Part shown: positions 1-64,000 of the stretch, one piece after another
How the letters are laid out: each line of letters begins with the position of its first letter
How positions within the stretch are numbered: position 1 is the first letter of the stretch
Virus record (IMG/VR): IMGVR_UViG_3300003965_000013
Coordinates: 3,540 to 67,539 of that record
Reading direction: 5' to 3' (one strand)
Length of the DNA stretch: 64,000 nucleotides
Source: a virus
Lineage: Duplodnaviria; Caudoviricetes
Position numbers and translations under genes: made by a program
The notes under the pieces: generated by a model
What the model was told of the DNA's origin: nothing
What the model saw: only the letters and a program-made list of their open reading frames with translations
Database searches by the model: none

Positions 1-454
1 GGTATTTTGATGTAATAGCCTCCACTTGCTTTGTCGTTGGTCCGTCTGTCCAGGATATATCAACACTATTGCCCCCTGCGAAGCTGTCGGATGTAACTGA
101 AAATTTGATGCAGGGGAAATATTTTTTTAACTCCTGTTTGATTGCGGCGCTGGCTGCGGCGTGGCTGCTTTTGTAGCCTTTATTCTTTTCTTTCTGTTCT
201 GCTTTCCTTGTTTCCCGTCTGTCTGCCGTTTCTTTTAATGCTTCAATTTTAGCGGCCAATTGTTCCGGGGTCTTGTATCTAAAAAAATCCGTGTGGTTTG
301 CTGCTGTTCCCCAAAAAGTTTTTAAAAGCAAGTCGGCGGGGTGGCTAAATACTATTAAATTTTTATACTCTGTTTTTTGGTAGCCTTGTTTTATTAGGCT
401 GTCAAACTGAATTTGTCGGCCTTGCTCTCTGTCGGATTTTGTTAAAAGTCTCAT
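1..454 (-). CDS. LPD29-like (large polyvalent protein-associated domain) protein, truncated by the window edge
   Basis: Not in the ORF track. Manual translation from ATG at 454: MRLLTKSDREQG...AASAAIKQELKKYFPCIKFSVTSDSFAGGNSVDISWTDGPTTKQVEAITSKY, matching the remembered LPD29 pattern. Confidence 0.7.
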   Translation of the reverse strand, partial: MRLLTKSDREQGRQIQFDSLIKQGYQKTEYKNLIVFSHPADLLLKTFWGTAANHTDFFRYKTPEQLAAKIEALKETADRRETRKAEQKEKNKGYKSSHAAASAAIKQELKKYFPCIKFSVTSDSFAGGNSVDISWTDGPTTKQVEAITSKY

Positions 455-484
455 TGTGTTTAATTTAATTGTTAGGGGAAGGGG

Positions 485-706
485 TTATCTGAATAATGCT
501 ACTATCTTATCAGTAGTAGTTGGCTCGTTTGGGTCGTTTGCATCCACGTTAAACCCGTGCGCCTGCATAGCCGTTTCGATAGCCTGGTCGCTGCCTTCGG
601 ATTGCTGTGCAGCCTTAATAGCGTGTAAATAATTAAGCTGTGCGGCCGTAATTCCTGCCATCAGCATAAAAGCACCAATAAATAAACAGGTAACTATCTT
701 TTTCAT
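485..706 (-). CDS. Small hypothetical protein with N-terminal hydrophobic/signal segment
   Basis: 73-aa ORF, MKKIVTCLFIGAFMLMAGITAAQ; A-rich upstream region. Confidence 0.7.
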   Translation of the reverse strand: MKKIVTCLFIGAFMLMAGITAAQLNYLHAIKAAQQSEGSDQAIETAMQAHGFNVDANDPNEPTTTDKIVALFR

Positions 707-780
707 CTTCTTATCCCTGACTTATTAACCGTTTCGGCTCGGCTTTAGTAATGTTAAAACGTAATTGCACAACAATATTA

Positions 781-796
781 GTGTAATATATCACAC
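781..796. promoter_or_regulatory. Copy (1 mismatch) of 16-bp palindrome GTGTAATATATTACAC
   Basis: GTGTAATATATCACAC upstream of the 485..706 gene; further copies at 1982, 2132, 2167. Confidence 0.6.
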
Positions 797-848
797 TTTA
801 CAACAAATAACAGGATGAACGGCAAAATAAAATGATGAACGGTAAATA

Positions 849-1226
849 TTACTTCTTCATCCTTTTTTTTGCCAATTTAACCAGGTAAGCGGCTGCATCT
901 TCAAGCTCCTTCAACCGATTAACTCCCGCTATTGTGATCTGATAAACGTACTGCGGACGGCTCTTGCCGGTCTCAATACGATCAAGGTAACCCAACTCAA
1001 TTAGTTTCTCAGTCCTTGCCTTCAATTGCTTGTGAGTAGCTGAGTATAACACATTAGTAAACCGTGCAGGCACATAGTACAGGGGTCGGGGTTGGTCTTT
1101 GGTAACCAGGTAAAAGCAATACAGCAAGTCAATATACTGCCTACTGAATCTGTCATGCCTCAATCTGTTGGCACGTTTCAAAGCAGCAGTTAAGATCATC
1201 ATATTAAGAATATTTATATCTTTCAT
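849..1226 (-). CDS. MarR-like winged-helix DNA-binding protein
   Basis: C-terminal wHTH pattern QLKARTEKLIELGYLDR...YQITIAGVNRLKEL. Confidence 0.65.
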   Translation of the reverse strand: MKDINILNMMILTAALKRANRLRHDRFSRQYIDLLYCFYLVTKDQPRPLYYVPARFTNVLYSATHKQLKARTEKLIELGYLDRIETGKSRPQYVYQITIAGVNRLKELEDAAAYLVKLAKKRMKK

Positions 1227-1971
1227 GTATGCCGTGCCTTTGTTTGTGTTGTGTTTTGCTAAGGTACATTATGTGTTTACTTCATTCATCCATCCACACA
1301 ACTATTTTTTTGAAATGGTTGCATCGGTAACGGTTTCGATTACAACTATCAGTCATTTTTCCCTTTGTTTTACCCCGTGAAACGTTTAATATATCATACT
1401 TTTCAATTTGCTTTTCATAACTGATTGATAATTAGCTTTTTGCAAATTAGCTTTGCGTCGTATAACTTCAATTATGTTAAATAGAATGCGATTTTGAAAC
1501 AGTTTGGAAGCGACCCCACCCGGTTTGAAATTTCCTGTTTCCCTGCGCTGTTATGCCCCTAGTTCATAACTATACACCCCAACTGTCCACTCACATTGGT
1601 GATTTTTGGGGAAATGAGATGGTACAAAATGTGTTGATTAGGGGAGTGATTTTTTGATCTGCTGCTGCGACATTGAAAATTGACTATGCCTCTGTGAGTT
1701 ATTTTAAGGCTCATGGCTGGGTTTTGTTAAGAAATGAGGGGTTGATAAGGGATTGGGGTGAGATAGCGGGAATTTGGGGTATTTCTGTTAATTGTAGAGG
1801 GATTATGGTAATACGGGTGTAGTCTGGTTGGGGTATGTGTTTTTTATTTATTAATCTGCCTTTCCTCTCCTCTGCTGCTGTTTGAGGATGGGGATAGGGG
1901 TATGCTATGTTGGTAGGGATGCTAAGGGTTCAAAATGTATAATCCGGGCAGTTTGAGTAAAATAGGGCAGG

Positions 1972-2216
1972 TTTCTGGCGAGTGTAATATATTACACACC
2001 CACCGACTGTATAGATTAGATAAAGAAGTTGTAAATCCTTACTGGTATTGGGTTTGCGGGGAGAAAATGTAACCTATTATTACAAAAGTCGAAACAATAG
2101 GTTACAAAACTCGAAATGAGGGGTTACGTTTGTGTAATATATTACACTTTTGGGGGTTTCTGGCAGGTATAATATATTACACATTGTTGTAGTTATGGGT
2201 TACGTTTTGTAAGTTT
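1972..2216. repeat. Cluster of palindromes and direct repeats (operator/iteron-like)
   Basis: GTGTAATATATTACAC at 1982-1997 and 2132-2147, 1-mismatch copy at 2167-2182; TTACAAAA(G/C)TCGAAA twice 22 bp apart; GGGTTACGTTT twice. Confidence 0.8.
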
Positions 2217-2256
2217 GTTTTTTGGTACAAAATGTAGCTTGATAAATACAAAACTC

Positions 2257-2517
2257 ATGAAAGTAAAAGATTTGAAAAAAATGTTAGAGGATGCCGATGA
2301 TGAGGCATTGGTACTCATCCCTTCCAAAAATGAGTTTGACGGAGTGTTTTACAGCCCATGTACAGAGGATTCGGGTATTGCAGAAATGGGATTGTACCCT
2401 GACCAAGAAGATGAGGCAGAGGCTAACCTACTTGATAAGAAAACAACGGAAGTTTCATTTGTTCTTGTGCCATGTGGTTTTTTTGAAGAAAAGGATCACA
2501 TGTATGAGATGAATTAA
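2257..2517 (+). CDS. Hypothetical phage protein (acidic)
   Basis: ORF 2215..2517; ATG at 2257 (MKVKDLKKML) after an A-rich leader is the likelier start. Confidence 0.7.
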   Translation: MKVKDLKKMLEDADDEALVLIPSKNEFDGVFYSPCTEDSGIAEMGLYPDQEDEAEANLLDKKTTEVSFVLVPCGFFEEKDHMYEMN

Positions 2518-2540
2518 TATAAACTACAAACACAAAACAC

Positions 2541-2828
2541 ATGACAAACGGAGATGATTTAGTAACACCTTACGCATGGAAGCAAGGTGCAGATGGTAAG
2601 ACACCTGTAATCAATGACAATACCAATGCTCTTACCAAGCGTGAATACTTTGCTGCTATAACCCCAATAACCATTGATGATATTCCTTTGCCTATTGCAA
2701 AATTAATCATGGGTAACAAACCGCCAGATGAAACTATGGAGAACGTGTTGTGGTGGGCTGATGCAGAGGCAAGGTACAAGGTTATTAAGGCAGACGCATT
2801 AATCAAAGCATTAAACGAACAACCATGA
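2541..2828 (+). CDS. Hypothetical phage protein
   Basis: 95 aa; LTKREYFAA...ADALIKALN pattern common in phage accessory proteins. Confidence 0.75.
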   Translation: MTNGDDLVTPYAWKQGADGKTPVINDNTNALTKREYFAAITPITIDDIPLPIAKLIMGNKPPDETMENVLWWADAEARYKVIKADALIKALNEQP

Positions 2829-3061
2829 CGCATAAAGAAAAAGTAAGTAAGATCATTGAACACGTTGAGGGCAAGTTGCCCGTGTTCTTCAATCAGGGCA
2901 ATTATCCAATGGTTAAGATTGGGAAGGCGGCAATGGAAGTGATAGGCATTGAGAAGCATGGCACCATGTACAGGGCGCTGATGGAAGGGCGGATGAGTAT
3001 TCCGCTGGTAGCAAGTGAGGCGGTATGCGATGCAATTAATTCACAGTTAAAACTTTGGTAA
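2825..3061 (+). CDS. Hypothetical protein
   Basis: 78 aa, overlaps both neighbours (translational coupling). Confidence 0.7.
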   Translation: MTHKEKVSKIIEHVEGKLPVFFNQGNYPMVKIGKAAMEVIGIEKHGTMYRALMEGRMSIPLVASEAVCDAINSQLKLW

Positions 3062-3348
3062 CAATGATACACATTACAAAAGCAAAAGGCGGTTTTATGG
3101 TGGTAATGCTTGCCTCAAACAAAAAAGTCCTTTCCACCAGCGAAATATTTACAACAAAAGCCTCTGCGCATAAAAACGTTGCAGCACAAGTGGCGGTTAT
3201 GGGTGATTTTGATACCGTGATCGGCTACCGGGATGATACCACAAAAATTCCTCAGTATTGGCTGGTTGGAACTTTTCAGAAAAGAAAGCGGATAAAAACA
3301 GAAGAACCCTTCCCCGTGTACAAACCACAACGTAAAAAAACAAAATAA
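3055..3348 (+). CDS. DUF1508/YegP-like protein
   Basis: KAKGGFMVVMLASNKKVLSTSEIFTTKASAHKNV resembles the DUF1508 motif. Confidence 0.55.
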   Translation: MVTMIHITKAKGGFMVVMLASNKKVLSTSEIFTTKASAHKNVAAQVAVMGDFDTVIGYRDDTTKIPQYWLVGTFQKRKRIKTEEPFPVYKPQRKKTK

Positions 3349-3353
3349 ACAAT

Positions 3354-3779
3354 ATGCTGAAAGCTCAAATTATCGGCCACCTTGGTCAAGATGCAACTGT
3401 AAATAATGTAAATGGTAAACAGGTAATTAATTTTTCTGTGGCTCACTCCGAAACGTGGAAAGACACTACGGGCGAAAAGAAAAGTAAGACGGTATGGGTG
3501 AGTTGTTCTTATTGGACGGATAAAACCGGGTTGGTGCCTTACCTCACCAAAGGGACGCAGGTGTATGTGGAAGGAATGCCGGAAGCAAGGACGTATGCGA
3601 AGAATGATGGTACTACGGTGGCCCAACTGCAGTTGCGTGTTGGTACGGTGCAGTTACTTTCATCCGGAAATAATAATGCTGCAGGCAATGACGACTCAGA
3701 TAATACCCCCGAAAGGCAATACGAGCCCGTAACGCAGCAGCAGATGGGATCAGGTTATGTACAGAGGGACGGGTATTAG
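3354..3779 (+). CDS. ssb: Single-stranded DNA-binding protein (acidic DDLPF tail is out of frame)
   Basis: IIGHLGQD...VINFSVAHSE...GTQVYVEG OB fold; GEIVDDLPF* is encoded in the +1 frame at 3781-3810. Confidence 0.95.
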   Translation: MLKAQIIGHLGQDATVNNVNGKQVINFSVAHSETWKDTTGEKKSKTVWVSCSYWTDKTGLVPYLTKGTQVYVEGMPEARTYAKNDGTTVAQLQLRVGTVQLLSSGNNNAAGNDDSDNTPERQYEPVTQQQMGSGYVQRDGY

Positions 3780-3815
3780 TGGTGAGATTGTAGATGATTT
3801 GCCGTTTTAATGACT

Positions 3816-3950
3816 GCCTTACGAATCAGTATTGGCGAAGGCAGGGCAATAGCGAACCGTCAGCCGAAATAACAAACTAAAGTAAAATTATTATTCAAAA
3901 TGTTGAGATTAAGAACGTCCAGCCAAACTATTGCCAATGCAATGTTAGCT
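3816..3950 (+). repeat. attC/attI-like site A0 (degenerate left core GCCTTAC; right core GTTAGCT)
   Basis: Arms TATTGGCGAAGGCAGGGC / GTCCAGCCAAACTATTGCCAATG. Confidence 0.55.
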
Positions 3951-3958
3951 GCCGTTTT

Positions 3959-4246
3959 TTGTCAAGACGCAAACCGCAAAATAAAATGGCAAAACCAATT
4001 TGCGTTATCAAAGTAGATAACAAACTCGGAACATTTACCCCTATTTATCAAATCCAAAGTTTACTGGATGATAGACTTAATGATTACCATGTTTTAGTTG
4101 TCCCATTCGAGCAGCCTGCTGACGAATATCACGAACCAATGCAAGTGCAGGTTTTTCACGAAAAAGACTTTACGGAAATTCAATACGCTGAACTTAAAAA
4201 GATTATATCTGATGCAGTAGAGACTGTCGCACCGAATGGCAGCTAA
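3959..4246 (+). CDS. Hypothetical cassette protein (cassette 1)
   Basis: 95 aa (ATG at 3986 likely); stop codon in GGCAGCTAAC. Confidence 0.75.
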   Translation: MSRRKPQNKMAKPICVIKVDNKLGTFTPIYQIQSLLDDRLNDYHVLVVPFEQPADEYHEPMQVQVFHEKDFTEIQYAELKKIISDAVETVAPNGS

Positions 4247-4375
4247 CGTGCCGGGGCTTTGCGGTCGTTGCCGAATTAGAATTACTAAACTTAAAAATAA
4301 AACTACAGATGAAAAAAGAAACAGGCGTTGAGCCTTTAACCGAAAGCGGCAATGCCGCACAAGCCAGTGTTGGGC
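4241..4375 (+). repeat. attC-like site A1
   Basis: AGCTAAC...GGCTTTGCGGTCGTTGCCG / CGGCAATGCCGCACAAGCC...GTTGGGC. Confidence 0.85.
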
Positions 4376-4590
4376 GCAGTGCCCAGCCGTTGACGCCTCA
4401 AACGGCTAACACCACAAACAAACTTTGCAAGCTGACTAGGGATAATATGTCGAATGGTGGATTTTGGATACTTGCACAGGAGAAAACTATTGTCATTTCC
4501 CGGCATCAAGACGGAAGCTCGTTGGAGGCATCAATAGAAATTCCGAAGTCGGTTTTTGATGCTTTCGTTGAGTTTTATACTAAAGGTTGA
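4309..4590 (+). CDS. Hypothetical cassette protein (cassette 2); N-terminus encoded inside site A1
   Basis: 93 aa; ...AAQASVGRSA spans the GTT crossover. Confidence 0.75.
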   Translation: MKKETGVEPLTESGNAAQASVGRSAQPLTPQTANTTNKLCKLTRDNMSNGGFWILAQEKTIVISRHQDGSSLEASIEIPKSVFDAFVEFYTKG

Positions 4591-4600
4591 TGGGCATTGC

Positions 4601-4730
4601 GCCCAACGTTTGACGTATTGGCGATGTGCCTGAATTGAAAAACAAAAGTTTAATAAAGTAATGCAGTTGAATAGCGATAAACAGTTTGCGGTAGCACCAC
4701 AACAGGCATTTTGCCAATACGGTGTTAAGT
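4601..4730 (+). repeat. attC-like site A2
   Basis: GCCCAAC...CGTATTGGCGATGTGCCTG / CAGGCATTTTGCCAATACG...GTTAAGT. Confidence 0.85.
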
Positions 4731-4817
4731 GCAGTGCCGTAGATGGTTTATTCTATCGCTCAATAGAATTGCTGAAGAAAAGTTTTAAACAGCGGGGCGG
4801 CTGAAGTCACAGCCTCT

Positions 4818-5618
4818 TTGATACCTATGAGTTATGAACTGAAACATGGAGACTGCTTGGAATTGATGAAGGATATTCCTACTGGCAGTATTGATATGAT
4901 ACTTTGTGATTTACCTTATGGCACGACTTCAAATAAGTGGGATGCTGTGATACCGTTTGAACCGCTTTGGGGGCAATACAAGCGGATAATAAAACCGAAT
5001 GGCGTAATTGCATTAACGGCTTCACAACCGTTTTCTTCTGCCCTTGTAATGAGCAATCCGAAGATGTTCAAGCATGAATGGATTTGGATAAAGAACAGAG
5101 GCGGCAACTTCGCTAACACCGTTAGAGAGCCTTTTAAGGAGCATGAGCAGGTTTTGATATTTAGCAATGGTAAATGGACGTATAACCGCCAAATGCAGGA
5201 AAGAACAGGCGCAGGAGCAGACAGGGTGAAGTATGACCTGAACTGGCGAAGCCAATCGGAAAACTACCGTGAATTTGAAGGTAGAGAAGGGCAAAGAGTT
5301 GGAGAATTAAGAGTGCCTTCTTCGTGGCAGAAGTTCAATGTTGATGTAAGTAAACTGCACCCGACTATTAAACCTGTACCACTTTTTGAATACCTTATAA
5401 AGACGTACACAAATGAAGGTGAAACGGTGTTGGATAACTGCATGGGAAGCGGCACAACGGGAGTTGCTTGCCTGAATTTGAAGCGGAATTTTATCGGGAT
5501 AGAGAAGGAAGAAAAGTATTATGAGATAGCACAGAAACGACTTTCCGAATTGCTGACGAAGGAAGCAAAGGGAAGCGTGGGCGGCTGTTTAAAACTTTTC
5601 GATGATGAAGCTGCATAG
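4818..5618 (+). CDS. DNA methyltransferase, N4/N6 beta class (cassette 3)
   Basis: DLPY catalytic motif, HPTIKP, VLDNCMGSGTT SAM-binding motif; ATG at 4827 likely. Confidence 0.92.
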   Translation: MIPMSYELKHGDCLELMKDIPTGSIDMILCDLPYGTTSNKWDAVIPFEPLWGQYKRIIKPNGVIALTASQPFSSALVMSNPKMFKHEWIWIKNRGGNFANTVREPFKEHEQVLIFSNGKWTYNRQMQERTGAGADRVKYDLNWRSQSENYREFEGREGQRVGELRVPSSWQKFNVDVSKLHPTIKPVPLFEYLIKTYTNEGETVLDNCMGSGTTGVACLNLKRNFIGIEKEEKYYEIAQKRLSELLTKEAKGSVGGCLKLFDDEAA

Positions 5619-5638
5619 AGTTCCGAAAGTGGCATTGC

Positions 5639-5764
5639 ACTTAACGGGTTCGGGCTTGGCGAAGTGGCTGAACCCGAAGCTAAATAGAATTACTAAACTT
5701 TAAAATTAAAAACAAATGTCAAATAGAATTACTGAACAGCCATTTTGCCAAACCCGTGTTAGCG
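5639..5764 (+). repeat. attC-like site A3
   Basis: ACTTAAC...CGGGCTTGGCGAAGTGGCTG / CAGCCATTTTGCCAAACCCG...GTTAGCG. Confidence 0.85.
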
Positions 5765-6018
5765 GTAGTTTTATTGTAGAGAAAGGCAATATATCTTTCT
5801 GCGATGGACACGGAACAAGGTATTGGCGTTTTATGGCAAAAGGATTAAAGCGTAAGGTTGAACACTTTATAGAAACTTTTGACAATGATTTAAAGCATAA
5901 TGACAAATACCATTGTTACATTGATTATGGTGGATGTATTGGCTATCGGTCATTTGATACGAACAATTTTAAAGAAGCAGTAAGTTGGATGTTGAAGCGT
6001 CTGAAAAATTACCGCTAA
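5716..6018 (+). CDS. Hypothetical cassette protein (cassette 4)
   Basis: 100 aa; QPFCQTRVSGS leader lies inside A3; stop in CGCTAAC. Confidence 0.75.
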   Translation: MSNRITEQPFCQTRVSGSFIVEKGNISFCDGHGTRYWRFMAKGLKRKVEHFIETFDNDLKHNDKYHCYIDYGGCIGYRSFDTNNFKEAVSWMLKRLKNYR

Positions 6019-6101
6019 CGTTCTGCCAGCTTTATGCTGTGCGCTGAACATATTATTAACTCACGGCACTTGTCCGCATAGCATAAAACTGCTTGTTATG
6101 T
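6013..6101 (+). repeat. attC-like site A4
   Basis: CGCTAAC...AGCTTTATGCTGTGCG / CGCATAGCATAAAACT...GTTATGT. Confidence 0.85.
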
Positions 6102-6118
6102 GCCGTTAATTTTAGTCT

Positions 6119-6349
6119 ATGAAATTATTTAAATATGGTGTAAGTGTTTTTGATAGCCGTCAAAAAAAGTACGGTGGATTTAATCACTTCATAGCAGGGA
6201 AAATATTTAGGTGGCGATTGTGTTATTTAGACATTTACCTGAAAAGAAAATTCAAATTTGAAATAGTCCACAATGATGATAACAGTTATTATGACGGCTA
6301 TCATAATCACGTTTGGGTTGGTTGGGTGTTGGTGTCTTATGGCACATAA
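6119..6349 (+). CDS. Hypothetical cassette protein (cassette 5)
   Basis: 76 aa; stop in ACATAAC. Confidence 0.7.
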   Translation: MKLFKYGVSVFDSRQKKYGGFNHFIAGKIFRWRLCYLDIYLKRKFKFEIVHNDDNSYYDGYHNHVWVGWVLVSYGT

Positions 6350-6398
6350 CGGTTTCGGGCTTTGCGTTCGTTTTAATGCCGCCAAACCGCTGTTATAA
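6344..6398 (+). repeat. Short attC-like site A5 (55 bp)
   Basis: ACATAAC GGTTTCGGGC...GCCGCCAAACC GCT GTTATAA. Confidence 0.75.
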
Positions 6399-6468
6399 GC
6401 TGGCTGCGGTTAATTAAAACAAAATCTCAATACGAAGCAATAAACAAAAGAATTAAAAAAAAGAAGCG

Positions 6469-7209
6469 ATGGCAATAGAAATTAAAAACAAAGACTGCTT
6501 TGAGTTAATGGCAGAAATGCAAGATAAGAGCATAAACTTAATCTTTGCAGACCCGTGGTATTATCCCGAAAACCAAAAAACAAAAAACGCTTTTGAAGAT
6601 GATGTGTTTTGGGATATTACAAAAAAATGGATGAAGGAGTTTATTAGATTGATAAAGGATGATGGGCATATATTCATAAGTTTTTCAAGTCAAAAAATGG
6701 CAAAGTTTGAGTTTTTACTTGCCGAATTTGGTGTGCCATTAAAAAGCAGAATTGTTTGGCATTATAGAAATGCTGGTGGCAGATGTGCTGACAAGGGACA
6801 ATTTGGAAAAACTTATGAGATGATTTATCACATTGGTTTTGGGGATAGATTAAATTTCCCAGAAAAATGGGGTGATGAAAGATTTGATGTTTGGACTATT
6901 GCAATACCGCAAAGCAATTTCACAGATAAAAAGATACACCCATTTCAAAAGCCAATAGCACTACTTGAAAGGGTTGTTGGAATTGGCAGCAATGAAGGTG
7001 ATTTAGTTTTAGACCCATTTTCAGGTAGTGGGACAACTGCATTGGCTTGCAAAAAACTAAATAGAAATTTTATTGGAAGCGAATTGAATAAAGAACATTA
7101 TGAAAATAGCTTGGAACGTCTTAACCTAAACGGTTTTGAAAAAACCGAAGCGGGTGGGCTTTTTTTTAATTCTTTTCAAACGGAATTGTCAAACGAAGCA
7201 GGAACGTAG
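6469..7209 (+). CDS. DNA methyltransferase, N4/N6 beta class, DPWY variant (cassette 6)
   Basis: FADPWY (normally DPPY), HPFQKP, VLDPFSGSGTT. Confidence 0.9.
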   Translation: MAIEIKNKDCFELMAEMQDKSINLIFADPWYYPENQKTKNAFEDDVFWDITKKWMKEFIRLIKDDGHIFISFSSQKMAKFEFLLAEFGVPLKSRIVWHYRNAGGRCADKGQFGKTYEMIYHIGFGDRLNFPEKWGDERFDVWTIAIPQSNFTDKKIHPFQKPIALLERVVGIGSNEGDLVLDPFSGSGTTALACKKLNRNFIGSELNKEHYENSLERLNLNGFEKTEAGGLFFNSFQTELSNEAGT

Positions 7210-7217
7210 CAGCTTGC

Positions 7218-7351
7218 TTATAACGGTAAGGTGTTGCTGTCAGTGTGGGAATTGGCAGCACAAAAGTTAAATTAAAAAGCAAAAGATAACAATATGAACG
7301 AAAGTAAAATTGAAAACGGTCAGCCCACATTGCAGCAACACAATGTTAGGC
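7218..7351 (+). repeat. attC-like site A6
   Basis: TTATAAC...GTGTTGCTGTCAGTGTGGG / CCCACATTGCAGCAACAC...GTTAGGC. Confidence 0.85.
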
Positions 7352-7503
7352 GCAGTTTTGAGGAATGGTCTGCCGACCTTGCTAAATTAATGAAACAATA
7401 TCCACTTGTACATAATAAATGGAAAGTTTCAAGATTTAGGACAATGTACAACGACGGGTTGTCAGTTAAAGAAGCATTTAGATGTTGGTTTTGCGCTCAC
7501 TAA
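7294..7503 (+). CDS. Hypothetical cassette protein (cassette 7)
   Basis: 69 aa; QPTLQQHNVRRS leader lies inside A6. Confidence 0.7.
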   Translation: MNESKIENGQPTLQQHNVRRSFEEWSADLAKLMKQYPLVHNKWKVSRFRTMYNDGLSVKEAFRCWFCAH

Positions 7504-7507
7504 TTGC

Positions 7508-7674
7508 GCCTAACGGTCAAAAATTGCTGTTGTGCGCCCTGAGTTTGGAGGCACGACAAACGTAAAAGGGCAAGCAACAGCAGAGGCAGACGGCGCATAA
7601 TAGCAATTTCATGTTGGCCGCCGTACGGGTTTAGTGGGATGCTCTGCCGAATTTTTTGACCGTTGGACAGCCAT
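7508..7674 (+). repeat. attC-like site A7 with two alternative right ends (7613 and 7661)
   Basis: AATTGCTGTTGTGCGCC / GGCGCATAATAGCAATT; AACGGTCAAAAATT (7512-7525) inverted at 7650-7663. Confidence 0.75.
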
Positions 7675-7763
7675 AAGTAAAACAAAAGGAGTGATAACGG
7701 TTTGGGTTACGGCTTTCACCCCGTATGAAAAGAAATAATTTTTTAACTATTAAATTTTACAAA

Positions 7764-7970
7764 ATGAGTTATGAAGCTCCTGCAAAAGAATCAGTAGTAT
7801 TCTGGCAGACAAATGAAGAAAATGGAGTAGGTGAGCCTGCTTTGTTGATTGAATTTTACAATGATGTTATGCAGATTTCGCAAGACGGTGAACGGATTAA
7901 CATCAACTATGAATCTATAAAAGATTTGGTAAAGATTTTAAGAACTGCAAATGAAAGGAAACCGTCTTGA
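7764..7970 (+). CDS. Hypothetical cassette protein (cassette 8)
   Basis: ORF 7725..7970; ATG at 7764 after an A-rich leader. Confidence 0.7.
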   Translation: MSYEAPAKESVVFWQTNEENGVGEPALLIEFYNDVMQISQDGERININYESIKDLVKILRTANERKPS

Positions 7971-8003
7971 TATTTCTTTGAATTACGGGGTGAAAGTATG
8001 GCG

Positions 8004-8140
8004 GTCCAACGGTCGGGTATTTCTGATGTGCCTGTAATCAAGGCTTGTCAGCCCGGTAGAAAATTATTCTAAAGATGAACAAGGAACAAATGTACATAGC
8101 GGATTCGTCAGCAGGCATAGCAGAAATACCTATGTTATCT
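8004..8140 (+). repeat. attC-like site A8
   Basis: GTCCAAC...GGGTATTTCTGATGTGCCTG / CAGGCATAGCAGAAATACCT...GTTATCT. Confidence 0.85.
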
Positions 8141-8767
8141 GCTGCCTTTGTCGGTCGTGTACTTGTTGCCTGTGAGTATTCAGGTCGTGTCAGAGATGCT
8201 TTTACTGCCAAAGGATGGGATGCTATTAGTTGCGATTTATTACCATCAAGAACGACAGGCAAACACTACCAGGGAAATGTTTTTGATATTATAAACGATG
8301 GCTTTGATTTATTGATAGGCTTTCCACCTTGTACTTTTATTACAAACGTTAATACAAAATGGCGTGGCGATATTGAAAGATTAAAGAAAGCATGTGATGG
8401 CATGAAGTTCTTTGCTGATTTATATTCTGCACCTATAAAAATGATTTGCCTGGAAAATCCAGTAGGCATGTTAAGTAATTGTTTTCGTAAGCCTGACCAA
8501 ATTATTACACCTGTTCAATTTGGCGGCTGTGAGCAAAAGAATACGTGCCTTTGGTTGAAGGGGTTGCCAAAATTAGTGCATACAAAAACGGATAATTTAT
8601 TCGAGAAAAGAACACACGGCGTTTTATCGGAAGAATTTACCAGCAATAAATCACACCGGCAAAGCCATTGGTATAACAATAATAAAAGTGAACGGTCAAC
8701 AACATTTCAATCTGTCGCAAATGCAATGGCTGAACAATGGACGGCTTTTGTCTTAGGTAGCAGATAA
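8075..8767 (+). CDS. Short phage DNA cytosine-C5 methyltransferase-like protein (cassette 9)
   Basis: VLVACEYSG, GFPPCT (catalytic PC), LENPVG; stop in AGATAAC. Confidence 0.8.
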   Translation: MNKEQMYIADSSAGIAEIPMLSAAFVGRVLVACEYSGRVRDAFTAKGWDAISCDLLPSRTTGKHYQGNVFDIINDGFDLLIGFPPCTFITNVNTKWRGDIERLKKACDGMKFFADLYSAPIKMICLENPVGMLSNCFRKPDQIITPVQFGGCEQKNTCLWLKGLPKLVHTKTDNLFEKRTHGVLSEEFTSNKSHRQSHWYNNNKSERSTTFQSVANAMAEQWTAFVLGSR

Positions 8768-8786
8768 CACAAGGATTTGCGTAACA

Positions 8787-8993
8787 ATGAATATTAAACT
8801 AATTGATAAACAAAGTAATAACTACAGGCTGCTCATTAATGAAATTGAGTGCTTATTTATACCAATGGAATTATTTACAACCGGGTTGCTGCCGGTTAAG
8901 AAATGCCTCAACAATAATTCACTTGGGTGGTATGTAAACAGAAAATTTGTGAGTTACAATCAAATTAAAAAAGCAATAAAAAACTTTAAGTAA
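8787..8993 (+). CDS. Hypothetical protein
   Basis: 68 aa, AT-rich. Confidence 0.6.
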   Translation: MNIKLIDKQSNNYRLLINEIECLFIPMELFTTGLLPVKKCLNNNSLGWYVNRKFVSYNQIKKAIKNFK

Positions 8994-9015
8994 TTTTCAG
9001 GGCAACACAAACACA

Positions 9016-9447
9016 ATGGGTAAAAAGGTAGTGTATAGGCAAAAGACGGTAGATCACGAAACGGGAGAGGTAACAGAATCGGTATCGGTTACAATGGACA
9101 AACAACCTGCACCACAGTATTGTTCTTTTTTTATGGATGCTGTACCCTATATGAAACTGATTGGAGCTATGGAAAAGGATGTGCTGTTTCAAATGGTGAA
9201 ATACCTGGAATGGAACACGAACATGGTGTTTGCCAATGAGCACAACCGGATAGCGATTGCCTATGATTTGGGATTGAAGCCCAACAGTGTAGGTGTAGCA
9301 ATACGGAACATGAAGAAAAAGAACATTTTGCGCCGGGTGCGTAACACGGTGTACTGGATTAACCCAAACATACTGTTTTACGGTACGCTTGTAAAGCGGG
9401 AGGAAATGCTGAAAAGCGGAATTGATTGGGAGATACGGAGTAAATAA
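9016..9447 (+). CDS. RepL-like winged-helix protein (replication or regulation)
   Basis: VDHETGEV N-terminus; HTH IAYDLGLKPNSVGVAIRNMKKK followed by YWINPNILFYG. Confidence 0.65.
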   Translation: MGKKVVYRQKTVDHETGEVTESVSVTMDKQPAPQYCSFFMDAVPYMKLIGAMEKDVLFQMVKYLEWNTNMVFANEHNRIAIAYDLGLKPNSVGVAIRNMKKKNILRRVRNTVYWINPNILFYGTLVKREEMLKSGIDWEIRSK

Positions 9448-9449
9448 AC

Positions 9450-9466
9450 AGATACATTTTGTATCT
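9450..9466. promoter_or_regulatory. 17-bp palindromic operator AGATACA-N3-TGTATCT, copy 1
   Basis: AGATACATTTTGTATCT overlapping TATCTTCG (-7-like). Confidence 0.75.
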
Positions 9467-9484
9467 TCGGTAAAATTTACCGTT

Positions 9485-9997
9485 ATGCTTGGAGATCAGC
9501 CCCTTTCTTACCAACCGGCCAATGATGATTATGACCGCATACGCTCTAAAGGTGTGATGCGTATTGCAGCACTAGCCCAGCGATTGAATGATAATCCACG
9601 TATTGCGCCGGAGGTTTTTAAAGAGCGCATGAAAGATATTACCGATAATTATTTTTTGAGTGAAGAAGATGCCGGTGAAGTGCTCAGTGATGTGAGCATG
9701 GCTTTGAAAAAAGGCAAGACGGCTTTTGATTATGTGCGTGAAGGGCAGCCATCTTTTAGCGTAAAAACAGGCAGGTGGTTGAAGTATTTGAAAGGCGTTG
9801 ACCCTAAAGAATACGAAAGCGTATGGCGCAGCGTTCATTTAAGCAGAGAAGGGCAGGAAAAACTACTGAATGATCCTACGGGGATGGTGGAGGACTACGC
9901 ACCCGGGCAAAAAGAAGCCATCTTAGCCAAAGGGCAAAGGGCAAAGTTAAGTGCCAGGGAATCGGTAGATGATACAAAACCGAAAGTGGTTTTTTAA
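9485..9997 (+). CDS. Hypothetical protein
   Basis: ORF 9422..9997; ATG at 9485 lies downstream of the operator. Confidence 0.75.
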   Translation: MLGDQPLSYQPANDDYDRIRSKGVMRIAALAQRLNDNPRIAPEVFKERMKDITDNYFLSEEDAGEVLSDVSMALKKGKTAFDYVREGQPSFSVKTGRWLKYLKGVDPKEYESVWRSVHLSREGQEKLLNDPTGMVEDYAPGQKEAILAKGQRAKLSARESVDDTKPKVVF

Positions 9998-10248
9998 AGT
10001 ATTGCAATCACATTATCAATTTTTGTAAGCAGGCTTCCATCTTCCTGCTCTAATCCGGTGTTTTTTAAATACATTACTTTATCGCCTTTTTTTACTTCTT
10101 CTACATCAGGCCCAACAGATAATATAGTACCATGAGGGTTTCTTTGGCGTGAAGGTTCAGGAATGATAATACCGCCTTTTGTTTTGGTTTCTTTTTCTCC
10201 GGGTTGCAGATGCACCCATCCTTTGAGGGGAACTAATTTTTTTGCCAT
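9994..10248 (-). CDS. groES: GroES/Cpn10-like co-chaperonin
   Basis: LVPLKGWVHLQP-EKETKTKGGIIIP...GTILSVGPDVEEVKKGDKV; ATG at 10248. Confidence 0.85.
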   Translation of the reverse strand: MAKKLVPLKGWVHLQPGEKETKTKGGIIIPEPSRQRNPHGTILSVGPDVEEVKKGDKVMYLKNTGLEQEDGSLLTKIDNVIAIL

Positions 10249-10274
10249 GTGTTTGTGTTTGAAATTTTTGCGAA

Positions 10275-10291
10275 AGATACAAAATGTATCT
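10275..10291. promoter_or_regulatory. 17-bp palindromic operator, copy 2, between divergent GroES-like genes
   Basis: AGATACAAAATGTATCT flanked by TATCTTTG (+) and TATCTTTCG (-). Confidence 0.8.
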
Positions 10292-10317
10292 CTATCTTTG
10301 ATAGTAAAAATTGGCAG

Positions 10318-10959
10318 ATGCACCCCGTTAGTCCCGTAAATCATGTATTTGTTAAGATGCAGGCGTATGACGATACGGTGAAAACCGAAAGCGGGGTAAC
10401 ACTATTCAAAGACACTACGTTTAACCCAGAGTGGAGTGCCACGCTTAGTGCAGAAGCATTGAGTGTACCAATAAAAGTGGGGCAAATTGACGGAGATACG
10501 GAAGGTGTTTTGCCTTTTGTACAGAAGGGAGATCAAATTCTTTTTCGCTACATAGTGGTGCAGCAGTTAGAGCAACGGGATAACGATACACCGATTCACC
10601 ACAATCAGCATTTAATAGACGGGGAAATTTACTGGAAGGTGAATTACAGTATGATACTGGGCGTGGTGCGCAATGGTGAATTGATACCGGCACCCGGTTA
10701 TGTATTTGCAAAGCCTGTGGTGAATATGCTGGAAGAAAGGAAAGGTATTTTGTACCTGCCCGACAGTGTGCGGAAACAGGAGCAGAAAGACAGGGCGGTG
10801 GTGGTGTGCAGCGGTGTGCCCAAGAAAGACAGGGCGGATTTAGAGTTGCGAAAGGACGATGTGATTGTGTACCGGCCGGGGATGGCGGAGAAATACGAGC
10901 TGAACGGGGAACAATATTTAGTAATACGGCAGGAATACATTGCCGCTAAAGAAGTGTAA
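10318..10959 (+). CDS. Tandem two-domain GroES-like protein
   Basis: Domain 1 PVNHVFVK...KTESGVTL...VQKGDQILF; domain 2 PAPGYVFAKP...KGILYLP...DVIVY...YELNGEQYLVIRQEYI. Confidence 0.75.
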   Translation: MHPVSPVNHVFVKMQAYDDTVKTESGVTLFKDTTFNPEWSATLSAEALSVPIKVGQIDGDTEGVLPFVQKGDQILFRYIVVQQLEQRDNDTPIHHNQHLIDGEIYWKVNYSMILGVVRNGELIPAPGYVFAKPVVNMLEERKGILYLPDSVRKQEQKDRAVVVCSGVPKKDRADLELRKDDVIVYRPGMAEKYELNGEQYLVIRQEYIAAKEV

Positions 10960-11684
10960 TGGACTTAAAAGTAGTACATGATGCTATTGATTTTTACTGT
11001 GAGAAATCGCAGTTAGGGTTTCTTTCTCCCGAACAAAAGGATGCGCAACTTGACAGGGCACAGATGTTGCGTTTTACTGAACTATTTGACAACCCCAACG
11101 AATACGGTAAAGGTGATAGTTTGGGCCGTATGCACTATGCCAAAAGCCAGAAGATTCACGACAGTTTACAGCCTTTTAAAAAAACCACCTCTTTTGTAAC
11201 AGGTAATTTTAGCAGTGGGGTTTACACGCTGCCCAATGATTACCTGCATTTACTGAGCATGGATATTAACATTGCTGATGCCAATGCGCCGGGCGGCGTT
11301 ACTTACCAAGCAGTAGATATTGTAAAAGAAGATGAATGGAGTGAACGCAGAAAATCTCAACTCATACCTGCATCTGCTACGAGGCCGATAGGCCGATTAA
11401 TTTACACATCAAGCCCTGCGAGGGCTGTGGAGATGTTTCCTGCGCAGGGCTACGCAGGTACGCTCAATTATTTACGCAGACCGGCAAAGCCTGCATTGAG
11501 TTATACGTTAGGTGGTGCCAGTGGCCGTGAGATCACGTACAATTCAGGTGCCAGCACACAATTAGAGTGGGATGATGAGGAAGTGAACAATATCCTTTTT
11601 AAAGCACTGCAACTGTGTGGTATTAACCTGCAGAGCGGTGAGGTAATACAGTTTTTTCAACAAAAAGATGTAGCGGGGGTGTAA
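10959..11684 (+). CDS. Tail ring/adaptor protein (crAss-like)
   Basis: N-terminal DFYCEK...LSPEQKDAQLDRAQ pattern; position before the muzzle gene. Confidence 0.6.
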   Translation: MDLKVVHDAIDFYCEKSQLGFLSPEQKDAQLDRAQMLRFTELFDNPNEYGKGDSLGRMHYAKSQKIHDSLQPFKKTTSFVTGNFSSGVYTLPNDYLHLLSMDINIADANAPGGVTYQAVDIVKEDEWSERRKSQLIPASATRPIGRLIYTSSPARAVEMFPAQGYAGTLNYLRRPAKPALSYTLGGASGREITYNSGASTQLEWDDEEVNNILFKALQLCGINLQSGEVIQFFQQKDVAGV

Positions 11685-11685
11685 C

Positions 11686-12324
11686 ATGAGCACAACAAGG
11701 TACAAGTTGATTGAACAGATTAGAAGGAGGATTGCCGCTGGCGACCCTTCTTCTGCATTTACACCTGCTGTGGAGGAAGTGCGGGAGGCCATTAACCAGG
11801 TAATCAACTCCACGCTTAAAACGCAGTTTTATACGGAAACGCTGGCGGGTGGTGAAACAATACCGGAAGGGCATGTGCTGGCGTATTATGAAAACGTGGC
11901 GGTTACAACATGGAATGGCATCAGCAAAAGTACACTACCTGCTTTTCCTGTAAAGCTGCCACGTAATATGGGTGTGTACACCATTACCAAAACCAACGAC
12001 CCATTTACAAGTTTTATACCGGTGCCTACGGGACAAATAAGTTTTGTACAGGCACAAAGAGGCATGAGTGATTTGCTGGGGCAGGTGGGGTATGAGGTAA
12101 GAGGTAAAGAAGTGTGGTACAATAAAAACTTACCTGCACAAAGCCCGGCGGTAACGGCGGTGAATATGCAATTGGTGGTGATGGATATAAGCCGGTACAA
12201 TGATTACGAACCATTGCCCGTGCAGGCAGATATGGAAGAACTGATTATTGAACAGGTGGCGGCGAAGTGGATGGGGCAGCCTAAGAAACCACAAGTAAAC
12301 GACACAACAACTGACAGAGTATGA
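11686..12324 (+). CDS. Putative tail ring protein
   Basis: 212 aa; synteny within the ring-muzzle cluster. Confidence 0.5.
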   Translation: MSTTRYKLIEQIRRRIAAGDPSSAFTPAVEEVREAINQVINSTLKTQFYTETLAGGETIPEGHVLAYYENVAVTTWNGISKSTLPAFPVKLPRNMGVYTITKTNDPFTSFIPVPTGQISFVQAQRGMSDLLGQVGYEVRGKEVWYNKNLPAQSPAVTAVNMQLVVMDISRYNDYEPLPVQADMEELIIEQVAAKWMGQPKKPQVNDTTTDRV

Positions 12325-13061
12325 TATGGTACACCATAGATAGCATTGTAAAGCAACTACTGCTGGAACAGCGCAAGCCGATACACTGGTATTTGGAGTA
12401 CCTGACACATGCTACCAGTGCGTTGAGGGAGTTACATTTTGACCACCTGAGAAGTGTAAAGACGGTGAAGCTGATACCCAACAGTTACAAAGCGGTAACG
12501 CTGCCTTGTGATTACAAGGATTGGGTGAGGGTTGGAGCGATTGCCAACGATAAGGTAAAAGCATTGGTGCAGAGCAGCAATATTAACCGGCTGAATAATT
12601 TTGATGCTTCGGGTAATAAGATCAAATGGCCGATAGATGAAAGCACTACGAGCATTGATGATTTTTATATGTGGCGCACGGATATTTATGAGTACAGTGG
12701 AGGATTTTACAACCACCGGCCTGATTTAAGCAGTACGTTTTTTAAAGTGCTGCCGGAGCGTGGGGAGATACAACTGGAAAGCAATAATGCTGATGAAGCC
12801 ATTATACTGGAATACATAAGTGATGGGCTGGATGCGGATGCAGCAACCAAGGTTGACCCTTATGCTACGGATGCCATTAAAACGTATGTAATGTGGCAGG
12901 TGGAATTGAACAACAGGCAGTACAGTAAGGGTGATGCTGCTTACAGAAAAGCGCTGTATGACAGTGCAGTAAGAAGGTTACGATCAAGAAAAAATCCTTT
13001 AAGCAAAGAAGATATTTTAAATGCTGTACGTAAAGGGTACAGTGCAACGTATAAAAACTAA
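12321..13061 (+). CDS. Putative tail ring protein
   Basis: 246 aa; synteny within the ring-muzzle cluster. Confidence 0.5.
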   Translation: MIWYTIDSIVKQLLLEQRKPIHWYLEYLTHATSALRELHFDHLRSVKTVKLIPNSYKAVTLPCDYKDWVRVGAIANDKVKALVQSSNINRLNNFDASGNKIKWPIDESTTSIDDFYMWRTDIYEYSGGFYNHRPDLSSTFFKVLPERGEIQLESNNADEAIILEYISDGLDADAATKVDPYATDAIKTYVMWQVELNNRQYSKGDAAYRKALYDSAVRRLRSRKNPLSKEDILNAVRKGYSATYKN

Positions 13062-16000
13062 TTGGAACCGCTCAAGAAAAAATATCTTAATGGGTTGTTG
13101 AACTGCGATGACGACTTTACGATGGTGGCACCCAATGAAATGGTGAACGCCAGTAATATCCGTTTTGGCAGTACCGATGACGGGGCAAATATGCGGTTTG
13201 AGAAAATTAAAGGCACAACGCTGGTATTTAACGGAATGGAGTATGTGGGCGGTGGTGATGCGTTTGAGTGTGTGGGGGCGTATGAAGATAAAGACCGGCA
13301 GCGGATGATTTTCTTTGCCTGGCATAACAATGTAGCTGCCAAACATGCGATTTATGCCTATGACCGAGTGGAAGATACTACCTACACTGTATTGAAAGAA
13401 GCACAGGTAGAAGGTGGGTTAGGATTTACACAAACAAAGTATATTGATGCGATTGAGATATGGGGCGACCTGTTGTTTTACACTACGGGCACGGGTGAAG
13501 TAAAAGTGATTAATATTGAACGGGGTATAAAACTCAACCATCCCTCATATACCACTACAGCCATCCCTTATGTTTCACAGTTAAAAGAAGAAGATATTGC
13601 ACTGATACGCAGACCTCCGGTATATGCACCGGTTGCTACCAAGCAGATTAACAGCGCTTTGACGGTGGATAATATTGGTGATAAGGCATGGAAATTCAGT
13701 TATATCTATGAGTATATTGACTTTCAGCAGAGCGTACCCGGCACATGGAGTTTGTTGGTGCCTTTTAACAAAAAGGGCGATATACAGAATGAAATTTCTA
13801 TATCCTTACCATTGGAAGAAGATGTGCCGCAAACGGTGCGGAAAGTGCGGCTGATAGCAAGGAGAATAGACACCAATGTAACCTATGTGATACGGGTGTG
13901 GGATAAAGATATTACGGCAGATGCAACGGCTATTACCACGCACAATGCGGGAACGGTGGCTGGCGACAGGCTGACTTTTGTGTTTAACAACAACAAGTAC
14001 ATTGAAACAGTTGCTCCTGCTATTGCAGATAAGATTGAGGATTCTGTACCAAGAAACGTACAGGCGTTGCAGGTAAACAGCGACCGGTTGTTTTTGAGCA
14101 ATTTTACCACAGGCTTTGCCGGAACAGGCATCAGCAGTTTAACAATAACACAGGTAAAGCAGAATTTTGCCACAGCACCGGTTACTACTTACAATATGTA
14201 TGAGGTAACGGCCATTTTCAATTTTCCCTATTCTGGCCCACCCACTTATTACTTTAGAGGTTTTTTTGTATTAAAACCAACTGATAATACCTATTGGGTA
14301 ATTGAAGGAAAGTTTGCAACACAAACGGGAAGCTATCCTGCTGTAACAACACCTACCAGCCCGGTAACATTGTTTAAGAACTGCGGTACTGTTTTAGGGG
14401 GTGATATGCTAAAGCCTTTGTTTGGTAACAGTATTGTGGTAACAACATTTGCCAGTACAGCAGCGGGAACGGTGCAGGATGGCGGTGCACAGGCAGTAAA
14501 CCTGCCTATGATCTTTAAAAGCAACAGCCCACGCAGCGTGGGTATTTGTTTTTACGATAAGTTTCACCGCATTATTGAAGCGGTGGTAAAAGACACCAAT
14601 ACATTTACCCCTAACTCCACTTTTGGAGCGGTGGCAGAAGATAAAACTACCGGCATTACCTGCACGGTAAGTAATGCAGCGGCGCTTACAGAAATACCGG
14701 AGAAAGCATTTTATTACGGATTTATTATTGGGCAGCCGTATGTAACACAAAACTTTGTAGAGTTTAAGGAAACGAATGTAAAGTACGGGAAGAAAAATGC
14801 AGATGGTACGTTTACCGTGGATTTAACCAATCCTGCTACTTCTGAATTTTTGGTGGTGAATGTAGGTAGTCTTTTAAAGAATGGTATTGGATATATCTTT
14901 CAGGAAGGAGATTTGTGCCGGGTGGCTATACAAATGACGGCGGGAGGTCAGTTGTTTACAAAGACCGTTAAAATTATTACGCAGATAGGCAGCAACCTGC
15001 TTACCGAGCTGGTGGATGTGGGCACTATTGGAGGCGCTGCAACACAGGCCAGCTTTGAAATTTATACACCGCTGCAACAGACTGAAAGTAGGTTTTACTA
15101 TGAAGTGGCTAACAAGTTTGCCGTTACCAACCCGGGAACGGGCAGCCGGGCTTATTCTACATTGAGCCATACCATACCAGGAGATACCCCAATTGTGGAA
15201 AGACTGGATGCGGTAAACGGTAAATATTTTGCTGAGGCCATGAGCAGCAATGACCTGTTTAGTAAGTTTTGGTTTACCAATGCAGGCAGGCCCATTGTTA
15301 TTTTTAAGGCAAGGGAAGTGGTGGAGCCTAACGTAATAAGTTGGAGTAATACAAGGTTTTTAGGAACAGAAATAAACGGCAGCAGTTCTTTTGAGGTGAA
15401 CAACCGGCAATCATTACCCATTAATGCGGGGGATGTAAAAAAACTTATCAATACCAGCAGCCTGCAGGAAGAAGGTGGTGTAATGGTTGCCCTTTGCCAA
15501 AGGGAAACACTGAGCCTGTATGTGGGCAGGGCACAGGTGAGTGATGAAACGCAGTTTAGTTTGATCTTAAAAACAGATACCGTTATTGGAACCGTGAATG
15601 GACTACGTGGAAGTTTTGGAACGCTGCACCCGGAGAGTGTGGTGTTTTTTAGAGGCAACCTGTACTGGTTTGATGCCATTAACGGAGCGTTTGTGCGGTA
15701 CAGTAATAACGGGCTGTTTGACATCAGCAACTACAAAATGAAAAGGGTGGCTTCTTTGCTTGCCCAACGGATGCAGATTAAAGATACAGGGGGTAATATA
15801 GCGGACGGGTTCCGGAATAAGATTGTGGGCGGTATTGATGTGCGGCATGAAGAAGTGCTATGGACGATACCAAAGGTGTTTGATACAGCACCCAAAGGAA
15901 GCCTGAGCGACTACAGCCCGGCTACAAGTTATTTTTACCCTTATGATTTGTTTGACGGCGTAAGTAAAACACTGGTGTTTAAGATACAGGCCGATAAATG

Positions 16001-16493
16001 GATGAGCAGCTTTTCTTTTGCGGCTGATGGCTTTTGCAGTTGTAATAACGAACTGTACAGTTTTAACCTGGGGCGATTATACAAACACAATACAGGCGCT
16101 TTTAATAGTTTTTACGGAACAACGTATAAAAGCAGGATGGCGTATGTGATTAATGAAGATGTGAACCAAACGAAGGTGTTTAAAAGCATTAATATTGAAG
16201 GCGACACAAAACCATCCTGGACGCACATGCGCACGGAGTGGCCGGTGGTGCAGAGTACGGAAATAGTAACAAGTGAATGGGTGCAAAAGGAAACGGGTTA
16301 TTATGCACCGATACTGAACAGCAGACTAAGCCCCAACCCCGTAGGTGCTACAGTGAACGAAAAGATGCTGAGGGGCGAACCGATGCGGGGGCAGTTTTTG
16401 CTGGTATGTATGGATTTTGACGGCGGCGGCAGCCAGATGAATACAAGATTTTTTAATGTGTTACATAACAGGTCTTACGGCCATAAACAATAA
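13062..16493 (+). CDS. Tail muzzle/stabilisation protein (P22 gp10-like beta-propeller)
   Basis: 1143 aa; GLLNCDDD...PNEMVNASNIRF N-terminus and GTLHPESVV...LYWFDAINGAFVR C-terminal blocks typical of this family. Confidence 0.75.
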   Translation: MEPLKKKYLNGLLNCDDDFTMVAPNEMVNASNIRFGSTDDGANMRFEKIKGTTLVFNGMEYVGGGDAFECVGAYEDKDRQRMIFFAWHNNVAAKHAIYAYDRVEDTTYTVLKEAQVEGGLGFTQTKYIDAIEIWGDLLFYTTGTGEVKVINIERGIKLNHPSYTTTAIPYVSQLKEEDIALIRRPPVYAPVATKQINSALTVDNIGDKAWKFSYIYEYIDFQQSVPGTWSLLVPFNKKGDIQNEISISLPLEEDVPQTVRKVRLIARRIDTNVTYVIRVWDKDITADATAITTHNAGTVAGDRLTFVFNNNKYIETVAPAIADKIEDSVPRNVQALQVNSDRLFLSNFTTGFAGTGISSLTITQVKQNFATAPVTTYNMYEVTAIFNFPYSGPPTYYFRGFFVLKPTDNTYWVIEGKFATQTGSYPAVTTPTSPVTLFKNCGTVLGGDMLKPLFGNSIVVTTFASTAAGTVQDGGAQAVNLPMIFKSNSPRSVGICFYDKFHRIIEAVVKDTNTFTPNSTFGAVAEDKTTGITCTVSNAAALTEIPEKAFYYGFIIGQPYVTQNFVEFKETNVKYGKKNADGTFTVDLTNPATSEFLVVNVGSLLKNGIGYIFQEGDLCRVAIQMTAGGQLFTKTVKIITQIGSNLLTELVDVGTIGGAATQASFEIYTPLQQTESRFYYEVANKFAVTNPGTGSRAYSTLSHTIPGDTPIVERLDAVNGKYFAEAMSSNDLFSKFWFTNAGRPIVIFKAREVVEPNVISWSNTRFLGTEINGSSSFEVNNRQSLPINAGDVKKLINTSSLQEEGGVMVALCQRETLSLYVGRAQVSDETQFSLILKTDTVIGTVNGLRGSFGTLHPESVVFFRGNLYWFDAINGAFVRYSNNGLFDISNYKMKRVASLLAQRMQIKDTGGNIADGFRNKIVGGIDVRHEEVLWTIPKVFDTAPKGSLSDYSPATSYFYPYDLFDGVSKTLVFKIQADKWMSSFSFAADGFCSCNNELYSFNLGRLYKHNTGAFNSFYGTTYKSRMAYVINEDVNQTKVFKSINIEGDTKPSWTHMRTEWPVVQSTEIVTSEWVQKETGYYAPILNSRLSPNPVGATVNEKMLRGEPMRGQFLLVCMDFDGGGSQMNTRFFNVLHNRSYGHKQ

Positions 16494-16496
16494 ACT

Positions 16497-17282
16497 ATGA
16501 GCGAGAAAAGAGATAGACGGGCAAATACATGGGCGGGTATTACGTCTTTCATTCCTATTATTGGCGGCAGTATTTCAAAAGGAATACAGCAGGGCAATCT
16601 TGCCAAGCGACAGAAAGAAGAAGCTGACAGAATAAAGCTCAACGACCCCACCTACAAAGAAAGTGAGTATGCCAAAGAAGCGCTGACAACGGCAAGGCAG
16701 CGGATGGGTGGCAGGATGCCCGGCGCAACGGCCTTGCAGGGAGGATTACTTAGTAACCAGGCCAATGCGTTTACCAATTTAAGCAGGGCTGCTTCCAACC
16801 CCCAGCAGTTGATTGCAGGTGCGGGAGGATTGCAGCAGAATACGAATAATGCTTTGAACCAGTTAGCCATACAGGAGGCGCAGTACACGGATTCTTTGTT
16901 TGGAAATTTAAACAGTGCTTTGGATGTGATGCGGCAGGAAGGTGATAAAGTGTATGGAGACCAGTTACGGAAGTTTAACCGTGATTTTGAAATGAAACAA
17001 AATTTACTGAACAGTGCGGAGCAGAATAAAATGGCATCAAGACAGGCACCTAACAATGCCTTTAACCAGTTGCTGGATACGGGTATTAAAGTAGGTAGTG
17101 CTCTTTATGGTATGGGTGCGTTTGGGGGAAGTAAAATGCCAGACTTACAAACACAGGGAGCAAATGTAAAAGGTTTTAGTACTTCACCGGGCGGGCTGCC
17201 CACAACGGCCAACCGCACCAGCAGTATAACTCCCGCTTCTTCTTTTCAGTTTCCACAGTTAATAAATTATAACAGAAGATAA
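16497..17282 (+). CDS. Putative ejection (cargo) protein
   Basis: Gly/Ala/Gln-rich with hydrophobic segments; follows the muzzle gene. Confidence 0.55.
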   Translation: MSEKRDRRANTWAGITSFIPIIGGSISKGIQQGNLAKRQKEEADRIKLNDPTYKESEYAKEALTTARQRMGGRMPGATALQGGLLSNQANAFTNLSRAASNPQQLIAGAGGLQQNTNNALNQLAIQEAQYTDSLFGNLNSALDVMRQEGDKVYGDQLRKFNRDFEMKQNLLNSAEQNKMASRQAPNNAFNQLLDTGIKVGSALYGMGAFGGSKMPDLQTQGANVKGFSTSPGGLPTTANRTSSITPASSFQFPQLINYNRR

Positions 17283-18688
17283 TGGTAGCAAATATAGTAT
17301 TACCCAGCAATGAAGTACCAGTGCCTGATATTGGCAATGCCATCCTGCAGATAAGAAGCAGGCAGGAGGCGCTGCAGCGCAAGCAGCAGCAAGACCAGGA
17401 GGACACCATACGGTATTTAACCGAGAAACTGGACTATTCCAAGTTTGGAACGGGAACGGCCGCCGATGAGAATATCAACAACATGCTGAATGGTATTTAC
17501 ACGAAGTATGCGGATAGGATTAAAAACAACAAAGGGATGAACAGCGGGCAGGTGTTATTTGAGATGCAGCAGGATGTGAATGGTATTAAAGCCTACTCAC
17601 AGAACGTGCAGGCGTTGCGAAAAAATATTGATGATTATGTAACCAAGTACACACAAAACGCAAAAGATATTGACGGTAATCTGTTAAAGAGAAATGCTTT
17701 GACCAATGCGCTGTTTAAGATTGACCCCAATACAGGGCAACCAAAACTAAAAGACCCCGGCGAGATTGACCCGAATGTGGACTATGTGGGAGAGATTATT
17801 AAGAACAGGCCGGAGGATGTGTTTGGCACCAATTTGATGTGGGTGAACGACCGTATAAAAGCAATGGAAGAAACACCATTAAGCGGTGAGGTGGTGAGAG
17901 ACAGGGGCGGAGTGAAAAGAACAGCCATGTGGGAAGCAAAGCTGAAACCATTTGAAACGGTGCTGTATGATGGAGAAGGTAAACCAAAGGGTGCGGGCAT
18001 TAAAACAAAAGTGGAAAAGTTGTTTGGGAAAGATGTGGCTACCCTTGACCCGGAAGTATATGGTATTATGTTTGGCGGCAGTGAAGATGAATTTAGGATA
18101 AGGGCGGCTATGAGAAGGATGGCAAAGGAGAAAGGCGTATTTGTTGACCCCAATACACCCGAAGGAGAAATTATGAAACGTGCGGTGGCGTATGATCTGT
18201 TAAAAGGTTTCAGGCCGCAGGGAGATTTTAAGTATAAGGATAAGGAGGATGAAGATACATGGAGATCCAAGCAGAATGCGGGGATAACGATTATTAACCA
18301 GGGGGGCGGTAAGAAGGATGAAGTGCCAACCTATGATATGTTTGGTGAGGTAGAGAACGTGCTGAAAGCCGAGAACAGGATAGAAAGAGGCGTTGGCATC
18401 AGCCCGAAACTATTGCCGATTGATATACAAACACAGATCAAAACCAACCTTGAAAACAGCGGGTATAAAGATATTACGCCTGATAAGTATTGGTTGAAAA
18501 TGGGGGAAGATGGTGTGATTAATATTTACCGTAAAAAGGGAAGTCAGTTAACGTTTGAAGTAATGGGAACGATTAGCAAACCCGGAATGAATATAGAGGC
18601 AAATAAAAAACTTGGGCAAAAAGCCACTCAAAAAGCGGCTAAAGATCAAAAACAAACAACAACTCCTTCGGGAATACAATGGAAGTAA
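17282..18688 (+). CDS. Putative ejection (cargo) protein
   Basis: 468 aa helical; lies between cargo-like and giant genes. Confidence 0.5.
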   Translation: MVANIVLPSNEVPVPDIGNAILQIRSRQEALQRKQQQDQEDTIRYLTEKLDYSKFGTGTAADENINNMLNGIYTKYADRIKNNKGMNSGQVLFEMQQDVNGIKAYSQNVQALRKNIDDYVTKYTQNAKDIDGNLLKRNALTNALFKIDPNTGQPKLKDPGEIDPNVDYVGEIIKNRPEDVFGTNLMWVNDRIKAMEETPLSGEVVRDRGGVKRTAMWEAKLKPFETVLYDGEGKPKGAGIKTKVEKLFGKDVATLDPEVYGIMFGGSEDEFRIRAAMRRMAKEKGVFVDPNTPEGEIMKRAVAYDLLKGFRPQGDFKYKDKEDEDTWRSKQNAGITIINQGGGKKDEVPTYDMFGEVENVLKAENRIERGVGISPKLLPIDIQTQIKTNLENSGYKDITPDKYWLKMGEDGVINIYRKKGSQLTFEVMGTISKPGMNIEANKKLGQKATQKAAKDQKQTTTPSGIQWK

Positions 18689-18689
18689 T

Positions 18690-21600
18690 ATGCCGGATCA
18701 AATTGAGCAATATTATAATTATTTGAAAGGCGCCGGTGCTGATGTGGCACCTACGCTTCAATCCTTTCGTAAGACTCTTGCTGATGATAAAACAGCAAAA
18801 CAGTATTATGAATATCTGAGACAGAATAAATTTGATGCCCCCGACACTTACGAATCATTTGCGGGTACGTTAGGTATTAAAAAAAAAGTTGGTGGCGCAC
18901 CATCTGGCTTAACTTCAGAGGAACAAAATAAGTACAACCTTATTTTACAAAAGCAACAGGAGTTTATGCGTAGTGGCGGCAAGCAACCTGCTAAGCAGGA
19001 TAATCTTGTGCTTCCTCAGCCTATTCAAAAAATAAAGACCGCAGAACAGCAAGACGGCAGAACGGTTTTGCAAAAAGATAAAGACGCAAGAGGCAACAAA
19101 GAAACCGCTTTACAAATTCAAAAAAGGATTATTAAAGAACAAACATCAAAGCCGGGGATGCCCGCTGTGGCTGCGCCTGAGCCCGTGGTAGATGGGCTGA
19201 ATGTAATTACCGATCCTGATGAAATATTGGGGTACAACTTACGAAACCCTGAAAAGAATAAAGTACAGGTAAAATATGAGCAAGAGCAACAGAAGAAAAA
19301 AGAAACCGAAGAACTGATTGAACAGGCGCAGGCGGATGTGTTTTACAATACACCCGCAGGAAAGTTTTACTACAATATTTTTAAACCATTAGCAAAAGCT
19401 GGTGGCGCCGGGCTTGCCAATCTAACGAGTGGTACAGTACGAACAGCAGGCGATATAATTGGTGCAGACGAAATTACCGGGGAGTGGGCGGATGCTATTT
19501 ACGATTACATACACCCGGACAAACGATGGACGGAAGAGAAAACTAATTGGATGGGTAAAACACCTACCCCATTGCAGGGTAATTTGTTTAATGACGGTAA
19601 ACTGAATGCGGCTAAGATAGTACCATCAACCGTAGAAACGCTTACCAATATGGCCTGGCTGTTTGGTACGGCGGCAGTGGGTAACGCTGCGGGTGCTGGT
19701 AGTGTTCCATCACTGATTGGAGCTTCTTACATTAATACGCAAAGCGATTACAGGGAAGCAGGGAAGCAGGCGGGGTTGAAAGGTGAAGCGCTTGATAATT
19801 TTACCACCATGAGTGCGGGGCTCACCTCTTTACTGGAAGCGTTTAGCCCGAACAAACTGATTACCGGAGGTGTAAAAACCCAGATGGCGAAAGAATATGC
19901 GGAATATTTGGCAAAGGGCTATACTTCCAAACTGGCGTTCAAGCAGGCATCAAAGCAACTGGCCAAGGAGATAACCACGGAGAATATACAGGAAATTTCA
20001 CAGGGTGCGGGTGATAAGATGGTGCGTTTGCTGTTTGACAAAACCAGTGAAAAGCCTTTGTTTAACGATGATCTTTCCTGGAATGGGATTAAAGATGAGT
20101 TGTTTGAAACCATGGTACTGACAACATTCAGTACCGGTGCTTTATCAACTCCCGGTGCCATCCGTAACAGCAGACCCAGCACTTTTGAAAAAAGTGCATG
20201 GTATAATGTGGCGCAAAACCCTGAGCAGTTTAATGCGTTCATCAATAAACAGGTGCAGGAAGGAAAAATGGACCTGCCCAAGATGCAGGTGCTTACGGAT
20301 AATTACAACAAATACCGTGGAGCGGTGGAGCAGGCTAAGCAGTTTGGGTTTAGTGAACACCAGGCGGTAGAAGCAGCGTGGCAAATATTTAAGGGTCGTG
20401 AACTGGACAATGAGTACAAACGCATTGCCAATAACCCCGTATTAAAAGAGGCGGTGGGCAATGAAATAAAAGAGGAACAGAAACAAACGGGCAACGAGGT
20501 AAAACGTATTGGCTTGGGCATTCCGGATGTGGGTGGTGAACTGAGTGGTGGCGAAGTGGTGCAGATTGTAAACCATATAGGTGATAAGTTTGGAGAGCCA
20601 ACCGCTGAGATGCAGGAACGTATTGGGGCTAATGAATACAGGGTGGAAGAAATTGATTTGAAAAACCTCTATGAAACAGATGCAGGGTTTAAGAATTACG
20701 TGGAGAATTACGACCGTAAAGAAAAGAATAAGGATGGGTTGATAGTACCTGCAATCATGGCAAAAGACGGTACGATTGAAGATGGCAAGAGCAGGCTGGC
20801 CCAGCAATACATTAACGGGGAAACCAAGGCAAAAGTTTTTCAACCATTAAAAACAAATATCAATGAAAGGGAAGAAAAAGGGCAAGAAGAATTGTTGACC
20901 GGTTCTGATGCCATGACAAAGCAACAACCTGCGGCGGCCAAACCAAAGCAGGTTGTATTACCTCAGCAACAGGAATACAAAGGCCGGAGGTTGAAGGTGG
21001 TGTATGATGGCAATAAGCGGGTGGTGAAGGGTAAGAACGGCAAGGTAATAAAGCAGGACACACCCGAAGCCAAACGTATTTTACGGCAGCATGAGGACAA
21101 TTACAATTACAATTTTGGACAACCGGCAGCCACGGAGCAAATGCCTGAAAACATAGCACCTGAACAGGCGGGCAGGTGGATTGCGGAGAACAGTAATAAC
21201 CCGGCAGAAGTGGCGGGGCTGTATTTGCAAGAGCCCGGGCAAACAAGATTTAGGGATAAGAAAGAAGAACTGATTGCTGAATACGGTATTGGTAAATTTA
21301 CCAGCAGTGATTTTGCGGGTGTAGATGATAAGGCCAATATTACCGCAGGCATGGCGAAAAGTTATTTTGCCGGTAAGAGTAATGCAGCCGTACAGGGGAT
21401 AGATGTTTATGCCAAAGAACTGAGCGATCACTACGGAATTGAGTTTACGCCACAGGATGTGGCAGATTTTATAAAACGTTTTCCGAACCGGGAGTTTGGT
21501 GGTACAGACAGGACAGAAACCGCAGAAGCGGCGGCCCAGCGTTTTGAAGATCTGACAGGCATACCATTGACGGATAGGGTGGCTGCTATGGCCGCTGCAC

Positions 21601-24600
21601 AGTTTGCGCCCGAAGAACTGGTGAACGAAGCAAGGCAGGAAGAAGATGCGGAAGCAGAACGACCATTGACCGAGGATGAGATTTTGGAGATTAACAGTTT
21701 GTTACAGGAGGACTTTGAAAATAGTGATAACTTAGATACCTTTACGGACGATGAAACAGGAACTATACCTGAAACAGATACAGCAGCAGATGCCCAACCT
21801 GGCACCGGAGCAGCAGCAGAAAGCGGCGGCACACCTGTACAAGAAGGCGGTGAACAAACGGGTGCTGAGCAAGATGAAGAAATCTACGAGCAAAACGATG
21901 ACGACTTAATTGGATCTCTTGCGGCAGAACTTGAAAATGAACTCAACAACCCAACGGAATTAGGAACGGGTGGTTTTGCCAGCGAAACAAAACAATACGA
22001 TGCAGCAATCTTACGGACAAATGAGCAATCAACCACAGCATTCGGCAACTTATCCGGGTTATCCGCTTCTGCCATTGAAAGAAGTTTGGAAGCAACTGGA
22101 AGAGTATTATGGGTTGAATATTCAAAGCAACAGGGAGATGGTATTGCTGAACAGCAGCCTGTTCCGATCAGCTACAAAAGAGCAGCAGATGCCCGACAAT
22201 TGGGCGGCGGGGTATTATTGGCTGGCGACCAAGACTACAGCGGAGCAACTTTGCAAAACATACGGCAAGAATTTGGAACAGGAAGCGAACAGTTTAAATA
22301 CGAGCTTTCCCATGTGCTTGCCACAAGATTATTGCAGCCAGGTAACTTCACAGGAAAACTTTTACGGAGTAATAAAGCACTTTCAGCCGTTGATATAATA
22401 CTGGACAACAACCCCAATCCAGACAGTTACTTTTTAATTTATAACTCAGCCGGTTTTATAAAAATAAACATGGCGGCCGCTGCTAAGAGGTATGAACTTC
22501 TTGGTGAGCAGGCGTTTTGGCCTTATGCGGAAACTGCTTTGCAGGAAGAGGTGATTCATGCCGTGAGTGATGTGATTACCTCCGAAGCAGAGTGGGAAAC
22601 CATATACAACGAACTTACGCCGGATGAGGTAGCAAGTATTAAAGAACTGTACGACAAAGACGATCTTACCAACAAACAGGTAGCTGGTGAATACGTGCGT
22701 ATGATGGTGCAGGAAAAGGTGTTTGGTGTAACTACCGAACTGTTTACACTGCGTTCTACAACGGGATTACTGAATACATTTAAAAAGTTACTGAGTTATT
22801 TGAAGGGTGTATTTGCAGGCAACCCCAACCGTGTGAGCAAGGAAGTGATTGAAAGAGTGGAGACGGCGGTAAGGGAAATGAATGCAGAGGTAAAAGCCGG
22901 TGTTGGCAAATTAGGAGAAGTGGGTACGGGAAGGTTTGATGATGAATTGGGCGTTGATATTGTGGATGGTTTTTACAGCAGTCTTGAAAAAAGGCTGGCC
23001 GATATGAAGCCTGTAAAGATACCGCCGAAGCAATGGAAGGAGCGGCTGAAAAGCCAGGAGGCGGAGTTTACCGGATTGAATGCGTGGCTGGACAGCAAGA
23101 AAGAAAGCGTATCAAAAGAAGAGGTGCAGCAGTTTTTAAAAGATAACAGGATTGAGATAAAAGAGGTTAGGTTAGGCGAAAAAGAATACTCAACCCAGTG
23201 GGAAAAGATGAAGGACGGCTGGAAAAGAAAGATTGGCAATAGGTGGACGTTTGTTTGGGAATACCCATCAGGTATTTATGGACAAGGGCCAAGTGGCTAT
23301 CAACGAAAATTTAATTCAGTAGAAGAAGCAAAGAATCATTTTGATGAAGATGATACGTCTGCCAGCTCAAAGCCGACAAAGTATTTTCAATATCAACTTC
23401 CCGGCGAAAAGAGTAATTATAAAGAGGTGTTGGTGACGTTGCCCCCTGCAAAAAAAGGACAAGAGATGTTTCGGGGTTCTCATTTTGATGAATACAACAT
23501 CCTCGTTCACTTGCGCATGAACACCCGTACAGATGCGGATGGTAATAAGTTATTGTTTATTGAAGAAGTGCAGAGTGATTGGGGGCAGAAGGGGAAGAAG
23601 GAAGGGTTTGATAATAAAGAGCTTGAAAAAGAACGAAACACCTTGCTCGATGAAAGACGTAACCTTGAGAAAAAAGAGAGTGAAAATATAGTTGTTAAAA
23701 AAGTTGGGAATACTGGATTTGTAAACGATTTTCAAACTACATACAAAAACGAAGATTTACAAAAATCAATAAACCAAAGATATAAAGAGATAGATGATCG
23801 TATATTAAAAATAAATTCTCAAACAGGTATAACACCATCCGCCCCCTTCGTTACAGACACAAACGCATGGGTTAAACTTGGGTTGAAGGTAGCCCTTAAA
23901 GAAGCTATTAAGCAAGGTGCTGATAAGATTGCATGGACTACTGGTGAGCAGCAGAATGAACGATATGATTTGAGTAAGCAGGTGAAAAGTATTGAAGTTG
24001 AAAAAGTTGATGATGTACCTAATTTATTTTTTGTTGACATCAATATGCTCAATGAAACAAAAACACACAACTTAGAAGTAGAAAACGGCATAGTAAGACA
24101 AGGTGAATTTGTTGGGCAAAAACTTGAAGATATAGTAGGTAAAGATGTATCTGAAAAAATACTTAACGGCGGCACTCAAACATTAACAGGCGACAATCTA
24201 AAAGTTGGCGGCAAGGGCATGAAAGGATTCTACGGCAACCCTGCCGATGGTAGCCTTGGCATTGTGGGTAATGTAGCGAAGAGTTTGTTTAAGCAGGAGA
24301 TTAAGACTTCAACTATAAAAACAGGCGCAAATCTTGAAACTGATGGCGAAGTTGGATTTTATGAACTTAGTGATGGCGAGTATGCAGTAGAATACAAAGG
24401 AGAGCAAAAAGAGTTTGATAATATTACAGATGCACAAAACTATTACGATAGTATTACTAAATCCACATCTACCCAGCACTCCGTAGATATTACTCCCGAA
24501 TTAAAAATGGCGGTAAACAGAGGATTGCCATTTGAGATGGGCACCGGCGGTTTTGGTTCCAACTTCAACAACAATGCAACGGTTAAAAACTTTATTCAGA

Positions 24601-27458
24601 AAAACCAAAAGCGCATTTACGATGCAGTAAATCAACTACTGGCAAGCGGCAAAACAGAAGCAGAAGTAGCTTTGGAGCTGCAACAAAAGATGGGCTTCTC
24701 TCCCATGCTTTCTTATAACATTATTGCAAATGCAAAGCTGGCACCAAAGCAAGCCACAAAAAAAACATCAACTAAGGCAACGCAAAGTCCACTACATACA
24801 CAAAACGTATTTACAACAGCAGATATTGAAACAGCTACTCCCAAAGAATTACCTCCCTTTGCAAAGGCAAGAAAAGCAATCAATAAATGGCTGGGTAAAA
24901 ATTTCAGCATTGGCAAGGGGCTTCCTAATTGGATTGCCGGTATGCGTGAAGCATCTGTTGGCAGTAAGAGTGCCGATGTTCGTAAAGCGGTACAAATAAT
25001 TGACCGGTTGAAGAAAATTGCAAAGCAGGAAAAGTTTGACAATTGGGATGCGGTTGACAAGGTATTGCGTGGGGAGGCAGACCCTTCTACGCTGCCTGAT
25101 GCTATTGCCGCTCCTGTAATTGAAATGAGGGCTTTTATAGATGGGCTTTCAAGAGATTTGGTGGTGGGTGGTTTGGTTACGCCAAGCCAGGCAGTAACGA
25201 TTGAAAGTAACTTAGGTTCTTACATGAACCGTTCTTATAAAATGTTTGAACAGAAAAAATGGGCAAAGGATATACCGCAAAACGTAAAAGCAGATGCAAT
25301 TCGTTTTTTAGCACAAAGGGCGTATGCTCAACTGTACGGAGAAAAATATGGAGATACAGATGCAGGCGTGGATAATGATTTGAAAACAGAAGCATTAAAG
25401 CAAGCAGAGCGTGAGTTCCAGGAAATTATTGATGATGTGGAAGAAGCGTATGGGTTAAGAACTTCCAATGATAAAAAAGACGTGGGCGTATTAAAGCAGC
25501 GAAAGGATATACCCAAAGAGATACGTGAATTACTTGGAGAGTATGCTAACCCCGGACTTACGTTTGCAATGACGGTGGCAAAACTTACATCATTAAAAGC
25601 ATCTGCTACAATGCTTGTTGCTGTAAAAAACAAAGGCATGGGTACTTTGTTTTTTGAGGCAGATGACAAAAACAGACCAGCCAGTCACAGCGTACAATTT
25701 GCCGGAGAAGGCAGTGCCGTATGGTCGCCACTTAACGGATTGTACACAACACCCGAAATAAAAGAAGCCTTTGATGCCAGTGAAGATCATCTCAATACTT
25801 TTTGGAAAGGCTACATGCGGCTGGTAGGTGCTATCAGGTGGGGTAAAACGGTATTATCTCCTGTTACTCAAATTAAAAACTTTGAAAGTAACGTGGGATT
25901 CTCTATTATGAATGGGCATTGGGATGTAAGAAATGCCGCAACCGCTTTTCGATACATGGGTTCTGTGGTGGCCGTAAGAGATAATGCGGGCAAGGCAGAA
26001 AACATTGTTGACAAATTAACAAGGCTTGGGCTGATTGACCAGGGGGTGAATATTGGAGAGATACGGAAGATGCTGCAGGATAATGAACTGCAAAGAATTG
26101 TATTGGAGCAATCAGATAAAAAAGATTATAATGTTTTCAAGAAACTGTATAACTACCTCAACAACGTGTACTCTGGTTCTGATAGCTTTTTCAAACTGTA
26201 TGGATTTTTAAACGAAGCACAGATATGGGCCAGGGCTAAGTTTGACAAAGACTATAAAGACCTTAGTACTGATGAAATGAAAGAAGTAGATGGCATTGCA
26301 GCAGAAAGAATTAAAAATACATACCCTACTTATTCAAGGGTGTGGGATGGTGCCAAGTGGCTAAGTGAGCGTGTGCCGCTGGTGGGTAACTTCTTATCGT
26401 TTCAGGCTGAATCTTTACGTGTGTTGTTTAATTCATTAGGGTATGCTTCGGTTGATTTGAAAAGCAGCGATGCAGCTACAAGGAAAGTGGCTGTTAAAAA
26501 ATTAGCAACGGGAGTGCTGCCTTATATTGGTATGCGTACTGCATTAATGTACGCAACTGTTCAATTAACAGGCGTTGGTGTAAGCGGGTTACTTTCTTTT
26601 TTAAACGATGATGATGAAGATGAAAAAAGAGATGATCTGAACAGGTATGTACCACCATTCATGCGCAGTGGCGATAAGATATATGTGAAAGATAAAGAAG
26701 GCAAGATTGTAGTGTACAACCTTTCCTCTATTGATAACTACGGTGCGTTTTTCAAGGTGTTTAATGCCATGACCAATGGATCAGAAAGTTTTGAAAAAGA
26801 GGGAATGGCTTCGGCTTTATACGAATTACTTTCTCCGTTTGTAGAACAGGAAATGTTGTTTGAATCTATAATGGAAGTTCAATTTAATGAAAACAGTTAT
26901 GGTGCCAATATTTACAAAGAAGGCGACTTGCCCGGTGATAAATTTATTAAAAGCGCTACCTACATTATTGATAAGATGAAGCCATCTGCCATAGACTTTG
27001 GCAAACGACTGGCAAAAGAACCAAACAGGGAAGTGGCAGCATTAGTAGGTATGAAACCATACGAAGTAAACTTTGACCGCAGTTTTTATTTTAAGACGAA
27101 ACAAACAGCCCTTGCGCTTGCAGATGAAAACGATGATTTCTACAAAAGAAGGTATGCTATTAACAATGACACAAAGCTATCAACACAAGAGAAAAACAAA
27201 CAGTTAAAAGCACTTAAAACAGAAATTGATGAAAATATTAAAAGAATCATCAGCGGATTGAGCAGGGATTACCAAGCGGCTTTAAGGCTGGGGGCAAACG
27301 GGCAAAATTTATCTCAGACGGTTAAGAAGCAAAAGTGGTTTGAAGGATTTGATGAAGATGTAAAAAAAGCGGTTTTGACAGGTAAGATGCCAAAGAAAGG
27401 GTTTATGGAGATAAAAGCAAAGCAAAAATCAAAAGACAACAAGGACGATGCCGACTAA
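18690..27458 (+). CDS. Giant polyvalent ejection protein (~2,920 aa; ParB-like, zincin-like and FIEEVQSDW-containing modules)
   Basis: ATG at 18690 in frame with ORF 18612..27458; PAIMAKDGTIEDGKSRL (ParB-like), LQEEVIHAV (zincin-like), LFIEEVQSDWGQ...APFVTDTNAWVKLGLK...KIAWTTG. Confidence 0.8.
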   Translation: MPDQIEQYYNYLKGAGADVAPTLQSFRKTLADDKTAKQYYEYLRQNKFDAPDTYESFAGTLGIKKKVGGAPSGLTSEEQNKYNLILQKQQEFMRSGGKQPAKQDNLVLPQPIQKIKTAEQQDGRTVLQKDKDARGNKETALQIQKRIIKEQTSKPGMPAVAAPEPVVDGLNVITDPDEILGYNLRNPEKNKVQVKYEQEQQKKKETEELIEQAQADVFYNTPAGKFYYNIFKPLAKAGGAGLANLTSGTVRTAGDIIGADEITGEWADAIYDYIHPDKRWTEEKTNWMGKTPTPLQGNLFNDGKLNAAKIVPSTVETLTNMAWLFGTAAVGNAAGAGSVPSLIGASYINTQSDYREAGKQAGLKGEALDNFTTMSAGLTSLLEAFSPNKLITGGVKTQMAKEYAEYLAKGYTSKLAFKQASKQLAKEITTENIQEISQGAGDKMVRLLFDKTSEKPLFNDDLSWNGIKDELFETMVLTTFSTGALSTPGAIRNSRPSTFEKSAWYNVAQNPEQFNAFINKQVQEGKMDLPKMQVLTDNYNKYRGAVEQAKQFGFSEHQAVEAAWQIFKGRELDNEYKRIANNPVLKEAVGNEIKEEQKQTGNEVKRIGLGIPDVGGELSGGEVVQIVNHIGDKFGEPTAEMQERIGANEYRVEEIDLKNLYETDAGFKNYVENYDRKEKNKDGLIVPAIMAKDGTIEDGKSRLAQQYINGETKAKVFQPLKTNINEREEKGQEELLTGSDAMTKQQPAAAKPKQVVLPQQQEYKGRRLKVVYDGNKRVVKGKNGKVIKQDTPEAKRILRQHEDNYNYNFGQPAATEQMPENIAPEQAGRWIAENSNNPAEVAGLYLQEPGQTRFRDKKEELIAEYGIGKFTSSDFAGVDDKANITAGMAKSYFAGKSNAAVQGIDVYAKELSDHYGIEFTPQDVADFIKRFPNREFGGTDRTETAEAAAQRFEDLTGIPLTDRVAAMAAAQFAPEELVNEARQEEDAEAERPLTEDEILEINSLLQEDFENSDNLDTFTDDETGTIPETDTAADAQPGTGAAAESGGTPVQEGGEQTGAEQDEEIYEQNDDDLIGSLAAELENELNNPTELGTGGFASETKQYDAAILRTNEQSTTAFGNLSGLSASAIERSLEATGRVLWVEYSKQQGDGIAEQQPVPISYKRAADARQLGGGVLLAGDQDYSGATLQNIRQEFGTGSEQFKYELSHVLATRLLQPGNFTGKLLRSNKALSAVDIILDNNPNPDSYFLIYNSAGFIKINMAAAAKRYELLGEQAFWPYAETALQEEVIHAVSDVITSEAEWETIYNELTPDEVASIKELYDKDDLTNKQVAGEYVRMMVQEKVFGVTTELFTLRSTTGLLNTFKKLLSYLKGVFAGNPNRVSKEVIERVETAVREMNAEVKAGVGKLGEVGTGRFDDELGVDIVDGFYSSLEKRLADMKPVKIPPKQWKERLKSQEAEFTGLNAWLDSKKESVSKEEVQQFLKDNRIEIKEVRLGEKEYSTQWEKMKDGWKRKIGNRWTFVWEYPSGIYGQGPSGYQRKFNSVEEAKNHFDEDDTSASSKPTKYFQYQLPGEKSNYKEVLVTLPPAKKGQEMFRGSHFDEYNILVHLRMNTRTDADGNKLLFIEEVQSDWGQKGKKEGFDNKELEKERNTLLDERRNLEKKESENIVVKKVGNTGFVNDFQTTYKNEDLQKSINQRYKEIDDRILKINSQTGITPSAPFVTDTNAWVKLGLKVALKEAIKQGADKIAWTTGEQQNERYDLSKQVKSIEVEKVDDVPNLFFVDINMLNETKTHNLEVENGIVRQGEFVGQKLEDIVGKDVSEKILNGGTQTLTGDNLKVGGKGMKGFYGNPADGSLGIVGNVAKSLFKQEIKTSTIKTGANLETDGEVGFYELSDGEYAVEYKGEQKEFDNITDAQNYYDSITKSTSTQHSVDITPELKMAVNRGLPFEMGTGGFGSNFNNNATVKNFIQKNQKRIYDAVNQLLASGKTEAEVALELQQKMGFSPMLSYNIIANAKLAPKQATKKTSTKATQSPLHTQNVFTTADIETATPKELPPFAKARKAINKWLGKNFSIGKGLPNWIAGMREASVGSKSADVRKAVQIIDRLKKIAKQEKFDNWDAVDKVLRGEADPSTLPDAIAAPVIEMRAFIDGLSRDLVVGGLVTPSQAVTIESNLGSYMNRSYKMFEQKKWAKDIPQNVKADAIRFLAQRAYAQLYGEKYGDTDAGVDNDLKTEALKQAEREFQEIIDDVEEAYGLRTSNDKKDVGVLKQRKDIPKEIRELLGEYANPGLTFAMTVAKLTSLKASATMLVAVKNKGMGTLFFEADDKNRPASHSVQFAGEGSAVWSPLNGLYTTPEIKEAFDASEDHLNTFWKGYMRLVGAIRWGKTVLSPVTQIKNFESNVGFSIMNGHWDVRNAATAFRYMGSVVAVRDNAGKAENIVDKLTRLGLIDQGVNIGEIRKMLQDNELQRIVLEQSDKKDYNVFKKLYNYLNNVYSGSDSFFKLYGFLNEAQIWARAKFDKDYKDLSTDEMKEVDGIAAERIKNTYPTYSRVWDGAKWLSERVPLVGNFLSFQAESLRVLFNSLGYASVDLKSSDAATRKVAVKKLATGVLPYIGMRTALMYATVQLTGVGVSGLLSFLNDDDEDEKRDDLNRYVPPFMRSGDKIYVKDKEGKIVVYNLSSIDNYGAFFKVFNAMTNGSESFEKEGMASALYELLSPFVEQEMLFESIMEVQFNENSYGANIYKEGDLPGDKFIKSATYIIDKMKPSAIDFGKRLAKEPNREVAALVGMKPYEVNFDRSFYFKTKQTALALADENDDFYKRRYAINNDTKLSTQEKNKQLKALKTEIDENIKRIISGLSRDYQAALRLGANGQNLSQTVKKQKWFEGFDEDVKKAVLTGKMPKKGFMEIKAKQKSKDNKDDAD
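21751..21909 (+). CDS. Candidate overprinted 52-aa gene (+1 frame) inside the giant gene
   Basis: MKQELYLKQIQQQMPNLAPEQQQKAAAHLYKKAVNKRVLSKMKKSTSKTMTT. Confidence 0.5.
   Translation: MKQELYLKQIQQQMPNLAPEQQQKAAAHLYKKAVNKRVLSKMKKSTSKTMTT
22000..22398 (+). CDS. Candidate overprinted 132-aa gene (+1 frame) inside the giant gene
   Basis: ATG after AAACAAAACAATACG; ...LKEVWKQLEEYYGLNIQSNREM... Confidence 0.4.
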   Translation: MQQSYGQMSNQPQHSATYPGYPLLPLKEVWKQLEEYYGLNIQSNREMVLLNSSLFRSATKEQQMPDNWAAGYYWLATKTTAEQLCKTYGKNLEQEANSLNTSFPMCLPQDYCSQVTSQENFYGVIKHFQPLI

Positions 27459-28209
27459 GATACAGCAATACATAGACGAGCAGTTACAGAAAAGCCAAGA
27501 GAAGCTGGGAACGGCTGCGTTTAAGAACGTGCCGCAAACGGGGCAGATTGCATTGGAGGGGCAGATTACTACCGGTGATGATGTGCGGGTGAAAGAATCT
27601 ATGCAGAAAAGCACGTATGATGCCAATAAAGACGGTACGGTGGATAATGCAAAAGAAGTAGATGGCAACACGCCCGCTGATTTGCTGGACAGGGCCAACC
27701 ATACAGGAACGCAATTGAGTGGTACTATATCAGACTTTAACAGTGCGGTGGACAGTTTATTGTTGTGGAAGTATGTAACCAAGGGTACGAGCCAAGTAAA
27801 AAACAGCGATACCACGCTTGCCAATGACACGGAATTAGTAGTGCCATTAAGCGCCAGTAATTTATACCGTGTAAAGTTTTACGTGCTGCTGACAACGGCT
27901 AACGCTGCGATGGATTATAAGTTTGCATTGAACTTTAGCGGCACCACTACCAGTTTTTATGCAAAGGTAAAGTATGTACCGGCGGGTGATGTGAATGAAA
28001 ATATAGTTGTACAAAACAGCATTATTAGCAGCACTTCTGTTGCTGCAGCTACAAGTGGTGTAGCTTATGTAGAAATTGATTGCATTGTAGATGTTTTAAC
28101 GAGTGGCAGTTTAGGATTTCAATGGGCACAGGATACCAGTGATGCAGGTAATTTAACGGTGCTGAAAGGAAGTTATTTGGAATACGCAATAATGAATCCT
28201 CCACTTTAA
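27448..28209 (+). CDS. Hypothetical virion protein, beta-rich C-terminus
   Basis: 253 aa, coupled to the giant gene. Confidence 0.75.
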   Translation: MPTKIQQYIDEQLQKSQEKLGTAAFKNVPQTGQIALEGQITTGDDVRVKESMQKSTYDANKDGTVDNAKEVDGNTPADLLDRANHTGTQLSGTISDFNSAVDSLLLWKYVTKGTSQVKNSDTTLANDTELVVPLSASNLYRVKFYVLLTTANAAMDYKFALNFSGTTTSFYAKVKYVPAGDVNENIVVQNSIISSTSVAAATSGVAYVEIDCIVDVLTSGSLGFQWAQDTSDAGNLTVLKGSYLEYAIMNPPL

Positions 28210-28230
28210 AAAAAGCGGTGGATTTTTTTT
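28195..28230 (+). terminator. Probable intrinsic terminator
   Basis: Imperfect hairpin ATCCTCCACTTT-AAA-AAAGCGGTGGAT followed by a T run. Confidence 0.5.
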
Positions 28231-28240
28231 GCTATTTTTG

Positions 28241-28257
28241 AGATACATTTTGTATCT
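28241..28257. promoter_or_regulatory. 17-bp palindromic operator, copy 3
   Basis: TATTTTTG (-7) immediately followed by AGATACATTTTGTATCT, then ATG at 28261. Confidence 0.8.
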
Positions 28258-28260
28258 GTT

Positions 28261-28875
28261 ATGCAATACACAGAAAAAGAATTTAATCGGTGTTTGGTAA
28301 ACCCGATGCGGAAACAACTACTACACAAAGACACAAAGCTGGAAAGCATTTGGAAGGGTGCGGAAGATGAAGATAATTTCTTTATTGACGATGTTCCACG
28401 GGAAAAAATATGCAGATACATAGTGTGCATGTATGACCCCGAAAGCCCTTTGCTTAAAGAAAGTGTGTTTGCCCAGCGTAAAGCAGATGCGGCGGTGATA
28501 GCCGGGTATGACTTGGATGCGGATGCAAAGTTTTTGGAAGAGCATGTGTATAGCTGCAGCAATGAATATGTGCTTACGGTATTGGTGAATTACCAGCGGC
28601 TGAGTAATAACCGGCTGATGGCTTCGATCAATGCTGATGAGCAAACCTATTGGGAGTTTGTAAAACGACTGATGGAACCTATTACGAAAAGCGAGAAGGA
28701 CAAGGACATGATGAGTGCGCTGGATATTAAAACCAAACTGAGTGAGGCAAAGGAAGTGATTAATAAGCGGCTTACGGAAAACTGGAAGAAGCTGTTTGCC
28801 GGGGATGAGGACGCAGTGAAGGAAGTGGTAAAGCGAAATGTTTTTAGGCCTGAACATCAAGCAGGAATTGTATAA
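28261..28875 (+). CDS. Conserved phage protein upstream of TerL (possible small terminase subunit)
   Basis: 204 aa; position only. Confidence 0.45.
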   Translation: MQYTEKEFNRCLVNPMRKQLLHKDTKLESIWKGAEDEDNFFIDDVPREKICRYIVCMYDPESPLLKESVFAQRKADAAVIAGYDLDADAKFLEEHVYSCSNEYVLTVLVNYQRLSNNRLMASINADEQTYWEFVKRLMEPITKSEKDKDMMSALDIKTKLSEAKEVINKRLTENWKKLFAGDEDAVKEVVKRNVFRPEHQAGIV

Positions 28876-28877
28876 AT

Positions 28878-30929
28878 ATGTTTAAACCCATTCATAACGG
28901 TAAGTGTGTAACGGTGTACGGCTTAAAATGCTGGATACCTCCTGTGGGGTTTGGCTATCACTCCGACCCGGACCAGGCACGGATGATTGAGGCTAAAACA
29001 GGGCTGGCGCAACCACTGCTGGAACGGGTGGATGTGATTAAGCGAAGCACAAAAAAAGAAGAACAGTATTGGGAGCGACCTGATATACCTGCTGAGGTAA
29101 ACGAATGGTTTGAAGAAGAACGGGATCGGCAATTAACAGAACCCGAATGGCAGCACCCGGAACTGGCAAAGATTTCTCAACGGGAATGGCACAGAAGAAG
29201 ATACGGTGTGTGGTTTTATAACAACGGTGTGCCTGAGTATATAACAGGGCCCAACTACTATTTTCTTACCTACTGGGCCATGAACAGCGATACGGGCTAT
29301 CCTGACTTTCGGAAGATTGACCAGGAGTATTTTTATTTCTGGGCGTATTGTTATGAGGATCCAAAATGCTACGGGATGAATGACATTGAGAAGCGCCGGA
29401 ATGGTAAAACCGAGAAGGCCGCATGTATAGCTGTAGAGATTATTACCCGTACTGCAAAATCCCATGCCTACATACAAAGCAAAACCGAAGCGGATGCAAA
29501 TGACTTGTTTGACTTAAAACTGATTCCTGCTTTTCGTGCCATGCCTCCGTACTTTAAGCCAGAGTATGACCGGGCGAAAGGTGACGTGCCCAAGGGAAAT
29601 ATTCGGTTCTTCAAAACCAGTAAGAAGGGTAAGATTGACCCTAAACTGCAGAAGGTGCCTGAATTACAATCCAGCATCAACGCCAAGGAAAGCGGAGCGA
29701 AGGCTATTGATGGTTTGAGAAGTAAAATATACATAGGCGATGAAAGTGGTAAGACAAAGGTGGATATGCTGGACAGGCATAAGGTAGTGCAGCGCTGTTG
29801 TAAAAACCAGAAAGGTGAGATTATTGGTAAAATGATTATTACCACTACGGTTGAGGAGGTAGGTTTTAAATACAAGTTTGACAAGCTGTGGGCACAAAGC
29901 AACCAGTTTGAAAGACAAAAAGACGGCAGCACTAAAAGCGGACTTTACAAATTGTTTACGCCTGCACACCGTAGTATGGATTATGACATTTACGGCTATC
30001 CGAAAGAACAGGAAGCCATTGATGCTATTAATGCGGAAAGGGAAAAGTTTAAGGATAGTGTGGAGGAATTAAATGATGTGATACGCAAAGAACCCATGAC
30101 GGAGGAAGAAGCGTTTTTTGTGGATGCCAAGCAGTGCCATTTCAACCCCAACAGTTTGAATTTTAGATTGAGCGATTTGAGCCTGCTCAAAAACTACAAA
30201 GAGCGTGGCAATTTTTCATGGGCTAATGGGGAGCGTGATACGAAGGTGATATGGACACCCGACCCTACGGGCAGGTGGGAGATATGCTGGCTGTTTGATA
30301 AACCCGGGCAGAGCAATAAAGTAGAACGCAGGGGCAACCGATATATGCCGCTGAACGGTTTGCGATTTATTACAGGCTGCGACCCCTTTGACCATGACCA
30401 AGTAGAAGATACTAACCAACGAAGCAAGGGTTGTGCGTTTACATTAAAGCGCCACGATCCCAATGCGGAGAACGACCCTTATAACAAAGCCTTCATCTGC
30501 AAATACCTGTACCGGCACGAACTGGCGTACAGTTTTTATGAAGATATGATTATGCAGTGCTTCTACTTTGGAAGCCCACTGTTGTTTGAAAATAACAAAG
30601 GAGGTATTGCACGGTATTTTGAATTGAGAGGGTACAAAGATTTCTTGATTCATTACAGCGACCGTAAAGAAGCCGGTATTCCTGCCAGCACTGAGAACAA
30701 AGTGATGATGCTGGAAATTATGCAAGAGTTTTTTAAAGAACATATTGACAAACAATTTTTCCCTGATCTAATACAAGACCTGTTGAAGTTTGAAATAGCC
30801 AACACGCAAAAGTACGATTTGAGTATGGCAGCGGGGTGGACACTGTTTGCTGACCATTACAATGTAGCAGCCAAAGGAAGCACAGGATTAAAAGACGTAA
30901 CAAAATTATTCAGGCGGTATGCCGCATAA
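28878..30929 (+). CDS. terL: Terminase large subunit
   Basis: KRRNGKT Walker A, IGDESGK Walker B, TGCDPFD nuclease motif, YDLSMAAG. Confidence 0.93.
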   Translation: MFKPIHNGKCVTVYGLKCWIPPVGFGYHSDPDQARMIEAKTGLAQPLLERVDVIKRSTKKEEQYWERPDIPAEVNEWFEEERDRQLTEPEWQHPELAKISQREWHRRRYGVWFYNNGVPEYITGPNYYFLTYWAMNSDTGYPDFRKIDQEYFYFWAYCYEDPKCYGMNDIEKRRNGKTEKAACIAVEIITRTAKSHAYIQSKTEADANDLFDLKLIPAFRAMPPYFKPEYDRAKGDVPKGNIRFFKTSKKGKIDPKLQKVPELQSSINAKESGAKAIDGLRSKIYIGDESGKTKVDMLDRHKVVQRCCKNQKGEIIGKMIITTTVEEVGFKYKFDKLWAQSNQFERQKDGSTKSGLYKLFTPAHRSMDYDIYGYPKEQEAIDAINAEREKFKDSVEELNDVIRKEPMTEEEAFFVDAKQCHFNPNSLNFRLSDLSLLKNYKERGNFSWANGERDTKVIWTPDPTGRWEICWLFDKPGQSNKVERRGNRYMPLNGLRFITGCDPFDHDQVEDTNQRSKGCAFTLKRHDPNAENDPYNKAFICKYLYRHELAYSFYEDMIMQCFYFGSPLLFENNKGGIARYFELRGYKDFLIHYSDRKEAGIPASTENKVMMLEIMQEFFKEHIDKQFFPDLIQDLLKFEIANTQKYDLSMAAGWTLFADHYNVAAKGSTGLKDVTKLFRRYAA

Positions 30930-30940
30930 AACAATAAACC

Positions 30941-33217
30941 ATGACCTCATCATCATTTCCGAAGCACAATATTAACCCTGCAGAAAAGGGTAAGGATTGG
31001 TGCTTGCAATTTGCAAAAGCGGCGTACCACAGTTATGAAACCTCTGTAGGCAGAAAAATGTTTATGGGCAAGGCCCGTGTGTATGACGAAATAAAACAGT
31101 ATATGTACGGCAGGCAGGACACCCGCAGGTATCACAAAGCCGTGGGTGTGGATGAAGAAACCAATACTACGTATGCTAATATTGATAACCGGGTACTGGC
31201 AATTGTTTCCAAACAACGCAGAACGGCGCTGGGCCTGCTGCAGAAAAGTTTATACAACATTGTAGCCACTACCATTGATACGCAGGCAAGGAATGAGGTG
31301 GATGAGTATTATGCACAGGTAAAAGCAAAACTGCTTTTAAAGAGAGCGCTGGAAGAACAGGCCCCCGAACTGGCAAACCATCCTTCTTTGATGCTGGATG
31401 CCAAAGACCCGCAGGATTTGGAGGAATTGGAAATGCAGGCAGAGTATGGTTTTAAACACCAAATGGCAATTGAGGCCGAGGATGCGGTGAATTTATCTTT
31501 TGCCTGGAATGATATTGCAAGATGCAGGGATATGGTGTTTGAAAAGCTGTTTGATGAGGGCGTGGCGGTGTATAAGGATTGGCTGGATAAGAATGGCAAA
31601 CCAAAATTCAGAGTGTGTGATAACCGGAACATTGTGTGCAACTACTGCAACTATGCTGACTTTAGTGATTTGCTGTACATAGGAGAAGTGGTTGAAAAGC
31701 CTTTTCATGCGTTTACCGAAGATGCGGGTAATGCGTTTACCGAGGCAGAGTATGAACGTATTTATGAAAGCGCCAAGGCTACGTTTGGCAATGTAAACAT
31801 GCCCGCCTATCAACAGAACGGATATGACAAATGCAAGGTGCAGGTATTGGAATTGCAGTGGTACAGTGTGGATGATTATTTTTTTGAAAGCCGGGTAACG
31901 GCGGCGGGTAATTTGATTTATGTACCCGTGAAGTACAGTGATCGTAAATACAACAGCAGGAATTATGACTACCGCCCCGTAACGATGGTGTACAAAGCGA
32001 AGTGGATTGTGGGTACTGATTTTATTTATGACTTTGGAAAGATGCCCAACCCTAAGCGTAACCCCAACAAAACCGGTATTGCCAAGCTGGATTACCATAT
32101 TGAAGTCATCAACTTTGACCGGATGGAGTGCAAGGGTATTGGAGAGGATTTAATGACCATTGCTGACCAGATACATCTTGCATGGTTGAAGTGGCAAAAT
32201 ATACAGAACTCCCTTATTCCTTACATGATTGAAATTGATTTGGATGCTTTGGAAAATGTAGCGCTGGGGGCAGGTGGTGAAAAGCTGACGGCAAAAGAAG
32301 TGCTGGATATGGCATTTCAAAACGGGATATTGATAACGAGAAGGCAGGGTATAAGTGAACGGAACATCAACTACCAAGCTGTAAACTTTATACAAACCAA
32401 TTACGGCGAAGCGGTGGCCGAAGCGTGGAATAATTTGGTGCGGGTGATAGGTATGGTGAACGAGATTATTGGGCTGAACGAGTTAACGGACAGCAGCACT
32501 CCCAACCCGAAGATATTGACCAACCCGGCAATGATGGCTGTGGAGGGAACCAAGAATGCGCTTTACAATATTGTGGCGGCTGAAAAACGGCTGTTATTGA
32601 AAGTGGCAAATGCGATGGTAAAGCGGATGCAGCAGGCAGTAAAGAAAGGAAAGGTGGAAGGTTATTTACCGGCGCTGGGTGAGGGTACGATGAAGTTTAT
32701 ACAACTGAGCCCGGATTTGGATTTGCACGAGTTTGGAATTTTTCTTGAAGATAAACTGACCGATGAAAAGCGGCAGCTATTTGTGCAGGAAGTGTTTAAC
32801 TATAAGAGCCAAGGGTTGATTGACCCTACCGATGCGATATTGGTAGAGAATGAACCTAACCTAAAACGTGCTGCACAAATGCTGGCATACCGTATTGATA
32901 AGCGTAAGAAGCAGATGCAAAAAGAAGCCATGCAGCAGCAGCAAATGAACGGGCAGATACAGATACAGAGCGCACAAGCTGCAGAACAGTTTAAGCAGGA
33001 AACACTTCAATTGGAATACCAGTTAAAAGCCGAGTTGCTGAAAATGGAAATTGATGGCAAGCTGATGCTGAAACAACTGGAAGTAGAAGGCAAAGTAAGC
33101 GTAACCGATAAAGAGCAAACCACCAAAGAACGGATTAAAGACAAAGAATTGGGACTACCGCCTGCCCCGCAGCAACAGATACAAATTGAGCCTGTAACGG
33201 AAGATGAAGAAATGTAA
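30941..33217 (+). CDS. Portal protein (crAss-like)
   Basis: 758 aa directly after TerL; Gln-rich coiled-coil C-terminal barrel. Confidence 0.85.
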   Translation: MTSSSFPKHNINPAEKGKDWCLQFAKAAYHSYETSVGRKMFMGKARVYDEIKQYMYGRQDTRRYHKAVGVDEETNTTYANIDNRVLAIVSKQRRTALGLLQKSLYNIVATTIDTQARNEVDEYYAQVKAKLLLKRALEEQAPELANHPSLMLDAKDPQDLEELEMQAEYGFKHQMAIEAEDAVNLSFAWNDIARCRDMVFEKLFDEGVAVYKDWLDKNGKPKFRVCDNRNIVCNYCNYADFSDLLYIGEVVEKPFHAFTEDAGNAFTEAEYERIYESAKATFGNVNMPAYQQNGYDKCKVQVLELQWYSVDDYFFESRVTAAGNLIYVPVKYSDRKYNSRNYDYRPVTMVYKAKWIVGTDFIYDFGKMPNPKRNPNKTGIAKLDYHIEVINFDRMECKGIGEDLMTIADQIHLAWLKWQNIQNSLIPYMIEIDLDALENVALGAGGEKLTAKEVLDMAFQNGILITRRQGISERNINYQAVNFIQTNYGEAVAEAWNNLVRVIGMVNEIIGLNELTDSSTPNPKILTNPAMMAVEGTKNALYNIVAAEKRLLLKVANAMVKRMQQAVKKGKVEGYLPALGEGTMKFIQLSPDLDLHEFGIFLEDKLTDEKRQLFVQEVFNYKSQGLIDPTDAILVENEPNLKRAAQMLAYRIDKRKKQMQKEAMQQQQMNGQIQIQSAQAAEQFKQETLQLEYQLKAELLKMEIDGKLMLKQLEVEGKVSVTDKEQTTKERIKDKELGLPPAPQQQIQIEPVTEDEEM

Positions 33218-33258
33218 AATAAAATTATTTTACTATTAGAATTTTTAAAATATCTTTG

Positions 33259-33275
33259 AGATACAAAATGTATCT
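33259..33275. promoter_or_regulatory. 17-bp palindromic operator, copy 4
   Basis: TATCTTTG (-7) then AGATACAAAATGTATCT, ATG at 33278. Confidence 0.8.
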
Positions 33276-33277
33276 GT

Positions 33278-33568
33278 ATGGCAAAATTTATTAAAGAGGT
33301 TGAAGCATTGCAACTGGTGTTTACTGAAAAGCAGAAGAAAGAAATACTTGCTTCTAAAACACCTGTAGAGTGGGTGCTGAACTGCCCCGTTAAAAAGAAT
33401 GGCAGCGATCTTTTTATTGAATTGGTGATTAACGGAGCATCTGCCATTGCACAGGAAAGCGATTACATTCTTTTGGGCAAACAGGGCGAAGTGATTGCGG
33501 TGCAGAAAAAAGATGTGTTTGAAGCAGAACACAAGGCCGTTGAAAAACCTGCCAAGGATAAAAAATAA
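33278..33568 (+). CDS. PGDYG-like small protein
   Basis: AQESDYILLGKQGEVIAVQKKDVFE resembles the PGDY..KG..GE...K.D.F pattern. Confidence 0.5.
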   Translation: MAKFIKEVEALQLVFTEKQKKEILASKTPVEWVLNCPVKKNGSDLFIELVINGASAIAQESDYILLGKQGEVIAVQKKDVFEAEHKAVEKPAKDKK

Positions 33569-33576
33569 ACACAAAC

Positions 33577-34695
33577 ATGGAAGATTTACAAACACAAGAA
33601 ACACAGGAGCAGGGTACAAGTGTAGAGGAACTGGAAGTGGTATCGTTAAGTGAGCTTTTGAAACCAGCGGAAACGCCGAGCAGTGAAGAACCCGCCAACC
33701 CAACACCTGAACCAGCGGCCACAACTGTAACCGCAGAACCAGCACCCGCTGCACCCGAATCAACCCCGGCACCGGAGATAGCGACCCCAAAGATTGAGTA
33801 CGCTCCGCCGCCACAAAAGGAATTGACAGCCGAAGAACTTGTTCAACGGTTTGAAGATAAAACAGCTCTTTTAAAGCAATTAGGGTTAGATGATTTTCTG
33901 ATTGGCGCTTTGGATTATTACAAAGCACAAGGAGACCTTACCCCTTACCTGGAAGCAAAAACGGTAGACTTTGCCAAAATGCCGGAGCAGCAGATCGTAG
34001 AGCGTAAACTCAGAGAGAAGTACGCCTCACTTGGGCTGGCCGAGGATAAGGTAAACAAACTGGTGCAGCATGACCTGATACAAACCTACAAACAGGACGA
34101 AGCTACATTTTCTGAGACAGATGTGGAGCTGGGCCGCCTGCGTATGGAAGCGGATGCTGCCCTATACCGTAAAGAGTTTATGGAGCGGCAGCAAAAATTT
34201 GCAGCACCACCTAAACAGCCACAGGAGCAGGTACAGGAACCGAGCCATGAAGAATTGATTGAAGCCACCAAGCAGCGTGTTTTGGCCGAACCGCTGGTGC
34301 AGGAGTTTGTAAAAAAGCCCCTGTTGAAGATTGGTGACGATGAACTATCATTTAACTACGAAGCAAAGAATGTGAATGCAGCATTGGGCGTGTTGGTTGA
34401 TCCTGCACAAATGACTTTCTACACCTCCAAGAAAGATGAGATGGGAAGGATTTTGACGGATGTAAACGGCAACCCGGTGCCCGACTATTCATTTCTTTTG
34501 GAATTAGCCGCACACATTACAGACCGGCAGAACTACAATACGCTGCTGATGAAGCACGGTAAATCTTTGGGAACAAAACAGATTGCAGAGCAACTGAACC
34601 CCGAAGCGCCGAGCGGACAGGCAGTAGTACCTGATAGTGCCCCTGTAAACACGATGCAGGCGCTTGCTGATGCTTTACGACAGGAGCACGGGTAA
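33577..34695 (+). CDS. Putative scaffolding protein
   Basis: Acidic Pro/Glu-rich N-terminus, helical; directly before the capsid gene. Confidence 0.6.
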   Translation: MEDLQTQETQEQGTSVEELEVVSLSELLKPAETPSSEEPANPTPEPAATTVTAEPAPAAPESTPAPEIATPKIEYAPPPQKELTAEELVQRFEDKTALLKQLGLDDFLIGALDYYKAQGDLTPYLEAKTVDFAKMPEQQIVERKLREKYASLGLAEDKVNKLVQHDLIQTYKQDEATFSETDVELGRLRMEADAALYRKEFMERQQKFAAPPKQPQEQVQEPSHEELIEATKQRVLAEPLVQEFVKKPLLKIGDDELSFNYEAKNVNAALGVLVDPAQMTFYTSKKDEMGRILTDVNGNPVPDYSFLLELAAHITDRQNYNTLLMKHGKSLGTKQIAEQLNPEAPSGQAVVPDSAPVNTMQALADALRQEHG

Positions 34696-34725
34696 AACAT
34701 TTTTAACTATTAAACCTTATCAATT

Positions 34726-36051
34726 ATGCCACAAGGATTAGGCACTCAAAATAAAAAGACCGTAAGTGCGGTGGATATGTACGACGCAAGAGACATATTC
34801 CGTGACGGTATCTTAGACATCTACGACCAGGAAGGGTTGATGGATATTTTAAAGCTCAGTAACCGTATGGAGAAACACACTTCTTCCAACTGGGTATTTC
34901 ACAATTTTACAGATGAGGATGTGAACCGTACAGTAACCGCTCAGGCAACTGTATTAACAAGCGGAACACCATCTGTAACCGTTCCTATTAACGTACAAAA
35001 CTATGTGCGTGAGGGGGATTTGATTACTACCGTTTCCGGAAAGCAGGCCCGTGTGTTTTCAGTAACAAGGGGTACACCTGACAGCATGGTTATTAAATCT
35101 GTTGACGGTGGCAACCTTACTGTAACAGCCGGTGACGTGCTGGTTGTGGGTAGCCGTGCAGAGCGTGAAAACAGTAACGCTCCTGAGAACCTGAATTTTA
35201 CTCCTACCAAAGCATTGGGTAAGATTCAAGCGTTTTCTGAAACCTACCGGATTACCGATGTTGAAAAGTTTGATACCAAAGAAGTAAGCGTACAGGGCAG
35301 CAAAATGATTGTTGACTACGGTGCGTTGAAAACATTGCAGAAACTTTTAAGCCAGGTAAACTATCAGATGATTGCAGGGCAGATGAGTGCTACCAGTTTT
35401 TCTGACAGCGCTCCCGGTGATGTGGATGCTGATGGCTACACGTATCAAAGCACCCGTGGCTTGCATGATTACATTGCCTTTGGTGGTGGCGTAAGCGACA
35501 GTGTGGCTTCTGCAGGTACGTTTACAAAAGCCGATCTGGACGACCATGTAAACCAGATTGTAGCTAACAGAACAACCGCTACATCGTTCCTCGGTTTGCG
35601 TTCTACCAAGATTGCAAACATTATGGACAGTTATTTTAAAGGCACCAGCAATACCGGAATGACCAGTGCAAGGCTGCAGGTGGATGGCAAGGAGATCAAC
35701 TTTGATGTTGAAAAAGTTACATCTGGTGGTTTAACCTTCCAATACGCTGTATTGCCCATATTGAACAACCCACGTTTGTTTAATATGACCGGTAATATTT
35801 TCCATAACACGCTTTACCATATTCCACTTGACAAAGTGAAGCTGGTGGGCGGTGGTTATGCCGGCCGCATCCGCCTCCGTTATAAAAATACTCCTTCTGA
35901 GTATGGTAACGGTATGATTGCGGAAGCACACAGCGGTATGTTTGGCAAAGGCGGTAACAGCCTGAAAGCAAACATGGAGAAGCGTTTTTACACTGCGCAG
36001 GGGCTTGAAATTCTTGGCCCTCAGCACTTCTCAAAGTTGCAGTTCATTTAA
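34726..36051 (+). CDS. Major capsid protein
   Basis: 441 aa after the scaffold gene, followed by a strong terminator; ...QSTRGLHDYI...GLEILG C-terminal pattern. Confidence 0.8.
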   Translation: MPQGLGTQNKKTVSAVDMYDARDIFRDGILDIYDQEGLMDILKLSNRMEKHTSSNWVFHNFTDEDVNRTVTAQATVLTSGTPSVTVPINVQNYVREGDLITTVSGKQARVFSVTRGTPDSMVIKSVDGGNLTVTAGDVLVVGSRAERENSNAPENLNFTPTKALGKIQAFSETYRITDVEKFDTKEVSVQGSKMIVDYGALKTLQKLLSQVNYQMIAGQMSATSFSDSAPGDVDADGYTYQSTRGLHDYIAFGGGVSDSVASAGTFTKADLDDHVNQIVANRTTATSFLGLRSTKIANIMDSYFKGTSNTGMTSARLQVDGKEINFDVEKVTSGGLTFQYAVLPILNNPRLFNMTGNIFHNTLYHIPLDKVKLVGGGYAGRIRLRYKNTPSEYGNGMIAEAHSGMFGKGGNSLKANMEKRFYTAQGLEILGPQHFSKLQFI

Positions 36052-36055
36052 TACC

Positions 36056-36085
36056 AAAGGGGAGGCAACTCCCCTTTCTATCTTT
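36056..36085 (+). terminator. Intrinsic terminator
   Basis: AAAGGGGAG-GCAA-CTCCCCTTT followed by a T-rich tail. Confidence 0.85.
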
Positions 36086-36103
36086 TTACATAAACACACA
36101 AAC

Positions 36104-36997
36104 ATGAAACAGCTTGGACGTTACAACAGAGTTTCTGCTAAGTTTTTGCAGGAGCTGGGTGTACAACAGCTTAAACCGGGAGAGCGTAAAAAGTTCCGGT
36201 ACAATACAGACAGGATTATTGTGAACGAGAACGGGAAGAAAGAGTATGCTTTTCCCGAAGTTTTTAAGCTGCCGCCTACGGATAGTATTTACGATCCTTA
36301 TGCCAATGAAGCCGGTGGTGCTATTGTAGATATTGGGTTGGTGAACGGAGTGGATGCAAGCGGCACTGCTATTGACAGCCAGATTATACGAAGATTTTTC
36401 AGGCCGGAGCCCGGCACGGGTAATATTTACCTGTATGGCAACAGTGATGAGGACAGGTACCTGTATTGGTATATGCAGTTATGCAATTATAATGCTAAGA
36501 GAAAAGACAGGGACAACAGCAAGACGGCTTTGTTTTACGAGGTGGATGAGAATGCAGAAGCAAAAGCAAGCCTGAGCAAACGAACCAAACTCTTTGAAAT
36601 ACAAACTTACGTAAACAGGCTTTCGGGCAGGGATTTGATTATGGTGGCCAAAGCGGTGGGAAGGCCAACAGAAGGGCAATCTCCTGAAATGATTAAAGAT
36701 GATTTGTGGGCCTTTGCGGAAGGAAACCCGGATGGATTTGAGGCGCTGATGAAAGATGATAAGAAGATTGAAAGCCTTTCTGTGATTAAGAGGGCGCTGG
36801 ACGAAGGCATATTGGTTTACGATGCCGTGCAAATGACAGTAACGAATACTGCCAGCAACAATGTAGTGGCAACATTAAAACGTGTGGAGGGTAAGAGCAC
36901 ACACGAACAACTGGATGAATATTTTAAAACGACCTCAAAAGGTGAAAAAGAATACGAAACAATCAAGAAACTGGTAGCTGCCAAAGCTGCGCAATGA
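36104..36997 (+). CDS. Conserved capsid-region protein
   Basis: ATG at 36104 (MKQLGRYNR) within ORF 36005..36997. Confidence 0.75.
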   Translation: MKQLGRYNRVSAKFLQELGVQQLKPGERKKFRYNTDRIIVNENGKKEYAFPEVFKLPPTDSIYDPYANEAGGAIVDIGLVNGVDASGTAIDSQIIRRFFRPEPGTGNIYLYGNSDEDRYLYWYMQLCNYNAKRKDRDNSKTALFYEVDENAEAKASLSKRTKLFEIQTYVNRLSGRDLIMVAKAVGRPTEGQSPEMIKDDLWAFAEGNPDGFEALMKDDKKIESLSVIKRALDEGILVYDAVQMTVTNTASNNVVATLKRVEGKSTHEQLDEYFKTTSKGEKEYETIKKLVAAKAAQ

Positions 36998-37032
36998 TGT
37001 GTTTTGTGTTTGTAGTAGCCCGTAAAGCTACT

Positions 37033-37060
37033 GACCCTCTTTGTTTAGAGAGGGTCTTTT
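37033..37060 (+). terminator. Intrinsic terminator
   Basis: GACCCTCT-N8-AGAGGGTC-TTTT. Confidence 0.8.
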
Positions 37061-37077
37061 AAAAAACTTTGGTAGCC

Positions 37078-38217
37078 ATGCCGGATTTAAGTGCATATAT
37101 CAACTTTACGGTGCGATTTGACTACACGCAAAACAAATTTGTTTTGACGGATACGGGCACCTATCCCGGCGGTGTGGCTAATAACCTGATTGGCATTTTT
37201 GATATTACGCACCCTGACCAGATAAGAGAAGATGGGGCGTGGGCAACTCCTGATATTTCATGGGGCGGCAGCGCTTTAACAACCGGGCTGAGGGATTTGC
37301 GAAGAAACGCACAGAACAAACCACAGTGCGGCACTTACATCTTTAAGTACACAATTGACCATCCGAGTTATACTCCTACGGTGCTTACCAAAACCGTGAA
37401 TTTTCAATACGTGCCCGTTACGGGTGTGATTACTAAAAGTTTTGATGTGTTTACGCCACAGTTGAGGGCGCTTGACAATGTGAACTATGGCATTAGTGGT
37501 TACACAATTGCCAGCACGGTAAGAAGCTGGGTGGCTACGGTGGGAACAGTGGGCACGGTTACCGGAAGTACAGCCACGCTTGACCTTGCTATTGCAGGTG
37601 TTTATTACGATGCGGCTTATACCATTGCGCTGAGCACTACGCTGGTTTACAACAACAGCAATGATACGTGGGTGAGCATTAAAGATGTGGTGGCAAGTAC
37701 ATTGAACACCCAAGCAAACACACCGCCCGATACCTGCAGCTTACTTGCTTACTTGAATACCATTAAACAGCGGGCCGATGATCTTGCTGCTTCCTGCCAG
37801 CCGTATGAGGCAGCAAAGAAAGCCTATGAGTATGCAGCTAATTTGTATTTCCACATTTTAGAGCGGTTGAAAGCCGGTAGTACAACGGGTGTGATTGATT
37901 ATGTAAATGAGTTTTTGACCATTTACTATAACGCCGCTCCCGCTTATGTTAACACCAATACAGCGATAGCCCCTTATGTTTTTTGCTATGCGGTTACGGC
38001 CGGTGATGTTACAAAGTTTTTTGTAACCATGAGTACAACGGCCCCCAGTTATACGAATGCTGTGTTTAGCGGCAAAAGTATTTTAATGACCGCTAATGAG
38101 GGCATGGTGCTGAGAGATACGGATATAAGTTTAACGGGCAGCACTGTAAGTAAAACGAATGTAGGTGATGAATTTGTAGCGGGAACTTGGTATTTGTTTT
38201 TATTAAAAGAAAGTTGA
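37078..38217 (+). CDS. Tail/fibre-hub structural protein
   Basis: Thr/Val-rich beta protein at the start of the tail fibre locus. Confidence 0.55.
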   Translation: MPDLSAYINFTVRFDYTQNKFVLTDTGTYPGGVANNLIGIFDITHPDQIREDGAWATPDISWGGSALTTGLRDLRRNAQNKPQCGTYIFKYTIDHPSYTPTVLTKTVNFQYVPVTGVITKSFDVFTPQLRALDNVNYGISGYTIASTVRSWVATVGTVGTVTGSTATLDLAIAGVYYDAAYTIALSTTLVYNNSNDTWVSIKDVVASTLNTQANTPPDTCSLLAYLNTIKQRADDLAASCQPYEAAKKAYEYAANLYFHILERLKAGSTTGVIDYVNEFLTIYYNAAPAYVNTNTAIAPYVFCYAVTAGDVTKFFVTMSTTAPSYTNAVFSGKSILMTANEGMVLRDTDISLTGSTVSKTNVGDEFVAGTWYLFLLKES

Positions 38218-39461
38218 TGAAACAAGTTATAACGATATTGACTTTAGTGTGCAGCATGGCGGTGCAGGGGCAGAGTGTGATTGACGGGCAGTATTACCAA
38301 AACATGAGGAGGAATGATAAGATTGACCGGGTGCTGCATGACAGTATTATGGGGCTACCTCAAATACTTGCATCGAAAGGGAAGCGACCGGGATCATTGT
38401 TTTATAATATTTCTGACAGTTCTGTTTATGTGTGGACGGGTGTCCAGGCGCTAAAGATTGGGAGCGGCGGTTCATTTTCAGGAATAGATAGCGGAGCGTT
38501 TAGAAATATTGTTGCGTTAGGTGATAGCGGGTTGATTTTTGAGAGAGCTAACGGCATAAAAGATACAGTAATTTTTGCAAACGGTTCGGGCGGTGGTGGA
38601 GGCGGCGGTTCTACAGATACAACTTCTTTAAGTAATCGAATTAATCAAAAGCTAAATATAAGCGATACGGCTTCAATGCTAAATCCTTATATGCGAAAGG
38701 TAATTGATACAGGCACGATTGCAAACCGTCCTGTCTCTCCATTTATAGGACAACGTTATTACCAAACGGATGAGTTAGTAGGATTTTACAAATATACTCC
38801 GAGGGGTTGGCAATGGGAATACCCTGAAATGATTTACGATATAAAGTTCCACTCAATGACGGGAAGCACAAACCCAAGATTGACAACATTTACGGCTAAC
38901 GGTGGTTTTGTAGGTGCTTTTAATGCTTATCCGTTGGGCATGAACGAAAGTGCCATATTTGTTACAGGCACTAACTCTAACGGTGTTTCAGGATTTAGGT
39001 TAAACACATCGCAAAGTGTTCCGAGTTTTTCTATGAGTACCCGTTACATGGTAATGCAGCATAGAGTTGTTTTTTCTCATACATCTAACTCCACAGACAG
39101 ATTTGTTTTTTATGCAGGTTCAAGAGATGTTGAGCAAACAGACGGCACATCTAACTCTATTTTTTGGAGATACACTGACACATTAAATAGTGGTAACTGG
39201 CAGTTAGTTATTGTAGATGGGGGCGGTACAACAACAATAAATACAAGTACGGCGGTTGATGATTCAACAATTTATAATCTGGTAGTTCAAAAAGAACCAA
39301 CGTTTATAAGAGCTTTTATTAACGGTACAAAAGTAGGTGAAGCGGTATTAACAGAGCCTGCAACTGTTTTTCCTGTATTAATGAACGCTGCGATAGTTAA
39401 GCGAAGCGGCACAGCAGAAAGAAGATTTTTAATAGATAAAATTAGATTGTATGAGTATTAA
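38217..39461 (+). CDS. Tail fibre-like protein with N-terminal signal peptide
   Basis: MKQVITILTLVCSMAVQG-Q; Gly linker; lectin-like C-terminus. Confidence 0.6.
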   Translation: MKQVITILTLVCSMAVQGQSVIDGQYYQNMRRNDKIDRVLHDSIMGLPQILASKGKRPGSLFYNISDSSVYVWTGVQALKIGSGGSFSGIDSGAFRNIVALGDSGLIFERANGIKDTVIFANGSGGGGGGGSTDTTSLSNRINQKLNISDTASMLNPYMRKVIDTGTIANRPVSPFIGQRYYQTDELVGFYKYTPRGWQWEYPEMIYDIKFHSMTGSTNPRLTTFTANGGFVGAFNAYPLGMNESAIFVTGTNSNGVSGFRLNTSQSVPSFSMSTRYMVMQHRVVFSHTSNSTDRFVFYAGSRDVEQTDGTSNSIFWRYTDTLNSGNWQLVIVDGGGTTTINTSTAVDDSTIYNLVVQKEPTFIRAFINGTKVGEAVLTEPATVFPVLMNAAIVKRSGTAERRFLIDKIRLYEY

Positions 39462-39843
39462 GTATCGTATCACTTCAGGTCAGAATACGTATGATTTTAA
39501 TACGATGCAACTGGCCGAAGATTGGAAGCAAAGGAATAATTCAAACCTACCTATCACAGAAGTAGAAGTTGCTGATGTGGTAGTAAAAGAACCCGTACCG
39601 CAATCAGTTCCACTTTGGTGTTTAAGAACAGTGTTAAGGTCAATGAACTTATTACAACCTGTTAAAGATACCATTGCTGCAATGCCTGACGGGGTACAAA
39701 AGATTGCAGCCGAGGAAGGCATAGAATACAGTAATACGGTGTTAAGAAGTTCACCAACTACCTTATTTATTAAACAGGTGTTGAACTTAACCGATGAACA
39801 GGTAGATGAAATTTTTATAAACGCAGATAAAGTAGAAGCATGA
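39451..39843 (+). CDS. Tail fibre-associated chaperone-like protein
   Basis: VPQSVPLWCLR...EYSNTVLRSSP...LNLTDEQVDEIF pattern common after fibre genes. Confidence 0.5.
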   Translation: MSIKYRITSGQNTYDFNTMQLAEDWKQRNNSNLPITEVEVADVVVKEPVPQSVPLWCLRTVLRSMNLLQPVKDTIAAMPDGVQKIAAEEGIEYSNTVLRSSPTTLFIKQVLNLTDEQVDEIFINADKVEA

Positions 39844-42134
39844 AATATTTAGTAGCGATATTATTTTTACTGATTGGATTAAGCACACAAGCGCAGCAAA
39901 GAATTGTAATTGAAAACTTAGCGGCGGTTGACAGTGCATGGATAAGCGGCGGTAATTTATTTTACAGGAAAAACGGTAACACGTTCAATGCAGGAAGCGT
40001 TGGCGGCACAGCACCTGTAACAAGTGTGTTCGGAAGGACGGGAGTTATCACAGCGCAAAGCGGTGATTACGCTTCATTTTATCAGCCACTTAATTTAAAG
40101 CTCACTAATTTCTCCGATTTAGTAAACGGCACAGGATGGTTGTACAACAACGGTTCGGGAACATATTCATGGAGCAATCCATTTCCTTCTGATACCTCAC
40201 TATCTATTAACAACAGGATATTAGCCGCCGGCACAACATACACGGCGGGGAATGGTTTAACGTTAAGTGGGAATCAGTTTAAGTTAGGCGGTACAATATC
40301 AGAAAATACAACAATAACAACGCCTTCAAGTTATAATTTTAAAATAACCCAAAGCCTGTACGAAAATTCTTCAGGCAATTACTATACAACTTTTTTAGGA
40401 AAGTTTACAACTACAGATTTAGGTGACAATGTTGATTTATTTGGATTCAAAGATGATTCCTATTCAAGCTACTTAGGCTTTCATCCAAATAACGGAACTG
40501 TAATAAAGGGTTTATTTATTTTTAAGAACCTATCTGGTACGACATCCGATACCTCTACATATAAACCATTAGGCATATCGGCAACAGGCGGCATAAGACC
40601 TTTGGAATACTGGCCTTCTGGTTCTGGCAGCGGCTTCCCTTCCGACACATCCTTATCCATCAACAACCGCATCTTAGCCCGTTTTCCGTCTGATAGCTCC
40701 TTATCAATAGGCAACAGGTTTTTAGGTAAGCAGGATTTACTTGTAAGCGGTACTAATATAAAAACAATCAACAGTACAAGTTTATTAGGCAGCGGTAATA
40801 TTTCAATATTCCCAAGTGATACCTCTGCCTCAATCAATAACCGTTTCTTTTCTTATACCACACGCTCTGAGTTTTTAGATAGTATGGCCGCAATGGGTAA
40901 CATCACTATCAACTCACAGTTTGCGCCTATTGCTACACAAACAGGAGCAGACATATTCATTCACTCACTGGCACATACCAGCATGAGCAACCTGCTTACT
41001 ATTGATAGTGCCGTGGGTACTTACGGTAAGAATTACAGGTACACCATCAATCAGGGCAACTTTAGTTTATCATCTTTAGGTGGTAGTTTAAATCCTTCTC
41101 AGATAGCGCAAAGCGGGGCTACAAGCGGGCAGGTTCTTAAATGGAATGGCAGTGCATGGGCACCCGGTACAGATAATACAGGCGGCGGCGGATCTTCTTT
41201 AACCACACAATCCGTAACAGGTACAGGCGCAGTGGGTGATAGCATTAAGTTAGTGAACGATGCGGCCAGCCCCGGCAACAATCAGGTGTATGGCACAAAC
41301 GGAAGCGGTACAAAAGGATGGCAACAAACAGAAGTAGTAAATAAAACATCTATTGCGACAGGTGATTTGCTCCAATGGGATAACACCAACAGCGAATGGG
41401 ATAACGTAAAGTTAGACAGCATACTGAAAAAGCGGTTTGAGTATCAAACAAGAGTTGCATACGATTACCATAATGAATTTATAAACACAGTAGGAACTGC
41501 TGCACCTGGTGCAGATGTGGTGGCTTTAAACAGTGGTGCAAGTGCAGCTACATCAGCACAAACAACTGATGCTACAAACCGTGTAGGTTTAGTAAGAACT
41601 ACTACAGGTACAACCGCTACGGGCAGAAGCTATGTAAACACTGCATCAGCAGCCATCCGTTTAGGCGGCGGTTGGTGGAAGTATGAAACAATGGTAAACG
41701 TTACAACCTTATCAACAGGAACAGAACGCTATCAATTATTATTCGGATTCTTTGATACTTACACAGCAGCAAATCAGGTTGATGGAGTTTATTTTCTTTA
41801 TGATGAAGGCGGTGTGAGTACAAGTAGTGCTGCAAGTGCTAACTGGCAGATAGTAACGGCATCCAACAGCGCAAGAACATTTACAACTACATCCACAGCG
41901 GTAAGTGCCGCTACATGGGTACGATTAACTGTTATAGTAAACGCTGATGCTACTTCTGCACAGTTTTTTGTAAATGGCACATCGGTTGGGGTTCACTCCA
42001 CAAACATACCATCGGGCACGGGCCGTGAATTAGGATTTGGCTGGGGTATGATTAAGAGTGTGGGTACAACAGCAAGAACACTGGATGTGGATTATTTAAG
42101 CACACAATTAATATTTACAACCACAAGACAATGA
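39840..42134 (+). CDS. Tail fibre-like protein with signal peptide and internal repeats
   Basis: MKYLVAILFLLIGLSTQA-Q; VTSVFGRTG, YTAGNGL, SGQVLKWNGSAW fibre motifs. Confidence 0.7.
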   Translation: MKYLVAILFLLIGLSTQAQQRIVIENLAAVDSAWISGGNLFYRKNGNTFNAGSVGGTAPVTSVFGRTGVITAQSGDYASFYQPLNLKLTNFSDLVNGTGWLYNNGSGTYSWSNPFPSDTSLSINNRILAAGTTYTAGNGLTLSGNQFKLGGTISENTTITTPSSYNFKITQSLYENSSGNYYTTFLGKFTTTDLGDNVDLFGFKDDSYSSYLGFHPNNGTVIKGLFIFKNLSGTTSDTSTYKPLGISATGGIRPLEYWPSGSGSGFPSDTSLSINNRILARFPSDSSLSIGNRFLGKQDLLVSGTNIKTINSTSLLGSGNISIFPSDTSASINNRFFSYTTRSEFLDSMAAMGNITINSQFAPIATQTGADIFIHSLAHTSMSNLLTIDSAVGTYGKNYRYTINQGNFSLSSLGGSLNPSQIAQSGATSGQVLKWNGSAWAPGTDNTGGGGSSLTTQSVTGTGAVGDSIKLVNDAASPGNNQVYGTNGSGTKGWQQTEVVNKTSIATGDLLQWDNTNSEWDNVKLDSILKKRFEYQTRVAYDYHNEFINTVGTAAPGADVVALNSGASAATSAQTTDATNRVGLVRTTTGTTATGRSYVNTASAAIRLGGGWWKYETMVNVTTLSTGTERYQLLFGFFDTYTAANQVDGVYFLYDEGGVSTSSAASANWQIVTASNSARTFTTTSTAVSAATWVRLTVIVNADATSAQFFVNGTSVGVHSTNIPSGTGRELGFGWGMIKSVGTTARTLDVDYLSTQLIFTTTRQ

Positions 42135-42820
42135 GGTTAATACTTACCATACTTTTTTTAATCAATGTTGCTTTTGCTCAAAACCCGATTGGGTTGAGCA
42201 GAACAGGTTACCCACAAGTAGTAGCTCAGTTCAATTTCACATATACAGGCTTCCCGTCTAACGTGCCTGATTGGGTTACTATGATGGGAGACCCTTACAC
42301 AGCCGTTGTAACGGGTAATGATTCAAGAAGCGGTTCAACTATTACGTGTAGTACAGTGGGTACAGGTTCAAGCAACTGGAACTGGAATGGAATTTCGGCG
42401 GCAGGATGGGTAATTATTGATTTGCAAAACTCTGATTTCCCTATTGAATGCGGTAGTGGTTATTATTTTAATCAATCTACTACCTATCCGGCAGGGGGGA
42501 ATATGAGGTTTAGTGGATTAAATACAGCAGGAACTTATACACTTGAAATATTAATGGTTCGTCCGCAGGTTACAGATAACAGGCTTTCGTTAATAGCCTG
42601 TATTGATAACGGAGGCACTGAAACTATCAATGACATAAACGTAGCACCTTCAACAAACAATTTCGGCACTATCAGGAATCAAAAAATATCAACTGGTACT
42701 ATTTACCGGTTTACAGGTAAAGTTCCAAACGGGAGCGGCGAGATTTCATTGGGAATTGCGGCTGCCCCGGCAAACACATTCGGTTATATAAATGCAGTAA
42801 GAATAATCAGAACATCATGA
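42131..42820 (+). CDS. Secreted-type beta-sandwich protein
   Basis: MRLILTILFLINVAFA-Q. Confidence 0.65.
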   Translation: MRLILTILFLINVAFAQNPIGLSRTGYPQVVAQFNFTYTGFPSNVPDWVTMMGDPYTAVVTGNDSRSGSTITCSTVGTGSSNWNWNGISAAGWVIIDLQNSDFPIECGSGYYFNQSTTYPAGGNMRFSGLNTAGTYTLEILMVRPQVTDNRLSLIACIDNGGTETINDINVAPSTNNFGTIRNQKISTGTIYRFTGKVPNGSGEISLGIAAAPANTFGYINAVRIIRTS

Positions 42821-45003
42821 GATTTTTATTAACCATATTCTTTTATCTCGTATCGCAATTTGCGATAGCACAACATACGTCACCGCTTGTAAATGCAGGT
42901 AGTGATATAAACCTTACGTTACCCGTAAACAGTACATCAGCAAGCGCAAGTGTTACGTATTATGACGGTGCTACAATGGTTTCACAGTTGTGGACGAAGG
43001 TTCAAACGCCACGGCAGCAGACATACTCTATTGTGATTATCGGCAGTTCTACAGCACAGGGTTTTGGAGTAACTACGGCAGAATATTTTGGCACTAAGTT
43101 ATCATCTTATTATAAGCCTTTAGGATTAGTTGATAGCGTTTACAACGCAGGTGAGGGTGGGCAAACCATATTTGGAGCTTCTATCACAGGCCGTTTAAAT
43201 ATCGGCGGTTCGCATCAAAGAAAAATAATCATTCTTTCTTACCCGTCTAACGGTTACAACGGCAGCACTTATACAGATGCACAGATATTAAACCGATTCA
43301 GAGAGTGGAGGGATAGTATTGTAAACAGAGGTTATGAGTACATCGTAATGGGTACGCAACCCCGTGAAGATTTTAGTGCGGGAGACAGAACACGATTAAA
43401 CAGGCTGAACGATTCTTTGATACTTATTTTCGGTACAAGGTTCGCCAATGTGATGAAGATAGGCAAAAACACAGGAAACGACCTTTGGAAAACAACAATG
43501 ACCATTGGCGACCAAGTACATGGTAACGGTACGTTTCACACGGAAATTAATAACCTAATTCGTGCAATCAATCCTTTCAGATACATAGCTGAAAACTTCG
43601 ACAAAATAAGAAGCAGCACATCTACATCAACAGCCATTGATTCTTTAAGTTACAAAGGAAAACATCTTTACCAGTTTAGTGTAGTTGATAGTGATGGACA
43701 CGGCGGCAGTGATATTGTGGCGGTAAACGCAAACAGTTCATGCTCCGGCACCGCTTACACCGTTGGAGCTTATTACTACAACACCAATGGAGCAGCCCTA
43801 CAACCCGGCGATACTTTATTCCTTGACGGCAATAACCTGTACGCTCAGTTTGAGTTATTTAATGCTACAGGTACGGCTGGCTGTCCTATTACCATTATGA
43901 ATACCAATAAGCAGGTAACGTATCGAAATTGGGCTAATCCGGGAACAGGTTATTTTAACCTTTACTCCTGCAAGTATGTAAACGTTACAGGTACGGGAAG
44001 TAAAGACAACTACGGCATCGTATCACAACCTTATAGTAATGACAGCGTTTTAAACAGCCTGATCTCTTTTTCTCTTGACGGGAAAAGTAAGCGTGTTACC
44101 TATAGTAATATCCTTGCCCGTAATACAGGTATGGGTTTTTCAATAAAGGACGAAGGCCGTTGTGACAGCAGTTTCAACTACCCTTTATGGACAATAGACA
44201 GTATCACTATCCGCAACTGTGCTGCTATAAAAACATGGAACCAGGGTTTTTATGTGGGCAATACTTCACCTGATAACCGGTTAGGCGGCTATGACGAAAG
44301 ACCTGTAAACTGTAGTGGCACCACGAAATACCCTATGCCTGCACGTATGGGCAATATCAGAATCTTTAACTGCATCACAGACAGTACAGGCCGTGCCGGT
44401 ATTCAGTTATCAAGCGCCAGTAAAGGTTACAGCTACATCTATAACAATATAGTAAAGCACTCAGGCATCGGCGGCGATCAGGCACAGTGGGGTGGTATTG
44501 TGGTAGGCAACTATACGCAGGCATCTATCTTCGGTAATACAGTTGTATGCACGATGGGTTGGGGCATTGCTTCCAGCGGCTCTTGCGGCCCTAAGCCTTT
44601 AGAGATTTACGACAACTATGTTGACAGTGCAGGGTATCTTAACTACTTCCAGTTCTGGGGCCGCAGCCCTGAAGCGATCAGGTACAGCACCGATCCCGTT
44701 TACACCAATAATCTCACCACCAATATTTACAGCATCTTCTTAGCCACCAGACAAACAGAGAACCCGGTGAATGACAGTACAGGTTTCAGGATTTACAATA
44801 ACAGGCTGGGGTTGATTAAAAACGTAACCAATATCGGTGCAGCGGATTACAGGAACACATTCAGGAAGATCAACAATTTCATTTGTGGCAATACACGTAT
44901 CAGCAACGGAGCAGCGGCTACTTTTCAAAAGGAAGAGGCGCCGGCAATTAATTTCAATAACTGCCCTACTCCTAAGCGAAGAACGAGGTATAGAGCCAAT
45001 TAA
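42817..45003 (+). CDS. Signal peptide + PKD (split) + SGNH hydrolase + right-handed beta-helix protein
   Basis: VNAGSDINLTLP...WTKV / YQFSVVDSDG (PKD halves); IGSSTAQG, YNAGEGG, PSNG, DQVH (SGNH blocks); C-terminal beta-helix repeats. Confidence 0.75.
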   Translation: MRFLLTIFFYLVSQFAIAQHTSPLVNAGSDINLTLPVNSTSASASVTYYDGATMVSQLWTKVQTPRQQTYSIVIIGSSTAQGFGVTTAEYFGTKLSSYYKPLGLVDSVYNAGEGGQTIFGASITGRLNIGGSHQRKIIILSYPSNGYNGSTYTDAQILNRFREWRDSIVNRGYEYIVMGTQPREDFSAGDRTRLNRLNDSLILIFGTRFANVMKIGKNTGNDLWKTTMTIGDQVHGNGTFHTEINNLIRAINPFRYIAENFDKIRSSTSTSTAIDSLSYKGKHLYQFSVVDSDGHGGSDIVAVNANSSCSGTAYTVGAYYYNTNGAALQPGDTLFLDGNNLYAQFELFNATGTAGCPITIMNTNKQVTYRNWANPGTGYFNLYSCKYVNVTGTGSKDNYGIVSQPYSNDSVLNSLISFSLDGKSKRVTYSNILARNTGMGFSIKDEGRCDSSFNYPLWTIDSITIRNCAAIKTWNQGFYVGNTSPDNRLGGYDERPVNCSGTTKYPMPARMGNIRIFNCITDSTGRAGIQLSSASKGYSYIYNNIVKHSGIGGDQAQWGGIVVGNYTQASIFGNTVVCTMGWGIASSGSCGPKPLEIYDNYVDSAGYLNYFQFWGRSPEAIRYSTDPVYTNNLTTNIYSIFLATRQTENPVNDSTGFRIYNNRLGLIKNVTNIGAADYRNTFRKINNFICGNTRISNGAAATFQKEEAPAINFNNCPTPKRRTRYRAN

Positions 45004-45094
45004 TGAAAGCAATCAGTAAACAGCTCAAAACAATAATAAGCGCAAGCGGGAGGTAATTTAAAAAACGTTTCACAGGTAAAAGTTACTAAAAAAG

Positions 45095-45382
45095 ATGGAA
45101 AGTCAGCTCACAATAGAAGAAAGGCAAAAGTTCTGGCAGGCTATAGATCAGATGAATGAAGCCAATAAAAAGATTGAAAAAATTTACGTATTGCTTGCAG
45201 GTGATGAGGCTTTGCATCAGGAAGGGTTGATTGAGCGGGTGATAAAACTGGAGACGGAAGTAAACTCAATGAAAGAGCAGATGCAGAAAGCTAAAGGCTG
45301 GATTGCAGGGGCTTTATTTGTTGGTTCTATTGTTGGTAGCGGATTGACATTATTTATCAAATACTTAATAAGCAAAACATGA
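45095..45382 (+). CDS. Coiled-coil protein with C-terminal TM (lysis region)
   Basis: 95 aa; GWIAGALFVGSIVGSGLTLFI. Confidence 0.55.
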   Translation: MESQLTIEERQKFWQAIDQMNEANKKIEKIYVLLAGDEALHQEGLIERVIKLETEVNSMKEQMQKAKGWIAGALFVGSIVGSGLTLFIKYLISKT

Positions 45383-45687
45383 TACACTTTGAACTTTATT
45401 TGTTAGGAGCCGCAGGTGTGGCTATTCACTATTTTAAAGATTGGGTAAACCATAACAACAAAGGGTTGAGCTACGGATGGCAGAAAGCTGTTCCTATGGC
45501 GGCGCTCTCTTTGTTAACAACATGGCTGCTTGTATATCTCCGTGAAGATATTGCAGACCTTTTTGTAATAACTCCGTTCTCTACAGTTGTACTCGGTTAC
45601 TTTGGTAACAGTGTATTCTTCTCATTTGTGGAGGCGAAAAAACCAAAAACAAAACCAGATGACAGCGAACAACAACCTGGGGTTTGA
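45379..45687 (+). CDS. Putative holin
   Basis: 102 aa with three hydrophobic segments and a charged C-terminus. Confidence 0.55.
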   Translation: MIHFELYLLGAAGVAIHYFKDWVNHNNKGLSYGWQKAVPMAALSLLTTWLLVYLREDIADLFVITPFSTVVLGYFGNSVFFSFVEAKKPKTKPDDSEQQPGV

Positions 45688-46237
45688 ACCCGGTAACTGG
45701 AATTTTAAAACGGTATCAGCAATATGTATGCTGCTGATACTTCTTTTCTATGCTTTATCGCACAGCAGTTGTAACCCGGTACGCCGTGTGCTGCTTGATG
45801 ACGAGAAGTACAAGATTGTAACAGATAAGTTTGTGAGCGAAGGCGGATGTGTAAATGACACCATCTTTTCAAGCGATACGACCGTTTTGCTTGACACGCT
45901 TTATTCTCTTGATTTCAAAACCGATACTGTTTACATAGATGATGTAAAGACAGTGGTACGCACTGAATTTAAGACAGTAGAGAAACGTGTTATCATCAGA
46001 GATACAGCAGTAGTTACCGACAATTCACGCATAAATCTTCTACAGAAAGAAGTTAGTAAACATCTGGAGGATAAAAGTAAACTAAATGAAAAGATAGTAT
46101 CACTTCAGGATGATTTACAGGCGCAGAAAAAGAAAACGGGTAAGTGGAAGTTGTACTTCTGGATAATCCTTATTGTATCTATTACTATTCAATTCAGAAA
46201 GCCGATTCTCAGACTTATTTCACCATTAAAATTTTAA
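45659..46237 (+). CDS. Putative spanin-like membrane protein
   Basis: N-terminal TM ending HSSC, coiled coil, C-terminal TM. Confidence 0.45.
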   Translation: MTANNNLGFEPGNWNFKTVSAICMLLILLFYALSHSSCNPVRRVLLDDEKYKIVTDKFVSEGGCVNDTIFSSDTTVLLDTLYSLDFKTDTVYIDDVKTVVRTEFKTVEKRVIIRDTAVVTDNSRINLLQKEVSKHLEDKSKLNEKIVSLQDDLQAQKKKTGKWKLYFWIILIVSITIQFRKPILRLISPLKF

Positions 46238-46239
46238 TT

Positions 46240-46500
46240 ATGAACTGGAGTTTATTGTTATTCGTAGTGTTCGCCCTTATTGTGGTGGCACTTATTGACT
46301 TGGTAAAAGGTGGTACCGCTGCCGTTGTTAAAAATAAATACTGGTACGCACTCAGCCTGTTTACCTGTGGTTTGCTCGCTTATTTCATCAAGGAAGATAT
46401 TGTACAAAAGTTAATCCTGATCGGTTGCGCCATCGGGTTTGTACACATCTTCAAAGGGCTGAATAAAGTAAAAGGAGACACAAATATTTATAACCAATAA
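46240..46500 (+). CDS. Small membrane protein
   Basis: MNWSLLLFVV...; three TM-like segments. Confidence 0.65.
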   Translation: MNWSLLLFVVFALIVVALIDLVKGGTAAVVKNKYWYALSLFTCGLLAYFIKEDIVQKLILIGCAIGFVHIFKGLNKVKGDTNIYNQ

Positions 46501-46510
46501 AATTACTAAT

Positions 46511-46789
46511 ATGACTTTATTAGCACTCACAGCAGACTTTTGGATTATCACAACCTTTTGTTTTTGGAGCAGCTTTATCTGGCTGTTTTTTGCATGGAAG
46601 CAACACAGCGGCGGTTCTTACTATTGGAAGCGTGACCAATGGGGTAGGAGGATTGAGAAAGTATTTGATGGTAAAAAAATCCCTATCTACAAAACATCAA
46701 TGTTTTATATGTTCCTTATTCACATTGCATTTGGAACGGTAATTTTTGTTTTAGGAAATGATTATTGGGATTTGTGGTTTGGTAAATAA
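46511..46789 (+). CDS. Small membrane protein
   Basis: 92 aa, two TM-like segments. Confidence 0.65.
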   Translation: MTLLALTADFWIITTFCFWSSFIWLFFAWKQHSGGSYYWKRDQWGRRIEKVFDGKKIPIYKTSMFYMFLIHIAFGTVIFVLGNDYWDLWFGK

Positions 46790-46796
46790 TTTGAAT

Positions 46797-47126
46797 ATGA
46801 TTATCACATACCTGCTCATTTTTCTGGCGGCAGCCATGAATGCTATTATGGATCGCACAGAAAACATTGTAGCGTTTAACCGTTCCGTATTCAGTCATGC
46901 AGATAAGCGCTTTTGGTGCAAGGAAATAAGCTGGCAGTATGCCGCTAAGGTATTCGGCTGGAAAGCTGATGTCTGGCATATAGCCAAAAGCAGCATGATT
47001 ATACTCCTTGCTTTTGCAATGGTGTTTTTTGAAAGCACCGGCCATTGGTGGCTGGATATACTCGCCATCGGTGCCGCATGGAACGGCACGTTTAATTTAT
47101 TCTATCACAAAATTTTGTACAGGTGA
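46797..47126 (+). CDS. Membrane protein with D-x-WH motif
   Basis: AAAMNAIMD...KADVWHIAK. Confidence 0.65.
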   Translation: MIITYLLIFLAAAMNAIMDRTENIVAFNRSVFSHADKRFWCKEISWQYAAKVFGWKADVWHIAKSSMIILLAFAMVFFESTGHWWLDILAIGAAWNGTFNLFYHKILYR

Positions 47127-47695
47127 TTTTAAACTACAATGCCATCCGGCCAATGTTCCGAGGCGGCAGACTATCCCAAAGCCAGGTAACAAATATTGAT
47201 GCTATAATCAAAGAAGCGGTAGCCCGTAAAGTAACAGATAAGCGTTTTGTGGCTTACATACTCGCAACCGTGTTTCATGAAACGGCGCAAACCATGAAAG
47301 CTATTGAGGAGTACGGAAAAGGACGTGGTAAGCGCTACGGCAGTAAGATTAAGTTTGATGGCAAACCTTACGCCACACCTGATAAATTGTACTACGGCCG
47401 TGGGCACACGCAAAACACATGGTATGAGGTGTATGAAATGCTTACGAGAGAGGCACGAAAGCAAGGCAAGGATTGGGATTTTTTAAATAAGCCTGAGTTA
47501 TTGCTGGAGATGGAGCCGAGTATATGGGCAACGTATGAAGGGATGCTGAGAGGGTTATATACAGGTAAAAAACTTAGTGATTACTTTAACACCAAAACTG
47601 ATGTAATCAATGCCCGGCGTATTATTAATCTGCTTGACAAAGCTCAATTGATAGCGGCTTATTATAAGGTGTTTCACGATGCAATCCAATTATGA
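47123..47695 (+). CDS. Endolysin, glycoside hydrolase family 19-like
   Basis: YILATVFHET...IEEYG...YYGRGHTQNT...ARRIIN. Confidence 0.85.
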   Translation: MILNYNAIRPMFRGGRLSQSQVTNIDAIIKEAVARKVTDKRFVAYILATVFHETAQTMKAIEEYGKGRGKRYGSKIKFDGKPYATPDKLYYGRGHTQNTWYEVYEMLTREARKQGKDWDFLNKPELLLEMEPSIWATYEGMLRGLYTGKKLSDYFNTKTDVINARRIINLLDKAQLIAAYYKVFHDAIQL

Positions 47696-48078
47696 TAGTA
47701 TCATTTGATTTTGATAACACGCTTTCCAGAAAAGATGTGCAGGACTATGCCAAAGAATTGATTAGCCGTGGTATTAAAGTATGGGTTATTACAAGCAGAT
47801 TCGATGAGCTTCATAAGCATCGTTACCCGCACAATCCTACTATAGATGATTTATGGGAGGTAGTTGATCAAGTAGGCATACCGAGATGGAGGGTTCGCTT
47901 TACCTGCATGGAAAGTAAAAGTCTTTACCTGATGCACACAAAGGTTATATGGCATCTGGATGATGATATTATTGAATTAAGTGCTATAAAGTACGATAAA
48001 TGTAAAACGGTAGGTATAAATGTAAAAAGTGGCGGTTGGAAACAAAAATGCGAAAGAATATTAAAACGGTTCCTCTAA
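47692..48078 (+). CDS. HAD-superfamily phosphatase-like protein
   Basis: VSFDFDNTL motif I, ITSR, HLDDD. Confidence 0.8.
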   Translation: MIVSFDFDNTLSRKDVQDYAKELISRGIKVWVITSRFDELHKHRYPHNPTIDDLWEVVDQVGIPRWRVRFTCMESKSLYLMHTKVIWHLDDDIIELSAIKYDKCKTVGINVKSGGWKQKCERILKRFL

Positions 48079-48263
48079 ATAAGAGCGGCAAAAAAAGGCG
48101 ATCAGTAGGTGCAGGCAACACGCTGAAACAAATCCGCCGCAATGCGGGTAGTGAAAAGCCCCGTACCGTTGTTGCCGATTTAACCTCGCAAAGCATAAGC
48201 ATACAGCAGCAACACAAGTTTGGATTAAAAATTATAACGAATGGCAAAAAGAATCAGTATTAA
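48036..48263 (+). CDS. Small basic hypothetical protein
   Basis: Lys/Arg-rich 75 aa. Confidence 0.4.
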   Translation: METKMRKNIKTVPLNKSGKKRRSVGAGNTLKQIRRNAGSEKPRTVVADLTSQSISIQQQHKFGLKIITNGKKNQY

Positions 48264-48283
48264 AACATCGCAGCCGCACCCTA

Positions 48284-48377
48284 TGGTAACAAGGCATTTG
48301 CGTCATTGCCCTTTGAGGTGTCTGCTAAAATTGAGGTGTCTGCGTGGGCAACGAACGCAAATACCCAACCGTTAGTG
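48284..48377 (-). repeat. attC-like site B1
   Basis: (- strand) CACTAAC GGTTGGGTATTTGCGTTCGTTGCCC / GGGCAATGACGCAAATGCC TT GTTACCA. Confidence 0.75.
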
Positions 48378-48478
48378 GTAATGGGCAGACAATCATCCAT
48401 GAACTGCATAACGATTGTATTTATTTTTTTGCCCACGCCACACATTAGTTTCCAATTCAACATTTTATTAATCATTCA

Positions 48479-48985
48479 TCAAAATCTTATATTTTCTATC
48501 CCGCTAACAAGAATATGCCAGTAAAATTGAGCCCAGGTAAAATACTTCGGTGTCTTATCCGCTGCTGAATTAAAATAACCATAAACTCCTTCATGAGATG
48601 GTAATATCCTTTTTGTTATGTGCATCCACGGCTCTTTCGTGCTGTATAGTATATTATAAATTTGAACGGGGCTTTTATCGAACATTATCTGCTTAATTTC
48701 ATTAGCAGAAAAGGCTTCAAAAACAACTGTCTTATTCTCCACATATTTACCAAATGTATTTTTTATAGATGCAAAAAACATGGTAGCTCTTGCATCATCT
48801 TCTGTTCCTTCATATTTATTATCATAAATTTCAGGATAATTGATTACAGACTTTATAAGTTCACTCTTAAAAACTTCGGTAAATGAAGGTGAACATTCTG
48901 GACAATCAGTTTCGTAGCCGCCGCCAACAGTGGGCATTGATACGAATATCTTTTTAGTCCCGTTGCAAGTAGTACAATCTGACAT
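48479..48985 (-). CDS. Hypothetical protein with N-terminal Zn ribbon
   Basis: CTTCNG...CPEC. Confidence 0.7.
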   Translation of the reverse strand: MSDCTTCNGTKKIFVSMPTVGGGYETDCPECSPSFTEVFKSELIKSVINYPEIYDNKYEGTEDDARATMFFASIKNTFGKYVENKTVVFEAFSANEIKQIMFDKSPVQIYNILYSTKEPWMHITKRILPSHEGVYGYFNSAADKTPKYFTWAQFYWHILVSGIENIRF

Positions 48986-49093
48986 TGTTTATATTTTTTG
49001 ATGAATAAAATGTTTATTGCGTCAGTCGGGCTTCAGTTCCCTGATTAAGCGTTCGGTTTTCCAAATTCCCGCCCGAACGCAAAACCCTGAACG

Positions 49094-49348
49094 TTAGCGG
49101 CTATGTATAGACACAATCATAACCGTGTCACCAACAATGTATTTATTAGCACTATCTTTTAACCACCACGAGTTTTTCCCTGTAACTGAAATCATTTGGT
49201 ATTGATAAATGCCTTTACCATAAGGCTGTACATTTTTAACATAAAATCTTCCATCAGAAGGCATCAGCTCGCCGCAAGATGAAAACACAGCCACTAACAA
49301 TAAAATTGCCACAAGTACGGCTGACGAATGTAAATTGAACTTTTGCAT
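49094..49348 (-). CDS. Putative lipoprotein (cassette-borne)
   Basis: LLVAVFSS-C; stop in CGCTAAC. Confidence 0.65.
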   Translation of the reverse strand: MQKFNLHSSAVLVAILLLVAVFSSCGELMPSDGRFYVKNVQPYGKGIYQYQMISVTGKNSWWLKDSANKYIVGDTVMIVSIHSR

Positions 49349-49367
49349 AGATTTATTTTTTCAGGTT

Positions 49368-49547
49368 TTACAGATACTCATTAACTATTTGTTTAGCTGC
49401 CCATATTAGGTAAATAACAAACAAAAATGATATTACACCAATTGTTTCTTGAGAGTAGTATCTTGCCGCTAAATACAGAAGGTATCCAGCTAAAATAAAA
49501 GCCGCCGCTATCACCACGCTTAAAAGCCATTTGAGTATGTGTTTCAT
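49368..49547 (-). CDS. 59-aa two-TM membrane protein (below the ORF-track cut-off)
   Basis: Manual translation MKHILKWLLSVVIAAAFILAGYLL...WAAKQIVNEYL. Confidence 0.6.
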   Translation of the reverse strand: MKHILKWLLSVVIAAAFILAGYLLYLAARYYSQETIGVISFLFVIYLIWAAKQIVNEYL

Positions 49548-49548
49548 T

Positions 49549-49752
49549 CTATTTGATTTCTTGAAGCAAAGAATTAATAACTACATCTATTTGTTTTTTA
49601 TGACCTAAATTACTTTCTAAGATAGACTTAAAAAACATCTTGTAAACATCATCAGTTAAAATGTTATTTTTGTTTACATATGGATAACCAAATTCTTGCA
49701 GGTTCTTAACTCCGTTATTAATTAATTTATCTCTTAATTCTTGATTGTTCAT
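49549..49752 (-). CDS. Hypothetical protein
   Basis: 67 aa, coupled to neighbours. Confidence 0.7.
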   Translation of the reverse strand: MNNQELRDKLINNGVKNLQEFGYPYVNKNNILTDDVYKMFFKSILESNLGHKKQIDVVINSLLQEIK

Positions 49753-50559
49753 GACTTCTTCGTTTTATATTGTTCAAGTTTCTCCGCTGCAAAACGGCGG
49801 AACAAGAGCCTCGTCTGTGCCGACTGTTCCTTAAAGTGTTTAACTGCATTTTCGTAATATATTTTGTTTATCTCTATTCCAGTAAATGAAAACTTTTCTT
49901 CCAACGCTGCAATGGCACTATTTCCACTACCTAAATGCGTGTCAAGTATCGTTTGTCCTTCTGTTGCAAATTTGCTTAAAATCCACCGATAAAGCTGTTT
50001 TGGCTTTTGTGTAGGGTGTATTTTCGTTTCTGCACTTGTGTTGCCTTGTAGCCCCCCATAATATCTATAATCAAAACAAAGTGCGGGTTTTTTAAATGAA
50101 GTCCACGCCAATTCACCATCAGCAAAATTTGCAACAGGATTCTGCTTATACCAAAATATAAAGCATTGTGTAGGTGGTAGCGGAAAATAGTTGCCCCCCC
50201 CAAACAATTTGATTTTTGCTTACTCTAAAAAGCTGCTCCCAGTATTCATCTTGTGGCGTTTCTTTATCCCAATCTGCATTGTGATATTTATTCGCTTTAT
50301 AGCGGTTTCCGTTGCTATCCTTGTTTGTTCTATTAAACGCCCCAAAGTTTAACCCATACGGGGGGTCTACTATTGCCAAATCAAATTGTTTGTCCTCAAA
50401 TGTTTTCATTACCTCCACACAGTCGGCATTAATAAACCGAATAGAAGGGCAGCTGCTAACATCGGCTATAACCAATGGCGGCTGTGTGCTAATTTGTAAG
50501 TTTGTATCTTCGTTCATTCTGTACCATATTTTGAAAGTTTTGTACTCGTAATCCGCCAC
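49749..50559 (-). pseudogene. N4/N6 DNA methyltransferase frameshifted at a G8 tract (or phase-variable)
   Basis: ORF 50146..50559 has DPPY; ORF 49749..50207 has HPTQKP and LDTHLGSG; removing one G at 50194-50201 restores QIVWGGNYF. Confidence 0.85.
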
Positions 50560-50584
50560 TGGTCATAGCCGCAAAACGTTAGCT
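50454..50584 (-). repeat. attC-like site B2
   Basis: (- strand) AGCTAAC...GCGGCTATGACCAGTGGCGG / CCGCCATTGGTTATAGCCG...GTTAGCA. Confidence 0.85.
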
Positions 50585-50585
50585 G

Positions 50586-50906
50586 CTACCTTTCGGACAC
50601 AGCATAATAATTCGACAAGTGATTTTCTACAATACGTAAACACTGTTTTTTCTCACCAAAAGAAAGTTTTTCAGAAACAAAATATGACATCTCGCCATCG
50701 GTTAAATTTTCTGCTAAGTAGTCGTATTCATCATCTGTAATTCTGTAAACTTCTTTTATTGCGTTATCAAACAAATCAAGCATACCACCGCTTGACTTTA
50801 TTTTTAAATCTTCGTATGGTCGAAACTTTCTTTTACATCGACTGACAAAGGCAGCAGCTAACATGGCATTGGTTCCATGTGGGCTGACGTTCAAATTTTT
50901 ATCCAT
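50586..50906 (-). CDS. Hypothetical cassette protein
   Basis: 106 aa; leader ...GTNAMLAAA spans the GTT crossover. Confidence 0.75.
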   Translation of the reverse strand: MDKNLNVSPHGTNAMLAAAFVSRCKRKFRPYEDLKIKSSGGMLDLFDNAIKEVYRITDDEYDYLAENLTDGEMSYFVSEKLSFGEKKQCLRIVENHLSNYYAVSER

Positions 50907-50986
50907 AGTAATTCAATTTTGCTTTAGTAATTTATTCGGCTAACGTGCAAGAAATCCCACACGGCAGCAATACCTGAACGTTCTTT
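50856..50986 (-). repeat. attC-like site B3
   Basis: (- strand) AAAGAAC...GGTATTGCTGCCGTGTGGG / CCCACATGGAACCAATGCC...GTTAGCT. Confidence 0.75.
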
Positions 50987-51006
50987 GCAATGCCGCTGAC
51001 GGTTCA

Positions 51007-51234
51007 TTATTCAGCGACATCATTTGTATTTGTTTTTTGCCCACGCTTCTTACCCAGCTTATGTTTTTCAATCAGCTTTTGTAGTGCTTTATTTATCTTC
51101 ATCTTTTCTTCATCTGTAAAATCTGTTGGGTTGTTTCTACTATTGAAACCACGTATCTTGAACTTGTGGCTTTTTATCTCTGGCAGAAATTCAGCAAAGA
51201 ATGGATCGGCTTTTATATAATCAAACAACTTCAT
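51007..51234 (-). CDS. Hypothetical protein
   Basis: 75 aa. Confidence 0.7.
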   Translation of the reverse strand: MKLFDYIKADPFFAEFLPEIKSHKFKIRGFNSRNNPTDFTDEEKMKINKALQKLIEKHKLGKKRGQKTNTNDVAE

Positions 51235-51491
51235 TTGAATATAAATTCAGGCAAATCAATTTTTTCAACAGGAAAATCTTTGTAAGCATCAATATAATGT
51301 TTACTACATCCAGCAGAATATAAATCTATCATAACACCAATTTTTAATCTTTCTCTCATACTTTCAGTGAAATCTTCTGGCAGCAAATCAGTGTATGTTT
51401 TTATGAATTTATCAACTGTTTTTTTGCTGAAAGAGACCCTGCCGCTTTTTGTCTCATAACCATATTCAGCGCAAAATTGTTCGGCATTCAT
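51231..51491 (-). CDS. Hypothetical protein
   Basis: 86 aa. Confidence 0.7.
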   Translation of the reverse strand: MNAEQFCAEYGYETKSGRVSFSKKTVDKFIKTYTDLLPEDFTESMRERLKIGVMIDLYSAGCSKHYIDAYKDFPVEKIDLPEFIFK

Positions 51492-51790
51492 AGTTGCATT
51501 CCTTTAAATTTTAAAGGAACTTTATATCCAACCTCACATTCATTACTATCTGAAAAATATTCAGGCAGCTTACCGTCTTTAACATAAGCCCAAAGCCTGT
51601 GAGTTAAGCCTTCATCGTCATTGCCTTCATTTCTTACAAGGCATAAACGCTGGTTATCTTCAAGCGTTGGGACTTCTTCAATGGTATCATAGAAACTGCT
51701 ATCTTCTATATCCCCAAATTCGTCAATAGTCTCAACTGACCATTCATAAAATACTTTGTTTGGCATAATATTTATCGTTTGTTTACACAA
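51488..51790 (-). CDS. Hypothetical protein
   Basis: 100 aa; upstream TATCTTTG -7 element on the minus strand. Confidence 0.7.
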   Translation of the reverse strand: MCKQTINIMPNKVFYEWSVETIDEFGDIEDSSFYDTIEEVPTLEDNQRLCLVRNEGNDDEGLTHRLWAYVKDGKLPEYFSDSNECEVGYKVPLKFKGMQL

Positions 51791-51967
51791 AGATACGGAA
51801 ACTTTTTGGTTTCACCAAATTTATTTTTAAGAGAGATGCTCCGCAGCTTCAAAAAACAAATACAAACCCAGCTTTATATCAGTAAAACTCATATCTCTAA
51901 TCATCTTTTAGTTCTTAATCCGGTCTGGCGAATCACAGAATATCTGCACTTCGCCAAGCCCTGTTCG

Positions 51968-52315
51968 TTATGCCCCATTGCTGGCTGCATAAACGCTATT
52001 CAGCTTTAGAACGACTTCGTGACTAGGCTTTTTAATCTTTCCTCTTTCTAATTGCGATAAGTAAGCATTAGATATTCCAGTCAACTTCTCAACGTCACGA
52101 AGTGTCATACCTGCCTTTGCCCGCATCAACTTGAAATCCCGCAACGATGGCATAACATTGCATTGCCGCAATTTGGCTTCATACCATCGCACAGCGTGAA
52201 TAAAGCTCACCCTTGCAACGTCCTGCTCTTCTTTAGTATTCCAAGCGGCTGCATAGCTACGAGCCACAGTAAGTAATTCTTCATCAGTAATATTCATAAG
52301 ACTTTTTATTTTCAA
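51968..52315 (-). CDS. XRE-family HTH protein; the HTH half is a cassette
   Basis: MTLRDVEKLTGISNAYLSQLERGK. Confidence 0.85.
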   Translation of the reverse strand: MKIKSLMNITDEELLTVARSYAAAWNTKEEQDVARVSFIHAVRWYEAKLRQCNVMPSLRDFKLMRAKAGMTLRDVEKLTGISNAYLSQLERGKIKKPSHEVVLKLNSVYAASNGA

Positions 52316-52393
52316 GTGCCAAACTACAGCAATGCTTCAACGTAAGGCAAAATTTGCCACTACACAGCCCTTTCTGCACACGGGGCATCGCTG

Positions 52394-53770
52394 TTATTCA
52401 TAACCATTTATCACTGGTACAAAGTGGCCCATCCCTGTTTTTGGTTTGAACATCATTTTAGTTGGTATATATTCCAGTTCTATATGAATGTTTGCGGGGC
52501 CATTTCTCCATTTTCGTACAATTAAATCCCTTTCATTTTCTGTACTAAATCCTGTGACAGAATTTTCGGTAATGCCAGTTAAAAAATCACTATGCAGAAA
52601 CATAATGACATCTGCATCTTGCTCCAAACTACCGCTTTCCCGCAGGTCGTAAGGCATAGGGTAGCGATCTTGCCCCTTTCGCTTAGTAACCTCACGACTT
52701 AACTGTGCTAAGGCTATAACAGGTATTTGATACTCTTTTGCCATTAATTTTAAACCCCTGCTGATGGCTGATACCTCTTGCTCCCGATTGCTGTTTTTTT
52801 TATTATCTGGCTCTACAAGCTGCAGGTAATCTACAATAATCATATCTACTCCGTAGCGGTGCTTTAAAATGGCGGCCTTGGCTTTTATATCGTGAATATT
52901 TACGCCTGTCTTATCAGAAATAAATATGGGAAGCCTGGCGGTGCTTTGGCTGACTTTGTTGTAAAAGTTTTGACGCTCCCGCTCATCTTTAATCAACCCC
53001 CTGAAAATGACATTAAAATCAGTTTGGGTGTCAATGCTGGCAATTCTGGCCGCCACCTCTGCATTACTCATTTCAAGCGATATGAAACCCACCTTTTTAC
53101 CAGCCCTTGCGTTTGTGATAGCAAGTTGACCTGCGTAAGCAGATTTACCCACCGATGGCCTTGCGCCAAACACTATAAAATTGCCGGGGAAAAAGCCGCC
53201 AGTTTTTTTATCAAGTTCAGGGATCATAGTTGTAATACCCATACCCCTTGCCTGTTCCATCATTTCCTGATGCTTTAACAGGTTTACAACACTCACTTCC
53301 ATGTCCTGCCAGTCTTGGTTTGAATCACCACTGGCAAGTTGGGTAAGTTTTTCATTGATTTGTTTAATAACCTCAAACCGGTTAGCATCTTCACTAAACC
53401 CTGACCGTGTTAATTTAATCAACTCCCGCTCTTTCCACATTTCCTGCAGAATTTTAGCATGGTATTCAAGGTGTGCGGTGCTTACAACGTTGTTGATAAG
53501 CAGTGTGCAATAGTATGCTGTGTTGTGCTCAGCCAATAATTCCAGTTTTTTCTTTCTGATAAGCACATCAACAACGGTTAACAGGTCAATAGGGAGCGAA
53601 TGGTCAAACATGTTTTTAATAGCCCACCACACCCATCCGTTGGCTTCTGAGTAAAACATTTCCTGCGTTAAAAAACCGTAGACTCTTCCCACTGCTGTTT
53701 TTTCAAGCAGGCAGGCACCAAGAACGGCGGCTTCTAAATCAGGCGAATAGTGGATGTTTTTTTGATACAT
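52394..53770 (-). CDS. dnaB: Replicative DNA helicase
   Basis: GARPSVGKS Walker A, IVDYLQL, LAQLSR, DLRESGSLEQDAD. Confidence 0.97.
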   Translation of the reverse strand: MYQKNIHYSPDLEAAVLGACLLEKTAVGRVYGFLTQEMFYSEANGWVWWAIKNMFDHSLPIDLLTVVDVLIRKKKLELLAEHNTAYYCTLLINNVVSTAHLEYHAKILQEMWKERELIKLTRSGFSEDANRFEVIKQINEKLTQLASGDSNQDWQDMEVSVVNLLKHQEMMEQARGMGITTMIPELDKKTGGFFPGNFIVFGARPSVGKSAYAGQLAITNARAGKKVGFISLEMSNAEVAARIASIDTQTDFNVIFRGLIKDERERQNFYNKVSQSTARLPIFISDKTGVNIHDIKAKAAILKHRYGVDMIIVDYLQLVEPDNKKNSNREQEVSAISRGLKLMAKEYQIPVIALAQLSREVTKRKGQDRYPMPYDLRESGSLEQDADVIMFLHSDFLTGITENSVTGFSTENERDLIVRKWRNGPANIHIELEYIPTKMMFKPKTGMGHFVPVINGYE

Positions 53771-54372
53771 TACGAAATTTTTCTAAGTGGAACAGTGGTT
53801 ATTTGTGGTTTTTCAAATTTGATATTTGAGGCCCATCTGTTACATAATGCTGCAAGGTTTTCAATTTTTTTGCCTTCGTATGCGCTTATCATTTTCCCTA
53901 CTTCCAGCCTTAAATCTGCATCCGGAATAAATACAGGGGCAGCCCTGCGCAAGTATTCAAATGCTTTTTGCTCGTCTATTTCTTTGTCTTTTACTTTATC
54001 TTCTTCTTTTTCTTTACCCCCATTTATGGGGGATAGATGCCCCATAAGGTTGTATTTTTTAAGTATAGAAGAAACCGGTTTGTACATTTTGTTTTTAACA
54101 GTTAGTTCCCCATATTGAAACGTAATAAAGTCTGGGATGAACCACATATTACCCCCGTTTATAACAAACACTTTTTCTCCAAATGCCTTTAGTGCCTCTG
54201 TTTTATTTATTTTAATCCCAAGCCTCAATTCAGCTACTTCAATATCTACGTGCCAAACACCGGCATGGTCACAATCGTCAAGTATAAACAACCAAAACAA
54301 CTTTAGGTGCGGTGTTAATGATTTGATAAAAGGCTTTTTCCACTTATCACAGTCTGTCATTCTTTTTGCCAT
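53770..54372 (-). CDS. Phage replication initiator (replisome organiser-like)
   Basis: KRMTDCDKWKKPF...KLFWLFILDDCDHAG; directly upstream of dnaB. Confidence 0.65.
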   Translation of the reverse strand: MAKRMTDCDKWKKPFIKSLTPHLKLFWLFILDDCDHAGVWHVDIEVAELRLGIKINKTEALKAFGEKVFVINGGNMWFIPDFITFQYGELTVKNKMYKPVSSILKKYNLMGHLSPINGGKEKEEDKVKDKEIDEQKAFEYLRRAAPVFIPDADLRLEVGKMISAYEGKKIENLAALCNRWASNIKFEKPQITTVPLRKIS

Positions 54373-54385
54373 TCTGTTGTTTTTA

Positions 54386-54778
54386 TCAGCTTACAATCAA
54401 TTCAATTCCTTCCTGTATGAATTTTTCACAGTTGCGCTCCCAATAAGTAGCGGGTGTTCTGTGTGCTTTTTTATTTGTAACCTTCCTGGTGCCAATGTTG
54501 ATGATGTAAAAATCTTTAGCAATACCGGCTACAACACCGCCCCACGCACGACCATGAGCGGGTAATTCAAACTCTACCTGTGCTGCATAGCTTCTTATAT
54601 CCTCCGTCATAAACCGCTTGTGAAGGGGCAGGAATTGTTTTAGGATAAACTTCCTGGCTTTATCACTCCAACCTGGAGTAACAGCGTTTGCGTGGTCTAT
54701 CGCCTGCTGCATACCATGCTCTTTCAGCCTTTCTCCTTCGGCTATTTCATCAAGTATTGATTTTTGAACGTAGCTCAT
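54386..54778 (-). CDS. Hypothetical phage protein
   Basis: 130 aa. Confidence 0.75.
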   Translation of the reverse strand: MSYVQKSILDEIAEGERLKEHGMQQAIDHANAVTPGWSDKARKFILKQFLPLHKRFMTEDIRSYAAQVEFELPAHGRAWGGVVAGIAKDFYIINIGTRKVTNKKAHRTPATYWERNCEKFIQEGIELIVS

Positions 54779-55008
54779 TTTGTTTCTTTTGGAATATACG
54801 GTTCAACTAATCTTTCTTTTATTACTTCACAATCTGTAGGATACACAAACTGACAAGGGTTTACCTCAAATACCACATATCCTGTTTCAGTTGCTGGGTT
54901 GTACCCTTTTACCTTTAATTCGGCTTCATACTCAGCGTTTTTTTTATTGGCATACCAAATACCCGTTTTCTTGGTTGATGTGATACGGATGGTGTATATT
55001 TTTTTCAT
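54775..55008 (-). CDS. Hypothetical protein
   Basis: MKKIYTIRIT, TAATG overlap with the upstream gene. Confidence 0.7.
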   Translation of the reverse strand: MKKIYTIRITSTKKTGIWYANKKNAEYEAELKVKGYNPATETGYVVFEVNPCQFVYPTDCEVIKERLVEPYIPKETK

Positions 55009-55388
55009 TAGGATGTTTGGTTTTTCTCCACCTGAATAGTTTCCCCTCTGTGAATGGCCATACACACGTTTTCTATCATACTCTGTTGCTCAGGGTTCAT
55101 TCGTCTTACCATTTCCTTTATTTGTTCTACAGTAAACGGGTCTGCTTCTGTAACCTGCTGCTCAAACTTTTCAAATTTTTCTTTGCTGAAAATGTTTTTA
55201 AACCTGTTGAGCGCAAAACTGCTGTCTGCTGCTGCTCCGGTGCACACGGAGCGAACAAAATGCGGGAACGTATAGTCTGAGGCTAAATCACGAAACAGAA
55301 GTCTTGCTGCCGCTAAGTGCTTACAGGCATCATATAGCATAGAAGCCTGTGTGGGTGTTGGTTGATATTTCAATTTTGTTGATTGCAT
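55008..55388 (-). CDS. Hypothetical protein
   Basis: MQSTKLKYQP... Confidence 0.7.
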   Translation of the reverse strand: MQSTKLKYQPTPTQASMLYDACKHLAAARLLFRDLASDYTFPHFVRSVCTGAAADSSFALNRFKNIFSKEKFEKFEQQVTEADPFTVEQIKEMVRRMNPEQQSMIENVCMAIHRGETIQVEKNQTS

Positions 55389-55398
55389 TTCTTTGTTT

Positions 55399-55854
55399 TT
55401 AATTCCATGCTGTTCTAACCGCATCCCGTTCTTCCTGATTAGTGCGCTTATCCCATCCGGTTACTTTCTTAAACAAATCAGCATCCCATTTTTTAGTTTC
55501 AGGCTTAATGAGCTTATAGGGTACGTTGTTTTCTTTACACCATTCTTCAAAGAGTTTACCTATTGCTTCGTTGTGGCCAACGTTTTTGCCAATTTTACCA
55601 GCAACACTTTTGTTGGCTGCAAAGTGATGGATTGACTTATTTAACCAACCGGCTTCAATACAAATAAGCAAAGATGTTCCTGGTAACTGCGCCAGTTTTG
55701 TTTGAACTTCCAATCTTTCAATTAACCGAAAGAAGGGTAGTGTCTCCAACTCCTCAATTACCCACCCGTTTTTGAACGGTGTTTTAGTGAGGACGCAGAA
55801 CCCAGAGGCTTTTAAATCCGGGTCAACACCGATACGTACCAGAGTTTTACTCAT
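55399..55854 (-). CDS. RuvC-like Holliday junction resolvase
   Basis: IGVDPD, CIEAGW, EERDA acidic motifs. Confidence 0.65.
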   Translation of the reverse strand: MSKTLVRIGVDPDLKASGFCVLTKTPFKNGWVIEELETLPFFRLIERLEVQTKLAQLPGTSLLICIEAGWLNKSIHHFAANKSVAGKIGKNVGHNEAIGKLFEEWCKENNVPYKLIKPETKKWDADLFKKVTGWDKRTNQEERDAVRTAWN

Positions 55855-55900
55855 GCAAAAAAAATAAGCTGCCTACTTTGTTTCAGCAGCTTTTAAGTTG

Positions 55901-56629
55901 TTATTTGTTAATAATTACAAGGCCATCACAAGACTGTAACTCCGTGTTGAAAATATCATCAATCTGTGATTCCATGGCTTCTTTGAGGCCAACAGATTCA
56001 AGCCAGAACTGCACATCACCATTTACCACATCAAAGCATATTTCAACTGTAATGTTTTGTGGAGAAAATCCTTTGTAGATAGGAATGGTAATACCAAACT
56101 CTTTAACAAGCCCGCCATCATCAACCGTTTTTACATCATGCAGGCTTCTTTTGTTACCCTGGTTATCTCTTTCCTGCTGAATTTCTGTTTCGCTTTTAAT
56201 ACGAAGTTTTGAAAGACCCAGTAAAACCTGTGCATGTTGATTTTTGTCGGGAAAAAATAAGCGGTTGAAGCGCAACAGGTCAAGTAGTTGCTTGCGGCTG
56301 AACTTTGTAACCGTGTTTATGCCAAACTGTTTCAACTCTTCTGATTGTTCGAGTTTTGCAGTAACAGAGGCGCCGTAATAATTTTCCGGGTCAAGCTGCA
56401 GTGTAATTGTTCTGCTGTGCTTATCAACTGTTACGATCGCTTTGTTTTCATCAATAAACTGCGAACCGTGTCCTTTTTGTCGTTTTTTGATAAATGCAGA
56501 TACGGAGCGAATGTCACCAATAATTTTAATGATGTTGGGTTCTCTCAGCGGCAGCGGTTCAACCGCATTGCCCTCACGAATGATTAATTCGCCATTCGTG
56601 TTTTCGATTTTCAATTCAAGTTTTTCCAT
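55901..56629 (-). CDS. Conserved Bacteroidota phage protein (DUF2303-like, tentative)
   Basis: 242 aa; IPIYKG C-terminal block. Confidence 0.45.
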   Translation of the reverse strand: MEKLELKIENTNGELIIREGNAVEPLPLREPNIIKIIGDIRSVSAFIKKRQKGHGSQFIDENKAIVTVDKHSRTITLQLDPENYYGASVTAKLEQSEELKQFGINTVTKFSRKQLLDLLRFNRLFFPDKNQHAQVLLGLSKLRIKSETEIQQERDNQGNKRSLHDVKTVDDGGLVKEFGITIPIYKGFSPQNITVEICFDVVNGDVQFWLESVGLKEAMESQIDDIFNTELQSCDGLVIINK

Positions 56630-57051
56630 TACTGATTAACTGCTTTTGAGAGTGAAAAAATAGTTCCTTGCTTTTCTTCGGGACGGAGGCGGCGGGAGCC
56701 CACGAGGAAGCCATCAGAATCGTATGTTTCCATCATTCCGTCATCGTGGTTTGCCATGTGAAACAGGGTGCCGGTTACCTCTGTTTGTTTGGTTTTAATT
56801 TCTGTAAGCAAGGTTTTGTTGATTGTTTTAAGAGGATCCATTTTTAGCTTAAAATCATCTTTCACCTCTTTCAGCTCATCTTCAAACTTGTTTAGCCGGA
56901 TGCAGTTATCGGCCAAGTCTTCACGCCTTGCTGCCAGTTCTTCCGGCGTAAGTGTTTTTTGATACGTGGTTTGCTCCACCTTTGATGCGTTTTCCTGCAT
57001 GAGAACGTATCGTTCTTTTTGTGATAGTTCTGGCATGAATTGTTTTGCCAT
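56629..57051 (-). CDS. Conserved coiled-coil phage protein
   Basis: 140 aa; SRRLRPEEKQ. Confidence 0.7.
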   Translation of the reverse strand: MAKQFMPELSQKERYVLMQENASKVEQTTYQKTLTPEELAARREDLADNCIRLNKFEDELKEVKDDFKLKMDPLKTINKTLLTEIKTKQTEVTGTLFHMANHDDGMMETYDSDGFLVGSRRLRPEEKQGTIFSLSKAVNQ

Positions 57052-57083
57052 GATTTATTTTTTAATTGTTATGAAATGATTTG

Positions 57084-57503
57084 TTAGTTAAACATTACAA
57101 GTGGCGCTCCCGGTGGAGCAATATCAATTCCTAAATACTCTTTTGCCCATGTGATAATTTCATCAGCTTTTGCCGCAAAATCCATTTTATCCTGAGCGCT
57201 GGTGCTTTCTATGATTTCAATTTCCTCAACTCCGTTGCTGATTTTTTTCTTAAAAAACAGCGCCTTCAAAACCAGTTTTGCATCATCGTTTGTTTTTACA
57301 TCTGTGTAACCTGCGTCATACAAAGCAGTTTTTACAATTGGAAGTATGGCATGTAGCCATGCGTTTTGGCTGAGTGTTCTTTTTTGCTTACGCTTTATTT
57401 CTACCTGGTAGGTGCCATCTTCTGCCGCCGCCCAATAATCTTTTAGAGATTGAGTGTTGGTGAAACCTCCGTTGCGTTTGTGTATGTAGAACACGTTACT
57501 CAT
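57084..57503 (-). CDS. NinB-like recombination protein
   Basis: KRTLSQNAWLH...STSAQDKMDF. Confidence 0.6.
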   Translation of the reverse strand: MSNVFYIHKRNGGFTNTQSLKDYWAAAEDGTYQVEIKRKQKRTLSQNAWLHAILPIVKTALYDAGYTDVKTNDDAKLVLKALFFKKKISNGVEEIEIIESTSAQDKMDFAAKADEIITWAKEYLGIDIAPPGAPLVMFN

Positions 57504-57714
57504 TATCCATATATTGTTGATACCTCCTTTCTCTTTCTTCGTCCTGCTTCAAAAACTGCTGATACCTTTCTTCGCCTATTTCTTTTCTAAACTCCTGCTC
57601 CCATCTTAGCTTTTGAATCCAAACAGGAACGTGTTGTTTTCTTTTACTGCTGGGAACGGGTTCAATTGCTAATGAAGGGTCGTCCTGTATGGCTTTCCAG
57701 TAAGAGTAGCTCAT
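57496..57714 (-). CDS. Hypothetical protein
   Basis: 72 aa. Confidence 0.65.
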   Translation of the reverse strand: MSYSYWKAIQDDPSLAIEPVPSSKRKQHVPVWIQKLRWEQEFRKEIGEERYQQFLKQDEERERRYQQYMDNE

Positions 57715-58589
57715 GCGGGTTGTTTTGCGGATTCAAACGTTGCCTTTTTTGCATCCTTAGCCTGTACAATAGCCGGGTATTTAATGGCCATTGTTTTAGC
57801 TTCTGTAAATACTTTTTTAAGTTCTTCCTCTGTTGTACAGTTGTTGATAGATTGAATCCATTGCTGCACGGCTTCTTCATCTTCTTTTTGCTGATCTACC
57901 CCGTTTTCGCACCAGTTCTTTATCAACCCTCCCGTTTCCTCTGTAATTATAAACGGCTGCTTATCCATAAACAATCCCGTCCTGTCTTTGCTTGCGGTGC
58001 AGTAGTGTGATGTTTCAAGGTTAAAGTTTATGGTTACTTCATATTCAAATCCTTCACGGGTAACTTCTTTAAGGCCTACTTTTACAACCTGTGTTTTATT
58101 GCCCTCTTTAACCATGTCGTAATCCTGCTTTCTTCTTACTGTTGTTATTACGTGGCACTTGCTTTGAAGTATTGCATCAATAAAGGCCTGATGTCTTGGT
58201 GTAACTTTAGCCCATGCTGTGTAAGAATTTTTTGAAGTGCTTGCTTGGGTTACCTGGTCGGCTATTTCAAGGCACCCGCCCTTACCATCCCATTCATGCG
58301 TAATGCTATCAATGATTATACACTCCATGCCAGCATCTTCGCACGTTTTGATAGCTTGAATATATCTTTCCGGAGAAAACGGAGCAGACAATTCAACAGT
58401 ATTAAAATCGCCTAAATTAGAATAAAGGGAGGCGCTGCCATTTTCTGTATCAATTACAGCTATTTTGTTCCAGTCTCCAACCAGCCCTTTTGCAAGTTTT
58501 AATGCGCTGTATGTTTTACCCCCGCCAGATACGGCAGAAAGACCGAGCCTTAGTTTTACTTTTTTACGTGTTGCTTTTTGTAGTTGCAT
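57711..58589 (-). CDS. AAA ATPase, Sak4-like recombination protein
   Basis: SAVSGGGKT, VIDTE, IIDSITHEW. Confidence 0.85.
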   Translation of the reverse strand: MQLQKATRKKVKLRLGLSAVSGGGKTYSALKLAKGLVGDWNKIAVIDTENGSASLYSNLGDFNTVELSAPFSPERYIQAIKTCEDAGMECIIIDSITHEWDGKGGCLEIADQVTQASTSKNSYTAWAKVTPRHQAFIDAILQSKCHVITTVRRKQDYDMVKEGNKTQVVKVGLKEVTREGFEYEVTINFNLETSHYCTASKDRTGLFMDKQPFIITEETGGLIKNWCENGVDQQKEDEEAVQQWIQSINNCTTEEELKKVFTEAKTMAIKYPAIVQAKDAKKATFESAKQPA

Positions 58590-58602
58590 ATAATTTTTTG
58601 TT

Positions 58603-58854
58603 TTACGCTGCTTTGTTTATTTGTTGCTGGTTGAAAATTTCTTGTGCTAACATTTGACAATGTTCAATAACACCCATCCAGTCGCTTATCAAAGAAAGAT
58701 CGGGTGCCAGCCCTCCTATGTGTACGCCTATTGTATTTGTTTCTGGAATGATTGCACAAGTTGCTTTTACGGTTACGGAATATTCTGCCCCTGCTATTTT
58801 TTTTAAGAAAAAAGCCGGAATGTTGTAATCAAATGAACAAACTACTTTACTCAT
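58603..58854 (-). CDS. Hypothetical protein (probable paralog of 60000..60233)
   Basis: FDYNIPA...DWMGVIEHCQMLA. Confidence 0.7.
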   Translation of the reverse strand: MSKVVCSFDYNIPAFFLKKIAGAEYSVTVKATCAIIPETNTIGVHIGGLAPDLSLISDWMGVIEHCQMLAQEIFNQQQINKAA

Positions 58855-59038
58855 GTTTTTTTATTTGATCTACATGTTTTGGTTCGTAGTGATTGCCCAC
58901 CCATGCTGTTAACCTGGCCGCATCTTCCCACATAGAGAATGTACAGGCCTCTTCTTTTTTACTTGTATCGAGCGGTACGTGTTCTGCAAACTCACAGAAC
59001 AGTTCCCCAGTTTTTGTATTGAGCAGGTACCACATCAT
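58847..59038 (-). CDS. Hypothetical protein
   Basis: 63 aa, coupled to neighbours. Confidence 0.65.
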   Translation of the reverse strand: MMWYLLNTKTGELFCEFAEHVPLDTSKKEEACTFSMWEDAARLTAWVGNHYEPKHVDQIKKHE

Positions 59039-59253
59039 TTTCTCCTTGTTTTTACTCCTGCGGGTATCACCGTTTTATCAGGATTGTTTTGATCAATGGA
59101 CGGTTCAAAATTTGGTTTTGGGTTGGCGGCGTAAAACTCTGCAGGATGGTATGACCTCCCGTTTAAGTTTATCAAACCACCAACAACGCTTACTGGCTGC
59201 TGCTGCCATGCGTTTTTAGCTTCTAAATACTCTGAAATGTTGTTGTAGATCAT
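59035..59253 (-). CDS. Hypothetical protein
   Basis: 72 aa. Confidence 0.65.
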   Translation of the reverse strand: MIYNNISEYLEAKNAWQQQPVSVVGGLINLNGRSYHPAEFYAANPKPNFEPSIDQNNPDKTVIPAGVKTRRK

Positions 59254-59505
59254 CTTTTTTTATTAAGGGCGGCTACTTAATTCACCGCCCTTTGGGTTGC
59301 TAATTCGGGTTCATTGCTACTATTCTTTAACCCCCTCTATTGGCTTCGGCTGTCCCTGCTTTTTTTCACGGTCTCAAACAGCGTTGACCGTACCGTATTG
59401 TTCGTAGCATCTGCTGTAGTTACTTCGTTACTTTAATCTTATACGTTTGTGCCCTCCCGCCAATAAATACTAATTAAAGAACATGAACCCCTCTCTGTAT
59501 GGTTG

Positions 59506-59578
59506 TGGAGAAGGTTGGTATCGAACCAACATCTAAGGATTTTCAGTCCTCCGCATAGACCAACTTTGCTACTTCTCC
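59506..59578 (-). tRNA. trnF: tRNA-Phe(GAA), CCA not encoded
   Basis: GGAGAAG/CTTCTCC acceptor stem, GAGGA-CTGAAAA-TCCTT anticodon arm, GTTCGATAC T loop. Confidence 0.92.
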
Positions 59579-59999
59579 GTGTTGGCGCTTCAGGTTGATT
59601 GGTGCAAGGAGTTATGAAGTGGGACATAACACCGGCCTGAACCCTATACTGCACGAACGCCAATTATTTCAAATAACTTTTTTCAATTAAGGCCGCTGAG
59701 TAGAAACCCTGCGGCGTACGATTTTGCTTGCCATATGAATCATCAAAAAAAATGTTCAATATCATCACTTCGGTTTATTGGAGTGTTCACCGCCCAAAGA
59801 GCAAGCCCAACAAGTAAAAGAAGCGCCACAGCAAAACATGCAAATGCAATAATCAAAGTGTTCATATCAATATTTTTAAGTTTAAAAGATGCCAGGCTAA
59901 GAGTAGCCCGGCCAGCCTACCTATGCTTTGGGTATGTACCCAAATCTTTCTACTCTTTTGTAAGGGTCGTAATTATGGTTTTTCCTTAACCCAAATATT

Positions 60000-60233
60000 T
60001 TAATAAGCCACCGCATTCATTCTGTTTTTAAAGTAAACGCTTGCCAATTCCTGTATATCTTGTTTAACTGCCGCCCAATCAATAACTGCCGCCACATCAT
60101 CCATTGTGGTTTCTTTATCAATTGTAATAAAGTGCCCACCTATTTGCTGAGTTACCTTTACGTTGATAAAGCAATCCGGCCTTTTGTTAAGGGTGTAGTC
60201 TGCCGGTACGTTGTAGGTGAATTGATATATCAT
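60000..60233 (-). CDS. Hypothetical protein
   Basis: FTYNVPA...DWAAVKQDIQELA. Confidence 0.7.
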   Translation of the reverse strand: MIYQFTYNVPADYTLNKRPDCFINVKVTQQIGGHFITIDKETTMDDVAAVIDWAAVKQDIQELASVYFKNRMNAVAY

Positions 60234-60238
60234 ATAAT

Positions 60239-60661
60239 CTATTGTTTGAAAAGATTAAAGCTCATGCCAACGGTTGCGGTTACGAAACGTGGTGAGTAGT
60301 TGCCGGAGACAAAGAAGGTTCCACGGTCATAGTGCATGAAGTGATAAGCACCACCTATGCTCCACGTTTTACTGTTCATTTCTTTGTTTTCGTTAGATTT
60401 ATGAACCCACACATATCCGGCATACAAATGCAGCCTGTTTCCTAAAATGTAACCTGCACGGGCATTAAATAATGATGGCTGGCTGTTATCAATCATTGAT
60501 ATGTACCCAGCACTCATAGTTACATTGTTAGTGCGGATGCCAACCTGCAGTTCTCCGCTCAAATATTTACCCGTCATGCCGGGCCCAAACGATGTGTACA
60601 AATGCTGCCCTTGTGATGTAAGGCAAAACAGCAAAAGAAAAAGAGAAATGAAATTTTTCAT
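60239..60661 (-). CDS. Secreted outer-membrane beta-barrel-like protein
   Basis: Signal peptide; alternating beta strands; ends VGMSFNLF. Confidence 0.65.
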   Translation of the reverse strand: MKNFISLFLLLFCLTSQGQHLYTSFGPGMTGKYLSGELQVGIRTNNVTMSAGYISMIDNSQPSLFNARAGYILGNRLHLYAGYVWVHKSNENKEMNSKTWSIGGAYHFMHYDRGTFFVSGNYSPRFVTATVGMSFNLFKQ

Positions 60662-60676
60662 ATAGCAAGTGTTTGT

Positions 60677-60877
60677 TTAATACTGATCGTTTATTTGGTT
60701 TTCAATAGCTGCTTCCAGCTTTTGTTCAAACGTTTTTATTTCACGCTCAATAATACTGTTGCCATCAACAAACAGCCTTTTACTGGTGCCAAACATTATT
60801 TTACGCCACAGTTCAGAAGCCGTAAGCTCATCATCCACGTTGTGTGTTGTTTCCTGTATGTTTTGGTTTTGATTCAT
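60677..60877 (-). CDS. Hypothetical protein
   Basis: 66 aa. Confidence 0.6.
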   Translation of the reverse strand: MNQNQNIQETTHNVDDELTASELWRKIMFGTSKRLFVDGNSIIEREIKTFEQKLEAAIENQINDQY

Positions 60878-60993
60878 CGGACTTTAAATAGCTGTTTATG
60901 ATTTGCTGATGAACTATTGTTTTCAAAAAATCAACCAACTCATAGTGTTTTGCTGTAGGAGTAAACTTCCCGCTTTGTGGTATTGACAAAGCC

Positions 60994-61230
60994 TTATCCA
61001 TGTTGTAAATTTGTTATCCCGATTACTTCTTCTACTAACTCGTCCGGGTTCCTGCCCATGTGATTTGCCACCAGTGTAACTACTGAGTATTGATTAAGTG
61101 TTGCTGTGTTTCTGTTGATTGCAGACAATAAAGAACCGGGTTCAATACCCATTTCTTTTGAAACCTCTGCAAAACAGTCGGCATCTCCCTTTATGAAATC
61201 CAACGCCTCACTTGTAAACCTCTTTGCCAT
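60994..61230 (-). CDS. Cro-like HTH protein
   Basis: AEVSKEMGIEPGSLLSAINRN; divergent from the repressor. Confidence 0.7.
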   Translation of the reverse strand: MAKRFTSEALDFIKGDADCFAEVSKEMGIEPGSLLSAINRNTATLNQYSVVTLVANHMGRNPDELVEEVIGITNLQHG

Positions 61231-61283
61231 AAATGATTGTTTTATTATATTGCTGCATTAGCGAAATGCTATACAAATATAGA

Positions 61284-61315
61284 GGTCAATATTTACTCAA
61301 CAAGGGTCAATATTT
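61284..61315. promoter_or_regulatory. Putative repressor operators (GGTCAATATTT x2, 21-bp spacing)
   Basis: Direct repeats at 61284-61294 and 61305-61315 in the Cro/CI intergenic region; inverted copy at 61523-61534. Confidence 0.6.
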
Positions 61316-61336
61316 CCTTTAACAAAATTTTAACAA

Positions 61337-62017
61337 ATGGACGGCGCAATATTTCATGCGTTTGTTGAATCGAAAGATTTGGTAAAAAAAGACTTGGCTA
61401 CTGAGCTTGGGATGTCAAAGCAAAATCTTTTTCAGTTGTTCAAAAGCAAAGACTTTGAACCTGAAACCATTATAAAAATTGAAAACAGATTTAAGAAGAA
61501 ATGGGAAGCAATAAAAAAAGAAGTAAATATTGACTTAAACTCAGAAGCGCTTGGTCAAGTATTGACAAATGTAGAAACAACTTATTTGACACGCCGAAGA
61601 AACCTAAAGAATGGAAATCAATCACCTGTGCCTATGTATGGAAGTTTCAGCACTTTGGGAAATATTGAGGTTTTTGATGATGATAAAAACCGTCACAAAG
61701 TAGTTGCCCAATTACCATCAGAAGTATTTCCCGGATGTGATTTTGCAGAAAAAGCAAAGGGACAAAGCATGTATCCCTATATTATGAATCAAGCCGTGCT
61801 GGTTGGTAAAACCTGTACAATGGACGGAATTGTGTACGGAGAAATTTATACCATCAAAACGAAAAGCGGGATGGATACAACTAAATATGTTCATCCAGCT
61901 AAGCAAAAAGGATATGTTAAGTTAGTAGCATACAATAAAAACGTTCCCGATCAAGAAGTACTGATTGATGATGTGATTTTTGCTTATAGAGTACATTTCA
62001 TCATAAACCCCACATAA
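61337..62017 (+). CDS. CI-like repressor (HTH + S24 peptidase)
   Basis: KKDLATELGMSKQNL; AKGQSMYP (catalytic Ser) and TTKYV. Confidence 0.88.
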   Translation: MDGAIFHAFVESKDLVKKDLATELGMSKQNLFQLFKSKDFEPETIIKIENRFKKKWEAIKKEVNIDLNSEALGQVLTNVETTYLTRRRNLKNGNQSPVPMYGSFSTLGNIEVFDDDKNRHKVVAQLPSEVFPGCDFAEKAKGQSMYPYIMNQAVLVGKTCTMDGIVYGEIYTIKTKSGMDTTKYVHPAKQKGYVKLVAYNKNVPDQEVLIDDVIFAYRVHFIINPT

Positions 62018-62018
62018 T

Positions 62019-62474
62019 ATGAAAAAGCGCTTTTGCACATTAGTATTTATTTTATTGACTTTTTTCTATTGCAAGTCTCAAACTTTTGAATATCCTCACT
62101 GGATAGATAAGAAGGTTGATTTCATGGGCAATAAGGTAACATATAAATCAGGAGAGGCTATTGTAGATATGGTTAAAGATTGGCGTGTACAAATTTTAGG
62201 GGCTGATAACATGGCCTGTTATAACAACATTGTCATTGATGTTAAGGGAACTTACTCTGGCTCGCTTGGTTTTGGTAAAACATATTTGTTTGAGTATAGT
62301 GATCGCTATTCTTATGGATTAGGTGTTACAATAACCTATGGAAGCAAAACAGAAAAAGGCGAAAACATTACCATTATTTTTAAGTTTAAAAATGTAGCAA
62401 GCAACGAGCCTGAATCTATTACTGTAATGATTACAAAAAATGATGGTCAAGAGATTAATTTTGTTTTAAAATGA
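62019..62474 (+). CDS. Secreted protein co-transcribed with the repressor (possible superinfection exclusion)
   Basis: Signal peptide; lies between CI and the integrase. Confidence 0.55.
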   Translation: MKKRFCTLVFILLTFFYCKSQTFEYPHWIDKKVDFMGNKVTYKSGEAIVDMVKDWRVQILGADNMACYNNIVIDVKGTYSGSLGFGKTYLFEYSDRYSYGLGVTITYGSKTEKGENITIIFKFKNVASNEPESITVMITKNDGQEINFVLK

Positions 62475-64000
62475 TCCGTTTTGCATTCACATACGAACGA
62501 CTGAGTGATGAAGGTGCTATTGATACACAAACAAAGTTGATTGAGGAATATTGCAGCCGTAATAACATCATCATCAAAGCATCTTTTACAGATGATGGTG
62601 TGAGTGGTGCCACGTTTAAGCGAAAAGGCTGGCTGCAACTGGAAGCGGCCCTTAAAAAGCAGCACAAGGAAATTGACTTTATTGTTATGCGGGATACCAC
62701 CCGTTTTGGCCGTACTGACTTCATCGAATCTATGATGAAGCGGACGTACATACAGAACCAGTACGGCGTTAAAATTCTCAACCTGGATGATAACCCGGAA
62801 GTGAATGTGAATGATCTCATGGTTCGGCTGAAACAAACCTTTGAATCATTCTACGCACAGAAGCAGCGGGAAGATACCAGGGACTGGATTATTCAACGGC
62901 AAACCAGCATGAAGCGGCAGGGCTATTATCCTCACCGGGCTCCGCTCGGTTACATGAACGCAAAGGATGATAAAAAGAACGGTGTTATTTGTATAGACCA
63001 AGAAAAAGCACCAGTTATTGCTGAAATGTTTAAACTGTTCGTTTCAGGTAAAGGGCAAATGGAATTGAAGGAATGGCTGAAAACAAAGGGCATACAGGTT
63101 AAGGGCCGCTCCACTGTAACCCGTATGCTGCAGAACCCTATTTATGCCGGTTACATTATGGTGCCGCCCACTACAAAATCACAAGGTTTTATTGAGAAGG
63201 GAAGGCATGAGCCGCTAATACCGAAGCCTCTTTTTGATGCGGTGCAGGTTCGGTTAAAACGCAAAAAGCCGGTACGTCATGCTGATGATGAGGTTTATTT
63301 GCGTGGTGTGTTGTACAGTGAGTTCGGAAATAAGCTGAGCAGCAGCCGGAGCCGGGGTAAGATGGGCAAACTGTATAACTACTACATTGACCCAAAACAT
63401 GGCATTAATCTGAACGCTGATAAACTGCATGCTCAATTTGATGCTATATTGGAAGTGTGCACATTTGAACGGGAAGAAGCGGAGTGGATGAAAAGCCAGG
63501 TGCTTGCTACTGTATTGCAGGAAATTGAGGACGGCACTAAAAAAGCGGATGGTATCAAAAAAGACATTGCCTTGCTCAATACCCGGATTGCTGAGGTGCA
63601 AAAAAAATACCTCACTACAGAAGGTGTAAGTGTGGACGTTTACAAAGAAACGATGGCGGAGTTTAACAGCCGCAAATCTGCTTTGGAACACGAACTGAGC
63701 TCATACCAGCTCAGCCGCTCCTATTACATTGAGGTGGTGAATGACGTGTTTAACAGTCTTACCAATTTAAAACAGGTGTTTCACCAGATACCCGTTGAGC
63801 GCAAACATGACTTTGTTAATTTGATTTTTGGCGGGTTTCTGTATTATTCCCACAACTGTTTCCGAACTCCTTACCTGAGTGAACTGATCGCTTCTAAAGA
63901 GTTGATTTTAAAAGAGAAAGGGCTGCTTATTGTAGAGCAACCCTTTGTGAGATTGGAGAGTAAGTCTCCTATGTACCACGTACGGGATTCGAACCCGTGA
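62471..64000 (+). CDS. Large serine recombinase (integrase)
   Basis: YERLS catalytic motif, DDGVSG, DTTRFGR, APLGY, LQNPIYAG; stop TGA at 63998-64000. Confidence 0.93.
   Translation: MIRFAFTYERLSDEGAIDTQTKLIEEYCSRNNIIIKASFTDDGVSGATFKRKGWLQLEAALKKQHKEIDFIVMRDTTRFGRTDFIESMMKRTYIQNQYGVKILNLDDNPEVNVNDLMVRLKQTFESFYAQKQREDTRDWIIQRQTSMKRQGYYPHRAPLGYMNAKDDKKNGVICIDQEKAPVIAEMFKLFVSGKGQMELKEWLKTKGIQVKGRSTVTRMLQNPIYAGYIMVPPTTKSQGFIEKGRHEPLIPKPLFDAVQVRLKRKKPVRHADDEVYLRGVLYSEFGNKLSSSRSRGKMGKLYNYYIDPKHGINLNADKLHAQFDAILEVCTFEREEAEWMKSQVLATVLQEIEDGTKKADGIKKDIALLNTRIAEVQKKYLTTEGVSVDVYKETMAEFNSRKSALEHELSSYQLSRSYYIEVVNDVFNSLTNLKQVFHQIPVERKHDFVNLIFGGFLYYSHNCFRTPYLSELIASKELILKEKGLLIVEQPFVRLESKSPMYHVRDSNP
63974..64000 (-). 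tRNA. 3' part of a tRNA (T-arm + acceptor strand); putative att core; isotype not determinable
   Basis: Minus strand TC-ACGGG-TTCGAAT-CCCGT-ACGTGGT-A. Confidence 0.8.

Follow-up and report, generated by a model that had tools for sequence, protein, structure and literature searches.

An array of hairpin-bounded units in a phage genome

In the 64-kb stretch of phage DNA analyzed here (the window), each of nine consecutive units at 3944-8768 opens with a sequence that is the reverse complement of its end. This arrangement raises the question of whether the locus is an integron-like cassette array and, if so, which enzyme might move its genes. The preliminary description proposed a phage-borne, CALIN-like array served in trans by a host enzyme. 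Four lines of evidence support this reading, in which the enzyme would act in trans: covariation within the sites, indels that follow cassette boundaries, a sharply bounded match to unit 4, and arrays of the same sites headed by a recombinase gene. We consider it probable that the DNA comes from a temperate phage residing in a Chitinophagaceae chromosome and that its region 3808-8768 (Table 1) holds nine cassettes arranged as an integron-like array. Our literature search found no paper describing this cassette system.

Table 1. Features of the window. R1 is a covariance model of the hairpin site; positions are window coordinates.
Feature	Position	Strand	Hairpin	Unit	ORF or product	R1 score and remarks
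ssb gene	3354-3779	+			PF00436, E 1.3e-18	Upstream flank of array
Site 0	3808-3957	+	3823-3943			41.3 bits, E 3e-6; array's distal end; read from the sequence as degenerate R″ (TTAC, 3819-3822), hairpin, and R′ of unit 1
Cassette 1	3822-4246	+	3823-3943	3944-4247	3986-4246, 86 aa, no family	TAA stop within TAAC
Cassette 2	4247-4606	+	4248-4368	4369-4607	4309-4590, starts inside hairpin loop; alternative start 4447	94 bits at 4234-4382; end pairing 17 bp
Cassette 3	4607-5644	+	4608-4723	4724-5645	4827-5618, N6/N4 DNA methyltransferase (PF01555, E 7e-32; phrog_67)	95.7 bits
Cassette 4	5645-6018	+	5646-5757	5758-6019	5716-6018, 100 aa	105 bits on + strand, 15 bits on - strand
Cassette 5	6019-6349	+	6020-6094	6095-6350	6119-6349, 76 aa	52.9 bits
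Cassette 6	6350-7223	+	6351-6391 (short)	6392-7224	6469-7209, N6/N4 DNA methyltransferase (PF01555, E 4e-40)	52.7 bits
Cassette 7	7224-7513	+	7225-7344	7345-7514	7294-7503, 69 aa	109.3 bits
Cassette 8	7514-8009	+	7515-7611	7612-8010	7725-7970, 81 aa	49.6 bits at 7501-7626; second R′ copy at 7662
Cassette 9	8010-8767	+	8011-8133	8134-8768	8075-8767, DNA methyltransferase (phrog_757, E 3e-50)	41.2 bits
Second array, same site family	48277-52394	-				Opposite strand, downstream of dnaB
Large serine recombinase	62471-64000	+			PF00239, PF07508	Runs off window

The term CALIN is used for clusters of two or more attC sites that are not accompanied by an integron integrase. Nine sites lie at 3808-8147, and nowhere in its 64 kb does the window encode a tyrosine recombinase; the array would therefore qualify provided that its sites count as attC-type. 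Likewise, the mumin and filifjonk phages, whose genomes are complete, encode no tyrosine recombinase. The earlier statement that no integrase is in view is correct for tyrosine recombinases, but it overlooked the large serine recombinase gene, whose product is probably the prophage integrase rather than a component of the cassette system.

Within the array, start codons often lie in hairpin loops, TAA stops lie within TAAC, and the ORFs point the opposite way from those of classical cassettes. The spacers measure 41-147 nt, as opposed to the 55-137 nt originally given. The array terminates at AAC|ACAAGG without a trailing hairpin, and no attI-like flank is recognizable at this end (8768). Three orphan DNA methyltransferases are among the cargo, which fits a role as shuffled anti-restriction genes. 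Cassette 3 additionally contains a nested 16-bp inverted repeat (4779-4794/5589-5604), and the core at the end of cassette 6, GTTATAAGCTGGCTGC, is also present in L063, L071, L075, and L080.

The second array yields four R1 matches, each of them on the - strand (50849-50993, 50447-50591, 49003-49106, and 48277-48384), as well as a start/end pair at 50862/50578. Given its location after dnaB, and because Muminvirus arrays do not follow ssb, the location after ssb emphasized previously is not a general property.

Cassette starts are complementary to their own ends

All nine complementary pairs quoted in the preliminary description are present in the sequence. Between 3780 and 8800, nine pairs have nine exact bases and eight pairs have ten exact bases counted from GTT. 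A control set beforehand, consisting of 300 dinucleotide-preserving shuffles of this region, gave means of 1.23 and 0.39 and maxima of 5 and 3, respectively. Pairing in the window units reaches 12-17 bp, and at position 11 a start G lies opposite an end T (a + strand G.T pair) in eight of nine pairs, as had been observed. The exception is unit 8 as first delimited: Its start was given as 7661, the GTT is actually at 7662, and the R′ assigned by the covariance model is at 7612 (GTTGGCCGCCGTA; site 7501-7626), leaving 7662 as a second near-copy.

The same complementarity occurs in 299 units of other loci, and sixty locus strands carry at least two such units in array. Among 134 sites from many phages, complementarity at variable positions is 0.44 with the neighboring unit, 0.47 under random pairing, and ~0.96 for own ends, the latter value being partly forced by the selection of pairs. 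Thus, an end indeed fits its own start better than that of its neighbor. In integrons, this complementarity is a sign of a circular intermediate, and it is found in nine of nine window units.

The sites share a strand-specific fold

The custom covariance model suggested earlier was built (R1), and the nine window sites were scored on both strands. All nine hairpins fit this single model on the + strand only, with scores of 41-109 bits compared to a best - strand score of 15 bits. When 75 diverse sites are aligned, they conform to one 20-pair fold, in which 16 of the 20 pairs exhibit compensatory double changes (18-39 sequences each). AAC and GTT are invariant, and strand-specific G.T pairs are kept in 74/75 and 68/75 sequences. 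On the basis of this modeled fold, the sites appear to be of the attC type, with an imperfect inverted repeat (R″-L″...L′-R′), AAC/GTT boundaries, and single-strand folding.

DNA folding is more stable on the + strand for six of seven sites, with modest single-site z-scores of -1 to -3.6. The consensus includes bulges and an asymmetric internal loop, and conserved extrahelical bases are not definable in it; the conserved G.T pairs may take their place in strand choice. Sites range from 70 to 210 nt, and hairpins are strongly conserved across unrelated contigs, reaching 100% over 109 nt. A search against Rfam returned only a weak and unrelated match (WsnRNA46, 33 bits vs 65).

Whole modules are gained and lost in related phages

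Related phages were searched for altered cassette content, as had been proposed. The filifjonk, mumin, and tooticki phages have flanks that are >99% identical, and among these phages plus L057/L058 there are five indel or replacement events. Every event adds or removes whole modules composed of a hairpin and a unit, and all ten breakpoints fall at TAAC^G, immediately 5′ to a hairpin. These five natural events agree with crossover within AAC/GTT and whole-cassette gain and loss, as in integrons. Breakpoint resolution is 3-9 nt, and every breakpoint lies within a direct repeat of 5-9 nt (TAACGTT), such that slippage or microhomology-mediated deletion is compatible with the sequence alone.

Because the breaks occur at the 5′ side, the hairpin belongs with the unit downstream of it, and not with the upstream unit as first described. 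Judging from these alignments, the predicted crossover maps to AA|C when read along the coding strand, whereas the G|TT crossover named previously holds for the other strand only. The insertion end of the array is its 3′ end (8768).

Unit 4 recurs in another phage, L043, at 91.5% identity exactly over 5759-6018 (TT to AA), with unrelated flanks. Homologs of unit 9 in L025 and L039 have 44% amino acid identity and carry a different yet self-complementary core. Variation among relatives concerns presence or absence rather than orientation, and no inverted copies of units were found among homologous cassettes in other contigs.

A Xer-like recombinase heads chromosomal arrays of the same sites

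No recombinase gene adjoins either window array, but such genes are present at array starts in the host chromosome, in its relatives, and in one phage contig. The host carries two copies (390 aa and 383 aa, both with PF13495 and PF00589), each followed by its own array with sites on the opposite strand. An attI-like flank is conserved in four copies on the host chromosome, beside the Xer-like enzyme. In other genomes, 64 covariance-model matches occur in 51 loci around recombinase homologs. For close homologs, all matches are downstream of the recombinase gene on the opposite strand and none is upstream; L173 and L187 have 12 and 11 sites downstream of the homolog, respectively. The same layout is seen in seven of nine loci from other genera. 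These chromosomal arrays run in the order recombinase, ORF, site, ORF, site, with the folding strand antisense to the cassette ORFs, and site orientation tracks the recombinase gene, not the ORFs.

Of 151 genomes sampled from the host's order, 113 contain the sites, which also occur in many phage contigs. One 169-kb phage contig has an array of ~32 kb (from at least 82.9 to ~115.6 kb), whose last AAC is ~20 nt before a gene for a 298-aa recombinase that is 41% identical to the host enzyme.

The preliminary description anticipated an IntI-like host enzyme. No host protein exceeds the TIGR02249 cut-off for integron integrases: The best scores are 167-174 bits versus 265, in two-piece matches that skip model positions 180-239. 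The closest solved relative of the recombinase is XerA (5hxy), and its IntI4 match is confined to the C-terminus. Housekeeping XerC/D-like genes are separate from the array recombinases. The enzyme for these cassettes is therefore likely a Xer-like tyrosine recombinase without the IntI insertion, rather than IntI, and consequently the system does not strictly belong among the integrons. In integrons, the IntI insertion contacts extrahelical bases, and its absence here is a point against the explanation that we favor below.

Comparison with known systems

The arrays resemble integrons, notably sedentary chromosomal ones whose attC sites are homogeneous, like the Vibrio VCRs, in having mostly single-gene cassettes and imperfect-hairpin sites that are bounded by AAC and GTT and fold preferentially on one strand. 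Crossover inside AAC/GTT, cassette starts complementary to their own ends, homogeneous sites with diverse cargo including defense-related genes, and an array abutting a tyrosine recombinase gene are additional likenesses. In contrast, the R box here spans 12-17 bp, in which G8, C9, and a position 11 G.T pair are fixed; invariant G.T pairs exist instead of, or besides, extrahelical bases; and the loops are long, A/T-rich, and conserved. Furthermore, the recombinase is Xer-like, the chromosomal recombinase gene is co-oriented with the cassettes, and in phages the strand that folds also carries the ORFs, each downstream of its site.

PeSL cassettes of T4-type phages combine early promoters with stem-loops and are thought to use homologous recombination. 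They similarly shuffle small accessory genes as stem-loop-bounded modules in a hyperplastic early region, but are not known to have an AAC/GTT core, own-end complementarity, or a linked recombinase. Acinetobacter plasmid dif modules depend on Xer proteins, and dif/pdif sites are 28-bp double-stranded elements with a 6-bp spacer. Shared features with Xer (XerA, XerC/D) and dif modules include XerA as nearest solved relative, gene modules between inverted sites, and GCNCATAA-like R-box arms. However, the present sites are folded structures of 70-210 nt in which a hairpin separates the two arms and the G.T pairs are specific to one strand. We rejected a dif module (two 11-bp arms and a 6-bp spacer) as a description of these hairpin sites.

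Phage CALINs have been reported, including one with methyltransferase cassettes in Polaribacter phage P12002L; these have two to four sites, were found with attC models, and were tested with IntI1, which recombines the attC predicted in the Polaribacter phage (Qi et al. 2023, PMC9892861). They share with our array the integrase-less clusters of attC-type sites, orphan DNA methyltransferase cargo, and in one case a Bacteroidota host. They differ in that the array here has nine sites of a distinct family with its own recombinase family, and a pair scan of P12002L yielded just two units of the window-type pattern.

Alternative explanations

One alternative is that the hairpins are passive hot spots, serving as patches of homology or microhomology for general recombination or slippage with no dedicated recombinase. 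Such hot spots would resemble lambdoid phage boundary sequences or T4-type PeSL cassettes. The lack of a phage tyrosine recombinase and the confinement of breakpoints to TAACGTT agree with this proposal, and hairpin conservation of the extent noted above would favor homologous exchange. However, no breakpoint is located in the longer hairpin body or at TGTTA, compensatory change maintains own-end complementarity, and strand-specific G.T pairs play no part in double-strand homology. Given also the fixed side and strand of sites relative to the recombinase gene in dozens of genomes, we regard passive hot spots as unlikely. Alternatively, the hairpins and long-range end pairing might act in mRNA, influencing processing, stability, or translation initiation, with modularity being secondary. 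Phage sites do fold on the coding strand, with conservation of G.U-type pairs, and have start and stop codons embedded in them. This is very improbable as the main function, because the folding strand is antisense to ORFs in chromosomal arrays, orientation follows the recombinase gene, and cassette-wise indels are left unexplained. Nevertheless, the hairpins may have an additional RNA role in phages.

An ordinary CALIN, with canonical attC sites and a true IntI from some host, would account for the identical R″/R′ AAC/GTT geometry, the several cores that conform to GTTRRRY, and the recombination of a Polaribacter phage attC by IntI1 (Qi et al. 2023, PMC9892861). The subthreshold TIGR02249 matches in the host and the Xer-like enzyme that heads the arrays make this highly doubtful, as does the report of only one complete integron in Bacteroidetes by IntegronFinder 2.0. 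Finally, inverted repeats of 10-17 bp flank every unit and could be targets of site-specific inversion for phase variation. This is scarcely credible given the absence of inverted copies among homologous cassettes in other contigs and the presence/absence pattern of variation; moreover, the repeats form the outermost arms of a folded site that is larger.

Proposed mechanism and implications

We propose that every cassette opens with a folding site, made up of C, an imperfect hairpin (41-121 nt), and GTTA, after which comes cargo ending in TAA. In the folded + (coding) strand, the R box (TAAC/GTTA) would be lengthened by the conserved G8 and C9 and by the position 11 G.T pair. An invariant G.T pair would adjoin it, followed by an asymmetric internal loop and a two-part stem with more conserved G.T pairs and an A/T-rich loop, where the start codon is often located. 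A Xer-like tyrosine recombinase, supplied by the host from its two gene copies rather than by the phage, would cut and exchange this single strand at AA|C and thereby act on the prophage in trans. Whole hairpin-plus-unit modules would be excised, presumably as circles whose R box is completed by pairing between the two ends of the unit, and would be inserted at the 3′ (AAC) end of the array.

Phage and host thus seem to have in common an integron-like means of shuffling genes, operated by an enzyme that is not an integron integrase. On balance, we lean toward a second, IntI-independent integron lineage common to Bacteroidota and their phages, with a distinct folded site and a Xer-like recombinase encoded by host or phage. 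Standard integron finders would miss such a lineage because both enzyme and site differ from the canonical ones. If this reading is true, hosts would stock accessory and defense genes (e.g., TerY-P), and phages would stock counter-defense methyltransferases. The opponents in this arms race would then depend on a single recombination system, and perhaps on a single pool of cassettes.

Unit Ends and Folded Sites

All nine start and end pairs quoted in the preliminary description of the array (3944-8768) are present in the sequence, and eight of them comprise ten exactly complementary bases counted from GTT. The pairing runs on to 12-17 bp. A G.T pair at position 11 (start G opposite end T), which becomes a C.A mismatch on the other strand, occurs in eight of the nine pairs, the exception being unit 8 as originally placed. 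In 300 dinucleotide shuffles of 3780-8800, a mean of 1.23 pairs reached 9 bases and 0.39 reached 10, compared to nine and eight pairs in the actual sequence. Each start had also been said to prefer its own end, and indeed the ends of neighboring units show 0.44 pairing at variable positions, against 0.47 for random ends. Within the array, an R box can nevertheless form through the conserved positions (1-4, 8, 9, and 11). The feature is real.

Two measurements were revised. The imperfect hairpins between units span 41-147 nt rather than 55-137, and the GTT of unit 8 sits at 7662. According to the covariance model, the true outer arm R' of the unit 8 site is at 7612 and 7662 is a near-duplicate; site 7 proper measures 97 nt (7515-7611). 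These near-copies of R' in cassette 8 lie 50 nt apart; AATTTTTTGACC, at the end of the segment separating them, pairs with GGTCAAAAATT (7515-7525). Separately, a perfect 16-bp inverted repeat (4779-4794 / 5589-5604), bounded by GTT...AAC, is nested in cassette 3 around the methyltransferase ORF and possibly represents an additional closing helix or what is left of an inner cassette.

Genome-wide scans by a simple complementarity filter were swamped by chance pairs, and site searches used nhmmer half-site profiles and a covariance model instead. From 134 distinct sites, the consensus of the outer arms is G-T-T-A-N-N-N-G-C-N-G-T for R' and A-T-N-G-C-N-N-N-T-A-A-C for R'', with a G directly after R'' in 100% of sites and a T before GTT in 98%. 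An alignment of 75 diverse sites (A1) supports a fold of 20 pairs, with compensatory double changes at 16 of them (18-39 sequences per pair); G.T pairs are conserved at columns 15/153 (74 of 75 sequences) and 36/136 (68 of 75). The covariance model built from A1 (R1), a check proposed in the preliminary description, matches all nine array sites on the + strand with 41-109 bits, against a best reverse-strand score of 15 bits, and DNA folding is more stable for the + strand in six of seven sites. Thus, covariation, strand scores, and DNA folding show directly that the sites are folded and strand biased.

The A/T-rich loops of the sites carry about three copies of a ACAAAnGTTnAA-like motif, ~21 nt apart and conserved across phages (e.g., window 4640-4700; A1 columns 50-115), which could be a binding site for an accessory protein or an expression signal. 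An Rfam search found no attC-like family. A weak, full-length match to the Wolbachia sRNA WsnRNA46 (33 bits; gathering score, 65) at 7213-7358 spans exactly one site and could reflect chance or a distant structural likeness.

Gain and Loss of Whole Cassettes at One Core

Closely related phages (Muminvirus) differ by whole cassettes. The Flavobacterium phages filifjonk and mumin6-1 differ in a three-cassette block and one terminal cassette, mumin6-3 lacks one 506-bp cassette, and tooticki has a different terminal cassette, encoding a C5 methyltransferase. Likewise, locus L058 corresponds to L057 plus two cassettes. Ten of ten breakpoints among related phages fall in one core, TAAC^G(TT), 5' to the hairpin, and each phage indel event gains or loses whole modules of hairpin plus unit. 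These breakpoints and whole-module events argue that the hairpin goes with the unit downstream, which departs from the earlier view of the cassettes. An ownership count from recurring cassettes (54 cases conserved upstream but not downstream, 0 the reverse) was biased by the choice of loci, and too few informative pairs were left once this bias was removed. Therefore, on the evidence of five indel events, we assign each hairpin to the unit 3' of it. Because the hairpin belongs to the downstream unit, start codons in hairpin loops are part of the same cassette as the ORF they begin.

By the same comparisons, the crossover is placed at AA|C on the coding strand, and new cassettes are found beside the unique flank, where the array ends in AAC. 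On the opposite strand, this arrangement corresponds exactly to that of a classical integron: attI, then G|TT, cassette, and attC. The + strand of the window is then equivalent to the bottom strand of classical sites, in agreement with its better folding. The phage ORFs, by contrast, have the reverse orientation to those of classical integron cassettes.

Unit 4 recurs in contig L043 with 91.5% identity, exactly from TT (5759) to AA (6018), between unrelated flanks. Unit 9 has distant homologues (44% amino-acid identity) enclosed by a core that differs in sequence, is again self-complementary, and keeps the same position-11 G/A. Both observations lend support to the proposed mobility.

A Xer-Like Candidate Recombinase

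The array was said to have no integrase in view. Neither the window nor the complete genomes of mumin and filifjonk contain a PF00589 domain, but a large serine recombinase is present at the right edge of the window. The host, a member of the Chitinophagaceae, encodes two XerC/D-sized proteins plus two paralogues of 390 aa (recombinase 2; G000 3094415-3095587) and 383 aa (recombinase 1) that are 63% identical to each other and carry PF13495 and PF00589. Their best NCBIfam model is XerA/integron integrase, slightly under the cut-off, and their nearest solved structure is XerA. The integron-integrase model matches them in two pieces and skips positions 180-239, where the IntI-specific domain lies. 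The proposal of a host IntI-like enzyme acting in trans therefore needs modification: host recombinases head arrays of the same sites, but IntI is absent from the host.

Next to recombinase 2 lies a conserved attI-like segment, then a one-gene cassette and hairpin on the opposite strand. At least five sites lie behind recombinase 1 (271-285 kb), oriented like the hairpin behind recombinase 2. Three more copies of the attI-like segment occur elsewhere in the host genome, each bordering a small array on its AAC side. The segments are ~110-140 bp long with GGCGACAT/ATGTCGCC repeats, and just one of the four is beside a recombinase gene.

Across 51 loci around recombinase homologues, R1 gave 64 matches. 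For close homologues, all sites lie downstream and on the strand opposite to the gene (12 in L173, 11 in L187, and 6 in L160), with none in the 10 kb upstream. These loci read recombinase, ORF, site, ORF, site; the ORFs here are antisense to the strand that folds, and seven of nine loci from other genera share this layout. Many contigs stop just past the recombinase gene, which would be expected of assemblies broken by repeats. In four more distant homologues the layout is of the phage type: the sites directly precede the gene and share its strand. In the 169-kb viral contig IMGVR_UViG_3300043411_001575 (region ~82.9-116.6 kb covered by L084, L075, L053, and L210), an array extends from at least 82.9 to ~115.6 kb (~32 kb), and its last AAC lies ~20 nt before a gene for a 298-aa Xer-like recombinase 41% identical to the host enzyme. 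Among 151 genomes, 76 have recombinase and sites, 11 recombinase alone, 37 sites alone, and 27 neither, a positive co-occurrence that carries little weight given that the E-value cut admits other Xer-type proteins and the genomes are related.

Together, there is strong circumstantial evidence that the Xer-like enzyme is the cognate recombinase of the sites, and it presumably catalyzes their recombination. The array works like an integron but, judged by its integrase, falls outside that class. We consider the mechanism of cassette exchange at these folded sites to be probable.

Exchange driven by homology or microhomology would account for the fact that every breakpoint lies within a 5-9 nt repeat, but it leaves the strand-specific G.T pairs, the covariation of own ends, and the linkage to a recombinase unexplained, and we regard it as unlikely. 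A canonical CALIN (attC cluster without integrase) served by IntI agrees poorly with a host that has no such enzyme and is very improbable. Equally hard to credit is a purely RNA role for the hairpins, given that in chromosomal arrays the ORFs run antisense to the strand that folds. Inversion of units deserves almost no credence, as no inverted copies were seen among the comparison loci and related phages. Readings as an inverton, a Xer/dif module, or an IS200/IS605-type element were set aside on anatomy.

Distribution and Genomic Setting

Arrays of at least two units that are complementary to their own ends and bear the position-11 G/A signature were found on 60 locus strands, and the cultured phages mumin and filifjonk are among the carriers. 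R1 detects such sites in 113 of the 151 genomes sampled from the order. The 3' arm of hairpin 3 encodes the first 15-21 codons of the unit 4 ORF, and these codons match more than 100 viral contigs. Hairpin 3 (5653-5761) is 100% identical over 109 nt to positions 3938-4046 of L108, an unrelated metagenomic viral contig. It is also >90% identical to dozens more sites, and the similarity ends at TAAC and GTTA. Site sequences are homogenized across phages, much like VCRs in Vibrio. Polaribacter phage P12002L, in which just two units of the pattern were found, is a poor comparator.

The window is the minus strand of host positions 3309390-3373389 in a 3.98-Mb chromosome assembled as a single contig, and its terminase, portal, virion, repressor-like, and recombinase genes identify it as a prophage. 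The genes at its right edge are probably a lysogeny module; this module runs off the window, so the prophage reaches past it. No close relatives of the prophage turned up when 60 related genomes were searched at the DNA level; the only matches were short and lay in the hairpins. A gene for a RepL-like replication protein (PF05732; 9016-9447) lies directly downstream of the array. The window also holds a second array of the same site family, in which the unit running from 50862 to 50578 carries the same end signature as the main-array units.

Coordinates of features in the window and in the host genome (G000; C1, chromosome)
Feature	Position	Strand	Remark
Large terminase	28878-30929
Portal	30941-33217
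Second array	48277-52394	-	downstream of dnaB
R1 matches, second array	50849-50993, 50447-50591, 49003-49106, 48277-48384	-
DnaB-like helicase	52394-53770	-
S24 peptidase (repressor-like) gene and large serine recombinase	61337-64000		right edge; recombinase runs off window
attI-like segment, four copies	G000:C1:3095560-3095700, 1821588-1821694, 1995358-1995496, 3425087-3425192
TerY / PP2C phosphatase / Ser-Thr kinase triad	G000:C1:266929-270952 (L209 929-4952)		first genes behind recombinase 1

Cassettes 3, 6, and 9 encode DNA methyltransferases, and the remaining six encode small proteins without a family. In the host, the TerY triad is the TerY-P anti-phage system in PADLOC, with the next site at 270971. 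Units farther behind recombinase 1 encode ABC exporters and T9SS-sorted trypsin-like peptidases.

Significance

Integrons are considered almost absent from Bacteroidota and rare in phages. Full-text literature searches turned up no account of the present site family or of its recombinase, although one may exist. Integrons and CALINs in phages are already known (Qi et al. 2023, PMC9892861), and IntegronFinder 2.0 reports only one complete integron in Bacteroidetes. Muminvirus isolates differ in methyltransferases, and these differences track plating efficiency, in a report that does not mention hairpins or cassettes (Nilsson et al. 2020, PMC7077304).

The present sites form a family with integron logic that is common in one order and in many phage contigs and is tied to a recombinase without the hallmark domain of IntI. 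Their covariance model offers a practical marker for accessory-gene hot spots in Bacteroidota phages. If the mechanism is correct, it would widen the known range of single-strand, structure-specific cassette recombination, and the transition from Xer to IntI would become testable through a natural intermediate. It would also explain the methyltransferase swaps that alter plating efficiency among closely related phages (Nilsson et al. 2020, PMC7077304), and would tie phage counter-defence and host defence cargo such as TerY-P to one shuffling machine.

Follow-up and report, generated by a model that had tools for sequence, protein, structure and literature searches.

Two arrays of integron-type gene cassettes were found in the crAss-like prophage sequence of the 64-kb stretch of DNA analysed here (hereafter, the window), where both sit in early/replication gene blocks (Table 1). 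The attC-like hairpins of these arrays have the layout AAC, arm, loop, arm, GTT, with RYYYAAC and GTTRRRY boxes flanking an imperfect inverted repeat at nine sites in the + array and four to six in the - array. The sites read AAC-G ... T-GTT, have 13-20 paired arm positions, and carry A/T-rich loops with a repeated AATTACT motif. The RRRY following each GTT and the RYYY preceding the next AAC are complementary, as the two halves of one site in a circular cassette; examples include GTTGGGCGCAG/TGCGCCCAAC, GTTAAGTGC/GCACTTAAC and GTTAGCGG/CCGCTAAC, and the complementarity also holds in the phage locus L001. The + array opens with a hairpin and closes with a bare RYYYAAC half-site. By our own reading, six ORFs in the window stop at the TAA of the R'' sequence TAAC, which would remain with the ORF if the crossover falls at AA|C.

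Table 1. Features of the + and - cassette arrays, in window positions
Feature	Position	Strand	Remarks
First + array hairpin	3820..3946	+	Directly 3' of the SSB stop; 5' box TAC-G, not AAC-G
uORF, ~37 aa (our own reading)	from loop ATG 3900	+	Overlapping the start codon (3986) of the cassette ORF
Cassette ORF	3986..4246	+	Own ATG; TAA stop within R'' box GCTAAC
Hairpin site	4245..4371	+	AAC 4245, GTT 4369, loop ATG 4309
93-aa ORF	4309..4590	+	Loop start; GTT read as Val; alternatives TTG at +21 and ATG at +78 make the true start uncertain
Hairpin site	4605..4726	+	Loop ATG 4661
47-aa uORF	4661-4804	+	Stops 23 nt ahead of the methylase ATG
N6/N4 DNA methylase	4827..5618	+	Own ATG ~100 nt past GTT
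Hairpin site	5643..5760	+	Loop ATG 5716; 90% identity to a Flavobacterium phage filifjonk9-1 site
100-aa ORF	5716..6018	+	Loop ATG is the sole plausible start (next Met is residue 40); TAA stop in R''
Short hairpin, 78 nt	6017..6097	+	Without loop ATG; ORF 6119-6349 follows and carries its own start
Very short hairpin, 45 nt	6348..6394	+	Next ORF is a methylase (6469-7209) with its own start
Hairpin site	7222..7347	+	Loop ATG 7294; WsnRNA46 is a weak Rfam hit
69-aa ORF	7294..7503	+	Loop start; next ATG at residue 33
Hairpin site	7512..7615	+	No read-through loop ATG; ATG overlapping GTT gives a 7-aa ORF only
ORF after hairpin 7512..7615	7725/7764-7970	+	Own start
Hairpin site	8008..8136	+	In-frame loop ATGs 8075 and 8090; ATG 8132 overlaps GTT
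230-aa ORF	8075..8767	+	Homologue of filifjonk gp005 (annotated DNA methyltransferase), shared core starting 8 residues past ATG 8132; TAA stop in R''
Terminal R'' half-site GCAGATAAC	8760..8768	+	End of + array; no hairpin after
First - array site	52154..52344	-	After dnaB; 18-bp stem, 130-nt loop, TAC-G 5' box; ATG 52296 in loop, in-frame ATG 52153 directly 3' of GTT; ORF read by eye as HTH protein
Hairpin site	50860..50982	-	Loop ATG 50906; ATG 50864 overlaps GTT; ORF 50906-50586
Hairpin site	50458..50580	-	Loop ATG 50517; ORF is a methylase, frameshift-split at a G run near 50200
Decayed site	49298..49402	-	R'' remnant, 3' arm and R' kept; 5' arm lost
Last - array hairpin	48288..48373	-	No ORF after

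Searches of the window with PF00589 retrieved no matches and no integrase adjoins the arrays, which are CALINs, i.e. arrays of at least two attC sites with integrase absent nearby. In the genome as a whole, no integron integrase passed the family cut-off, the best TIGR02249 match scoring 174 bits (cut-off 265) and missing model positions 180-240. This match adjoins related chromosomal arrays approximately 3 Mb off; the host chromosome harbours arrays of the same arm family, with ORFs on the opposite strand, beside an Xer-like (tyrosine) recombinase. A DnaB-based search of viral contigs found no close relatives of the prophage, and a family-wide search at the DNA level turned up no relative syntenic with the array, only isolated hairpins and pieces of SSB and methylase genes. 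The sole Rfam match, that of the site at 7213-7358 to WsnRNA46, was sub-threshold. Sigma-70 promoter predictions did not exceed those in shuffled sequences, and terminator-like structures were in modest excess (10, versus 4.6 +/- 1.9 in shuffles).

It had originally been predicted that ATG start codons at 4309, 5716, 7294 and 8075 on the + strand, and at 50906, 50559, 49348 and 52315 on the - strand, lie upstream of the GTT and mostly inside a hairpin arm. Six of these are indeed ATGs, whereas a GTG, within the 5' arm, stands at 50559 and a TTG at 52315, the first in-frame ATGs being those at 50517 and 52296. The ATGs do lie upstream of the GTT, by 42-60 nt, but in the A-rich loop, 17-35 nt before the 3' arm, and not in the arm itself. 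Around 49348 the sequence does not fold (z = +0.68), and all that is left of the site there is a remnant resembling a 3' arm and an R'-like GTTAGTGG; the ORF from this ATG was read by eye as a lipoprotein, with the arm remnant encoding its signal-peptide-like stretch. Two loop ATGs that had been overlooked, 3900 and 4661, open short uORFs before genes with starts of their own. The hairpins encode start codons together with N-terminal leaders of 14-24 residues, as had been proposed. A downstream start is possible in the window cassettes beginning at 4309, 8075 and 50906, and for the putative HTH protein. The junction peptides given previously, and both of the reading phases through the GTT, were reproduced. 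The restriction to two phases is a weak claim, and was rejected as a designed feature: of 23 phage sites, 11 leave the third phase open, and in five it is closed by a TAG or TAA inside GTTAR.

Hairpins of the 5643..5760 type have exact 25-nt matches to their 3' arm in at least 119 viral contigs, and in the viral data set, which was selected on this one type, the loop ATG was kept in 80 of 82 instances and opened a reading frame of 50 codons or more in 64 of 82; many of these contigs are related, so that the counts are not of independent events. Read-through of this extent goes beyond chance; most sites of this arm family in the chromosome, where the ORFs are on the opposite strand, give no more than short read-throughs. 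A total of 15 of 21 downstream protein families, unrelated to one another, were fused in frame to the loop ATG, where approximately one-third would be expected, and at least eight families have no other plausible start near their conserved N-terminus. For instance, in methylases of the SGSTF type (e.g. gp010 of L001) the next in-frame candidate is 29 codons past the GTT, within the conserved DPPY region. Fusion in both phases is seen for the C5 methylases, in agreement with a 1-nt indel in the loop. As proof of frame selection this indel is weakened, since GTG could serve as an alternative start in the frame-2 families, which comprise few lineages.

The original prediction treated each hairpin as a property of the preceding cassette, in the canonical order of ORF followed by attC with a 3' G|TT crossover, such that each shuffle would swap leaders and could switch the downstream gene on or off by frame. 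Natural polymorphisms argue otherwise. In the Flavobacterium Muminvirus phages, an indel between mumin6-1 and mumin6-3, two insertions in filifjonk and a replacement in tooticki all break in the TAAC|GTT at the 5' end of the hairpin, within a 7-nt core, and the bacterial contig G148 is 100% identical to window positions 7153-7225 and diverges right after the AAC-G. Pairs with the same hairpin and downstream sequence but a different upstream sequence numbered 39-108, against none of the converse, and ORF modules retained their upstream core 5-21 times versus 0-1 for the downstream core (approximately 20:1). The classical rule, under which the site follows its ORF and ends, on the coding strand, in the G|TT where crossover takes place, does not hold here, and the + array ends without a hairpin. 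Taken together, the indels and replacements, the G148 junction and the linkage place the recent crossover at the 5' AAC of the hairpin, so that the mobile unit would be the hairpin, the downstream ORF and RYYYAAC, often including the TAA stop. Since the hairpin is tied to the downstream ORF, routine shuffling would move start, leader, ORF and stop together, and a position-dependent switch operating through frame compatibility is not indicated by these data.

Comparison of N-termini nonetheless bore out one expectation of the original prediction, namely that the sequences of homologues part precisely at the Val/GTT junction. Homologues of ORF 5716-6018 bear at least eight unrelated leaders, and also differ in both flanking hairpin cores, indicating that the linkage of hairpin and ORF is not absolute and that exchange at the GTT also occurs. 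Conversely, a common leader is found on unrelated proteins, as in window ORF 5716 and the filifjonk gp010 methylase, and a second such leader is common to L001 gp007 and gp012. The diverging and the common leaders, like the arm-length asymmetry, which resembles that of a classical top strand, favour the canonical arrangement; in view of the breakpoints, linkage and array end described above, that arrangement is nevertheless thought unlikely. Over longer times, hairpins appear instead to have been replaced at the GTT.

We consider it probable that these are integron cassettes with inverted ORFs, in which the recombination site doubles as a translation-initiation region. The cassette unit would comprise the hairpin core, GTT-RRRY, the ORF and RYYY-AAC, and would be moved by a coding-strand crossover at the AAC that lies 5' of the hairpin. 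As a coding-strand AAC crossover corresponds to the canonical G|TT on the other strand, the ORFs would be inverted relative to those of classical cassettes, and as the structured recombination site precedes the gene, it would also act in translation initiation. In approximately half of the cassettes, the ATG would be presented behind an A-rich tract in the unpaired loop, and the ribosome would pass from it through the 3' arm and the GTT, fusing the generic leader in frame; in the others the loop ATG would be absent or open a short uORF, and the gene's own ATG would follow the stem. Hairpin types would be common to unrelated cassettes and occasionally swapped at the GTT, so that unrelated proteins come to share leaders and homologues to differ in them. 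Whereas the anatomy, linkage, breakpoints and missing alternative starts were observed, we infer initiation at the loop ATG itself, unwinding of the stem through translation, and the identity of the recombinase involved. The coding strand was the better folder in 51 of 70 sites (mean gain 1.3 kcal/mol), and the spacer is asymmetric, approximately 5 nt on the 5' arm versus 1-3 nt, with the classical extrahelical G/T pattern not established. Going by the extrahelical bases of classical attC sites, the longer spacer on the 5' arm would predict the opposite polarity.

The apparent leaders could alternatively be an artefact of ORF extension, true starts lying at or after the GTT, with the loop ATG kept as hairpin sequence and open frames through the G+C-richer arm incidental. 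An ATG does overlap or directly follow the GTT in some cassettes (8132, 50864, 52153 and the GTTATG types), the loop ATG is kept in spite of a short ORF in 16 of the 82 instances and in G122, and the frame-2 family has its GTG alternatives. Such an explanation would leave unaccounted for the families without a canonical start near the conserved N-terminus, the proportion of families in frame with the loop ATG, and the short read-throughs of chromosomal sites with other-strand ORFs, and it is judged improbable, to about the same degree as the canonical arrangement. Slightly less probable still is that the hairpins are not of integron type at all but phage regulatory stem-loops (terminator or promoter, PeSL-like, T4-type) shuffled through homologous recombination. 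The window lacks an integrase, the loops are A/T-rich with a repeated motif, the arrays lie in early/replication gene blocks, and one Polaribacter site of this type was not recombined by IntI1 (PMC9892861), all of which would suit this reading. However, the boxes are complementary across the ORF and not within the hairpin, a signature of site-specific exchange at AAC/GTT, the same arm family is arrayed beside a tyrosine recombinase in the host chromosome, and breakpoints are restricted to the 7-nt core. The PeSLs of T4-type phages, mobile regulatory cassettes that Arbiol et al. reportedly described in 2010 as promoter-plus-stem-loop repeats recombining by homology, are similar in forming stem-loop modules among small accessory genes in plastic phage regions with gene shuffling, but are said to have neither AAC/GTT core boxes nor cross-ORF complementarity.

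Inverted-ORF cassettes with their own expression signals, such as toxin-antitoxin cassettes, occur in chromosomal integrons, and resemble the present cassettes in having an ORF opposite to the canonical attC polarity and Pc-independent expression. They differ in that whole arrays are inverted here and the A-rich tract and ATG are inside the attC loop. Phage CALINs, clusters of attC sites lacking an integrase, have already been published (Front Microbiol 2023, PMC9892861), and a Polaribacter phage CALIN of that study holds a site of the same short type. In Polaribacter phage P12002L, attC1, a site of this family, did not recombine with IntI1 (PMC9892861), and since attC2 is a different A/T-rich sequence, these assays are uninformative on strand polarity. 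The window arrays share with integron cassettes and phage CALINs an imperfect palindrome bounded by RYYYAAC and GTTRRRY boxes, cassette-specific box complementarity, single-gene units and orphan DNA methylase cargo. They differ in that the ORF strand carries the crossover AAC at the 5' end, so that the site precedes the gene, the asymmetric spacer is long (~5 nt vs 1-3 nt), R-box complementarity reaches 11-22 nt, the start codon and leader are within the site, and there is no IntI at the family cut-off. According to work cited in sections 3.1-3.2 of the review PMC8876359, ORF-11 and ORF-18 of attI1 and short ORFs in attC sites relieve a stem-loop barrier to translation; the similarity extends to an initiation codon inside the recombination site and an ORF crossing the recombination core, and the uORFs at 3900 and 4661 fit the way in which translation through structure aids the next gene. 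In those sections, such an ORF is usually separate and short, and supplied by the platform or preceding cassette, whereas in the present arrays gene and site form part of one cassette, and in approximately half of the cases it is the gene that is fused in frame.

Although short ORFs inside attC sites and phage CALINs have been published, in-frame starts and leaders encoded by the hairpin appear not to have been. A single recombination site can also encode part of many unrelated proteins, which is relevant to the expression of cassettes that lack a platform promoter and to the assembly of new ones. The finding connects an extensive pool of mobile orphan methylases and small proteins, carried by phages of marine and freshwater Bacteroidota, with integron-like arrays in the chromosomes of their hosts, and thereby offers a concrete route for the exchange of anti-restriction genes in phage counter-defence. 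Tentatively, Flavobacteriia phages and crAss-like prophages might carry a large pool of inverted cassettes whose hairpin is a dual-use, exchangeable and standardised start (A-rich loop, ATG, two-phase leader), graftable at the GTT onto start-less ORF bodies. Were this so, hairpin exchange would create or silence genes, possibly via second-strand recombination, and the frame-compatibility idea would apply on evolutionary and not regulatory time scales. Integron finders and gene callers assume that the ORF precedes its attC, hence cassette boundaries are mis-assigned in these phages and starts may be mis-called. Deposited records start some CDSs inside hairpins, without comment.

The window corresponds to positions 3309390-3373389 of contig C1 in genome G000, a complete, single-contig bacterial chromosome of 3.98 Mb, and is therefore regarded as a crAss-like prophage or integrated element. 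ORFs at 13062-16493 matched the crAss-virus muzzle protein and are followed by a 2948-aa ORF (18612-27458), with a weak match to an SU10-type capsid at 34726-36051; no tyrosine recombinase gene was found in the 64,000 nt. Two arrays of attC-like hairpin sites are present, both of which open with the same junction after SSB and dnaB, TGCCTTAC-G, in which TAC replaces AAC (3816-3823, and 52350-52341 on the minus strand). This junction may represent the backbone-side half of the first insertion site.

Locations of arrays, neighbouring genes, conserved elements and host loci
Feature	Location	Strand	Remarks
SSB	window 3354-3779
Plus-strand array	window 3820-8768	+	nine hairpin sites; starts directly downstream of SSB; holds the loop-start finding
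DnaB	window 52394-53770	-
Second array	window 52344-48288	-	directly downstream of dnaB
Loops with the (T)AGAATTACT(A/G)AA motif	window 5680-5745; 4270-4290; 50935-50910 (-); L019 7164-6979		L019, a host chromosomal locus
Shared cassette-end modules	window 7153-7225 vs L024 52-124; window 6384-6436 vs L001 7864-7917		L024, comparison locus; L001, Muminvirus locus
Xer-like recombinase	G000 C1:265078-266229
Chromosomal array	G000 C1:270976-284672		loci L019 and L020, together with C1:265078-266229
Lone site and recombinase paralogue	G000 C1:3094742-3096520		locus L021

From 5' to 3', each site runs AAC-G, spacer (about 5 nt), 5' arm, loop, 3' arm, 1-3 further nt and GTT, with an overall length of 45-126 nt; the better-folding strand was the coding strand in 51 of 70 sites. 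At least four bases 3' of each GTT are complementary to those preceding the next AAC, across the ORF, and have no complementarity to the bases preceding the AAC of their own hairpin. This cross-ORF complementarity is the signature of an integron cassette, and shows that units have been swapped in or close to the triplets AAC or GTT. As the same pattern would follow whether crossover took place at the 5' or the 3' end of the hairpin, it is comparative data that decide which cassette owns the hairpin.

The original prediction assigned the hairpin, together with its ATG and leader (the peptide encoded from the loop ATG to GTT), to the upstream cassette, but natural indels and replacements, a junction in a second genome, the array ends and linkage counts all tie it to the downstream ORF. 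The Flavobacterium phages mumin6-1 and mumin6-3 differ by a 499-bp unit comprising a hairpin, gp008 and GCATAAC, with breakpoints within the TAACGTT common to hairpin 5' ends. An additional three-cassette block and an additional last cassette in phage filifjonk, and one replacement in tooticki, are all bounded by AAC/GTT or AAC/flank junctions. The Muminvirus arrays compared, as well as the plus-strand array of the window, have a hairpin at the start and a bare RYYYAAC half-site (R'') at the end, and a contig from a second genome of this family (G148) matches window 7153-7225 at 100% identity and departs from it directly after AAC-G. Amongst pairs of the common hairpin (the type of site 5643-5760), downstream sequence was shared with the upstream differing in 39-108 pairs, the converse occurring in none; for similar ORF modules (262 modules, each flanked by two sites), the upstream core alone was kept 5-21 times and the downstream core alone 0-1 times. 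These comparisons indicate that the recent mobile unit is the hairpin, its downstream ORF and RYYYAAC. Six window ORFs take their stop from the TAA inside the TAAC of R'', which would stay with its ORF if the cut falls between AA and C.

Homologues of cassette proteins had also been expected to split exactly at the junction, and those of ORF 5716-6018 do diverge at the GTT-encoded Val. Among twelve homologues, most of which match the query at 80-90% identity in the body, there are at least eight unrelated leaders, and in four contigs the GTT-to-AAC segment is conserved with both upstream and downstream cores different. Exchange at GTT therefore happens as well, at a much lower rate than at AAC. 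The body of ORF 5716-6018 has no start of its own and receives an in-frame ATG from each partner that survives, in keeping with evolutionary selection for compatible frames; this lends no support to a position-dependent control layer in routine operation. The restriction of read-through to two phases carries little weight, as 11 of 23 phage sites leave the third phase open and, where it is closed, the TAG or TAA in GTTAR is often the reason.

The predicted ATGs at 4309, 5716, 7294, 8075 and 50906 were confirmed and their ORFs continue through the 3' arm and GTT, but instead of lying mostly inside the hairpin arm they sit in A-rich loops, 42-60 nt before GTT. On the minus strand, the codon at 50559 proved to be GTG, within the 5' arm, with the loop ATG at 50517. 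The codon at 52315 (-) is a TTG; the loop there spans 130 nt and holds an ATG at 52296, and a further ATG, also in frame, follows GTT at 52153. The ATG at 49348 (-) is real, but its site has lost the 5' arm and does not fold. Additional loop ATGs at 3900 and 4661 open short upstream ORFs preceding genes with their own starts.

Comparative sequence data make it very likely that translation of many cassettes begins in the loop. Site 5643-5760 shares 90% identity with a site of filifjonk, and in each case the encoded leader ends in QPFCQTRV-SGS; the window joins it to a 100-aa protein, filifjonk to the gp010 methylase. The deposited CDS of gp010 begins in the loop, and the next possible start in its frame comes 29 codons beyond GTT, within the conserved DPPY region. 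Exact matches to the 25-nt 3' arm of this site were found in at least 119 IMG/VR contigs. The loop ATG was retained in 80 of 82 instances of the common hairpin and opened an ORF of at least 50 codons in 64, with 50 of these in the GTT = Val phase and 14 in the xxG-TTA phase, for which the frame is moved by a 1-nt deletion after the ATG. Proteins downstream of the common hairpin belong to 21 families, 15 of which are fused to the loop ATG, and at least eight families have no other canonical start near their conserved N-terminus. In the methylase alignment, homology to relatives with their own starts sets in 2-6 residues after the leader. Chromosomal sites of the phage arm family, with ORFs on the other strand, gave mostly short read-throughs. 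Loop initiation is uncertain for the ORFs at 4309, 8075 and 50906 and for one read as an HTH protein.

In Bacteroidota, translation initiates on unstructured A-rich leaders without a strong Shine-Dalgarno sequence. The loop could supply such a region, and the 17-35 nt between the loop ATG and the 3' arm would leave room enough for an initiating ribosome; elongation would then melt the stem. In the upstream-ORF cases, melting of the stem would clear the path to the gene's own start; these cases resemble ORF-11 and the short attC ORFs of class 1 integrons, as described in PMC8876359.

The host chromosome carries integron-like arrays at approximately 271-285 kb, with 185-190-nt sites of an arm family shared with the phage sites, adjoining a 383-aa Xer-like tyrosine recombinase, whilst a lone site adjoins a paralogue at 3.09 Mb. 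These recombinases (383-391 aa) lack the IntI-specific insert, and their top model was archaeal XerA/integron-integrase, at 200 bits against a cut-off of 220; the integron-integrase cut-off was reached by no protein of the host genome. The recombinase was observed to run co-directionally with the cassette ORFs of the chromosomal arrays. Here, and in the majority of chromosomal arrays from related genomes, ORFs run opposite to site polarity, which is the ORF-then-attC arrangement of classical integrons. The phage cassettes are thus units of this kind in which the ORF is inverted, and because of this inversion they need initiation signals of their own, placed inside the site.

Two other phage groups have arrays of the same kind: Muminvirus, a genus of Flavobacterium siphophages (L001, L016-L018), with 14-17 sites, and Polaribacter phage P12002L, which carries further sites and whose CALIN is already published (PMC9892861). 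Methylase-carrying phage CALINs and short ORFs within attC sites are already known. The literature searched yielded no arrays with inverted ORFs, no crossover at the gene-proximal end and no instance of many unrelated proteins fused in-frame to a site-encoded start and leader.

Several other features of the arrays were observed. Loops of phage and chromosomal sites contain, once or twice each, the conserved motif (T)AGAATTACT(A/G)AA, which could be a protein-binding or promoter element. The whole site at 7213-7358 (+) gave a full-length but sub-threshold Rfam match to WsnRNA46 (Wolbachia sRNA 46; 33 bits, E = 0.0006), a family that may itself be an attC-like palindromic repeat. At the cassette ends, about 40 nt following GTT and 25-73 nt preceding AAC are conserved as modules that make inverted repeats of 11-22 nt and are 89-100% identical in cassettes whose ORFs differ; methylases have a common C-terminal tail that is encoded by the 3' module. 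At 49348-49270 (-), a hydrophobic stretch and lipobox-like motif, encoded from the remnant 3' arm and R' box, belong to a small ORF read as a lipoprotein, the leader of which may have been exapted as a signal peptide. The cassette methylase of the minus-strand array is broken, at a tract of 8 G (50146-50210, -), into two ORFs that overlap; a phase-variable tract, a frameshift or a sequencing error could account for this.

Follow-up and report, generated by a model that had tools for sequence, protein, structure and literature searches.

Array B is a partly decayed integron-like cassette array on the minus strand of a flavobacterial prophage, 3' of the dnaB helicase gene. It is a new, eroded example of such arrays, with inverted cassette polarity. 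We looked at it in a window (the whole stretch of DNA that was analysed) of 64,000 nt. We consider it likely that array B is a decayed cluster of integron-like mobile cassettes of a temperate flavobacterial phage, served by an Xer-like enzyme in trans.

Position and state of array B

dnaB and array B are on the same strand, array B being downstream (Table 1). The original prediction of a second, co-oriented integron-type cassette array, 3' of dnaB and on the strand opposite that of array A, was borne out, and the helicase gene was recognized as DnaB by Pfam. A site model built solely from the sites of this window detected three intact and three degenerate sites in array B, all on the minus strand and spanning at most 4.1 kb; in the window, its matches fell on a single strand only. 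With three of about seven sites intact, compared with eight intact sites and two weak end sites in array A, array B was also rightly predicted to be the more eroded of the two.

Table 1. Coordinates (window positions) of array B, of its neighbour dnaB and of the companion array A.
Feature	Position	Strand	Evidence or remark
Array A, companion after ssb	3815..8768	+	nine consecutive matched-end cassettes, three with N6/N4 methyltransferase genes
dnaB-type replicative helicase	52394..53770	-	Pfam DnaB_C 3.2e-70; DnaB N-terminal domain 7.2e-20
Site B-s1, probable degenerate first site, ~200 nt	52149..52349	-	inverted repeat
Cassette gene 1, 109-aa XRE-type HTH protein	51968..52297	-	Pfam HTH_3 9.4e-10; PHROG transcriptional regulators
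Site B-s2, short	51910..51976	-	model alignment 9.6 bits; fold z -4.0
Unit 2, three close-packed ORFs (100, 86, 75 aa)	51007..51790	-	ORF list
Site B-s3, intact, 137 nt	50853..50989	-	alignment and covariation
Cassette gene 3, 106 aa	50586..50906	-	mobile unit, present in unrelated phage contigs
Site B-s4, intact, 137 nt (GGTAGCAGCTAAC ... GTTAGCAGCTGCC)	50451..50587	-	fold, alignment and covariation
Unit 4, N6/N4 DNA methyltransferase plus 67- and 59-aa ORFs	49368..50559	-	Pfam, ORF list
Site B-s5, remnant	49289..49401	-	model alignment 8 bits
Cassette gene 5, 84 aa, lipoprotein-signal-peptide-like N-terminus	49094..49348	-	mobile unit, other phage contigs
Site B-s6, degenerate	49000..49102	-	model alignment 14.7 bits, E 0.0015 in local search
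Unit 6, ORFs of 168 and 64 aa	48281..48985	-	ORF list
Site B-s7, intact, terminal, 100 nt (CCACTAAC ... GTTACCA)	48281..48380	-	alignment, covariation, fold

The array had been expected to start at the dnaB stop codon. GAATAAC is indeed present there, but nothing hairpin-like follows it and the model places no site at this position. The first site-like element, TGCCTTAC (52349-52342), starts 44 nt beyond it and forms the 5' box of B-s1, which was not picked up by the site model. In B-s1, this box and the 3' box GTTATGCC (52156) enclose an 18-nt stem (52335-52318 paired with 52177-52160) and a 140-nt loop containing the ATG of the HTH gene (52297), whose HTH domain is encoded 3' of the 3' box. 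A TGCCTTAC-G box is common to B-s1 and the first site of array A (3815-3822).

Hairpins had been predicted at the positions of the three intact sites and were found at each. B-s4 is a long imperfect hairpin (DNA fold -23.8 kcal/mol, z -4.1) with the ATG of the methyltransferase (50517) in its loop, and B-s3 and B-s7 share its alignment and structure. B-s3 has the 5' box CAAAGAAC, with C at 50980, the 3' box GTTAGCTGCTGCC at 50862 and an ATG (50906) in its loop. No cassette gene follows B-s7, where array B stops against convergent plus-strand genes. The sites previously called truncated (B-s2, B-s5, and B-s6) are all altered, as claimed, but are better termed degenerate. B-s2 keeps its 5' box (GGGGCATAAC) and its stem, with ATT in place of GTT at the 3' core, while in B-s6 the 5' box (AGCCGCTAAC) is intact, the stem partial, and the 3' core lost. 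In B-s5, the 5' box has changed (GGGCAGCTAAAC) and the 5' arm, which the homologous units of L104 and L107 still have, is gone; the loop with its ATG (49348) and the 3' box GTTAGTGGCTGTG (49298) remain. With a core or an arm missing from three of the about seven sites, much of array B is fixed; only the terminal site and units 3 and 4 still look competent for recombination.

The cargo of array B consists of a methyltransferase, a small regulator, a lipoprotein-like protein, and unknowns, which suggests exchangeable anti-restriction or host-interaction genes. The methyltransferase of unit 4 is in two frames (50146-50559 and 49749-50207), the second half matching Pfam N6_N4_Mtase (5e-13); a DPPY motif is also present. 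Unit 2 has no internal site, only weak DUF5053 and PHROG matches, and is a multi-gene or fused unit. The ORFs of unit 6, the second of which extends into B-s7, have no match in Pfam or PHROG. The cassette genes, co-oriented with dnaB, are probably read from the early operon; read-through would be consistent with this orientation and with terminator-like sites being no more frequent than in shuffled sequence. They are not simply start-less cargo of the operon: in the long sites, the hairpin loop and the 3' arm already contain the start codon together with the first 15-20 codons.

Site structure and cassette exchange

Each unit is made of a folding site followed by at least one gene, and the box at its end is complementary to the 3' box of the same unit. 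The sites have a stem of about 11-20 bp and display attC-type features: AAC at the end of the 5' box, GTT at the start of the 3' box, a paired inner box, a spacer that stays unpaired, and a variable loop. We aligned 11 sites, namely the three intact ones of array B and eight from array A. The AACG and TGTT cores were invariant in all of them, and 10 of the 11 base pairs of an 11-bp stem showed compensatory changes on both sides. Pairing was seen in 89.9% of cells compared with 71.6% after shuffling (none of 500 shuffles reached the observed value), and slid controls gave 34-51%. The structural covariation anticipated among the A and B sites is thus present.

Complementary ends had been proposed for three cassettes. 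The pair GTTAGCTGCTGCC (50862)/GGTAGCAGCTAAC (50578) matches over 16 nt with one mismatch and the pair GTTAGTGGCTGTG (49298)/CATAGCCGCTAAC (49093) over 14 nt with two mismatches. The third pair, GTTATGCC (52156)/GGCATAAC (51967), does match over 8 nt, but since five further 8-nt chance matches occur in the same 4 kb, it counts by its position only. The cassette start is therefore complementary to its own end box in units 1, 3, and 5 (8, 16, and 14 nt, respectively). The ends of unit 4 match solely with gaps, and units 2 and 6 are without matched ends because their sites have decayed. In array A, nine consecutive cassettes have matched ends, compared with 5-18 scattered matches per shuffled window. 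Arrays from 17 further genomes gave a mean own-end score of 8.6, while the two boxes belonging to a single site scored 4.1.

As the sites are placed between genes of a single operon and several are degenerate, they might be immobile intergenic hairpins (terminators, REP-like repeats, or regulatory RNA) whose likeness to attC is coincidental. We hold this to be very improbable: no Rfam family matches the array sites, terminator-like sites were not in excess over shuffled sequence, the cassette ends match, the stem covaries, and hairpin-plus-gene units recur in unrelated genomes. It is already contradicted by the core-bounded exchange of cassettes across phage contigs described below.

No close relative of the prophage was found, the best phage-type DnaB being 49% identical and without an adjoining site, so gain or loss at the very own junctions of array B is not visible. 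Cassette gene 3 has 55 homologues, with identity up to 99%, in differing contexts. In other phage contigs, the DNA identity of unit 3 (85-91%) is restricted to 50982-50575, and in three unrelated phage contexts the homology begins immediately behind the upstream AAC and runs to the downstream one. B-s3 itself has a near-identical hairpin body in three other phage contexts, with all the sequence upstream of AAC being different. For unit 5, homologues at 83-92% protein identity were found in three differing contexts, and in all three the homology stops at ...CCGCTAACG. Moreover, a pair of contigs that is 100% identical across 5608 nt diverges exactly after ...GCTAAC, and a pair that is 99.8% identical shows a natural break after GTTAGC, on the 3'-box side. 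Cassette gain and loss thus occur exactly at the site cores, as predicted, both in unrelated phage contigs sharing two array B cassettes and in near-identical contig pairs.

The junction had been placed at G|TT. One break is on that side, but most comparisons put it at the AAC core of the coding strand. Because the conserved AAC marks the end of homology and the hairpin goes with the downstream gene, the usual crossover would be AA|C on the coding strand. As this corresponds to G|TT on the opposite strand, the hairpin, with the gene start codon in its loop, would leave with the downstream gene. The break after GTTAGC indicates that the exchange side is not uniform or that homologous recombination contributes.

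Promoter-stem-loop (PeSL) mobile cassettes are found in the hyperplastic regions of T4-like phages, and homologous recombination at their conserved promoter and stem-loop sequences is considered responsible for their exchange. Like the units of array B, they are small accessory genes of phage early regions, each lying behind a conserved stem-loop that carries expression signals, and are reshuffled among related phages. On the model proposed for them, array B would be a set of mosaic modules exchanged by homologous recombination, with no phage site-specific enzyme, its hairpins being expression elements (5' UTR, start codon, and mRNA stem-loop) that also offer phage recombinases short stretches of homology. 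The start codons and conserved A-rich leaders in the site loops, the breaks at both hairpin edges, the recombination genes of the prophage (AAA_24 ATPase, a weak NinB-like match, and SSB), and the lack of a recombinase in every phage contig examined are all consistent with this, and yet we find it unlikely. The breaks are exactly at the AAC/GTT cores and none is inside a hairpin. Cassette ends are complementary over up to 17 nt of otherwise variable sequence, which homologous exchange does not predict, and the covariation of the stems means that structure is conserved, not sequence. Arrays of the same site family also adjoin a tyrosine recombinase in bacteria. These AAC/GTT cores, complementary ends, covarying stems, and recombinase-linked bacterial counterpart distinguish array B from PeSL cassettes.

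Bacterial counterparts and the recombinase

Of 150 genomes from the bacterial family of the host, 70 were matched by the site model, with scores up to 92 bits. The matches to this 135-200-nt site family were mostly in arrays, clustered and co-oriented, of up to at least 15 sites. In related bacteria, arrays follow on a co-directional recombinase gene at its 3' end, and several adjoin an Xer-like recombinase that lacks the integron-integrase insert. In the literature, we found no published description of a Bacteroidota integron-like platform with an Xer-like recombinase.

No tyrosine recombinase was found in the window, and the prophage is without one: no such gene is directly upstream of the arrays and co-directional with them, and none adjoins the array heads, where no attI was identified either (CCTTACG was found seven times in the window). 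In the complete 3.98-Mb host genome, IntI is absent, the best TIGR02249 match reaching 91 bits compared with a cut-off of 265 and leaving model positions ~180-239 unmatched. The 'capture locus' of the original prediction is therefore unproven. The host does possess two copies of an Xer-like recombinase, at 265 kb and 3094 kb, which are available in trans. Each has a site-like match ~1-5 kb downstream, scoring weakly (17-32 bits) with the phage-trained model. One copy is 383 aa long, and the best solved relative is XerA. Homologues of it (44-56% identity) are located within the array regions of at least seven genomes. The array-region recombinases match TIGR02249 only outside positions ~180-235 and below the cut-off, and none of five related genomes with large arrays had a TIGR02249 match above it.

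We propose that the host or a co-infecting element would provide an Xer-like recombinase in trans, that this enzyme would cut the folded site at its conserved core (AAC/GTT), and that units would be excised or inserted in the manner of an integron integrase. Alternatively, array B could be a canonical CALIN, a cluster of attC sites without an integron integrase, its ordinary attC sites being served by the true IntI of some host or plasmid through a bottom-strand G|TT crossover. The attC-type anatomy with matched cassette ends would fit, and phage attC clusters carrying methyltransferases have been published (Qi 2023, PMC9892861). Six phage attC sites were tested there with IntI1 and five recombined, P12002L attC1 being the sole failure; a P12002L site related to the array sites was predicted by HattCI (PMC9892861). 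Our model detects six sites around the methyltransferases of Polaribacter phage P12002L, one of which is this attC1, so that the one published site of the family is not recombined by IntI1. This, the absence of IntI from the host, the array-side recombinases without the IntI insert in relatives with large arrays, and integron surveys reporting almost none in Bacteroidetes make a canonical CALIN improbable.

Relation to known cassette systems

Sedentary chromosomal integrons include the Vibrio cholerae superintegron, with VCR sites of 120-130 nt, and that of Treponema denticola, of the 'inverted integrase' type. The arrays described here resemble them in their long similar sites with AAC/GTT cores, paired stem, unpaired spacer, and variable loop, in the cassette start complementary to its own end, and in the relatives' arrays trailing a co-directional recombinase gene. 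Contrary to chromosomal integrons, the recombinase of the relatives' arrays has no IntI-specific insertion and is below the IntI model cut-off, and the phage arrays have no identified attI. Moreover, gene and site model are on the same strand in all 18 decided phage cassettes, A and B included, an inverted arrangement found in 3 of 46 chromosomal cassettes, the other 43 having them on opposite strands.

Array B shares with the phage CALINs (P12002L, PMC9892861) co-oriented attC-like hairpins bounding small cassettes in an early/replication region, a cargo of orphan N6/N4 DNA methyltransferases, and a phage without integrase. It differs in being part of a temperate prophage with two arrays (~9 and ~6 units) and in having long sites (100-140 nt), inside which the following gene has its start codon. 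The sites of the published work were also treated as IntI substrates, whereas the tested member of this family failed with IntI1.

It is possible, though somewhat short of likely, that flavobacterial phages keep their own 'hairpin-first' cassette pool, exchanged between unrelated phages by the host's non-IntI, Xer-like recombinase. In such a pool, the recombination site would also serve as 5' leader and supply the start codon and initial codons of its gene, and gene polarity would be inverted compared with that of bacterial arrays of the same site family. If this is true, phages would swap anti-restriction and accessory genes in the integron style without carrying the enzyme.

Structure and erosion of the array B sites

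The minus-strand array lying 3' of dnaB, array B, is a genuine integron-like cassette array of the prophage that is now partly fossilised. Its sites consist of a 5' box ending in AAC, a stem, a variable loop and a 3' box starting with GTT. The three hairpin sites named in the original prediction proved to be real, B-s4 by its fold, and B-s3 and B-s7 by alignment with B-s4 and eight array A sites, array A being the companion plus-strand array after ssb. Across these 11 aligned sites two motifs were invariant, AACG following the 5' box and TGTT at the 3' box, and the inner stem of 11 bp carried compensatory changes in 10 pairs. Paired cells reached 89.9% versus 71.6% in shuffles, none of the 500 shuffles attained any of five covariation measures, and pairing fell to 34-51% when the partner was slid by one to three columns. 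The structural covariation whose absence had been set beforehand as a refuting check is therefore present among the sites. Matched cassette ends were also found where they had been claimed: 50862/50578 agree over 16 nt with 1 mismatch, 49298/49093 over 14 nt with 2 mismatches, and 52156/51967 over 8 nt. Five chance pairs in the array B region are as good as the last one, whose weight comes solely from its placement immediately behind a hairpin and at a stop codon. Nine consecutive cassettes of array A likewise had matched ends, and shuffled windows yielded 5-18 scattered matches. GCTAACG and a degenerate 12-mer were not enriched on their own, and a genome-wide regular-expression search with a fixed 5'-arm motif was abandoned as too narrow. 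The site signal is structure plus position, not a short motif.

R1, a covariance model built from the 11 sites, added three weak sites in array B. These are the sites predicted as truncated: they are real and were placed by R1, but they are degenerate rather than truncated, with the core mutated or lost or an arm lost. Three of about seven sites are intact in array B, in agreement with the greater erosion expected relative to array A. What found no support was an array start in the dnaB stop codon itself, since no site-like sequence follows GAATAAC and the first element, B-s1, begins 44 nt further. B-s1 gave no R1 match. The same TGCCTTAC-G opens the first site of array A; this weighs little because the TGCCTTAC 7-mer is too common in the window, and, regarding the idea of an attI-like signal, MAFFT gave no alignment of the two first-site regions.

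A separate observation concerns array A (window 7505-7671, plus strand). There, two 3' boxes spaced some 50 nt from each other, GTTGGCCGCC (7612) and GTTGGACAGCC (7662), come after site A-s7, and each looks like the complement of the end of the following cassette. The doubled box may reflect a duplication or a very small empty unit.

Features of array B and of its prophage setting (window positions)
Feature	Position	Strand	Remarks
dnaB	52394-53770	-	Pfam DnaB_C, 3.2e-70
B-s1, first array B element	52349-52342 onward	-	opens with TGCCTTAC, 18-nt stem, 140-nt loop, closes at GTTATGCC
Degenerate site	51910-51976	-	5' box and stem intact; ATT in place of GTT
B-s3	50853-50989	-	aligns with B-s4 and eight array A sites
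B-s4	50451-50587	-	long imperfect hairpin, -23.8 kcal/mol, z -4.1
N6/N4 methyltransferase	49749-50559	-	split between two frames
Degenerate site	49289-49401	-	5' arm lost; arm kept in homologous units elsewhere
Degenerate site	49000-49102	-	3' core lost
B-s7	48281-48380	-	aligns with B-s4 and eight array A sites
XRE-type HTH protein			array B cargo
Lipoprotein-like 84-aa protein			array B cargo
ssb	3354-3779	+	within plus-strand early block
LexA-like repressor and large serine integrase	right end of window		

Prophage setting, cargo and cassette exchange

The prophage window corresponds to 3309390-3373389 of a complete 3.98-Mb host genome and has a G+C content of about 41%. Its plus strand carries the structural genes, and an early operon, dnaB included, occupies the minus strand between about 58.9 and 48.3 kb. 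Similarity to cultured phages was confined to methyltransferase stretches, shared with Tenacibaculum, Flavobacterium, Nonlabens and Cellulophaga phages, suggesting a Flavobacteriaceae-like host. The non-coding stretch that precedes the plus-strand early genes contains a palindromic GTGTAATATATTACAC-like motif in several copies (780-800 and 1985-2200), and these resemble operators.

dnaB and all array B cargo genes share one orientation. Eight array B ORFs had no family matches, and Rfam returned zero matches. The two methyltransferase frames overlap and are broken at a G run near 50194-50201, both halves being otherwise open. Terminator-like sites in array B showed no excess over shuffled sequence, and sigma-70 promoter-like sites were not enriched in the array, in a scan that does not cover Bacteroidota promoters. 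From the sequence, putative read-through expression of the array B genes is plausible.

A DnaB protein search of genomic and viral contigs for relatives of this prophage arm gave zero matches. The best phage-type DnaB among 300 genomes of the host's family was 49% identical, and four phage-type DnaB loci in family genomes had no site within 1.5 kb. Since no close relative of the prophage was found, single cassettes were traced via their homologues. The 106-aa gene of unit 3, which comprises B-s3 and this gene, has 55 homologues with identity up to 99%, and the loci fetched represent three unrelated phage contexts. DNA identity was 85-91% and restricted to 50982-50575. In a four-way alignment, the hairpin body, the start codon in the loop, the gene and the next 5' box were common to the four loci, similarity stopped at AACG, and all sequence upstream of the B-s3 AAC differed. 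The 84-aa gene of unit 5 gave the same pattern in three other contexts. Furthermore, among near-identical metagenomic phage contigs, L105 and L106 are identical over 5608 nt and diverge exactly after ...GCTAAC, and L098 and L100 (break at 9237 and 1667) are 99.8% identical over 1667 nt and diverge after the 3' box GTTAGC. We read the differences within these two pairs as natural cassette replacements. Taken with units 3 and 5, every break thus coincides with a conserved core. In the majority of cases the hairpin stays with the downstream gene, exchange occurring mainly on the AAC side. The coding strand would be the "bottom" strand in integron terms, and a cut between AA and C on it would equal one between G and TT on the other strand. 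Such a cut, with the hairpin kept by the downstream gene, would account for the ORFs of the long sites, which begin in the loop and cross the 3' arm in frames that differ from unit to unit (ATGs at 52297, 50906, 50517 and 49348).

The site family in bacteria and an array-linked recombinase

Trained on the window alone, R1 had matches in 70 of a sample of 150 genomes belonging to the host's family, with scores of up to 92 bits and lengths of about 138 or 200 nt. The sites were often clustered and often located at contig ends; 20 fetched regions contained 93 of them, all sites of a region pointing the same way, and the largest array had at least 15. In the arrays of relatives, scores averaged 8.6 for a cassette start against its own end, compared with 4.1 when the two boxes of a single site were set against each other. 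A "GTTCG..." sequence after some relatives' sites, considered as a conserved array end or attI, was rejected, as it merely follows the true 3' box of reverse-oriented cassettes. Strong host matches near 1994 kb and 3127 kb were rejected as sites for want of stem pairing. There, the host genome carries two copies of a repeat of about 200 nt (G000:C1:1994582-1994786 and 3127308-3127510), which has loop-like sequence in common with the sites and is probably a different or decayed element.

No IntI above the TIGR02249 cut-off was found in any genome tested, host and relatives included. Array regions of at least seven genomes contain homologues (44-56% identity) of a 383-aa tyrosine recombinase of the host. 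The alignment of TIGR02249 to these array-linked recombinases is limited to roughly positions 5-180 and 235-315 of the model, the gap where IntI has its specific domain being spanned by just 12-21 residues, and the closest solved structure is XerA. The host carries two Xer-like copies (G000:C1:265077-266225 and 3094478-3095584, with 100% and 63% identity to the 383-aa protein). Site-like matches lie 1-5 kb downstream of each copy, and their relative orientation is the same for both; weak ones downstream of the two copies are at 270-288 kb and at 3096 kb. A recombinase of the array-linked type is absent from the prophage. Also in the host genome outside the window, locus L041 (8900-9900) has one clear cassette, whose ends GTTGGCTGC/GCAGCCAAC match and whose 143-aa gene is in reverse orientation.

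Polarity and published phage clusters

Gene orientation was scored between neighbouring sites in chromosomal arrays (L077-L096) and in phage arrays, namely A, B, Polaribacter phage P12002L (L097) and three metagenomic phage contigs (L098, L099 and L101). In chromosomal arrays, 43 of the 46 genes whose orientation could be decided ran opposite to the model strand. In the phage arrays, a small sample of related sequences, the gene was on the model strand in all 18 decided cases, 14 short intervals being ambiguous. The chromosomal arrays match the classical integron order, gene then site, whereas the phage arrays are reversed, and the start codon of the following gene lies inside the long sites in phages.

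Integrase-less attC clusters have been published for phages, 17 in total (Qi et al. 2023; PMC9892861), including one in P12002L with methyltransferases aboard, and IntI1 recombined five of the six phage sites tested (PMC9892861). With R1 we detected six sites in P12002L, in two minus-strand groups (29.2-32.3 kb and 38.0-39.3 kb) surrounding methyltransferase and Mom-like genes. Among the six is attC1 of that publication (30002-30062), the site that IntI1 failed to recombine (PMC9892861); the published attC2 lies outside this site family and has two copies, at 29175 and 37201. IntegronFinder 2.0 found almost zero integrons in Bacteroidetes, and the literature searched contained no description of a recombinase-linked Bacteroidota platform.

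Array B thus belongs to a kind already known, the attC clusters of phages. The variant is not textbook: the recombinase linked to its site family is not an IntI and is missing from the phage, and the array combines inverted cassette polarity, a start codon within the site and exchange mainly on the AAC side. As for the enzyme, the strand used and the present activity of array B, we infer them.

Integrons are regarded as IntI-dependent bacterial gene-capture devices and, to our knowledge, as nearly absent from Bacteroidota. These results indicate that integron architecture is widespread within a large family of Bacteroidota, tied there to a recombinase without the IntI hallmark, and that it extends to phages, where whole gene-plus-hairpin units, including methyltransferases, move between unrelated phage genomes. 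Should the host enzyme act on the arrays of phages, it would be during lysogeny that a phage reshuffles its accessory genes. The phage-specific polarity, with the start codon in the site, would be a new coupling of recombination signals to expression. Array B illustrates the fate of such arrays, in which cassettes become frozen into the phage backbone once a single base of the GTT core changes or an arm is lost.
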